NCBI RefSeq assembly: GCF_900289195.1
Contig: NZ_OMOH01000001.1
Coordinates: 388,706 to 420,705 of the forward strand
Source: Propionibacterium ruminifibrarum
GTDB taxonomy: Bacteria > Actinomycetota > Actinomycetes > Propionibacteriales > Propionibacteriaceae
DNA: 32,000 nt
Reading direction: 5' to 3'
The translations under genes were made by a program, and so were the position numbers. Positions 1-32,000 of the stretch are shown piece by piece. The notes under the pieces are model-generated. The model made no database searches and was not told the origin of the DNA. It saw nothing but the letters and a program-made list of their open reading frames with translations. Within the stretch, counting starts at the first letter, position 1. Each line of letters opens with the position of its first letter.

Positions 1-687
1 ACGACCAGCCCCACCATCCTGGGCACCACCGAGCTGTCCTACGAGCAGGTCGCCGCGCTCGAACCCGACCTGATCCTGGACGTCAAGAGTTCCGGCGACC
101 AGGACCGGTACGACCGGCTCTCCCAGATCGCCACCACCGTCGGCGTCCCCGATGCCGACTCGCTCAACTACCTGACGAGCACCGAGAAGCAGCTGTCGAC
201 CATCGCGGCGGCCCTCGGCGTGCCCGAGAAGGGCCGGCAGCTGCAGTCCGAGCTCGACCAGGCCATCGGTGACGCCGCGAACGCCGACTGGCAGGGCAAG
301 ACCGTGTCGGTGGCCGCCCTCACCAGCACCGGCTGGGGCGCCTACATCGACGGCGACACCCGTCTGGGGCTGCTCGAGCAGCTCGGTTTCACGCAGAACC
401 CGGCCATCGCCGCGATGCCCACCGCCAGCACCGGCTTCTCCGTGGAGCTGTCGACGGAACAGCTGGGCTCCCTGGACGCCGACCTGATCGTCGCCTTCCC
501 GATCTACGTCGAGACCAGCCGGCTCACCGGTGACGCCGCGTGGCAGGCGATCCCGGCCGTGCGGGACGGCCGTGCCGTGGTCGTAGACGGCGACCTGTCC
601 AGCGCCTTCTCCCTCGGCACCGTCGGCTCGATCGAGTACGCGCTGGAGAACCTGACCCCCAGGATCAGCGAGGCGCTCGCCTCCTGA
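1..687 (+). CDS. ABC-transporter substrate-binding protein, iron-siderophore/cobalamin (FecB/FepB-like) class; 5' end lies outside the window
   Basis: Frame 1 is open from nt 1 (TSPTILGTTELSYEQVAALEPDLILDVKSS...) to TGA 685-687, so the ORF-track Met at 220 is internal. EPDLIL, DADLIVAF and the C-terminal AVRDGRAVVVDG layout are typical of this binding-protein class. Confidence 0.7.
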   Translation, partial: TTSPTILGTTELSYEQVAALEPDLILDVKSSGDQDRYDRLSQIATTVGVPDADSLNYLTSTEKQLSTIAAALGVPEKGRQLQSELDQAIGDAANADWQGKTVSVAALTSTGWGAYIDGDTRLGLLEQLGFTQNPAIAAMPTASTGFSVELSTEQLGSLDADLIVAFPIYVETSRLTGDAAWQAIPAVRDGRAVVVDGDLSSAFSLGTVGSIEYALENLTPRISEALAS

Positions 688-701
688 CGGTGCCGGGTCA
701 T

Positions 702-745
702 CAGGGGGCTTCCGCGCAACCATGGCGGGCGCGCGGAGGCCCCTG
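702..745. terminator. GC-rich hairpin between convergent genes (possible bidirectional terminator)
   Basis: cagggggcttccgcgc (702-717) pairs with gcgcggaggcccctg (731-745). That gives about 13 bp including a G-U position, with a 13-nt loop. It lies between the stop of the binding-protein gene (687) and the stop of lysX (772). No clear U-tract. Confidence 0.45.
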
Positions 746-771
746 ACGGCGGGGACCCTGCCGTCGCCCGC

Positions 772-3700
772 TCAGCGCTGGGGCCGGACGAAGGGGAAGC
801 TCAGCACCTGGCGGATCGTGGCGCCGGTGAGCGCCATCACCAGCCTGTCCAGGCCGATCCCCAGCCCGCCCGTGGGGGGCATGCCGAGTTCGAGGGCGGC
901 GAGGAACTCCTCGTCGACCTCCATGGCCTCCGGATCCCCCTGGGCGGCCTGCCAGGACTGCTCGACCAGGCGGCTGCGCTGCACGAGCGGATCGGCGAGC
1001 TCGGAGTAGGCGGTGCCCAGCTCCATGCCGCCGGCGACCAGGTCCCAGCGCTCCACCAGCCCGGGCTCGCTGCGGTGGGGCGCGGTCAGCGGCGAGGTCT
1101 CGGCCGGGAAGTCGAGGTAGAAGGTGGGCATCACGGTCATCGGCTCCACCAGTTCGCCGTAGAGCTCCTCCAGCACCCTCCCCGGCCCCCAGGTCGCTCC
1201 GGTCTCGATGCCGTGGGCGTGTGCCAGGTCGACCAGCTCACCCAGATCGGTGCTCAACGAGACCTCACGGCCGAGCGCCTGCGAGACGGCGTCGCACACC
1301 CTCGCCCGGGGCCACTGGCCCGAGATGTCGGTGAGCCGCATCGCCCCGTCGGCGCCGGGCAGCGGCATCGCCTCGCGGCCGTGCACGGCCGCCGCGGCCC
1401 GCTGGATGATGCGCTGGGTCAGCAGCAGCATGTCGATGTAGTCGGCAAAGGGCTGGTATGCCTCCACCACGGTGAACTCCGGGTTGTGGGAGGAGTCCGC
1501 GCCCTCGTTGCGGAAGTTCTTCCCGATCTCGAAGACCGCCCCGAAACCGGCCACCACGAGCCTCTTCAACGCCAACTCCGGGGCTATGCGCAGCACCAGG
1601 TCGGTGTCGTAGGCGTTGATGTGGGTACGGAAGGGGCGGGCGCTCGCGCCGCCGTGCACCGTGTTGAGCATCGGGGTCTCGACCTCGTGGAAGCCGGCCT
1701 CGGACAGGCAGCCCCGCACCGCGGCGATGGCCCGGCTGCGGGCGGCCAGCAGTTCCAGCTGGTCGGGGTGGACGATGAGGTCGAGACAGCGGTTGCGCAC
1801 CCTCGCCCGGGGGTCGTCGAAACCTCCCCAGGGGATCGGCTGCAGGGCCTTCGCCAGCACCTGCCACGAACTCACGAGCAGCGACGGGGTCCCGTTGCGG
1901 GACCGTCCCGCGGCGGCGTGCACGCCCACCAGGTCGCCGCGGTCGAGGAGCCGCGCGGCCCTCGCCACCTCGGCGCGACCCAGGACGTCGGCCTCGAGGA
2001 CGAGCTGGTGCGATGCCCCGGCGTCGACCAGGTCGACGAAGCAGACCCCGCCGTGGTGGCGGACGGCCCGCACCCGGCCGACGATCTCGACACCGGGGTC
2101 GACTGCGGCATCGGCCGGCAGGTCGCGCAGCCACACGGCGTTCCGGTTCCCGACCGGGTAGCCCGGCTCGCCGACGGCGCGCAGCGCCTCCAGGTGTGCG
2201 AGCCGCTGCCGGGACTGGTCGCTGCGGCGCACCGTGTCGATCTCGGGGGGCCGCGCCTCGGTGAGTTCCCTCAGCTCGGCCAGCTCCGCCGGCCCCAGTG
2301 TCGCGGACGACGGCGCGCCCCGGTGCAGCCAGAACAGGTCCGGCAGGAAGCCCTCGGCCAGCATGGCGGCCCCGACGACCTGAGGCGCCGTCAGCGGGGT
2401 GGGCAGCACCAGGTAACGCGGCCGCCACTCGGGACGGTACTTCGCGTTGGAACGGTACAAACGCTGGATCTGCCAGAACCGGTCCAGGGCGCCCAGCATC
2501 CTCGAGCCCGCCCGGTTGATCGGCGCCGCGGCCACGTCCTCGGCCTGGGCGAAGACGTGGCGCAGGAACGCGAAGTTCAGCGAGACCCGGCGGATGGCAT
2601 GCCCCTTGCCCCAGACCATGAGCTCGGCGAGCAGGAACTCGTTGACCCCGTTGGGGGCCTGCGGGTCGCGCCGCATGAGGTCCAGTGAGAGCCCGTAGCG
2701 GCCCCAGGGCAGGAAGGTCATCATGGCCAGCGGGCGGTCGGACTCGTCCCGCACCGTGGCCACCACGATGCGGGGGTCGGCCTCGTCGCCGAGGCGTCCG
2801 AGTTCCATCGAGTAGCCGCGCTCGGTCTCGTCGCCGCGCCAGCGTTCGGCCAGCGCCCTCACCTCGTCGATCTGCTCGGGGGCCAGCTCGCCCTGGAAAC
2901 CGATGACGGCGCGCAGTCCGTCGCGTCTGGCCCGGGCCCAGGCGCGACGCACCTCGCCCATCGCGGTGCTGTTGAGCTGGAAGGCTGCGGTGTCGAGGAC
3001 GGCCTCGTCGCCCAGACGCAGTACGGTGAAACCGAGAGCGAGGGCGTAGGCCCTTGCGCCGGCCTCGCTGCACGCCAGCACGGCGGGAGTCCAGCCGTAG
3101 CGGCGGCTCTCGGCGTGCCAGGATTCGATCGTCCTCCCCCAGCACGTTGGGTCGCCGATCGGGTCGCCGGAGGCCAGCGCCACCCCGCCGAAGACCTGGT
3201 AGCCGATCGCGGCCCGCCGTGACTCGTCGAAGTACAGCAGCCGCTCGCGGCGGGTGCTCACATAGCCCAGCGAGTCGTCCTCACCGTGATCGAGCAGCAG
3301 CCTCCGCAGGTGCAGTTCGTTGCCCGGCTCCCAGGAGCCCGCCGGACGCGCCGTCCGGATGAAGACGACGACCGCCCCGATCACCGAGGCGCCGAGGATG
3401 AGCGAGGTGATGAAGGGTACGACGCCACCGACCTGGGTGCCCTGCCAGGCCGGCGGCAGGGTGATGTCGACCGATCTCGCGAGCACGGCAAGGGTCTGTC
3501 GCCATGGCTCGCCGGAGTCGTCGCGCAGCAGGACGAGCAGGTGGGCCACCGCCGTGGCGAGCAGCCCGCCGCACAGCAGCACGAGGACGGCACGCAGCCA
3601 CGAGCCCGGCGCGAAGCGTGCCGGGAACGCCGGCCACAGCCAGATCACCAGGGCGCAGGCCGCCACCGAGACGGCCACCAGGACGACGGCCAGCACCAGG

Positions 3701-4080
3701 GTCGGCACGAAGAGCACCGAGGTCTCCGCGGGGCCCTCCACGGTTCCGGCGGTGATCTCCACGGAGTCCCTGAACCAGATCATCAGCACGAGGATCGTGA
3801 TCGCCCGCAGGACGCCCAGCAGCTGGAACAGCAGCACCAGCAGCAGGGCCAGTCGCTTGCGGTGCACCAGGCCGTGGGTGATGACCGCCATGAGCGCCAC
3901 CGAGACCAGTGACGCCCCCACCGGCAGGTTCAGCAGCGCGATGGCGAAGTCCACCCACCACGGCGCCTCGTCGCGGTGCAGAAGCCGGTACCTGCACCAC
4001 AGCACCAAGGCGCAGACGGTGCCGATCGCGTAGATCCAGCTGAGCGCGTTCGCGGCCCGCTGCCGCCGCAGGGCCCTCAT
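772..4080 (-). CDS. lysX: Bifunctional lysylphosphatidylglycerol synthase / lysine--tRNA ligase (MprF-like membrane domain + DUF2156 + class II LysRS), LysX type
   Basis: The N-terminal ~240 aa are polytopic hydrophobic (WVDFAIALLNLPVGASLVSVALMAV...). The middle matches the aminoacyl-PG synthase C-domain. The C-terminus carries class II LysRS motifs (FEIGKNFRNEG, GLGIGLDRLVMAL). Start chosen at ATG 4078-4080 (MRALRRQRAANAL), which overlaps the upstream gene's TGA as ATGA. The longer 1336-aa ORF extension was rejected. Confidence 0.9.
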   Translation of the reverse strand: MRALRRQRAANALSWIYAIGTVCALVLWCRYRLLHRDEAPWWVDFAIALLNLPVGASLVSVALMAVITHGLVHRKRLALLLVLLFQLLGVLRAITILVLMIWFRDSVEITAGTVEGPAETSVLFVPTLVLAVVLVAVSVAACALVIWLWPAFPARFAPGSWLRAVLVLLCGGLLATAVAHLLVLLRDDSGEPWRQTLAVLARSVDITLPPAWQGTQVGGVVPFITSLILGASVIGAVVVFIRTARPAGSWEPGNELHLRRLLLDHGEDDSLGYVSTRRERLLYFDESRRAAIGYQVFGGVALASGDPIGDPTCWGRTIESWHAESRRYGWTPAVLACSEAGARAYALALGFTVLRLGDEAVLDTAAFQLNSTAMGEVRRAWARARRDGLRAVIGFQGELAPEQIDEVRALAERWRGDETERGYSMELGRLGDEADPRIVVATVRDESDRPLAMMTFLPWGRYGLSLDLMRRDPQAPNGVNEFLLAELMVWGKGHAIRRVSLNFAFLRHVFAQAEDVAAAPINRAGSRMLGALDRFWQIQRLYRSNAKYRPEWRPRYLVLPTPLTAPQVVGAAMLAEGFLPDLFWLHRGAPSSATLGPAELAELRELTEARPPEIDTVRRSDQSRQRLAHLEALRAVGEPGYPVGNRNAVWLRDLPADAAVDPGVEIVGRVRAVRHHGGVCFVDLVDAGASHQLVLEADVLGRAEVARAARLLDRGDLVGVHAAAGRSRNGTPSLLVSSWQVLAKALQPIPWGGFDDPRARVRNRCLDLIVHPDQLELLAARSRAIAAVRGCLSEAGFHEVETPMLNTVHGGASARPFRTHINAYDTDLVLRIAPELALKRLVVAGFGAVFEIGKNFRNEGADSSHNPEFTVVEAYQPFADYIDMLLLTQRIIQRAAAAVHGREAMPLPGADGAMRLTDISGQWPRARVCDAVSQALGREVSLSTDLGELVDLAHAHGIETGATWGPGRVLEELYGELVEPMTVMPTFYLDFPAETSPLTAPHRSEPGLVERWDLVAGGMELGTAYSELADPLVQRSRLVEQSWQAAQGDPEAMEVDEEFLAALELGMPPTGGLGIGLDRLVMALTGATIRQVLSFPFVRPQR

Positions 4081-5267
4081 GCCGCCACCCAGGAGAACTG
4101 CGAGGACTCGCCCAGCCAGGAGAGCCCGACCGGCAGCCCCGATGCCCACACCGACGGGGCGTGCCCGCCGCTCTCCAGCAGTGTGGTGGTCAGCGACGTC
4201 GGGGCCTTGACGTGCGGCTCGAAACGCCTCAGCTCGGTATAGGGCATCTCGTCGTCCATGGCCGTCCAGGCCCACAGCCGCACGTCGGGCGCGTCCTGCT
4301 CGGCTATGCGCGCCAGGTCGTACTCTGCGTCGTCCTCGGGACGGTAGGCCTCGCCGACGAAGAAGGGCCGGAAGTAGCCCGCCATGGAGACGGAGTGGCC
4401 GAACAGCTCGGGATGACGCATGGTGAGCATCGTCGAGCACCAGCCGCCGGCGCTCAGCCCCAGGGTGGCCCAGCCCTGCCGGTCGGCGACCGCTCGCAGA
4501 TTGGCCGTGATCCACGGCACGATGCTCGACGTCACCCAGCTCTCGGTGCGGACGCTGCCGTCGGAGGCGTCCACGCACTCGGTGTCGAGGTTGCCGGGGA
4601 AGACGTCGGGCACCACGACGATGGCCTCGCGCATCTTCTGCTCCCCGACCAGGTCCTCGATGCGCTGCCCGATCGCCATGTCCCCCTCCTGGTAGGTGGA
4701 GATCGATCCGGGCACGCCGGCGAAGGCGAGTACCACCGGGTAGAACCGCTCGGGGTGGGACAGATAGCTGGCCGGCAGCCACACCAGGGCCTGGTGCCCG
4801 GCCTGTCCCTGCTGCCCCGGGATGGTGACGGTGAGATAGCGGCTCCGGTCCGGGTCGCTCCAGTCCTGGGAGCCGAACGCGGGGTTCTGCCTGGGATCCT
4901 CCTGCAGGGCGCTGGGCTGTCCAGTGGCCCAGGGCGCCGTCGTCGTCGACTCGGCCTCCACCCGGCCGGAGGTCGAGACGTCGACGACCTCACCGGCCCC
5001 CGCCAGGCTCGCCCATGTGGGGTACCAGCCCTGCGTCGCGTTGAGGCCGAGAGCCAGGACGAGGATGCTCAGCAGGATGCTGGACAGCACCCCCACGACC
5101 TGGCGCACGACCGCCCGCCAGGGTTTCACAGCGGGCCGCAGGGGCACCCGGATGAGTACCCAGACCAGCACCGCGATCAGCGCGGCGGCAGCCACCCCGA
5201 CGGGCACCGGGCTGCCGAGTTCCAACCATTGAGGCATTGCATGTCTCGTTTCCATCACCTGGGTCAC
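4077..5267 (-). CDS. Membrane-anchored alpha/beta-hydrolase, 'putative esterase' (esterase D / antigen-85-like) family
   Basis: Two N-terminal hydrophobic helices (VPVGVAAAALIAVLVWVLI; VVGVLSSILLSILVLALGL) precede an esterase fold with a GxSxG nucleophile elbow (LGLSAGGW). The stop TGA 4077-4079 overlaps the lysX ATG. The start is uncertain: GTG 5267, or ATG 5255 or 5237 in the same frame. Confidence 0.8.
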   Translation of the reverse strand: MTQVMETRHAMPQWLELGSPVPVGVAAAALIAVLVWVLIRVPLRPAVKPWRAVVRQVVGVLSSILLSILVLALGLNATQGWYPTWASLAGAGEVVDVSTSGRVEAESTTTAPWATGQPSALQEDPRQNPAFGSQDWSDPDRSRYLTVTIPGQQGQAGHQALVWLPASYLSHPERFYPVVLAFAGVPGSISTYQEGDMAIGQRIEDLVGEQKMREAIVVVPDVFPGNLDTECVDASDGSVRTESWVTSSIVPWITANLRAVADRQGWATLGLSAGGWCSTMLTMRHPELFGHSVSMAGYFRPFFVGEAYRPEDDAEYDLARIAEQDAPDVRLWAWTAMDDEMPYTELRRFEPHVKAPTSLTTTLLESGGHAPSVWASGLPVGLSWLGESSQFSWVAA

Positions 5268-5784
5268 GCGCCAAGAGCGGATCCCAGCGTTCGTATGCTC
5301 GGGTGAGAGGGAAAACTACCTAGGCCGCGAGACGGTTTTGGCCCGTTGACGCCCTGTTCAGGACTCGCGAAGGACTCGTCGCCGGTTTTTCAACCGGCCA
5401 GTGGAGACCCGGGTCATTCCCGGGGCGGACTTCTGCTTATTCGGCCACGGTCGCAATGGTGGGGCGCATGGGGTCGAAGCCACGACCCGGGGATGACGAA
5501 TCGCCTGATCTGGCCTGTTGAACCAGTGGCTTTACCCGGCACCCCACAGGGTCATCATGGGGCTCATCGCCCTCCTGGACCCACTTGCTGGAGAACTTGG
5601 TATCGGCGGTGTACGCAACAGGAGATCGTCGGCCTCCACTGCCCTGACCGGCGACCACGACCTCGTGGTCGTCAACGAGGGGGGCGCTGGCGGTCCCGTC
5701 GAGATCGCCCTGCGTTCAGGTGGCGGCCGCCCAGCTGCGCGTGGCGGCCCGGCGACTCCCCCGCCAGCCCGCCCACGCACCGGT

Positions 5785-6846
5785 TCACTTCAGGTCGCGG
5801 AAGAACCGGTCCCAGGGCATCTCGAGGGGAGCGTCCTCGGCGACCACCGAGTAGAGGAAGCGGCACAGCGGGTACTCGTCGGCGCCGATGACACCCCGCT
5901 CGGTCAGCGGTCCGAGCGCCTTGCCGATGACCTTGATGGCCGCGACGCCCTCGAGCGTCACGCCCTTCATGCGCTCCTCCTGCACCTGTGAGAAGGGGAT
6001 ACCCTCGCCGACGAAACCGCCGGCCTTGACGTTGCGTCCGCCCATCGAGGTGACGAACATGTCGCCCACTCCGCCCAGGCCGTCCCCGGTCTCCGGTTCG
6101 CCGCCCATGAGCTTGATGAAGGAGCGCAGCTCCTTCTGCCCCTGTGCGAAGACCGCTGCGCCGTAGTTGTACATGACGTAGCGGTCGTCCTGCTTGCCGG
6201 CCTTGCGCAGCAGGCCCTGCGCGAAGCCTGCGGCGAAGGCGTAGACGTTCTTCGTTGCCGCGCCGGTCTCGTGTCCGACGAAGTCGGTGGACGTCCACAC
6301 GTGGTAGTAGTCGGTGCGGAAGAGATCCGCGATGTACTCGAGGTCCTGCTTGTCCTGGCCGCAGAAGACCACGCAGGTGTCGTGGTGGACGGCAACCTCG
6401 CCTGCGATGGAGGGGCCGACGACGGCGTTCCACGAGACCTGCTCGGCCAGCTGGGGGTCGAAGTAGGAGCGCAGCACGTCGGGCAGGATGTGCATCGTGC
6501 CGTCCTCGTCGGCCCGCATGCCCTTGGTGACGCACAGGAGCTTCTGCCCGGGCCTCATCAGCCCGGCCAGCTGCTCACCGGCCCACTCGAGACCGAAGGA
6601 GTTCACGCCGCACATGACGACATCGGCGTCGGCGATGGCCTCGGCCGCGTCCTCCAACTGGTAGGCGCGGACGCCGTCGTTGACCTTGAGCCCGAGGTCG
6701 GGGTGCACGCCTGTCCGTTGAATCGAGTCGATGATCTCCCGGTCGAGGAAGGTGCCGACGAGCCGGACGTCGTTGCCGTTCTCGGAGGTCGGGAAGGACA
6801 GGGCCGTGGCCATGATGCCCGAGCCCAGCGCAGCGATGACTGCCAT
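5785..6846 (-). CDS. NAD(P)H-dependent glycerol-3-phosphate dehydrogenase (GpsA) family protein
   Basis: N-terminal Rossmann motif AALGSGIMA. GpsA landmarks are present: VTKGM, VVGPSIAGEV, KNVYAFAAGFAQGL and TSMGGRNVKAG. An AAGGGA Shine-Dalgarno-like sequence lies 7-8 nt upstream of ATG 6846. Confidence 0.85.
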   Translation of the reverse strand: MAVIAALGSGIMATALSFPTSENGNDVRLVGTFLDREIIDSIQRTGVHPDLGLKVNDGVRAYQLEDAAEAIADADVVMCGVNSFGLEWAGEQLAGLMRPGQKLLCVTKGMRADEDGTMHILPDVLRSYFDPQLAEQVSWNAVVGPSIAGEVAVHHDTCVVFCGQDKQDLEYIADLFRTDYYHVWTSTDFVGHETGAATKNVYAFAAGFAQGLLRKAGKQDDRYVMYNYGAAVFAQGQKELRSFIKLMGGEPETGDGLGGVGDMFVTSMGGRNVKAGGFVGEGIPFSQVQEERMKGVTLEGVAAIKVIGKALGPLTERGVIGADEYPLCRFLYSVVAEDAPLEMPWDRFFRDLK

Positions 6847-6921
6847 GTGAGTGGTTTCCCTTCAGTTCGGTTGTGCGTTATCTCGGTTGCGTGGCCCCAG
6901 ACCGTACAGGGCCGGGGTGGG

Positions 6922-8619
6922 TCATGTTCGGGACTGTCCCGCTGCCTCGGCGCGGTCCCGGAAGATGCGCGCCCGCATGTCCTTGAGCTGGTGCATCGGG
7001 GAGACGCCGTTGTAGTGGCCGAAGAGGTCGTGCAGCTGCTTGTAGATGCCGTACAGGGCGTCGTACTGCTCGGCCGTCTCCTCGTTCGGCACGTAGGCGT
7101 TCCGCTCGACCGAGGTCATCGAGTCGGCCGCGGCGAACACGTCCGGGTACACGCCGGCCGCCACGGCGGCGAAGACAGCCGCCCCGAGAGCGCCGGTCTG
7201 CTCGACCAGCGAGACGGAGATGGGTCGGCGCGTGACGTCGGCGAGCATCTGCATGTAGTAGGCGTTGCGCAGCAGGCCGCCCGCGGCGACGATCTCGTCG
7301 ACGCCGATGCCGTGTTCCTCGAAGTTCTCGATGATGACACGGCAGCCGAAGGCGGTGGCCTCCAACAGCGCCCGGTAGACGTCCTCGGGGCGGGTTGCCA
7401 GCGTCTGGCCGAGAACGAGGCCGGAGAGCCTGGCGTCGGCGAGGATCGACCGGTTGCCGTTGTGCCAGTCGAGCACCACCAGGCCGTGCTCGCCGACCTC
7501 CTGGCCCCTCGACTTCTCGACGAGGAGTTCGTGCACCGAGATCCCCCGCTCGGCCGCCTCGTTCTCGTAGGCCGCCGGTACGCAGTTGTCGATGAACCAC
7601 GCGAAGATGTCACCGACAGCGGTCTGACCGCCCTCGAAACCCCAGTAGCCGTCCACGGCGCCGCCGTCGACGATCCCCAGCACGCCCGGGCAGTCGTGGT
7701 ACCGCCGGTCGTTGATGATGTAGCAGGAGGATGTGCCGAGGATCGCCGTGAGCTGTCCTGGGCGGACGGCGTTGGCACCGGCGACGACCACGTGGGCGTC
7801 GATGTTCCCCGCCGCCACGGCGATGCCGGCCGGCAGCCCCATGAGTTCGGCGAACTCCCTTGTCAGGCCACCGACCCGGCTGCCCAGCGGGACGACCGGG
7901 TAGTTCATCTTCGTCTCGTAGACGTCTCCGAAACCGGGCTTGACGGCCTCGAGGTACTCCCGGGAGGGGTATGCGCCGTCCTGCAGCATGCGCTTGTAGC
8001 CCGAGTCTCCGGCGGCGGCTGCGAGCCTGCCCGTCAACCGCCAGGTGAGCCAGTCGACCAGGTCGACGATGACCCCGGCGGCCGCGTAGACCGTGGGGGC
8101 CATTTCGACGACCTCCAGCACCTTGGGCAGCAACAGCTCCGAGGAGAGCACACCGCCGTACCGGGCGAGCCAGGGCTCCCGGCGGGCCTCCGCGATCTTC
8201 ACCAGGCGGATGGCCTGGTTCTGGGCGCCGTGGTGCTTCCACAGTTTCGGGTAGGCGTGGATCTCGTTCTCGAACCCGGGCTTCTCGCACAGCGGCGTGC
8301 CGTCGGCGTCAACGAGGAGCACCGTCGCCGAGGTGGCGTCGACGCCGATCCCGACGATGTCGCCGGGATCGACACCAGCGGCCGCGATGGCGGCGGGAAC
8401 GGACTCGCGCAGCACCTTGATGTAGTCGCCGGGGTTCTGCAGGGCGAACTCCGGCGGCAGGGTCCGGCCGTCGCCAGCGGTCAGCGCGTGGTCCATGACG
8501 CCGTGGGGGTACTCGGTGACGTGCGTGCCGAGTTGCTCGCCGTTCGCGGCGTCCACGACGACGGCCCGGCCCGACAGCGTGCCGAAGTCGATGCCGAGAA
8601 GGTATTTCCTGTCAGACAC
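6922..8619 (-). CDS. araB: FGGY-family carbohydrate kinase, ribulokinase (AraB)-like
   Basis: KYLLGIDFGTLSGRAVVVD N-terminus, the YPKLWKHHGAQ motif and a ~565-aa length are typical of ribulokinases. Start placed at GTG 8619, preceded by GGAGG 9 nt upstream; ATG 8637 is the alternative. The ORF-track start at 8748 adds an implausible leader. Confidence 0.85.
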   Translation of the reverse strand: MSDRKYLLGIDFGTLSGRAVVVDAANGEQLGTHVTEYPHGVMDHALTAGDGRTLPPEFALQNPGDYIKVLRESVPAAIAAAGVDPGDIVGIGVDATSATVLLVDADGTPLCEKPGFENEIHAYPKLWKHHGAQNQAIRLVKIAEARREPWLARYGGVLSSELLLPKVLEVVEMAPTVYAAAGVIVDLVDWLTWRLTGRLAAAAGDSGYKRMLQDGAYPSREYLEAVKPGFGDVYETKMNYPVVPLGSRVGGLTREFAELMGLPAGIAVAAGNIDAHVVVAGANAVRPGQLTAILGTSSCYIINDRRYHDCPGVLGIVDGGAVDGYWGFEGGQTAVGDIFAWFIDNCVPAAYENEAAERGISVHELLVEKSRGQEVGEHGLVVLDWHNGNRSILADARLSGLVLGQTLATRPEDVYRALLEATAFGCRVIIENFEEHGIGVDEIVAAGGLLRNAYYMQMLADVTRRPISVSLVEQTGALGAAVFAAVAAGVYPDVFAAADSMTSVERNAYVPNEETAEQYDALYGIYKQLHDLFGHYNGVSPMHQLKDMRARIFRDRAEAAGQSRT

Positions 8620-8879
8620 TGGCCTCGCCCTCCTCATGATGAGCGGGATCGGTTCCAGACACACTCGGGAATGGAGCCAGCGGGGCTGGAGGCAGTGACC
8701 ACGGTGTTCACGACTCACGGGCCCGTCGGCGCGGTGAGCATGTCGCATCCGACGGTATCAGCCGCAGGCCGACGGCGCGAGAAGGGCCGGACGGCCGGCA
8801 CAGCCCCTGCCACGAGACCAGGGTTCACACGGAGACAACCCTGATCCCCACTGGTGGTTGCCCGTCACGGGTCACCGTT

Positions 8880-10041
8880 CTGCCCCGAAGTGACTCGACC
8901 ATGCCCGGACGGCCGATTCCAACACCTCTAGCTTGCGAGTTGGATCAGCAGCTGGTGATGGACGTCGGCTTTCCCCTTGGTGACATATTGAATGTCCTCC
9001 AATCCTCCGATGGCCAGTCCCGGCGCGAAGAAGTAGATCTCATCCGCAGCCAAGGAGCCGCACTTCTTCCTTGCACTGTCGAACAGGCTCCTCCTGAGGA
9101 CTTCTTCCTCCACCTCGGGATCCAGCAGATAGGTCAGAAACTCACTGATCGTGTACGCCGGAACGGTTGCCCTGCGGTAGTGGATGTCCAACAGCGAGAC
9201 ATCGTAAATCCCACCACCCAGATTACGGAAATAGAAAAGGTCCCCGAAGCCGGTCATCATGAATGGAATCCTCGACGAGTCCCTGCCCCCGATCCATGAG
9301 TACAGGATCTCCGCGTATTCCTCTGGATCTATCAACTTGAGGATGCCGTCCCCATAATTTCCAAGGCCATGTCGTTTGATGAAGTCAAGCAATCCGTCCG
9401 GGAGCCCTGCATTCTCACATGCCTGTATTGCACGCTCTGAGGGCTCCACCAGGTCACCCGAGGGCTGGTACTTCTCGAGGAACGCCTCCCACATTTCTTC
9501 CGAGGGTGGCTTGTCAATGCTGACGAGTGCCTCCAGGACCTCCTCCGGAAGTGAGTTCTCGGCATTCCTCTTGGATTTGTCAGAAAGTCCCATGAATCTT
9601 CACCTCAACGTTTCTTTTTGTCGCCACCCAACGATGGTCACACAAAAAATTTACCCGGACAGGATTGTTGCCGTTTTCACCCGATTACCCCGAGAAAGGG
9701 TCCTGTCGTGGAGATGACTGGGTCAGCATTAACTCGTCAGCCTCCGGGGGCGGCCAGCACGAGTGCCATCATACATCAGATTTCCCGGAAGGCGCAACGA
9801 CCGACTCTCTTACCCGATCCCCATCGAAATACACTCCCCTCCCCACGAGAACGGACGGACTCCGGCAACAATCCAGGGCGTGAGGTCAACCCGCAATTTC
9901 TTGAAGATGCCAGACAAAGACGCAGCCAGAAGAACCATGGCGTGGGGTTTTGAGCAAACCTCCACTTGCCGGCTCGGCCGCCGGCAACAGATACTCATCA
10001 CACTCAACCGTCAGGCACAGAAATCAGGGGTTGTGAACTCC
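8880..10041. mobile_element. Low-GC islet (possible genomic-islet remnant) abutting the 3' end of tRNA-Met
   Basis: Hand-counted 60-nt samples inside give 47-62% G+C, against 77% in a sample just beyond the tRNA (10201-10260). It contains one A/T-ending-codon gene and about 450 nt without a credible ORF. It ends exactly at the tRNA 3' CCA. No integrase seen. Confidence 0.4.
8928..9593 (-). CDS. GAD-like / DUF1851 (Tdi1-type polymorphic-toxin immunity) family protein
   Basis: 221-aa ORF with a GAGGTG Shine-Dalgarno 7 nt upstream of the ATG. Recalled family landmarks are present: LPDGLLDFIKRHGLGNYGDGILKLIDPEEYAEILYSWIGG, TGFGDLFYF, LFDSARKKCGSLAADEIYFFAPGLAIGG and a C-terminal HHQLLIQLA. The family assignment is from memory, not from a search. 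Confidence 0.6.
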   Translation of the reverse strand: MGLSDKSKRNAENSLPEEVLEALVSIDKPPSEEMWEAFLEKYQPSGDLVEPSERAIQACENAGLPDGLLDFIKRHGLGNYGDGILKLIDPEEYAEILYSWIGGRDSSRIPFMMTGFGDLFYFRNLGGGIYDVSLLDIHYRRATVPAYTISEFLTYLLDPEVEEEVLRRSLFDSARKKCGSLAADEIYFFAPGLAIGGLEDIQYVTKGKADVHHQLLIQLAS

Positions 10042-10118
10042 TGGTGGGGCGTGTGGGGCTCGAACCCACGACCCAGGGATTATGAGTCCCCTGCTCTGAC
10101 CTGCTGAGCTAACGCCCC
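10042..10118 (-). tRNA. tRNA-Met (anticodon CAU), elongator type; tRNA-Ile2 (lysidine) not excluded
   Basis: The reverse complement GGGGCGTTAGCTCAGCAGGTCAGAGCAGGGGACTCATAATCCCTGGGTCGTGGGTTCGAGCCCCACACGCCCCACCA folds as a 77-nt cloverleaf. It has a 7-bp acceptor stem with a G1-C72 pair (so not an initiator), anticodon loop CTCATAA, T-loop TTCGAGC and an encoded CCA. Confidence 0.9.
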
Positions 10119-10165
10119 CTGCCCGGCTCGGTGCCAGACTCCTCACAGGCTAGCCGATGAACTGC

Positions 10166-11038
10166 TCAGCGCGGGCACAGCCCATCGACCAGAGCGCCGA
10201 GCCATGCGGCGATCCCGGCCGGGCCGTCGCACAGCACGTCGGCGCGTTCGGCGAGTTCGGGCACCTCCGCCGAACCGGAGACGACCACCGCGCCCGGGTG
10301 CTCCTCGTCGCGCCAGGCCCGCACCGCGTCGAAGGCCGCGATGTCGCCTCTGTCGTCCCCGCAGAAGGCGAGTGCGGCGGGGTCCAGTCCGGCCACGAGT
10401 TCACGCACCACGTCGCCCTTCGTCAGGGCGCTGGCGCGCAGCTCGATGACGTCGCGCCCCGGTTCGACACCCAGACGGAGTTCGCTCGCCAGGGCACGCA
10501 GCCCCGGTTCGAGCGCGGCGAGCGCGGCATCGGGGTCGGTGCACGAGCGGGTGTGCACGCCGATCGCCAGGCCCTTGTCCTCCAGCCGCACCCCCTCGAC
10601 CTGGCGGCCCGCGGCCGCCGCGCGGTCGACGAGTTCGGGGATCCGGCGCCTCGCCGCCCGCACGGCCTCGGGAACGGGGGGTACGGTGACCTCGCCGGTG
10701 GCGCCGTCCCAGCGCTCCGCGCCGTACTGGCCGAAGATGCGCAGCCGCTTGGCGTGCGCAAGACGGTCGAGGCCGCCCAGGTCGAGCACCGTGCGCACGG
10801 GGCGGCCGGTGACGACGGCGACGCACCGGATCCGCCCGGCCAGGGCGTCCACGGCGTCCAGGGCGGCGGGCAGGGGCCGGGCGTCCTCGGGCCGTTCGAC
10901 GATCGGTGCCAGCGTGCCGTCGAAGTCGAGGCAGACCACGGCCCGTTCGGGCCTGTCGATGACCGCCTGCTGGACGCTCCGGGCCCAGCGTGTCATGGGC
11001 CGCGCGGCCGGGTGCTGCGGGACGTGTGAACTGCTCAT
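10166..11038 (-). CDS. otsB: Trehalose-6-phosphate phosphatase (HAD superfamily)
   Basis: HAD motif I LDFDGTLAP, then VVTGRP, and a late GDDRGD motif. Start at ATG 11038 (MSSSHV...); ATG 10996 is the alternative. The longer ORF-track start at 11188 would overlap otsA. Confidence 0.85.
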   Translation of the reverse strand: MSSSHVPQHPAARPMTRWARSVQQAVIDRPERAVVCLDFDGTLAPIVERPEDARPLPAALDAVDALAGRIRCVAVVTGRPVRTVLDLGGLDRLAHAKRLRIFGQYGAERWDGATGEVTVPPVPEAVRAARRRIPELVDRAAAAGRQVEGVRLEDKGLAIGVHTRSCTDPDAALAALEPGLRALASELRLGVEPGRDVIELRASALTKGDVVRELVAGLDPAALAFCGDDRGDIAAFDAVRAWRDEEHPGAVVVSGSAEVPELAERADVLCDGPAGIAAWLGALVDGLCPR

Positions 11039-11130
11039 GGGTTCACTGTGCCAGAAGGCGTGCACACCCGGCGCGGACCCGCCTTGGTAGCCTTGAGGAA
11101 AATCAGTCGAAGTCAAGGGGGTCTTCGCCC

Positions 11131-12615
<1,485 letters not shown>

Positions 12616-12630
12616 CTGCTGAACGCCCCG

Positions 12631-12659
12631 GGGAGGCAGTTGCACGATTCCGGCCTCCC
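12631..12659 (+). terminator. Hairpin 16 nt after the otsA stop (possible terminator)
   Basis: GGGAGGC (12631-12637) and GCCTCCC (12653-12659) form a 7-bp stem with a 15-nt loop. No U-tract follows. Confidence 0.3.
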
Positions 12660-12711
12660 AGGCGGACCGAACCGGCTCCATGCTGGATTCTTCCCGCGCG
12701 TGTACTAGGGT

Positions 12712-12885
12712 CTACGGGGTCAGCCGGCCACGGCTGATGCCGCGTTCTCAGCGAAGCCGGTGCGAATCCGGCGCTGTCCCGCAACGGTGATGGGGCCATG
12801 GGCCCCGAGCCCGGTCGCCTGAACGTGGCGGTAATCGGCTCCCGGTTGAGGAGAACGGCCCCGGCCGTGTCCCCTTGACCCCATT
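12712..12885 (+). promoter_or_regulatory. Cobalamin (B12) riboswitch
   Basis: The conserved core reads on the + strand: TCAGCCG-gcca-CGGCTGA hairpin, then AGCGAAGCCGGTGCGAATCCGGCGCTGTCCCGCAACGGTGA, a GGGGCC-atg-GGCCCC hairpin and a B12-box-like GAGCCCGGTCGCCTG. Boundaries are approximate and no covariance-model search was run. Confidence 0.8.
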
Positions 12886-13040
12886 CGGTGAAGGACGGCC
12901 CGGTGATCGGCTCTCGCTCCTGCGGTGCGGCTGCACTCCGCGCGCCGTCCGCCCTCGGTCCAGGCGCCGGGGAATCCTCCACGGCCGACGGGCGGTCCCT
13001 GCCGGTGGCCCCCTCGGGGCGGCCTCTGCCGGCGAATCCC

Positions 13041-13622
13041 TCAGGCGGGCAGCTTCTGCTGCCCGGGCATCCAGGTCAGGTAGGCCACCTGGCCGTGACG
13101 CAGCCGGTCCCAGCGCACCCGGCGGTGGCCCAGCCCGCCGAGCATCGACGTGAAGCAGCAGCCCATGTCGGAGTGGCCGACGACGATGACACGGCTGTTC
13201 ACGCCGGCGGCGACCTGTCCGAGGAAGACACGAAGGCGGGCGTAGACGTCGACGACCGACTCGCCGCCGCCCCAGCGCACCTCGGTGACGTCCAGGCCCG
13301 GCGGGGTGGACTCGGCGGCGAGCTCTCCCGCCTCGGCGCCGTCGAGGCGACCGTGATTCTGCTCGCGCAGCAGGGCCGTGGTCTTCACCGGCAGGCCGGT
13401 GACGAGGGCGATCTGCTCGGCGGTGCGGCGGGCGCGCACCATGTCGGAACTCCACAGGGCGTCGGCGCCCCAGCCCGCGAGCTGCCTGGCGGCGGCCTTG
13501 GCCTGCGCGCGGCCGCGCGCGGTGAGATCGGGGTTCATCTGCCCGCCGAGGACGCGCCCTCCGAGGTTCCCCTCGGACTCCCCGTGACGCACCAGTGCGA
13601 ATTCGATACGGGCCTGCCTCAT
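13041..13622 (-). CDS. Histidine phosphatase family protein (candidate alpha-ribazole-5'-phosphate phosphatase, CobC-like, by context)
   Basis: FALVRHGESEGN (the RHG catalytic motif) sits near the N-terminus and VVGHSD lies later; 193 aa. The CobC-like role is inferred only from adjacency to the cob operon. Confidence 0.85.
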   Translation of the reverse strand: MRQARIEFALVRHGESEGNLGGRVLGGQMNPDLTARGRAQAKAAARQLAGWGADALWSSDMVRARRTAEQIALVTGLPVKTTALLREQNHGRLDGAEAGELAAESTPPGLDVTEVRWGGGESVVDVYARLRVFLGQVAAGVNSRVIVVGHSDMGCCFTSMLGGLGHRRVRWDRLRHGQVAYLTWMPGQQKLPA

Positions 13623-13660
13623 GTCAGCAGACTAGTGGGGGCCGGACGATCATGAGGCAG
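13614..13660. repeat. Perfect 10-bp inverted repeat spanning both divergent start codons
   Basis: CTGCCTCATG (13614-13623) and CATGAGGCAG (13651-13660) are exact reverse complements separated by 27 nt. Each arm contains an ATG plus the next two codons, so both genes begin ATG AGG CAG (MRQ). Confidence 0.6.
13629..13634 (-). promoter_or_regulatory. Candidate -10 hexamer for a leaderless phosphatase transcript
   Basis: The minus strand reads TAGTCT (fits TANNNT), followed by 6 nt (gctgac) and then the ATG. This is the -12 to -7 geometry expected for actinobacterial leaderless mRNAs. Confidence 0.35.
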
Positions 13661-14704
13661 CGCATACACCCCAGCGGGCACGTGGCCGGTCACCCGGGTC
13701 GCACGACCGAAGGACTGGGCAGGGGCCTGGGTCTCGTCGCCGGGCTGCTCGCGGACCGTGTTCTGCTCGACCCGCCGAACGCCGCCCACCCGGTGGCCTG
13801 GTTCGGCCGGTGGGCCGGCTGGTTGGAGCAACGCATGTGGGCCGACACGGCGCCCCGCGGCGCCGCCTACTGCCTCATCGCCGGCGCCCCCGCCGCGGCC
13901 GCCGGACTCTTGCTGGAGGCGGCCGGGCGGCGCGGCCTCGTCGCACGCATCGTCACCACGGGTGCCGCCACGTGGGTGGTGCTCGGCGCCGGCTCGCTGG
14001 CCCGCGAGGGCCTCACGATGGCCGACCAGCTCGTCTACGGCGACCTCGACGGCGCCCGCGAGCAGCTCCCGCACCTGTGCGGGCGACTCGCGGCCGGGCT
14101 GGACGAACCGGAGCTGGCCCGCGCCACCGTCGAGTCGATGGCCGAGAACACCGCCGACTCGGCCGTCGCCTCACTGTTCTGGGGCGCCGTCGGCGGCGTC
14201 CCGGCGATGCTCGTTCACCGTGCCGTCAACACGCTCGACGCCATGGTCGGCCACCACAACGAACGCTACGAGCACTTCGGCGCCTTCTCGGCCCGACTCG
14301 ACGACGCCCTCGACCTGGTGCCGGCGCGCGTCACCGGCGCCCTGGCCTGCGCGCTCGCACCCGCCGTCGGCGGCAGCGCCCCGCGCGCCGCACGCATCAT
14401 GGTCCGTGACGCCACCAACCACCCCAGCCCGAACGGCGGGTGGTGCGAGGCGGCCTGGGCCGGCGCGCTCGGCGTCCAGCTGGGCGGGCGCAACGTCTAC
14501 CCGGGCGGGCGCGTCGAGCACCGGGGGCTGCTCGGCGAGGGCCCACGGCCCGATGGCGCCGCGGTGCGCGCGGCCAGCAGGCTCGTCCTCCTGGTCAGCG
14601 GGGCCGCCGGCGCGCTGGCCGGGCTCGGGGCGCTCGCCGCCTGCCGGGCCCGGCCCCCACGGACACGCCGTCGTGGTGCACGCCACCGGAAAGGACAACC
14701 ATGA
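13652..14704 (+). CDS. cbiB: Adenosylcobinamide-phosphate synthase (CbiB/CobD)
   Basis: HPVAWFGRWAGWLE and HPSPNGGWCEAAWAGALGVQLGG are CbiB landmarks, and the protein is multi-pass hydrophobic. Start at ATG 13652 (MRQRIHPS); the ORF-track start at 13595 would overlap the divergent gene. Confidence 0.85.
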   Translation: MRQRIHPSGHVAGHPGRTTEGLGRGLGLVAGLLADRVLLDPPNAAHPVAWFGRWAGWLEQRMWADTAPRGAAYCLIAGAPAAAAGLLLEAAGRRGLVARIVTTGAATWVVLGAGSLAREGLTMADQLVYGDLDGAREQLPHLCGRLAAGLDEPELARATVESMAENTADSAVASLFWGAVGGVPAMLVHRAVNTLDAMVGHHNERYEHFGAFSARLDDALDLVPARVTGALACALAPAVGGSAPRAARIMVRDATNHPSPNGGWCEAAWAGALGVQLGGRNVYPGGRVEHRGLLGEGPRPDGAAVRAASRLVLLVSGAAGALAGLGALAACRARPPRTRRRGARHRKGQP

Positions 14705-16149
14705 GTGGCCTCCTCATGACCGGGACGAGTTCGGATGCGGGCAAGTCCGCCCTCGTCACGGGCCTGTGCCGGATAGCGGCCCGGCGCGGCATCGACGTCG
14801 TCCCCTTCAAGGCGCAGAACATGTCGAACAACTCGATGGTCTGTCCCGACGGCGCCGAGATCGGACGCGCCCAGTACCTCCAGGCCACCGCCGCCGGGGT
14901 CGTCCCCGCCGCCGGCATGAACCCCGTCCTGCTCAAGCCGGGCACCGACCGCCGCAGCTTCATCGTCCTCATGGGCTCGCCGGCCGGTGAACTCGACGCC
15001 GGGGAGTACGCCACCGGACGCCGCCGGCTCGCCGAGGCGGCCTTCGACGCCTACGCGGCCCTGGCTGCCGAGCACGACCTGGTGATCTGCGAGGGCGCCG
15101 GCAGCCCGGCCGAGATCAACCTGCGCTCCGGTGACTACGTCAACATGGGCCTGGCCAGGCGCTTCAACCTGCCCACCGTCATCATCGGCGACATCGACCG
15201 CGGCGGCGTGCTCGCCAGCCTGTACGGCACCTGGGCACTGCTGGACGAGCCCGACCGGGCGCTGCTGCGCGGCTACGTCATCAACAAGTTCCGCGGTGAC
15301 GCCTCGGTCCTCGCCCCCGGCCTGGCCGAGATCAGCGCGCGCACCGGCATGACCGGCTACGGCGTGCTGCCCTGGCTCGCGGGCGTGTGGATCGACGGCG
15401 AGGACGCCCTGAACGTCGACCGCTGGGCCCGCGAGGAGGACCGGGACCGTGCTGGTCTGCGGGTCGCGGCCATCCGGCTGCCGCGCATCTCGAATGCCAC
15501 CGACGTCGAGGCGCTGGCCGCCGAACCCGGCGTGGACGTGCAGGTGACCGATGACCCGTCCGTGGCAGAGCGGGCCGACCTGCTCGTCCTGCCCGGCTCC
15601 CGCTCCACCGTCAGCGACCTCGCCTGGCTGAACGAGCGCGGCCTCGGGCAGATCATCGCCCACCGCCACGCGCAGGGCCGCCCGGTGCTGGGCATCTGCG
15701 GCGGCTACGAGATGCTCGCCCAGCGGATGGACGACGAGATCGAGTCGGGGGCCGGCGTCGTGCCCGGCCTGGGACTGCTGCCGGTGCGCGTGCGGTTCGA
15801 CGGCGACAAGACCGTCCGCGTCGCCACCTACACCTACCGGGGAATGGACGTCACCGGCTACGAGATCCACCACGGCCTCTGCGAGGTCACCGGCGGCGAG
15901 CCCTTCCTCGACGGCGTGCGCAGCGCCAACACCTGGGGGACCATGCTGCACGGCAGCCTCGAGAACGACGCCTTCCGGCGCGCCCTCCTGTCCGAGGTCG
16001 CCGCCGCCACCGGCTCGGGGTGGACGCCGGACGAGAACGCCCCGGGATACGCGCGCCGCCGAGAGCAGATGATCGAGACGCTGGCCGACGCGATGGAGGA
16101 GCACCTCGACATCGACGCCCTGCTGGCGCTGGCCGAGGAGCACGCATGA
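14701..16149 (+). CDS. cobQ: Cobyric acid synthase (CobQ/CbiP)
   Basis: MSGLLMTGTSSDAGKS P-loop N-terminus and a C-terminal glutamine amidotransferase motif GICGGYEML. The ATG overlaps the cbiB TGA (ATGA at 14701-14704). Confidence 0.9.
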   Translation: MSGLLMTGTSSDAGKSALVTGLCRIAARRGIDVVPFKAQNMSNNSMVCPDGAEIGRAQYLQATAAGVVPAAGMNPVLLKPGTDRRSFIVLMGSPAGELDAGEYATGRRRLAEAAFDAYAALAAEHDLVICEGAGSPAEINLRSGDYVNMGLARRFNLPTVIIGDIDRGGVLASLYGTWALLDEPDRALLRGYVINKFRGDASVLAPGLAEISARTGMTGYGVLPWLAGVWIDGEDALNVDRWAREEDRDRAGLRVAAIRLPRISNATDVEALAAEPGVDVQVTDDPSVAERADLLVLPGSRSTVSDLAWLNERGLGQIIAHRHAQGRPVLGICGGYEMLAQRMDDEIESGAGVVPGLGLLPVRVRFDGDKTVRVATYTYRGMDVTGYEIHHGLCEVTGGEPFLDGVRSANTWGTMLHGSLENDAFRRALLSEVAAATGSGWTPDENAPGYARRREQMIETLADAMEEHLDIDALLALAEEHA

Positions 16150-16805
16150 CGAGTGACCGCCCCGAACTGAACCGCACCGTCGCCGATCCAGGGATCACCA
16201 CGGCGGACGCCGCCGCCGGGCACGCCGCGGCACCGAGCACCGCCCGGCTGCGCCGCAAGGCCCGGCTCATCGTCAACACCGGCGACGGGAAGGGCAAGTC
16301 CACCGCCGCCTTCGGCATGGGCCTGCGCGGCTGGGCGCACGGCTGGTCGATCGGCGTCTTCCAGTTCGTGAAGTCCGGCAAGTGGCCCGCCGGTGAACGG
16401 CTCGCCTACGAACGGCTGGGCGCCCTGCACGAGGCGGAGGGTGTCGGTGGGGCCGTCGAGTGGCAGTGCTTCGGCCAGGGCTGGAGCTGGCTGCGGGGCA
16501 CCGACCCGGCCGACGACGAGGCCATGGCACAAGCCGGCTGGGCGCACGTGAGCGCCCTCATCGAGGCCCAGACGCACGACCTGTACATCCTCGACGAGTT
16601 CACCCACGTCCTGGCCAGGGGGTGGGTCGACCCCCAGGAGGCGGCACGCCTCCTCGCCGGCCGGCCCGGCGTGCAGCACGTGGTCATCACCGGGCGCGGC
16701 TGCCCGCAGCCGATCATCGACGTGGCCGACCTCGTCACATCCATGGACAAGATCAAACACCCCTTCGACAAGGGGGAACGTGGTCAGGTGGGGATCGAGT
16801 GGTGA
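16146..16805 (+). CDS. cobO: Cob(I)yrinic acid a,c-diamide adenosyltransferase (CobO/CobA/BtuR)
   Basis: TGDGKGKSTAAFG P-loop, ILDEF, and the KHPFDKG...GIEW C-terminus. ATGA overlap with the cobQ stop (16146-16149). Confidence 0.9.
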   Translation: MTSDRPELNRTVADPGITTADAAAGHAAAPSTARLRRKARLIVNTGDGKGKSTAAFGMGLRGWAHGWSIGVFQFVKSGKWPAGERLAYERLGALHEAEGVGGAVEWQCFGQGWSWLRGTDPADDEAMAQAGWAHVSALIEAQTHDLYILDEFTHVLARGWVDPQEAARLLAGRPGVQHVVITGRGCPQPIIDVADLVTSMDKIKHPFDKGERGQVGIEW

Positions 16806-19345
16806 ACACCTCGGCAGCAGTGACAATGCCCCGCGTCGTCATCGGCGCGCCGAGCTCGAGCACCGGCAAGACGACCGTGGCGATCGGCCTCATGGCCGCG
16901 CTCAGCGCGCGCGGTCACGCCGTGGCCGGTTTCAAGGTGGGGCCGGACTACATCGATCCCGGCTACCACGCGCTGGCGTGCGGACGTCCCGGGCGCAACC
17001 TCGACCCCTTCCTGTGCGGCGCCGAACGCATCGTGCCGCTGTTCGAGCACGGCGCACTGGCCCCGACGCCGGCCGACGTGGCGGTCGTCGAGGGCGTCAT
17101 GGGCATGTTCGACGGCAAGCTCGGCCCCTGGCCGGACGGCACCGACGACCCGGTGGGCTTCGGCTCGACCGCCCACGTGGCGCGGCTGCTGGACGCCCCG
17201 GTGATCCTCGTCGCCGACACCTCGCACGCCTCCCGCAGCACCGCAGCCGTCTGCGCCGGGATGGCCGCGTTCGACGAGCGCATCCGCGTCGGCGGTGTCA
17301 TCCTCAACCGGGTGATGAGCCCGCGGGTGGCCGACGAGATCGAGGCGGGCTGCGCCCGCTTCGGCCTGCCGGTCCTCGGGCGAATCCCCACGGCCGGCCA
17401 GGTACGGGTCGGTTCCCGGCACCTGGGGCTCGTCACGGCCGACGAGCAGGGCGCCCGGGCCGAGGAGGTCGTGGGGCGGGCGGGGGACCTGATCGGCGAG
17501 CACGTCGACCTGGACGCCGTGGTGTCCCTGGCGGGCACCGCCGGCCGGCTCCCCGGCACCCCCTGGGACCCCGCCGCCGAACTGGCCCGGGTGGGCGGGA
17601 GCGCCGTCATCGCCATGGCCGCCGGCCAGGCCTTCACCTTCCGCTACACCGAGACCGCCGAGCTTCTCGAGGCAGCGGGGTGCACGGTGGTGCCGTTCGA
17701 CCCGCTACTCGACGAGCAGCTGCCCCGCGGCACCGCCGGCGTCTACCTGGGCGGGGGCTTCCCCCAGATCCACGCCGCCGCGCTGGCCGCCAACGGGCCG
17801 CTGCGCGCCCAGATCCGCGCCCTGGCAGACCAGGGCATGCCCGTGGTCGCCGAGTGCGCCGGCCTGCTCTACCTGTGCCGCAGCCTCGACGGCCTGCAGA
17901 TGGCCGGGGTCCTCGACCTCGACTCGGCGATGACACCGCGCCTCACGATGGGTTACCACGTGGCCACGGCCGCAGCCGACAGCTTCCTGGTGCGTGCCGG
18001 CGAACAGGTCCGCGCCCACGAGTTCCACCGCACGACCACCGAACCGGCCATCGGCGGCGCACCCCCGACCGTTGCCTGGGACGTCGACGGCCGCGGCGAG
18101 GGCGCAGTCGCCTCCCCCGCCGGCGGCCTCGCCAGCGTGCACGCCAGCTACCAGCACCTGCACTGGGCCGGGTGCCCGCGGCTGGCCGAACGATTCGCCG
18201 CCGCCGCCGCCGGCTTCTCCGCTCGCCCTGCCCCAGCTGCTCCCCCGGCGGCCGCATCCCAGCCCGGGGCGATCGACCTGAGCCATCACGGCGACCAGGA
18301 CGTGGCGCCCGGGGCGACGGACCTGGCCGTCAACGTGCACGCGCCCACTCCCCCGCCCTGGCTCGTGCAGGAACTCACCGCCCGCGCCGACGGCTGGGGC
18401 CGCTACCCCGACGCCGAACCGGCCCGCCGCGCCATCGCCGCCCTGCACGACGTGCGACCGGAACAGGTGCTCGTCACCGCCGGCGGTTCGGAGGCGTTCA
18501 GCCTCATCGCCTCGGCCCTCACACCGGCATGGGCCACCATCGTGCACCCGCAGTTCACCGAGCCGGAGCTGGCGCTGCGCGCCAAGGGCCGCCCCGTCGG
18601 ACGTCTCGTCCTGCGTCCCGAGGAGGGTTTCACGCTCGACCCCGGACGCGTCCACCCGCGCAGCGACCTGGTCGTCATCGGCAACCCGACGAACCCCACC
18701 GGCGTGCTGCACCCGGCGGGAGCACTGCGCGAGCTGCGCGCGCCGGGACGCGTCGTGGTCGTCGACGAGGCCTTCATGGACAACGTGCCCGGCGAGCCGG
18801 ACTCGCTCATCGGCCCCGCCATGGACGGCCTACTCGTGGTGCGTTCGCTGACGAAGACCTGGTCGATCCCGGGGCTGCGGATCGGCTACGTCGTCGGCGA
18901 CCCGGACCTCGTCGCGGGTCTGGCGGCGCACCAGCCGGCCTGGCCCGTCTCGGCGCCCGCCATTGACGCCGCACTGGCCACGGCCCGGCCGGAGGCCGTC
19001 GCCCTGGCGAGGCGGCAGGCACGCGAGACGGCCGCGGACCGGCAGGTCCTCGTCGCCGAGCTCACCAGGATCGGCGTGGCCACGGTGCCCGCCCCGGCCG
19101 GCCCATTCGTCCTCGCCGACCTGCGCGGGCACGACCCGCAGCGGCTGCGGGCGCACCTGCGCGCCGCCGGGTTCACGGTGCGCGGCGGCGAGTCCTTCCC
19201 CGGGCTGGGGGCCGGCTGGCTGCGTCTGGCCGTGCGCGACCCGGACACGACCAGGGCCTTCGTCAGGGCCCTCGACGACCACCTCGCCGCGGAGCGCGGC
19301 GAGGACACGACAAGGCAAGGAGCTGATGACACACATGCACGGTGA
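16802..19345 (+). CDS. cobB: Fusion protein: cobyrinate a,c-diamide synthase (CobB/CbiA) + PLP-dependent threonine-phosphate decarboxylase-like aminotransferase domain
   Basis: N-terminal part: VVIGAPSSSTGKTT, GPDYIDPGYH and the amidotransferase motif ECAGLLYL. An Ala/Pro-rich linker (AAAAAGFSARPAPAAPPAAASQPGA, about 18196-18270) follows. C-terminal part: DLSHHGD, NPTNPTG and SLTKTWSIPGLRIGY (PLP lysine). One uninterrupted frame. Start is GTG 16802 (GTGA overlap with the cobO stop) or ATG 16826. Confidence 0.8.
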   Translation: MNTSAAVTMPRVVIGAPSSSTGKTTVAIGLMAALSARGHAVAGFKVGPDYIDPGYHALACGRPGRNLDPFLCGAERIVPLFEHGALAPTPADVAVVEGVMGMFDGKLGPWPDGTDDPVGFGSTAHVARLLDAPVILVADTSHASRSTAAVCAGMAAFDERIRVGGVILNRVMSPRVADEIEAGCARFGLPVLGRIPTAGQVRVGSRHLGLVTADEQGARAEEVVGRAGDLIGEHVDLDAVVSLAGTAGRLPGTPWDPAAELARVGGSAVIAMAAGQAFTFRYTETAELLEAAGCTVVPFDPLLDEQLPRGTAGVYLGGGFPQIHAAALAANGPLRAQIRALADQGMPVVAECAGLLYLCRSLDGLQMAGVLDLDSAMTPRLTMGYHVATAAADSFLVRAGEQVRAHEFHRTTTEPAIGGAPPTVAWDVDGRGEGAVASPAGGLASVHASYQHLHWAGCPRLAERFAAAAAGFSARPAPAAPPAAASQPGAIDLSHHGDQDVAPGATDLAVNVHAPTPPPWLVQELTARADGWGRYPDAEPARRAIAALHDVRPEQVLVTAGGSEAFSLIASALTPAWATIVHPQFTEPELALRAKGRPVGRLVLRPEEGFTLDPGRVHPRSDLVVIGNPTNPTGVLHPAGALRELRAPGRVVVVDEAFMDNVPGEPDSLIGPAMDGLLVVRSLTKTWSIPGLRIGYVVGDPDLVAGLAAHQPAWPVSAPAIDAALATARPEAVALARRQARETAADRQVLVAELTRIGVATVPAPAGPFVLADLRGHDPQRLRAHLRAAGFTVRGGESFPGLGAGWLRLAVRDPDTTRAFVRALDDHLAAERGEDTTRQGADDTHAR

Positions 19346-20405
19346 AGCGCTGAGGCAGGCCATCGAGAAGATCGGCCCCCTCGACGAGGACGCCCGGGCG
19401 AGAGCCCTGGCCTGGCAGGACGACCTGACGAAGGTTCCGGGCTCGCTCGGCGACCTGGAGGCCTTCGGTGTGCAGTTGTGCGCCATCTCCGGGCAGTGCC
19501 CGCCCCCGGTGCCCGCCCCCGGCTTCGTCGGTGTCTTCGAGGGGGACCACGGCGTGCAGACCAACAAGGTCTCCCCCTGGCCCCAGGAGATCACCTACAC
19601 CATGGGGGTGAACCTGGCGTCGGGCGGGGCCTCGGTCAGTGTCCTGGCTCGCCATGCCGGGGCCGATTACAGGCTCTACAACGTGGGCGGCCTCAAGGAG
19701 CTCCCCGAGGGCGACCACATCGTCAACTGCCGTGTCGCGGCCGGCACCGCCGACCTGACCCAGGGGCCGGCGATGACCCGAGAGCAGGCCACCGAGGCCC
19801 TCGACATCGGTGTCGAAGCCGCCCGGGACGCCGTCTCGTCCGGCGCGAGGGCGCTCGTTCCCGGCGAACTCGGTATCGGCAACACCACCCCGGCCGCCGC
19901 CCTCATCGCCGCCTACACCGGGCGCCCCGCCGATGCCGTCACCGGGCGCGGCGCCGGCGCCGACGACGAGATGCTCGCCCGCAAGACGCGCACCGTCGAA
20001 CAGGGCCTGGCGGCCAACCACGTCGCCGATCAGGACGCCCTGGGCATCCTGGCCGGCGTCGGCGGGCTCGAGCACGCCGCGATGGCGGGCTTCATCCTGG
20101 GCGGAGCCGCCGCCCGCGTCCCCGTCGTCCTGGACGGGGTCATCGCGGTCTCGGCGGCCCTCGCCGCCGTCGCCCTGGCCCCACAGGCCAGGGACTACCT
20201 GTTCGCCGGCCACCTGGGGCCCGAACCGGGTCTGCGTGTCGGCCTCGAGACACTCGGCCTGACACCGCTCATCCAGCTCGGCATGCACCTGGGCGAGGGC
20301 TCGGGCGCCGCGCTGGCCCTGCCCGTTCTCGCCGCCGCCGCCAAGATCATGCGCGAGATGTCCCACTTCTCCGACGGCCAGGTGAGCGGGGAGCGCGAGG
20401 TATGA
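19326..20405 (+). CDS. cobT: Nicotinate-nucleotide--dimethylbenzimidazole phosphoribosyltransferase
   Basis: GELGIGNTTPAAAL and MHLGEGSGAALA are CobT landmarks. AAGGAG lies just upstream. ATG 19326 (or 19335) overlaps the 3' end of the fusion gene by 20 (or 11) nt. Confidence 0.9.
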   Translation: MTHMHGEALRQAIEKIGPLDEDARARALAWQDDLTKVPGSLGDLEAFGVQLCAISGQCPPPVPAPGFVGVFEGDHGVQTNKVSPWPQEITYTMGVNLASGGASVSVLARHAGADYRLYNVGGLKELPEGDHIVNCRVAAGTADLTQGPAMTREQATEALDIGVEAARDAVSSGARALVPGELGIGNTTPAAALIAAYTGRPADAVTGRGAGADDEMLARKTRTVEQGLAANHVADQDALGILAGVGGLEHAAMAGFILGGAAARVPVVLDGVIAVSAALAAVALAPQARDYLFAGHLGPEPGLRVGLETLGLTPLIQLGMHLGEGSGAALALPVLAAAAKIMREMSHFSDGQVSGEREV

Positions 20406-21073
20406 GCCGCGTCACCATCGACCTGCCCGACGAAGACCCGCGCACCGGGGCACTCCTCGAGGCGCTGCAGGCGTTCGGCGCCCGCCCCACCCCGGCCGTG
20501 GCGCGGCGGACCCTCGTCACCGGCGGGGCGCGCTCGGGCAAGTCGAGCTATGCCGAGTCGCTGCTCGCCGGCGAGCGGGTGGTCGACTACGTGGCCACGA
20601 GCGCACGCGACGAGGACGACCCGGAGTGGATGGCGCGCATCGCGGCCCACGTGGCCCGCCGGCCCGCCGGCTGGAACACGATCGAGACGCTCGACGTGGC
20701 CGCCGTCCTGGCATCCGACGGGCCGCCCGTCCTCGTGGACTGTCTGAGCGTGTGGCTGACCCGCGTCCTCGACGAGACCGGGTTCTGGGCCGACCGGGAG
20801 GCGGCCGAACCGGCGGTGCGGGCGCGCGTCGACGAGCTGGCCGCCGCCCTGGGCGCCAGCCGGCGCACCGTGGTGCTCGTCACCAACGAGGTCGGGTCCG
20901 GGATCGTCCCGGCCGGTGCGGGAAGCCGGGGCTTCCGCGACTGGCTGGGCGTCCTCAACGCCACCATCGCCGATCTGTGCGACCGGGCCGTCCTGTGCGT
21001 GGCGGGCCGGGCCCTCGACCTGCCGGCCACAATGACGCTGGCCTCCCCGGCCCGCGCCCCGGAGCAGGCCTGA
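20402..21073 (+). CDS. cobU: Bifunctional adenosylcobinamide kinase / adenosylcobinamide-phosphate guanylyltransferase
   Basis: VTGGARSGKS P-loop and VTNEVGSGIVP. ATGA overlap with the cobT stop. The ~35-aa N-terminal extension depends on that start choice. Confidence 0.85.
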   Translation: MSRVTIDLPDEDPRTGALLEALQAFGARPTPAVARRTLVTGGARSGKSSYAESLLAGERVVDYVATSARDEDDPEWMARIAAHVARRPAGWNTIETLDVAAVLASDGPPVLVDCLSVWLTRVLDETGFWADREAAEPAVRARVDELAAALGASRRTVVLVTNEVGSGIVPAGAGSRGFRDWLGVLNATIADLCDRAVLCVAGRALDLPATMTLASPARAPEQA

Positions 21074-21846
21074 TGGCCGGCGGTTTCGTCACCGCATGGG
21101 CGATGTTCACCGTCATCCCGGCGCCGACGGTCGAGGACTTCAGCAGGCCGGCATGCGCCCGGGCCATGCGGATGATCCCGGTCATCGGCCTGTGCCTGGG
21201 CGTGCTGGCCGGTGCCGCCGCTGCCCTCATCGAGTTCCTCGACGGCGGCCGGCTGCTCGCCATGGCGGCCGGCCTGGCGGTCCTGGCGCTGGCCAACGGC
21301 TGCTTCCACCTGGACGGCCTGGCCGACACGGCCGACGGCCTGGGCTCTCGCAAGCCACCCGAAGAGGCGCTGCACATCATGAAGCAGTCCGACATCGGGC
21401 CGATGGGAGTCGTCGCGGTCGTCGGCGTGCTCGCCCTGGAGCTCACCGCAGCCGCCTCCCCGCACCTGGCCGGCTGGCGCGGGGTCTGGGCGCTCGTGAC
21501 GATGCCGATGGTCGCCCGCACCGGCGCGGTCCTGGCCAGCCGCCGCGGCGTGCCCTGCGCGCCGACGAGCAGCCTGGGGCGGCTCTTCGCGGACCTGACG
21601 ACACCGGTCACTCTCGTCCTCGACCTGGCCGGCGTGCTCGTCGTCTCGGCGGTCAGCGGCTGGCTGCTGTTCGGCGTCCGCGTCGGCGCCGCAGCGGCCG
21701 CGGCCTGCGCGATCGCCTGGGTCGTCGAGGCACTGTGGCAGCGTCACCTGCTGTCCCGGCTGGGCGGTATGACCGGTGACACCTATGGCAGCCTCATCGA
21801 ACTGACCGGGCTCGGCTATCTGCTCGCCCTGGCACTCCTCGCCTGA
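21073..21846 (+). CDS. cobS: Adenosylcobinamide-GDP ribazoletransferase (cobalamin 5'-phosphate synthase)
   Basis: FTVIP, HLDGLADTADG and GGMTGDTYG are CobS landmarks in a polytopic membrane protein. TGATG overlap with the cobU stop. Confidence 0.9.
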   Translation: MAGGFVTAWAMFTVIPAPTVEDFSRPACARAMRMIPVIGLCLGVLAGAAAALIEFLDGGRLLAMAAGLAVLALANGCFHLDGLADTADGLGSRKPPEEALHIMKQSDIGPMGVVAVVGVLALELTAAASPHLAGWRGVWALVTMPMVARTGAVLASRRGVPCAPTSSLGRLFADLTTPVTLVLDLAGVLVVSAVSGWLLFGVRVGAAAAAACAIAWVVEALWQRHLLSRLGGMTGDTYGSLIELTGLGYLLALALLA

Positions 21847-21936
21847 ACCCCCCGCCACGGCAGGAATGCTCTCCGGCCCCGCGCCGGGCGGTCGGACGTG
21901 CACTGGCCGGGGCACCGAAACCCGGTCGCCGGCCGG

Positions 21937-23364
21937 TCAGGGCCTCGGCCGAGGTCTGCGGCTGCGTGCCCGACGGGCCAGCAGCCGGCCGATGAGACGC
22001 GGCAGGAGGGCCCCGGCGCCCAGGCCGGCGGCCAGGCCGCCCAGCCAGCCGGCGCCGGGCCGCCGTTGTTCTCTGCGTGCGCTCGTGGCCGGCGACGGGT
22101 TGGTCGGGCTCCACGAGGTTCGCTGCGCCAGCCGTTGCGGGAGGCGCTGCCGCGCACCTCGGTCCGGCCCCCGGTTGATGACCGGGCCGCGGTGAGCCAT
22201 CGCGTCGGCGGGCGGGCCGCCCAGGCCCGACATGAGGCTGCCCATGACGGTGTCGAGCGCGTAGGCGGTGTTGCGGCGGGCCGCGGCGTCCAGGTCCGAC
22301 TCCTCGTCCAGGCGACGGGCCTGGTCCTCGTCGGCGGCGTCCCAGTGCCCGGGCACGGTGACCACGTCGTCGCGGTGGCGCAGCGGCTGGTCGAAGTCGC
22401 TCCAGCGCCTGGCGACGGCCGGCTGATTGGCGGTCGCTATCCAGCAGGCGACGTACAGGATGAGGCGGGCGAAGATGTTGAGGAACAGCAGGGCCACCAC
22501 GAAGGATGCGCCCCACAGTGCTGCGCTGCGGTTCCGGGCGAACATCGCCGCCAGCGTGCCGGCCCCCGCCTGCAACACCCAGAACATGACGGCAGCCATG
22601 AGTGAGCCGCGCCGCACCGACCGCCGCGGCGCCTTGTTGTCGGCCGGCAGGATCGTGAAGAAGGCGTAGAAGAGCATCCAGCCGGAGGCCAGCGAGACGG
22701 ACGCGGACACCAGCCTGACCAGCCAGTTCGACAGGCCGAGGGCGTCGAACGGCAGCAGGTGGACCAGGTCCTCGCCCCAGGTGATGAACACCGTGTTGGC
22801 GCCGAGGCCCAGCAGGATGAGCACGATGAAGCCGATCAGCTGCCCCATGTTGATGAGGACCTCGATGAAGAAGAAGTGCCTCTTCTCGGTGGTGTCGAAC
22901 TCTGGACGCCACATGGCCCGGATGGCGCCCTTGACGTTTCCCACCCAGCCGGCGCCGGCCCACAGGGCCACGGCGATGGCGACCAGTCCGACCGCCTGCC
23001 AGTTGTAGAGGTACTGGTCGACGTAGGTCAGGATCGTGTCACGCACCGGGCCCGCTGTGACGTTGCGGCCGATGAGTTCCTTCACCTGCGCCAGCCAGGA
23101 GGGGCGGATGCGCGTCAGGACGAAACCCAGGCCGCTGAACGCGAACATGAGGACCGGCACGACCGCCAGCACACTGAAGTAGGTGATGCCGCCGGCGAAC
23201 TGATTGCCGAGACGGTTGTTGAACCGTTCATTGGTGCGCCACAGATGGGCGACGACGGGGTTGCGCGCGGCCCGGGTCAGGAGCCGGTTGACGCGGTCGG
23301 CCGGTCCACGGGCCGCCTCGACCGCGGGGGCCGGGGAGGGCAGCGCGTGGTAGATCCGGCTCAT
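21937..23364 (-). CDS. YihY/BrkB (virulence factor BrkB / 'RNase BN-like') family membrane protein with a long basic C-terminal tail
   Basis: FAGGITYFSVLAVVPVLMF and six or so hydrophobic segments are typical of the YihY family. The last ~150 aa are low-complexity and Arg/Pro-rich. Confidence 0.8.
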   Translation of the reverse strand: MSRIYHALPSPAPAVEAARGPADRVNRLLTRAARNPVVAHLWRTNERFNNRLGNQFAGGITYFSVLAVVPVLMFAFSGLGFVLTRIRPSWLAQVKELIGRNVTAGPVRDTILTYVDQYLYNWQAVGLVAIAVALWAGAGWVGNVKGAIRAMWRPEFDTTEKRHFFFIEVLINMGQLIGFIVLILLGLGANTVFITWGEDLVHLLPFDALGLSNWLVRLVSASVSLASGWMLFYAFFTILPADNKAPRRSVRRGSLMAAVMFWVLQAGAGTLAAMFARNRSAALWGASFVVALLFLNIFARLILYVACWIATANQPAVARRWSDFDQPLRHRDDVVTVPGHWDAADEDQARRLDEESDLDAAARRNTAYALDTVMGSLMSGLGGPPADAMAHRGPVINRGPDRGARQRLPQRLAQRTSWSPTNPSPATSARREQRRPGAGWLGGLAAGLGAGALLPRLIGRLLARRARSRRPRPRP

Positions 23365-23515
23365 CGACCACCGCCGCTGGCGCAGGACCGCCCTGCGGCG
23401 GGGACGGCGGCGTCGGCACGCGGCACCACCACGGCAGGAGCAGGATCCATGGTGACGAGTCTAACGGGGCGGCCGGAACGCCAGGGGGAGCGCGAACGGG
23501 CGGGGCGCCGGGCCC

Positions 23516-24073
23516 TCAGGTGGCTGCCCGCCGCCTGCGGGCCAGTTCGTCATCGCCGCCGGTCAGGTCGGTGCGTTCGGTGGGCAGCTCGGTGAGGGAG
23601 CCCTCCAGGTCACGCACGACCCCGTCCAGGGTGATCGCGAACATGCCCTGGCCGCCGCGCAGCAGGTCGAGCACCTCGTGTTCGCTGGTGCACTCGTAGA
23701 CCGAGACGCCGTCGCTCATCAGCGTGATGCCGGTGAGGTTCTCGTCACCGCGGGCCCGCAGGTGGTCGATGGCCTTGCGGATCTGCTGCAGGGAGATGCC
23801 GGCGTCGAGCAGGTTCTTGACCACGCGCAGCATGAGGATGTCGCGGAACGAGTAGAGCCGCTGCGTGCCCGAGCCGTCGGCCGACCGGATGCCAGGGGTG
23901 ACCAGACCGGTCCGTGCCCAGTAGTCGAGCTGGCGGTAGGTGATGCCTGCCGCCGAGCAGGCGACGGGGCCACGGAAACCCACGTCCTCGGGGACCGCCG
24001 AGAAATCGCCGTCGAAGAGCGCGTCCTGGGCGACCGGGGCGGGCGATGGGGCCTCAGGAACGGGGTTGGTCAC
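23516..24073 (-). CDS. MerR-family transcriptional regulator (Rv1830-like position in the gcvH-garA block)
   Basis: HTH segment AAGITYRQLDYWARTGLV...RLYSFRDILMLRVVKNLLDAGISLQQIR. Start placed at GTG 24073 with AAGAGG 5 nt upstream. The ORF-track ATG 24154 is possible but adds a low-complexity leader. Confidence 0.8.
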   Translation of the reverse strand: MTNPVPEAPSPAPVAQDALFDGDFSAVPEDVGFRGPVACSAAGITYRQLDYWARTGLVTPGIRSADGSGTQRLYSFRDILMLRVVKNLLDAGISLQQIRKAIDHLRARGDENLTGITLMSDGVSVYECTSEHEVLDLLRGGQGMFAITLDGVVRDLEGSLTELPTERTDLTGGDDELARRRRAAT

Positions 24074-24238
24074 AATGGCCTCTTTCGTCGGACGGGCAGC
24101 CTCGCTCGAGCGGCTGCACCCCTGACGGTAAGCGCCGACCCCTCGCCCGTGCAATCTTCCGGTGCCGGCGTGTCGGGCGCCTCCCGTGCCCGCCGCCGTC
24201 CCGGTGAGTCACCAGGGAACCCCTCCACGCGGCCATGG

Positions 24239-24715
24239 CTAGGGGTTTTCCTCGCCGAAATCATCCGCTTCGACCTCGTCGAGGAAACTCTTGAACTCCT
24301 CGATGACGTCGCTGTCGCCCTCGAAAGCCTCAACACCCAGTTGAGTCATGAGGTCGTCCGGGCACTCGAGGGGGAAACCCATGGTGTGCGACAGGACGGC
24401 GATGTCCGAGAGTCTCCCGGGTACCGGTTCACCGTCGACGACCAGTTCGGCGCTGAACACCCCGTCGGACCATCCGGTGATGCGACCCGTCAGCTCGTGC
24501 GTGCCGGTTGCGGCCAGCGCACGGGCGAAGAGCTCGTAGGTGCGCAGGCTCGGGTCGTCCTGGCTGTCGGGGTCTGCGGCGGCGAACAGCGCGGCAGCCA
24601 CCTGGGCATCGACCCAGACCAGCAGGAAGCGGCTGGTCCAGGCCTGGCCGAGCATGAGCACCGGTTGTTCGGCGGACTCCATCATCTGCACCCCGACGAT
24701 TGACAGTGTGATCAT
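24239..24715 (-). CDS. Bifunctional nuclease (DUF151) family protein, Rv1829-like
   Basis: IVGVQMMESAEQPVLMLGQ...LLVWVD and the acidic tail EEFKSFLDEVEADDF match the DUF151 family layout. It sits in the conserved position between two merR genes. Confidence 0.8.
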   Translation of the reverse strand: MITLSIVGVQMMESAEQPVLMLGQAWTSRFLLVWVDAQVAAALFAAADPDSQDDPSLRTYELFARALAATGTHELTGRITGWSDGVFSAELVVDGEPVPGRLSDIAVLSHTMGFPLECPDDLMTQLGVEAFEGDSDVIEEFKSFLDEVEADDFGEENP

Positions 24716-24717
24716 GA

Positions 24718-25419
24718 TCAGTGCTCCAGGATCGTCTGAACGAGCGCGGCATGGGCATGCACGACGAGATTGGCGAGCTCGGCGACCACGCGGGCGTTGT
24801 TCCCGCCGCGGCGCGACAGGGGCAGCGCGCCCTGCTCGATGAGCCCGGCCTCGTGCTCGGCGGCCTGCTTGATGGCCCGCATGTGGCGGGTGTCCATGCC
24901 GTAGTCCTGCAGGCGGCGCGCGACGACGCAGATCATGAGGGCGTCACGCCCGTAGTACATGGAGTTGCGCCTCGGCAGCACCATCTGCTGGCGCTCCAGC
25001 TCGATGAGGGTCGCCTCGGGCAGCCCGGACTCGCGGATGAGTTCGCGCCGGGTCAGGCGCACCGTCTTGGGCCCCCGCTGGGTGGTGGCCGCCTGAGGGG
25101 TCGGGTCATCCACGGGCCCGGGCTGGGCGGGAGGCGGCGGGGGGTTCTCGGCGGCGGGGGGCTGCTGGCCGGCGTCCATCATCTCCAGGTGCTCGCGGAT
25201 GACCTTGAGCGGCAGGTACTGGTCCCGCTGGACACGCAGGATGTAGCGCAGCCGGTCGATGTCGGCCGGTGAGTACTTGCGGTAGCCGGAGGGCGCCCGC
25301 TCGGGTGAGACGAGCCCTTCGGTCTCAAGGAAACGGATCTTCGAGATCGTGATGTCGGGGAACTCGGCCTTGAGGGTCTCGACCACGCGGCCGATACCGA
25401 CGAGCTGAGCCGGGGGCAT
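24718..25419 (-). CDS. ftsR: MerR-family regulator, FtsR/Rv1828-like
   Basis: ITISKIRFLETEGLVSPERAPSGYRKYSPADIDRLRYILRVQRDQYLPLKVIREHLE matches the FtsR-type N-terminal HTH. It lies directly downstream of the garA/odhI homolog, and its ATG overlaps that gene's TGA by 1 nt (TGATG). Confidence 0.75.
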   Translation of the reverse strand: MPPAQLVGIGRVVETLKAEFPDITISKIRFLETEGLVSPERAPSGYRKYSPADIDRLRYILRVQRDQYLPLKVIREHLEMMDAGQQPPAAENPPPPPAQPGPVDDPTPQAATTQRGPKTVRLTRRELIRESGLPEATLIELERQQMVLPRRNSMYYGRDALMICVVARRLQDYGMDTRHMRAIKQAAEHEAGLIEQGALPLSRRGGNNARVVAELANLVVHAHAALVQTILEH

Positions 25420-25913
25420 CAGCGAAGTCCGAGCTCACTCACGAAGAACACCATGCGGAACTTCCCGATCTGTACCTCTTCGCCGTGGCGCAGGACGGCC
25501 GAGCCGTCGACGAGGGTTCGGTTGACGTAGGTGCCGTTGAGACTGCCCAGGTCGGTGATCGTCACGCCGTCTGCGTCCATGATGAACTTCGCGTGGTGCC
25601 GCGACACCGTGATGTCGTCGAGGAAGATGTCGCAGTCGGGGCTGCGGCCGGCCAGTGTCTCGGGTTGGTCGAGCATGTAGCGTGCGCCGACGTCGGGGCC
25701 GCGGGTGACGACGAGCAGCGCATGGCCCGGGGGCAGGGCGTGAACCGCGGCGGAGTCCTCGGCGCTGATCTCGGCGTGGGGTGCGTGCGCGTCCTCGTCG
25801 ATGGCGGGGATGACCGACGTGGTGTCGGACGCGGTGACCAGCCGCTCGCCGCACTGAGCGCAGAAATTGCTGCCGTCGGCGTTCTCGTGGCCGCACTTGG
25901 CGCAGATCATCAT
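25419..25913 (-). CDS. garA: FHA-domain protein, GarA/OdhI-like, with an N-terminal zinc-ribbon
   Basis: FHA core LLVVTRGPDVGARYML...GRSPDCDIFLDDITVSRHHAKF...GSLNGTYVNR...VQIGKFRMVF. A TT motif (SDTTSVIPAI) precedes it. The N-terminus CAKCGHENADGSNFCAQCG has CxxC-x11-CxxC spacing. GGGGGAG lies 7 nt upstream of ATG 25913. Confidence 0.85.
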   Translation of the reverse strand: MMICAKCGHENADGSNFCAQCGERLVTASDTTSVIPAIDEDAHAPHAEISAEDSAAVHALPPGHALLVVTRGPDVGARYMLDQPETLAGRSPDCDIFLDDITVSRHHAKFIMDADGVTITDLGSLNGTYVNRTLVDGSAVLRHGEEVQIGKFRMVFFVSELGLR

Positions 25914-25980
25914 GATGTGACTCCCCCGTCGGACGCTGTGGCTGGGCCCTGCCACCATGGTAGCGGGAACCCGTGGCTGG

Positions 25981-26370
25981 CTACTGCTCCATGAGACCGG
26001 CATACCCGGCTGTGTCGAGCAGGTCATCGATGCCGGACTGCTCGGCACGTTCCACCTCGAACAGCCAGCCCTCACCGTACGGCGAAGAGTTGATGGTCTC
26101 GGGCGAGGTGATGACCGTCTCGTTGACCGCGCTGACCACGCCCGTGACAGGCGAGTGGACATCGCGGGCCGACGTGGTCGACTCCAGTCCACCGCAGGCA
26201 TCCCCTGCGACGACCTCGTTGCCGACAGTGGGCAGATCAACGTGCACGACATCGCCGAGGGCATCGGCCGCTCGCTCGGTGACGCCGACCCGGACGATCT
26301 CGCTGCCCTCCTCGGAACGGACCCATTCGTGCGCGCGGCTGTAACGGAGTCCGGCCGGGAACTGCGCCAT
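25981..26370 (-). CDS. gcvH: Glycine cleavage system H protein homolog (lipoyl-lysine position is Thr)
   Basis: 129 aa that aligns without gaps to GcvH (HEWVR, VRVGVT, ALGDVVHVDLP, SPYGEGWLFEV). AAGGTGAGGA lies upstream of ATG 26370. The motif reads LESTTSARDVHSPVTG where GcvH normally has ES(V/T)K. Confidence 0.85.
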   Translation of the reverse strand: MAQFPAGLRYSRAHEWVRSEEGSEIVRVGVTERAADALGDVVHVDLPTVGNEVVAGDACGGLESTTSARDVHSPVTGVVSAVNETVITSPETINSSPYGEGWLFEVERAEQSGIDDLLDTAGYAGLMEQ

Positions 26371-26439
26371 GTCCTCACCTTTCGGGCAGAGCCTGAAGCC
26401 TCTGGCACCCCGGTCACGGAAGCCCGGGGAGCGCGCGAA

Positions 26440-26463
26440 GCAGGTGGGGCTGCGCCCACCTGC
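26440..26463 (-). terminator. Stem-loop downstream of pimA (possible operon terminator)
   Basis: GCAGGTGGG (26440-26448) and CCCACCTGC (26455-26463) form a perfect 9-bp stem with a 6-nt loop. It lies between the pimA stop (26552) and the gcvH start (26370). Only a short UUCG follows on the minus-strand RNA. Confidence 0.4.
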
Positions 26464-26551
26464 CGCACAGTCAACCACCGCCGCGAAGCGTCGGTCCACC
26501 CGGGCACGCACCATCGGACATGGTCCACAAGAAGTACACAGGAATCTGGGG

Positions 26552-27736
26552 TCAGGGCCGCGAGAGGCTGAGCGTCCCGGCGGCACGCCCGCGGAAGCGG
26601 GGAATCCGCCAGCGGCTGCTCAGACGCATCCTGGCGGAGTTGAGCCGGGCGGTGCGGTACATCTGCACGATCTGCGGGCCGATCTGGGACCAGTCGAAAC
26701 GGGCGGCCTGGGCCCTGCCCCGTTCCAGACGCAGGTCGCGGGGCTCGGACAGGCTGCGCACGATCGCCCGGGAGGCGCTCGCCGAGTTGCCGTTGCGGAA
26801 GACGTGACCGATGATGCCCTCGTCGTCGGAGAGGACGTCGACGAAGGCCGGCAGGTCGGACGCGACAACGGGCGCCCCGCAGGCCATCGCCTCGAGCAGC
26901 ACGATGCCGAAGCTCTCCCGGCCGGTCTGCGGGGCGATGTAGACGTCGGTGTGGCTCAGCCAGTAGTTGCGGGCCTCGTCGTCCAGCCCGCCGAGGAAGC
27001 GCACGCCCTGCTCGGAGCGCGCCGACCCGGACCCGATGACGACGACGTCCAGGTCGGGGAACTGGGCGCGCACCAGCGGGAGCGCCGGGGTGAGCACCTC
27101 GAAGCCCTTGCGGGGTTCGTCGTAGCGCCCCAGGAAGGTCAGGCGCGGTGCGTCCCCTCCCCGCCAGCGCCCCTGGACGGGCTCCAGCGGGTAGTCGTCG
27201 ACATGGATGCCGTTGCCGATGATCACCGGGTTGACACCGGAGTGCTCGTGGGCGACCTTTGCCGCGGCCTCCGAGACGGCGATCGAGGCGTCGATGCGGC
27301 TCACCACGCTCGGCAGGATCGAGTTGACCATCTTGATGGCCCGCAGCGTCGGCATCGCGGTGTGGAAGGTGGTGATGACGGGGCGGTCGGTCAGGTACAG
27401 CGCCATCAGTCCGATGTTGGGGCCGATGGGCTCGTGCAGGTGCACGACGTCGAAGCGCCCGGAGTCGAGCCAGCGCTTGACCTTGGCGGCGGGCCCGGGA
27501 CCGAAGTTGATCCGCGCCACCGAGCCGTTGAAGTTGATGGGCACGGCGTGACCGGCACTGGTGAACTCCTCGGGCCGCAGACCGGTCTCGGCGAGCAGGG
27601 CCGGGCTGGCCTGGCCGGGGGCCAGGATCGAGACCTCGTGGCCGTCCTTCTTGAGCCAGCCGGCCAGCCCCAGGACGTGGTTCTGCACGCCACCGGGGTA
27701 CGTGAAGGAATAGGGGCAGACGATACCCACCCTCAT
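26552..27736 (-). CDS. pimA: GDP-mannose-dependent phosphatidylinositol alpha-mannosyltransferase (GT4), PimA-like
   Basis: MRVGIVCPYSFTYPGGVQNHV N-terminus and the GT4 signature GRESFGIVLLEAMACGAPVVASD. It holds the conserved position after the acyltransferase gene, with an ATGA overlap (27733-27736). Confidence 0.85.
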   Translation of the reverse strand: MRVGIVCPYSFTYPGGVQNHVLGLAGWLKKDGHEVSILAPGQASPALLAETGLRPEEFTSAGHAVPINFNGSVARINFGPGPAAKVKRWLDSGRFDVVHLHEPIGPNIGLMALYLTDRPVITTFHTAMPTLRAIKMVNSILPSVVSRIDASIAVSEAAAKVAHEHSGVNPVIIGNGIHVDDYPLEPVQGRWRGGDAPRLTFLGRYDEPRKGFEVLTPALPLVRAQFPDLDVVVIGSGSARSEQGVRFLGGLDDEARNYWLSHTDVYIAPQTGRESFGIVLLEAMACGAPVVASDLPAFVDVLSDDEGIIGHVFRNGNSASASRAIVRSLSEPRDLRLERGRAQAARFDWSQIGPQIVQMYRTARLNSARMRLSSRWRIPRFRGRAAGTLSLSRP

Positions 27737-28614
27737 GCGGCAACCCCCCTGAAGAACTTCTGCATCATGTGCCAGCTCACGGTGTGCCGGCTGACCTGTT
27801 CGCTGAAGAAATCGGCCAATTCCTGCATGGTGCGCACGAGTCCATCGGCCCCGTGCGTGACATCCAGCTGCTCGGTGACGAGCACGTGGAGTCGGCCGAC
27901 CCGGTCGAACCAGGTCACCACGCCGAACAAGGGGCGGTCGCTCTGCTGGGCCAGCAGACCGGGGCCCGCGGGCATCGTGATCTCGGCGTCACCGCCGGGC
28001 AGGTGCCAGGTGACCGGCACGCCCTTGCGGCTGAAGTCACGGTCCGCCACGAGGCAGACGACGCGGCCCTCGTCCAGGTCGGCGCGCAGACGCGAGAAGA
28101 CGGCCCGGTCCTTGACGTTGTAGATCCGGAACCCGAGTCTGGCCCGCAACTGCTGGAAGTACTCGAACTGGCCGTCGGGCAGGCCCTCCGCCACGGAGCT
28201 GACCGGCAGCCCCTCGAGGCAGGCGAAGGCTCCCACCAGGTCCCAGCTGCCCATGTGAGGAAGGGCCGCGACGATACCGCCCTGCTCGTGGGCGACCTTG
28301 AGCCGATCCCAGGCCTCGGGGTTCTCCAGGATGATGCGCCGCCGGATGCGCCGCTCGCTCCACCCGGCGAGCTGGAGCGAGGTCATCGTGTTCTCCATCC
28401 AGTCGGTCATCGCCCGGTAGGTGGCCCGCCAGCCCGGTGCATGCCCCTGAACGCGCTCGAAGTTGAGCTGCCACTGGCGCACGGTCCTGTTGCGCCCCCT
28501 GGCAAGGACGACGGTGGTGAGGGCGCTGACGGGGCGCCAGAACCACCAGGGCAGGTGGGCCCCTGCCCTGAGGACCATGAGCATGCCCGGCTGGCGGGAC
28601 CGGCGGGGGCTCAC
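27733..28614 (-). CDS. patA: Phosphatidylinositol-mannoside acyltransferase (LpxL/HtrB-type lysophospholipid acyltransferase), PatA-like
   Basis: HX4D motif (PHMGSWD) and the conserved position between pgsA1 and pimA. Start is GTG 28614 (GTGA overlap with the pgsA1 stop) or ATG 28584/28578. Confidence 0.75.
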   Translation of the reverse strand: MSPRRSRQPGMLMVLRAGAHLPWWFWRPVSALTTVVLARGRNRTVRQWQLNFERVQGHAPGWRATYRAMTDWMENTMTSLQLAGWSERRIRRRIILENPEAWDRLKVAHEQGGIVAALPHMGSWDLVGAFACLEGLPVSSVAEGLPDGQFEYFQQLRARLGFRIYNVKDRAVFSRLRADLDEGRVVCLVADRDFSRKGVPVTWHLPGGDAEITMPAGPGLLAQQSDRPLFGVVTWFDRVGRLHVLVTEQLDVTHGADGLVRTMQELADFFSEQVSRHTVSWHMMQKFFRGVAA

Positions 28615-29234
28615 TCCCTGAACTCCTCGGCCTGTGCCTGTGCGGTGGCCCGGCGCACGAGCATCATGCGCTGGGCGACGGTGACGATCCCGGCGATGGC
28701 CAGGATGACCAGGCAGGCGGGCAGGCCCCAGTCGATGCCGACGCCGGTGAGCATGGCCCCGAGCAGGCTGAGGAGCAGACGGTCCGCACGACCGGCCAGG
28801 CCGCCGTTGACCTCGTAGCCGAGGGATTCCCCGCGGGCCTTGGTGTAACTCGTCACCTGGCCGAGCACGAGGGTGACGAGGGCCAGACCCGCCCACCAGA
28901 CGTTGTTGCCGGCGCCGACGAAGTAGAGCGCCAGGCCCCCCATGACCGCGCCGTCGGCGATCCGGTCGAGCGTGCTGTCGAGGAAGGCGCCCCAGTCGGA
29001 GCTGCGGCCGCTGGTGCGGGCCATGATGCCGTCCAGCGAGTCCGAGAAGATGAACACGAGCAGCAGCAGGACGCCCTGCCACAGCCAACCGTTCGGGAAG
29101 CAGATCAGCGAGATCGCGACGACCCCGATGGTGCCGGCCCAGGTGACCATGTCGGGCGTGACGTGGGCCTTGAGCAGGGCGTGCGCGATGGGCGACATGA
29201 CCTTCGTCCAGCGGGAGCGAAGATGCTCAAGCAT
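28611..29234 (-). CDS. pgsA1: CDP-alcohol phosphatidyltransferase, phosphatidylinositol(-phosphate) synthase type
   Basis: DSLDGIMARTSGRSSDWGAFLDSTLDRIAD matches DGx2ARx8Gx3Dx3D. AGGAGG lies 6 nt upstream of ATG 29234. The ORF-track start at 29417 was rejected. Confidence 0.85.
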   Translation of the reverse strand: MLEHLRSRWTKVMSPIAHALLKAHVTPDMVTWAGTIGVVAISLICFPNGWLWQGVLLLLVFIFSDSLDGIMARTSGRSSDWGAFLDSTLDRIADGAVMGGLALYFVGAGNNVWWAGLALVTLVLGQVTSYTKARGESLGYEVNGGLAGRADRLLLSLLGAMLTGVGIDWGLPACLVILAIAGIVTVAQRMMLVRRATAQAQAEEFRE

Positions 29235-29838
29235 TCGGAACCTCCTGGTATGGGCCGAACAGCTCAACCCACGCGTCGGCGAAGAGACTGCGCGTGTCGG
29301 ACAGCAGCTGGGGAACGGCCTTGGTCCGTCCGATGATCGGCAGGAAATTGGTGTCGCCGAGCCAACGGGGCACGACATGCTGGTGAAGGTGGGCGGCGAT
29401 GCCCGCACCCGCCGCATCGCCCTGGTTCATGCCGATGTTGAACCCGGCCGGCGCGGAGACATGACGCACCACGTGGATGGCCTGCTTGGTGAGCCGGGCG
29501 ACCTCCTCGGCCTCGTCCTCGGTGGTGTCCGCGTATTCGGCCACATGGCGGTAGGGGCAGACGAGCAGGTGGCCGGGGTTGTACGGGTACAGGTTGAGCA
29601 CGACGTACGCGGCCCGTCCGCGCCGGACGATGAGCGAGGCCTCGTCGTCCCCGGCCTCTGGCGCCCGGCAGAAGGGGCACTGGGGTCCGGCATCGGAATC
29701 CGCCGGCTTGCCCTCGCCACCGACGTAGCTGGCCCTGTGCGGGGTCCACAGCCGCTGGAGGGCATCGGGCACGCCGGGCAGGTTCTCGACCCATTCGACG
29801 CCTCCGGCCGCGGCGTTCAGGGATTCGGAGTCACTCAC
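29227..29838 (-). CDS. HIT-family protein (Ap4A phosphorylase / Rv2613c-like)
   Basis: Histidine triad [12 protein letters not shown] and a CPFC zinc motif. GTG 29838 overlaps the thrS 3' end by 8 nt, and its own stop overlaps the pgsA1 start by 8 nt. Confidence 0.8.
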
Positions 29839-31882
29839 CCGCGCTCGCCTGCCTCGGTGCCGTCGGGTCCTCGTTGGCCCGTGAGACGATGTGCCCGACG
29901 ATCCGGTCAATGGCTTCGTCCACGGCGACGCCATTGAGCTGACTGCCGTCCCGGAAGCGGAAGCTGACTGCGCCCGCGGCGCGGTCCGTCTCACCAGCGA
30001 TGAGCATGAACGGCACCTTCTGCCGGGTGGCGTTCCGGATCTTCTTCTGCATCCGGTCATCGGAGTCGTCGACCTCGACCCGCACTCCCCTGGCCTTGAG
30101 CCGGGCGGCCACATCGGTCAGGTAGTCGGTGAACTCACCGGCGACGGGGATGGCGACGACCTGCACCGGGCTCAGCCAGGCCGGGAAGGAGCCCGCGTAG
30201 TGCTCGGTGAGCACGCCGATGAAGCGCTCGACGGAGCCGAGCTTGGCCGAATGGATCATCACGGGCCGCCGACGCGAGCCGTCGGGGGCGGTGTACTCCA
30301 GGTCGAAGCGCTCGGGCTGGTTGAAGTCGTACTGGATGGTCGACATCTGCCAGGTACGACCGATGGCGTCCTTGACCTGGACGGAGACCTTCGGCCCGTA
30401 GAAGGCCGCTCCCCCCGGGTCCGGCACGAGCTGCAGTCCGGTGGCGCGGCAGGCCCGTTCGAGGACGCGGGTGGCCTCCTGCCAGTCCTCGTCCGAACCG
30501 ATGAACTTGTCCTTGTGGGAACCGTCATCGTCCCGCGTGGACAGCTCGAGGTAGAAGTCGTCGAGACCGAACGCCTCAAGGATGGACAGGAAGAAGGCGA
30601 TCTGGTTGGTGATCTCCTCCTCCGCCTGCTCGGGCGTGCAGTAGGTGTGGGAGTCGTCCTGGGTGAAGCCGCGCATGCGGGTCAGCCCGTGGACGACGCC
30701 CGACTTCTCGTACCGGTAGTCCCGGCCCATCTCGAAGAAGCGCAGCGGGAGCTCCCGGTAGGAGCGTCCACGCGAGCGGTAGATGAGGTTGTGCATCGGG
30801 CAGTTCATGGCCTTGAGGTAGTAGTCCTGGCCGGCCCTGGTGACGTTGCCGTCCGCATCGCGTTCCTCGTCCACGGCCATGGGCGGGAACATCGTGTCGG
30901 CGTAGTACGGCAGGTGACCCGAGGTGTGGAACAGACCTCCCTTGCTGATCTCGGGAGTGTGCACGACGTCGAACCCGGCCTCGAGGTGACGGCCGATCAC
31001 GTAGGACTCGATCTCGTGACGCAGGATGCCCCCCTTGGGGTGGAAGACCACCAGGCCGGGACCGATCTCCTCGGGGAAGCTGAACAGGTCGAGTTCGGCA
31101 CCGAGCCTGCGGTGGTCACGCCTGGCGGCCTCGGCCATTCGCTCCTGGTAGGCCTTGAGGTCCTCGCGGCTGGCCCAGGCGGTGCCGTAGACGCGCTGAA
31201 GCGTGTCCCTGGCCTGGTCTCCGCGCCAGTATGCGGCGCTGGTGCGGGTCAGTGCAACGGCCCGGATGTAGCCGGTGTGCGGCACGTGCGGGCCGCGACA
31301 CAGATCTTTCCAGGCCACGGTGCCGTCGCGGCGGATGTTGTCGTACATGGTCAGTTCGGCGCCGCCCACCTCGACCTGCGAGCCGTCCTGCGCGCCGGGG
31401 CGGTCCTTGTCGGTGATCAACTCGACCTTGAAGGGCTCATCGGCCTCCTCCGCGAGGGCCTGCTCCGTGGTGACGACACGGCGGACGAAACGCTGGCGCT
31501 GCTTGATGATGGCCTGCATCTTCTTCTCGATGGCCTTGAGGTCCTCGGGAGTGAGCGGGTCGGTCTTGAAGTCGTAGTAGAAGCCGTCGGCGATGGGCGG
31601 GCCGATACCGAGGCGGGCCTGCGGGAAGATCTCCTGCAACGCCTGGGCGGTCACGTGCGCAGCCGAGTGGCGGATGATGGCCAGTCCCTCATCACTGGTG
31701 TCCAGAACGGGTTCGAGACGGTCGCCGTCGGACAGCTCGGCGGCCAGGTCGCAGGTGGCACCGTTGACCCGCATGGCGACGACCGACTTGTCGCCACCGA
31801 AGACGTCCAGACCCGTGGTACCCGCCTCGACCATCTTCGACTCGTCTCGATGATCGCTGGCGATGACGACTGATATCGACAC
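29831..31882 (-). CDS. thrS: Threonine--tRNA ligase
   Basis: TGS-like N-terminus, editing-domain motif IRHSAAHV, and class II core ([29 protein letters not shown]). Start set at GTG 31882 with AAAGGA about 7 nt upstream. The ORF-track ATG 31981 adds 33 implausible residues. Confidence 0.9.
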
Positions 31883-32000
31883 TTCTTTTCCTTTCGGCGG
31901 CGAACCGGGCCGCGCGTGGTCGATCACCCGCCTGTGGCGGGAAGCAACCCCCATACGGGGACCCCGTACATTCTGCCCCATCAGAACCGGTCGGCGACGT

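Follow-up and report, generated by a model that had tools for sequence, protein, structure and literature searches.

What might a cobalamin riboswitch be regulating when the gene that it faces is found on the opposite strand, and when the first gene on its own strand begins about 825 nt beyond the aptamer's 3' end? This question is raised by a locus within the 32,000-nt stretch of Propionibacterium ruminifibrarum DNA that is considered here, i.e., 'the window'. On the + strand of that window an aptamer (12720-12827) is followed by a histidine-phosphatase gene reading in the opposite direction (13041-13622, - strand) and then by cbiB (13652-14704, + strand). A first-pass annotation, which had placed cbiB about 770 nt past the aptamer rather than the distance now measured, suggested two possibilities. 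Either a riboswitch-gated transcript reads antisense through the phosphatase gene and then becomes the mRNA of the cbiB operon, or instead the riboswitch controls solely an antisense RNA, as with AspocR of Listeria.

That annotation suggested as well, as a check, looking for the same gene order in related genomes. The order riboswitch, inverted phosphatase gene, and cbiB is in fact kept in 12 lineages representing two genera, Propionibacterium and Luteococcus, with three extra lineages coming from a scan of metagenome loci for the riboswitch subtype (lineages are distinguished below, where necessary, by L numbers). Synteny is the same in P. freudenreichii (L030), that is, the riboswitch has otsA on one side and the phosphatase gene on the other, and shares the strand of cbiB. 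From L034 the riboswitch has been lost, with phosphatase gene and cbiB kept.

Riboswitch, phosphatase gene and operon

That a cobalamin riboswitch is present on the + strand, as first annotated, is borne out by covariance-model search. Over the whole window, RF00174 gives a local match at 12756-12814 (+) of 36.9 bits, versus a gathering score of 31.5 (E=4.8e-6). This alignment is partial, covering model positions 51-163; the aptamer's bounds, 12720-12827, are those to which an alignment of 13 sequences has widened it. These bounds take in a hairpin at the 5' end (12720-12737), a helix that closes the aptamer (12741-12745 with 12823-12827), a short P6 arm, and a B12 box, GAGCCCGGTCGCCTG, at 12807-12821. 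Rfam's global alignment of L001 had put the B12 box instead at GGUUGAGGAGAACGGCC, which is rejected as an alignment artefact, cross-genus comparison giving GAGCCCGGTCGCCTG. Orthologous riboswitches score 32.4-37.1 bits with RF00174, with that of L. sanguinis, at 26.9, under threshold, and that of P. freudenreichii scoring 49.6 versus 50 on RF01482.

The aptamer core is invariant among the 13 sequences while the flanks are unalignable, the GAGYCCGGTCGCCTG box and the GCCGGTG..AA.CCGG..CTGTCCCGCAACGGTGA core being invariant or nearly so, and compensatory changes are seen in 14 of 31 predicted consensus pairs. A score above the Rfam threshold, an invariant core, and covarying helices together indicate that this riboswitch is genuine and under selection. 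In addition, the P. freudenreichii orthologue reportedly responds to cobalamins in a 213-bp GFP reporter (PMC8123684, a secondary source), and reportedly accepts several cobalamin forms. One could suppose, pointing to the partial, local nature of the window's 36.9-bit match, that the element is a decaying relic or even a chance match, regulating nothing. Such conservation, together with a conserved promoter -10 element and a reportedly ligand-responsive orthologue, makes this supposition barely credible.

The -10 element in question is a TANNNT hexamer, TAGGGT in the window (12706-12711, +), from which transcription would be expected to start near 12717-12719. It occupies the same alignment position in 12 of the 13 leaders, i.e., those covering the site, and does so amid diverged flanks, its variants being TAGGGT, TAAGGT, TAGTGT, TAGGCT, TATGGT, and TAGGTT. 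The alignment row of L013 begins 3' of the -10, and the sequence of that locus has TAGTCT there. Promoter function for this hexamer is a prediction from its conservation. A scan for sigma-70 consensus promoters across 12500-13800 found no match, which carries little weight for an actinobacterium, and conserved TANNNT motifs therefore have been relied upon instead.

At the far end of the locus, Pfam and NCBIfam assignments agree with the first-pass annotation that a cob operon begins on the + strand at the cbiB ATG, 13652. The product of cbiB is adenosylcobinamide-phosphate synthase (PF03186, E=7e-86; TIGR00380, above cutoff). Following it, over 14705-21846 (+), are cobQ (to 16149), cobO (to 16805), what had been noted simply as cobB but is a cobB-cobC fusion (about 16826-19345; NF053748, bifunc_CobBC, 1136.9 bits), cobT (to 20405), cobU (to 21073), and cobS (to 21846). 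Frame-specific GC3 is unbroken on the + strand across this operon.

The intervening gene is, as annotated, an inverted one (13041-13622, -), encoding a 193-aa branch-1 histidine phosphatase that carries RHGESEGN and matches PF00300 (E=2.6e-36), and it has the codon structure normal for a high-GC gene. Substitutions cluster at the third codon position of its minus-strand frame, with dN/dS versus L001 of about 0.15. Whether the enzyme acts on alpha-ribazole phosphate, as also was proposed, is less clear-cut. Linkage to cob genes supports the idea, as this gene and its orthologues adjoin cbiB, cobQ, cobU-cobS, or cobB, in four layouts across Propionibacteriaceae and Intrasporangiaceae. On the other hand, though TIGR03162 (ribazole_cobC) is the best NCBIfam match, it scores 76 bits versus a cutoff of 162.9, and the PRK15004 equivalog scores 41.8 versus a cutoff of 250. 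The nearest PDB structures, PspA and GpgP, are generic relatives, and searches of PDB and NCBIfam assign no specific substrate. In its favour, Pfam and NCBIfam reveal no second phosphatase in the window's operon. The protein thus is a candidate CobC-type alpha-ribazole-phosphate phosphatase. Its mRNA has a predicted -10 element, TAGTCT (13629-13634, -), 6 nt upstream of the ATG; indeed, every genome examined has TAGGCT, TAGTCT, or TTAGGC at precisely this distance, 6 nt, ahead of the phosphatase start codon. Because of that spacing, the mRNA is probably leaderless.

From aptamer to cbiB

Between the aptamer and the first start codon that follows it is an expression platform of about 75 nt (12828-12902, +). 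It comprises a Shine-Dalgarno (SD) mimic, GAGGAG (12848-12853), then a hairpin whose loop is C-rich (12854-12868), then an anti-SD at 12863-12876, and finally the SD itself, GAAGGA (12890-12895), all on the + strand. A CGAAGG(A/G) motif is present in all 12 lineages, as well as in both Nigerium loci, with the surrounding sequence diverged. Covariation of anti-SD and SD is seen in two of these lineages, as GTCCTTC/GAAGGAC in L007 and TCCCTTC/GAAAGGGA in L023. In minimum-free-energy folds the SD is partly paired, with single-sequence folds varying among lineages, and RNAalifold finds no common structure 3' of the aptamer, i.e., the platform is without a single covariation-supported model. Nor does a scan of 12500-13800 find any site resembling an intrinsic terminator. 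From these features we infer translational OFF switching by way of SD occlusion.

Seven nt past that SD is a GTG, at 12903, and this opens a + strand frame of 250 codons which ends with a TGA at 13653-13655. Of these codons, 194 are aligned, codon for codon, antisense to the phosphatase gene. The first-pass annotation, that is, was mistaken in seeing no credible + strand ORF beyond the aptamer, and this ORF (12903-13655) can be described as a 'bridge' or leader ORF. It is unlike an ordinary protein gene, yet every relative examined retains both its start and its frame. It was supposed at the outset that a conserved small ORF immediately after the aptamer would argue against an antisense reading. 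An ORF is indeed conserved there, though a long one, and its course is that of the antisense read-through itself.

How strong is this conservation? All 12 lineages with the inverted phosphatase gene have an SD motif with a start codon 5-9 nt later, and in all 12 that start codon is in the bridge frame, the one + strand frame open through the phosphatase antisense. The spacers between start codon and phosphatase stop are of 6, 12, 30, 33, 45, 51, 93, 111, 138, and 147 nt, that is, are all multiples of three. Restricting consideration to Propionibacterium, for which the phosphatase stop is homologous (...LPx*), leaves eight of these, 30, 33, 45, 51, 93, 111, 138, and 147 nt; with the same coordinates, SD-to-stop distances include all three residues modulo 3. 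The frame thus has been kept through at least seven indels, for which the probability by chance is about (1/3)^7, or roughly 5e-4, with the qualification that related lineages are not fully independent.

By contrast, that the antisense frame is open at all has been dropped as evidence. Across all 12 lineages there are in total 0 stops in the bridge frame, versus 41 and 59 in the other two. Among 193-codon windows of high-GC3 genes from these loci, however, 70-85% possess a stop-free, codon-aligned antisense. An open frame therefore is expected by chance, and the argument rests instead upon conservation of the frame and of the junction with cbiB. Stop depletion in the spacers was also considered, and is uninformative: over 244 codons there are 0, 8, and 0 stops by frame, five of the eight coming from the GTGA start itself.

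Could the bridge ORF instead be under selection for what it encodes? That is, there could be a two-strand overlapping gene pair, with the + strand ORF specifying a polypeptide that functions as such, whether as a separate protein of 250 aa or as a domain at the N-terminus of CbiB. A long ORF with a good SD, in frame with cbiB in seven lineages, is what such a pair might look like. Nevertheless, no Pfam match to the bridge ORF is found, and its GC at first, second, and third positions, about 0.93/0.50/0.76, is wrong for a + strand gene. Its non-overlapping 5' part, of 6 to 147 nt, is without sequence conservation. The phosphatase synonymous rate, furthermore, is not lowered within the overlap, with dS between the window and L001 of 0.34 versus 0.19-0.29 for neighbours, and with six other pairs similar. 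Lacking both a Pfam match and a drop in synonymous rate, the bridge peptide itself appears to be unconstrained, and a functional polypeptide is very improbable.

A different possibility is that the roughly 825-nt leader is untranslated, with the riboswitch gating elongation and with the SD and GTG being a dead remnant of an earlier, direct riboswitch-cbiB arrangement. A remnant is conceivable since, in Nigerium sp. (L013), the conserved SD motif is the cbiB ribosome-binding site itself, driving cbiB directly. Conservation of the overall layout, and the 70-85% likelihood that chance would give an open bridge frame, are compatible with an untranslated leader as well. A remnant SD and start codon, however, would not persist across two genera as their flanks diverged, nor would a remnant start hold the frame through so many spacer indels. 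Gating of elongation is also at odds with there being no intrinsic terminator 3' of the aptamer, and antisense RNAs that are long and untranslated are typically targeted by Rho. An untranslated leader is therefore judged quite unlikely.

The junction provides the second main line of evidence. In the window, the bridge TGA overlaps the cbiB ATG as ATGA, at 13652-13655, and between the cbiB and phosphatase ATGs there are, as first annotated, 29 nt (13623-13651). Overlap as ATGA is found in two separate clades, one consisting of the window, L001, L037, L062, and L035, and the other of L007 (Luteococcus), in all of which ATG+A is 29 nt from the phosphatase ATG. In seven further lineages, six with the riboswitch plus L034 without it, the bridge frame continues instead in frame into cbiB. 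In three of these seven, L033, L034, and L038, the stretch from the phosphatase ATG to the conserved N-terminus of CbiB contains no canonical start codon. In L034 the bridge frame's first start codon overlaps the otsA stop as GTGA. Nigerium massiliense (L016) has the same riboswitch but no phosphatase gene, possessing instead a 24-codon uORF whose TGA overlaps the cbiB ATG, and its junction, GGGGGCCGACGATGA, resembles that of the window, GGGGGCCGGACGATCATGA. The L016 arrangement may be viewed as an evolutionary intermediate, and is counted here toward the involvement of a bridge.

These same observations bear on the second of the original options, an AspocR-like element controlling an antisense RNA only. 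The riboswitch, when B12 is low, would then repress the phosphatase, either via RNA pairing or via polymerase collision, with cbiB possessing its own promoter. Position fits, as the aptamer (ending at 12827) is found at the 3' end of the phosphatase gene (stop at 13041-13043, opposite strand) and is directed into it. A 2023 survey includes the locus on such grounds, from P. acidifaciens, P. australiense, and P. freudenreichii, among its putative cobalamin riboswitches of the antisense-acting kind (PMC9943018, supplementary tables). L034, furthermore, retains phosphatase and cbiB in the riboswitch's absence, and the in-frame lineages may have a separate cbiB start 39 nt into the phosphatase gene, where an SD-like GGTGGA is accompanied by ATG or GTG. 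An antisense RNA, however, needs no SD or start codon, no conserved frame, and no ATGA junction, all of which would be left unexplained. To repress what is likely a last-step B12 enzyme just when B12 is scarce also makes little regulatory sense, and in Nigerium the riboswitch would control cbiB with the phosphatase gene absent. Nor, among the 12 lineages, is a conserved + strand -10 element found near cbiB: in 10 of them there is no + strand TANNNT at all between -160 and +40 of the junction. An antisense RNA as the sole output is unlikely.

The first option, a gated transcript reading through the phosphatase antisense and into the cbiB operon, fits best in light of the conserved layout and the missing cbiB -10. 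What does not hold up is its assumption of an RNA that goes untranslated, given a conserved ribosome-binding site and start codon and a frame that reaches cbiB. Antisense effects upon the phosphatase may be a side consequence.

Proposed coupling of riboswitch and operon

Probable, on balance, is that a translational OFF riboswitch gates the bridge ORF, and that it is the translation of this ORF, and not its peptide, which carries control to cbiB. A compact riboswitch, that is, would be transcribed from its own promoter and would act on the SD and GTG at 12890-12905. With B12 scarce, ribosomes would initiate at the GTG at 12903 and then read the 250 codons that are antisense to the convergent phosphatase gene. 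They would stop at the TGA at 13653, upon the cbiB ATG at 13652, and there re-initiate. In sister lineages they would instead continue in frame into cbiB. Translation would thereby both keep a stretch of about 750 nt covered with ribosomes and bring ribosomes to cbiB, so that a riboswitch roughly 825 nt away could still control cbiB-cobQ-cobO-cobBC-cobT-cobU-cobS.

With B12 bound, by contrast, the SD would be occluded and the antisense stretch would go untranslated, presumably to be terminated by Rho or degraded, leaving the operon off. The Rho step is speculative, as there is no intrinsic terminator and as the + strand C/G ratio reveals no clear C-rich, G-poor stretch such as would mark a rut site. 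Transcription of the + strand would run head-on into the leaderless phosphatase gene and may lower its expression, a side effect resembling that of an excludon. The parts, their conservation, and their frame relations are read directly from the sequences. Promoter activity, a ligand response in this species, translation of the bridge, its coupling to cbiB, and any role of Rho are what this scheme predicts.

Some observations run counter to the scheme. In-frame lineages would be predicted to make a CbiB with an unconstrained N-terminal extension of 200-240 aa, which is odd for a membrane enzyme, and the possible internal cbiB start of these lineages, described above, also counts against it. The L034 operon, in turn, exists without a riboswitch promoter.

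A more far-reaching form of the same idea is that translation of an active protein-coding gene's entire antisense strand is routine, serving not for protein production but as a regulatory conduit, by which the riboswitch's decision is passed over about 750 nt to the operon. This is put forward tentatively, the balance tipping somewhat against it. If correct, then several species, including the industrial B12 producer P. freudenreichii, make CbiB with an antisense-encoded extension of roughly 200 residues, and a single DNA segment is read in both directions along its full length, with selection maintaining the overlap. Stops in the bridge frame would be selected against, since any of them would sever the operon's link to its sensor.

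If control does run in this manner, then the action of a translational riboswitch can extend to nearly a kilobase, with a convergent gene in between, its long reach exploiting the stop-free antisense frames of high-GC genes. The locus would be a concrete and testable case in which selection acts on whether an antisense frame can be translated, and not on what it encodes, and so bears on a long-running debate, i.e., whether antisense ORFs of GC-rich bacteria are ever translated for a reason. Of the riboswitches called 'antisense-acting' from their position, at least some may instead regulate, in ordinary sense fashion, a gene that is farther away. There is a practical side as well. In P. freudenreichii, a food-grade B12 producer, this riboswitch would control nucleotide-loop and amidation genes, and engineering of either it or the phosphatase while unaware of their overlap could disturb both.

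Comparison with known systems

Class II (env8-type) cobalamin riboswitches are without the P6 peripheral extension. The short P6 arm seen here suggests a resemblance to that class, which is putative. An invariant CCC of L5, furthermore, is complementary to GGG or GGAC in or beside the SD, which fits SD occlusion via a putative kissing loop. Unlike with class II, the platform here is longer (about 75 nt) and has additional, alternative hairpins.

The riboswitch as such is not new, having been described in P. freudenreichii as the 'cbiB riboswitch' (Vitreschak 2003, cited in PMC5644110). That is the orthologous element, L030, with the same synteny and the same short P6 arm. Those parts of PMC5644110 and PMC8123684 which concern its location place it simply 'upstream of cbiB/cobD'. 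A literature search found no description of the intervening inverted gene or of an ORF, and a P. freudenreichii transcriptome preprint is without strand-resolved data for the locus. The bridge ORF thus appears to be new.

Two systems resemble this one in that a riboswitch lies at a gene's 3' end and is directed into that gene, i.e., AspocR/pocR of Listeria and the S-box/ubiG of Clostridium acetobutylicum. Those, however, produce non-coding antisense RNAs that are ended by a riboswitch-controlled terminator. At the present locus, by contrast, an SD and a start codon are conserved, no intrinsic terminator is found, and a co-directional operon is joined at a defined junction. With the excludons of Listeria (PMC7154746), one long transcript runs antisense to a gene and at the same time provides the mRNA of a neighbouring, opposite operon. 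Gene order and the absence of a nearby + strand -10 fit with this, as judged here from DNA sequence only. Antisense segments of excludons, though, are untranslated 5' UTRs which are not riboswitch-gated (PMC7154746), whereas that described here is apparently both translated and ligand-controlled.

Closest is ppe2 of Mycobacterium tuberculosis, for which expression of PPE2 requires a uORF that is translated under the control of a B12 riboswitch, by AUGA termination-reinitiation (PMC11260477). The ppe2 leader is short (the FLAG-tagged product is about 6 kDa) and is found in ordinary leader sequence (PMC11260477). The predicted leaders here are instead 200-253 codons long and run codon for codon over the antisense of a convergent gene, with several lineages having the leader fused in frame to cbiB. 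A short leader in non-coding sequence, that is, is a feature of the ppe2 type which is not seen. For a dependence of cbiB on leader translation, which would be a further shared feature, the frame kept through at least seven spacer indels is indirect support. Otherwise the likeness to ppe2/uPPE2 (Kipkorir et al. 2024) is considerable: both are actinobacterial cobalamin riboswitches which exert, or here would exert, translational OFF control on a leader ORF, both have a conserved SD and start codon in or following the platform along with an AUGA overlap, and both have cob genes in the operon downstream.

The riboswitch and its neighboring genes

The window is 70% GC and, as judged by CbiB similarity, is from a Propionibacterium near P. 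australiense, with which it shares 84% identity in CbiB and 91% in the phosphatase. Mapping by frame-specific GC3 along with Pfam and NCBIfam searches places a tRNA (10045-10118, -), otsB (10166-11188, -), otsA (ending at 12615, +), a non-coding gap (12616-13040), a branch-1 histidine phosphatase gene (13041-13622, -), cbiB (13652-14704, +), and then cobQ, cobO, a cobB-cobC fusion, cobT, cobU and cobS (to 21846, +). The fusion, a single open frame (16826-19345, +) of cobB (a,c-diamide synthase) and a threonine-phosphate decarboxylase-type aminotransferase, matches NCBIfam NF053748 (bifunc_CobBC) at 1136.9 bits. The longest otsA and otsB frames overlap divergently by ~200 nt (10990-11188); as the otsA product matches its family from about residue 80 onward, the true starts probably lie further in, such that a short divergent promoter region between the two is likely. 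At the left edge is a truncated Peripla_BP_2 substrate-binding protein (1-687, +), of a family that includes binding proteins of siderophore and B12 ABC transporters, and 3' of the cob operon are two MerR-family regulators (23516-24208 and 24718-25434, both -).

The first-pass annotation had proposed a cobalamin riboswitch, and the Rfam match (12756-12814, +) indeed scores 36.9 bits, above the gathering score of 31.5. An alignment of 13 orthologous leaders, from Propionibacterium, Luteococcus and Nigerium, extends the aptamer to 12720-12827, with an invariant core of CAGCGAAGCCGGTG.GAA.CCGG..CTGTCCCGCAACGGTGA, a short variable hairpin, and then GAGYCCGGTCGCCTG. The P6 arm is very short, and compensatory changes occur at 14 of 31 consensus base pairs. 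By these comparative measures the riboswitch is genuine. Just 5' of the aptamer is a TANNNT hexamer (TAGGGT, 12706-12711), found at the same position in all leaders covering the site and flanked by sequence that cannot be aligned among them; it is a putative -10 element of the riboswitch transcript. In P. australiense (L001, 2942-3119, equivalent to window 12700-12877), Rfam global alignment instead puts the B12 box on GGUUGAGGAGAACGGCC, within the expression platform. This stretch, which is confined to the clade of the window, L001, L037 and L035, looks like a second, degenerate B12 box.

P. freudenreichii has identical synteny and an orthologous riboswitch. It is named in the literature the "cbiB riboswitch", a prediction dating from 2003 (as cited in PMC5644110); a "short right arm" has been ascribed to it, and a 213-bp GFP sensor built with it has been described as responding to several cobalamins (PMC8123684). 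The supplementary tables of a 2023 survey of antisense-position riboswitches include the locus as it occurs in P. acidifaciens, P. australiense and P. freudenreichii (PMC9943018). The riboswitch thus is already on record, as is its antisense position; no mention of the intervening phosphatase gene in relation to cbiB control was found in the accessible literature.

The intervening phosphatase gene

The order of riboswitch (+), phosphatase (-) and cbiB (+), whose conservation the first-pass annotation had left as a question, is seen in 12 distinct lineages. These are the window, L001, L037, L062, L035, L003 (P. cyclohexanicum), L038, L008, L030 (P. freudenreichii) and L033, all Propionibacterium, plus two Luteococcus species (L007 and L023) whose phosphatases are only 38-40% identical to that of the window. 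In Tessaracoccus-type loci the phosphatase gene is co-directional with cbiB and just upstream, with no riboswitch there; three such loci (L004, L012, L019) have a full-length cobalamin riboswitch (38.6-47.9 bits) at ~6380-6540, after cobQ and before the next gene.

The phosphatase scores 76 bits against TIGR03162 (cutoff 162.9), and its nearest solved structures are generic. Sequence similarity alone is thus insufficient to assign a CobC-like role, which is supported instead by recurring linkage to cob genes. Particularly, in Phycicoccus (L031), Janibacter (L032) and a metagenomic contig (L039) the gene is divergent from cobB/cobA-type or cobU-cobS genes, without a riboswitch, and this linkage supports a cobalamin-pathway role despite a score below the CobC equivalog cutoff.

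The gene evolves like its neighbors: dS between the window and P. australiense is 0.34, versus 0.19-0.29 for those neighbors, with substitutions clustered at the phosphatase's own third codon positions, as is similarly seen in six further comparisons. In every genome, TAGGCT or TAGTCT is found exactly 6 nt 5' of the phosphatase start (window 13629-13634, -), which implies a leaderless mRNA whose promoter would sit in the 29-nt gap and the 5' end of cbiB.

A frame opposite the phosphatase gene

About 65 nt 3' of the aptamer, all 12 lineages possess CGAAGG(A/G), followed 5-9 nt on by GTG or ATG. In the window these are a Shine-Dalgarno (SD) sequence, GAAGGA (12890-12895, +), and GTG 12903 (+). 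In Nigerium sp. (L013, 3988-4003) the same motif and start codon are the ribosome-binding site and start of cbiB itself. The platform holds alternative pairings that include the SD: GGCCGT (12863-12868) has two possible partners, one ACGGCC at 12854-12859 and another directly 3' of the SD, while GAGGAG (12848-12853), lying within the GGUUGAGGAGAACGGCC stretch, is an SD mimic. The anti-SD covaries with the SD in both Luteococcus species, and in most lineages the CCC of the invariant L5 loop complements GGG/GGAC at the SD. Such anatomy is that expected of a translational OFF switch, the exact switch being putative.

GTG 12903 opens a + strand frame of 250 codons, here the bridge ORF, which is codon-aligned antisense to the phosphatase gene and ends at TGA 13653-13655. 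What the first-pass annotation observed otherwise holds up, but it was wrong to deny a + strand ORF 3' of the aptamer, and the large gap that it noted before cbiB is ~825 nt rather than 770. Openness of this frame was dropped as evidence in itself, since among comparable windows of these genomes 70-85% lack a stop in the codon-aligned antisense frame.

It is the placement of the start codon that is telling. The phosphatase stop codon is homologous within Propionibacterium (all end ...LPx*), and the distance to it from the start codon takes eight values there (30, 33, 45, 51, 93, 111, 138 and 147 nt), with 12 and 6 nt in Luteococcus. Every one of these is divisible by three. Distances from the SD, over the same coordinates, fall into all three residues modulo 3; that is, as the spacer changed in length, the position of the start codon with respect to the SD changed with it. 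Indels number at least seven, and were the frame free the chance that all would preserve it is ~(1/3)^7, or ~5e-4. From start codon to phosphatase ATG, summed over 12 lineages, stops number zero in the bridge frame versus 41 and 59 in the other two, in either of which an ORF therefore would end quickly. The frame relation thus would not be expected by chance. Among rival readings of the locus are a long leader that simply goes untranslated, which we consider improbable, and a decaying relic, to which we give almost no credence. The spacer of P. australiense (L001, 3245-3294) holds a ~30-nt tandem duplication from the phosphatase 3' end, with GACGAATCCCTCA present twice and the frame kept.

A functional + strand protein seems quite improbable as well: codon-position GC of the bridge frame is wrong for a gene, its non-overlapping 5' part is conserved in neither length nor sequence, and its product has no match in Pfam. 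Together with dS, these features indicate that the phosphatase is the real protein gene, with only translatability apparently maintained on the opposite strand; the bridge peptide itself presumably is not selected.

The junction with cbiB and a translational model

In the window, L001, L037, L062 and L035, which form one clade, the bridge stop overlaps the cbiB ATG as ATGA, a junction found independently in L. peritonei (L007). In L003, L038, L008, L030, L033, L023 and L034 (Propionibacterium sp. GCA_047719395.1), the bridge and cbiB frames are the same, with no stop between. In L033, L034 and L038 the stretch from the phosphatase ATG to the conserved N-terminus of CbiB has no canonical start codon, so translation of CbiB must begin inside the phosphatase-antisense region. 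As a caveat on predicting a CbiB fusion, the in-frame lineages carry, 39 nt into the phosphatase gene and opposite the codon for its catalytic His (RHG; window 13584-13586, -), an SD-like GGTGGA and ATG/GTG that may be an internal cbiB start. This His is encoded by the rare CAT in 4 of 7 in-frame versus 0 of 6 ATGA lineages (background 13%); CAT yields an antisense ATG, preceded by GGTGGA, as a possible cbiB start overlapping the first 13 phosphatase codons.

From -160 to +40 of the junction, a + strand TANNNT is absent in 10 of 12 lineages, a faint suggestion that cbiB lacks its own promoter nearby. Control of an antisense RNA only, with cbiB on an independent promoter, is an unlikely reading, if marginally less so than the untranslated leader. 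The first-pass alternative of a riboswitch transcript crossing the phosphatase gene into the cbiB operon comes nearer, though as an untranslated reading it misses the translated bridge. In L034 the riboswitch has been lost in its entirety along with its promoter, leaving only 35 nt between otsA and phosphatase stops; there the first bridge-frame start (GTG 2462, within 2460-2505 in reverse-complement coordinates) overlaps the otsA TGA as GTGA, and this overlap with a still-open bridge frame suggests present coupling of the cbiB operon to otsA.

Best supported, and in our estimation somewhat likelier right than wrong, is a translational OFF riboswitch gating the bridge ORF. With low B12, ribosomes would load at GTG 12903, traverse the region antisense to the phosphatase gene, and then either pass to cbiB by termination-reinitiation (ATGA lineages) or read directly into it (in-frame lineages). 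With high B12, the SD would be occluded and the long stretch left untranslated, where Rho-dependent termination or decay might be expected. Rut-like composition and an intrinsic terminator were both sought, and neither was found. Secondarily, and compatibly with this model, phosphatase expression may be lowered, in an excludon-like manner, by transcription that meets the leaderless gene head-on. All of this, as it goes beyond sequence anatomy and conservation, we infer.

Nigerium has the riboswitch immediately 5' of cbiB, without a phosphatase gene. In N. massiliense (L016, 3914-4001), riboswitch and SD are followed by a 24-codon ORF (ATG 3927) whose TGA (3999) overlaps the cbiB ATG (3998), the junction, GGGGGCCGACGATGA, being similar to the window's GGGGGCCGGACGATCATGA. 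Leader-ORF coupling thus occurs in the family without an inverted gene. The layouts thus form a series, from a riboswitch directly on cbiB (L013), through an intermediate form with short uORF and ATGA (L016), to a long ORF enclosing the inverted phosphatase gene and then joining cbiB by ATGA or in-frame fusion. The ppe2 B12 riboswitch of M. tuberculosis provides the closest precedent; there, PPE2 expression depends on a short uORF through an AUGA junction (PMC11260477). By comparison, the leader ORF of the window is longer and is placed over a convergent, functional gene, an architecture that appears to be an undescribed variant of riboswitch-uORF coupling.
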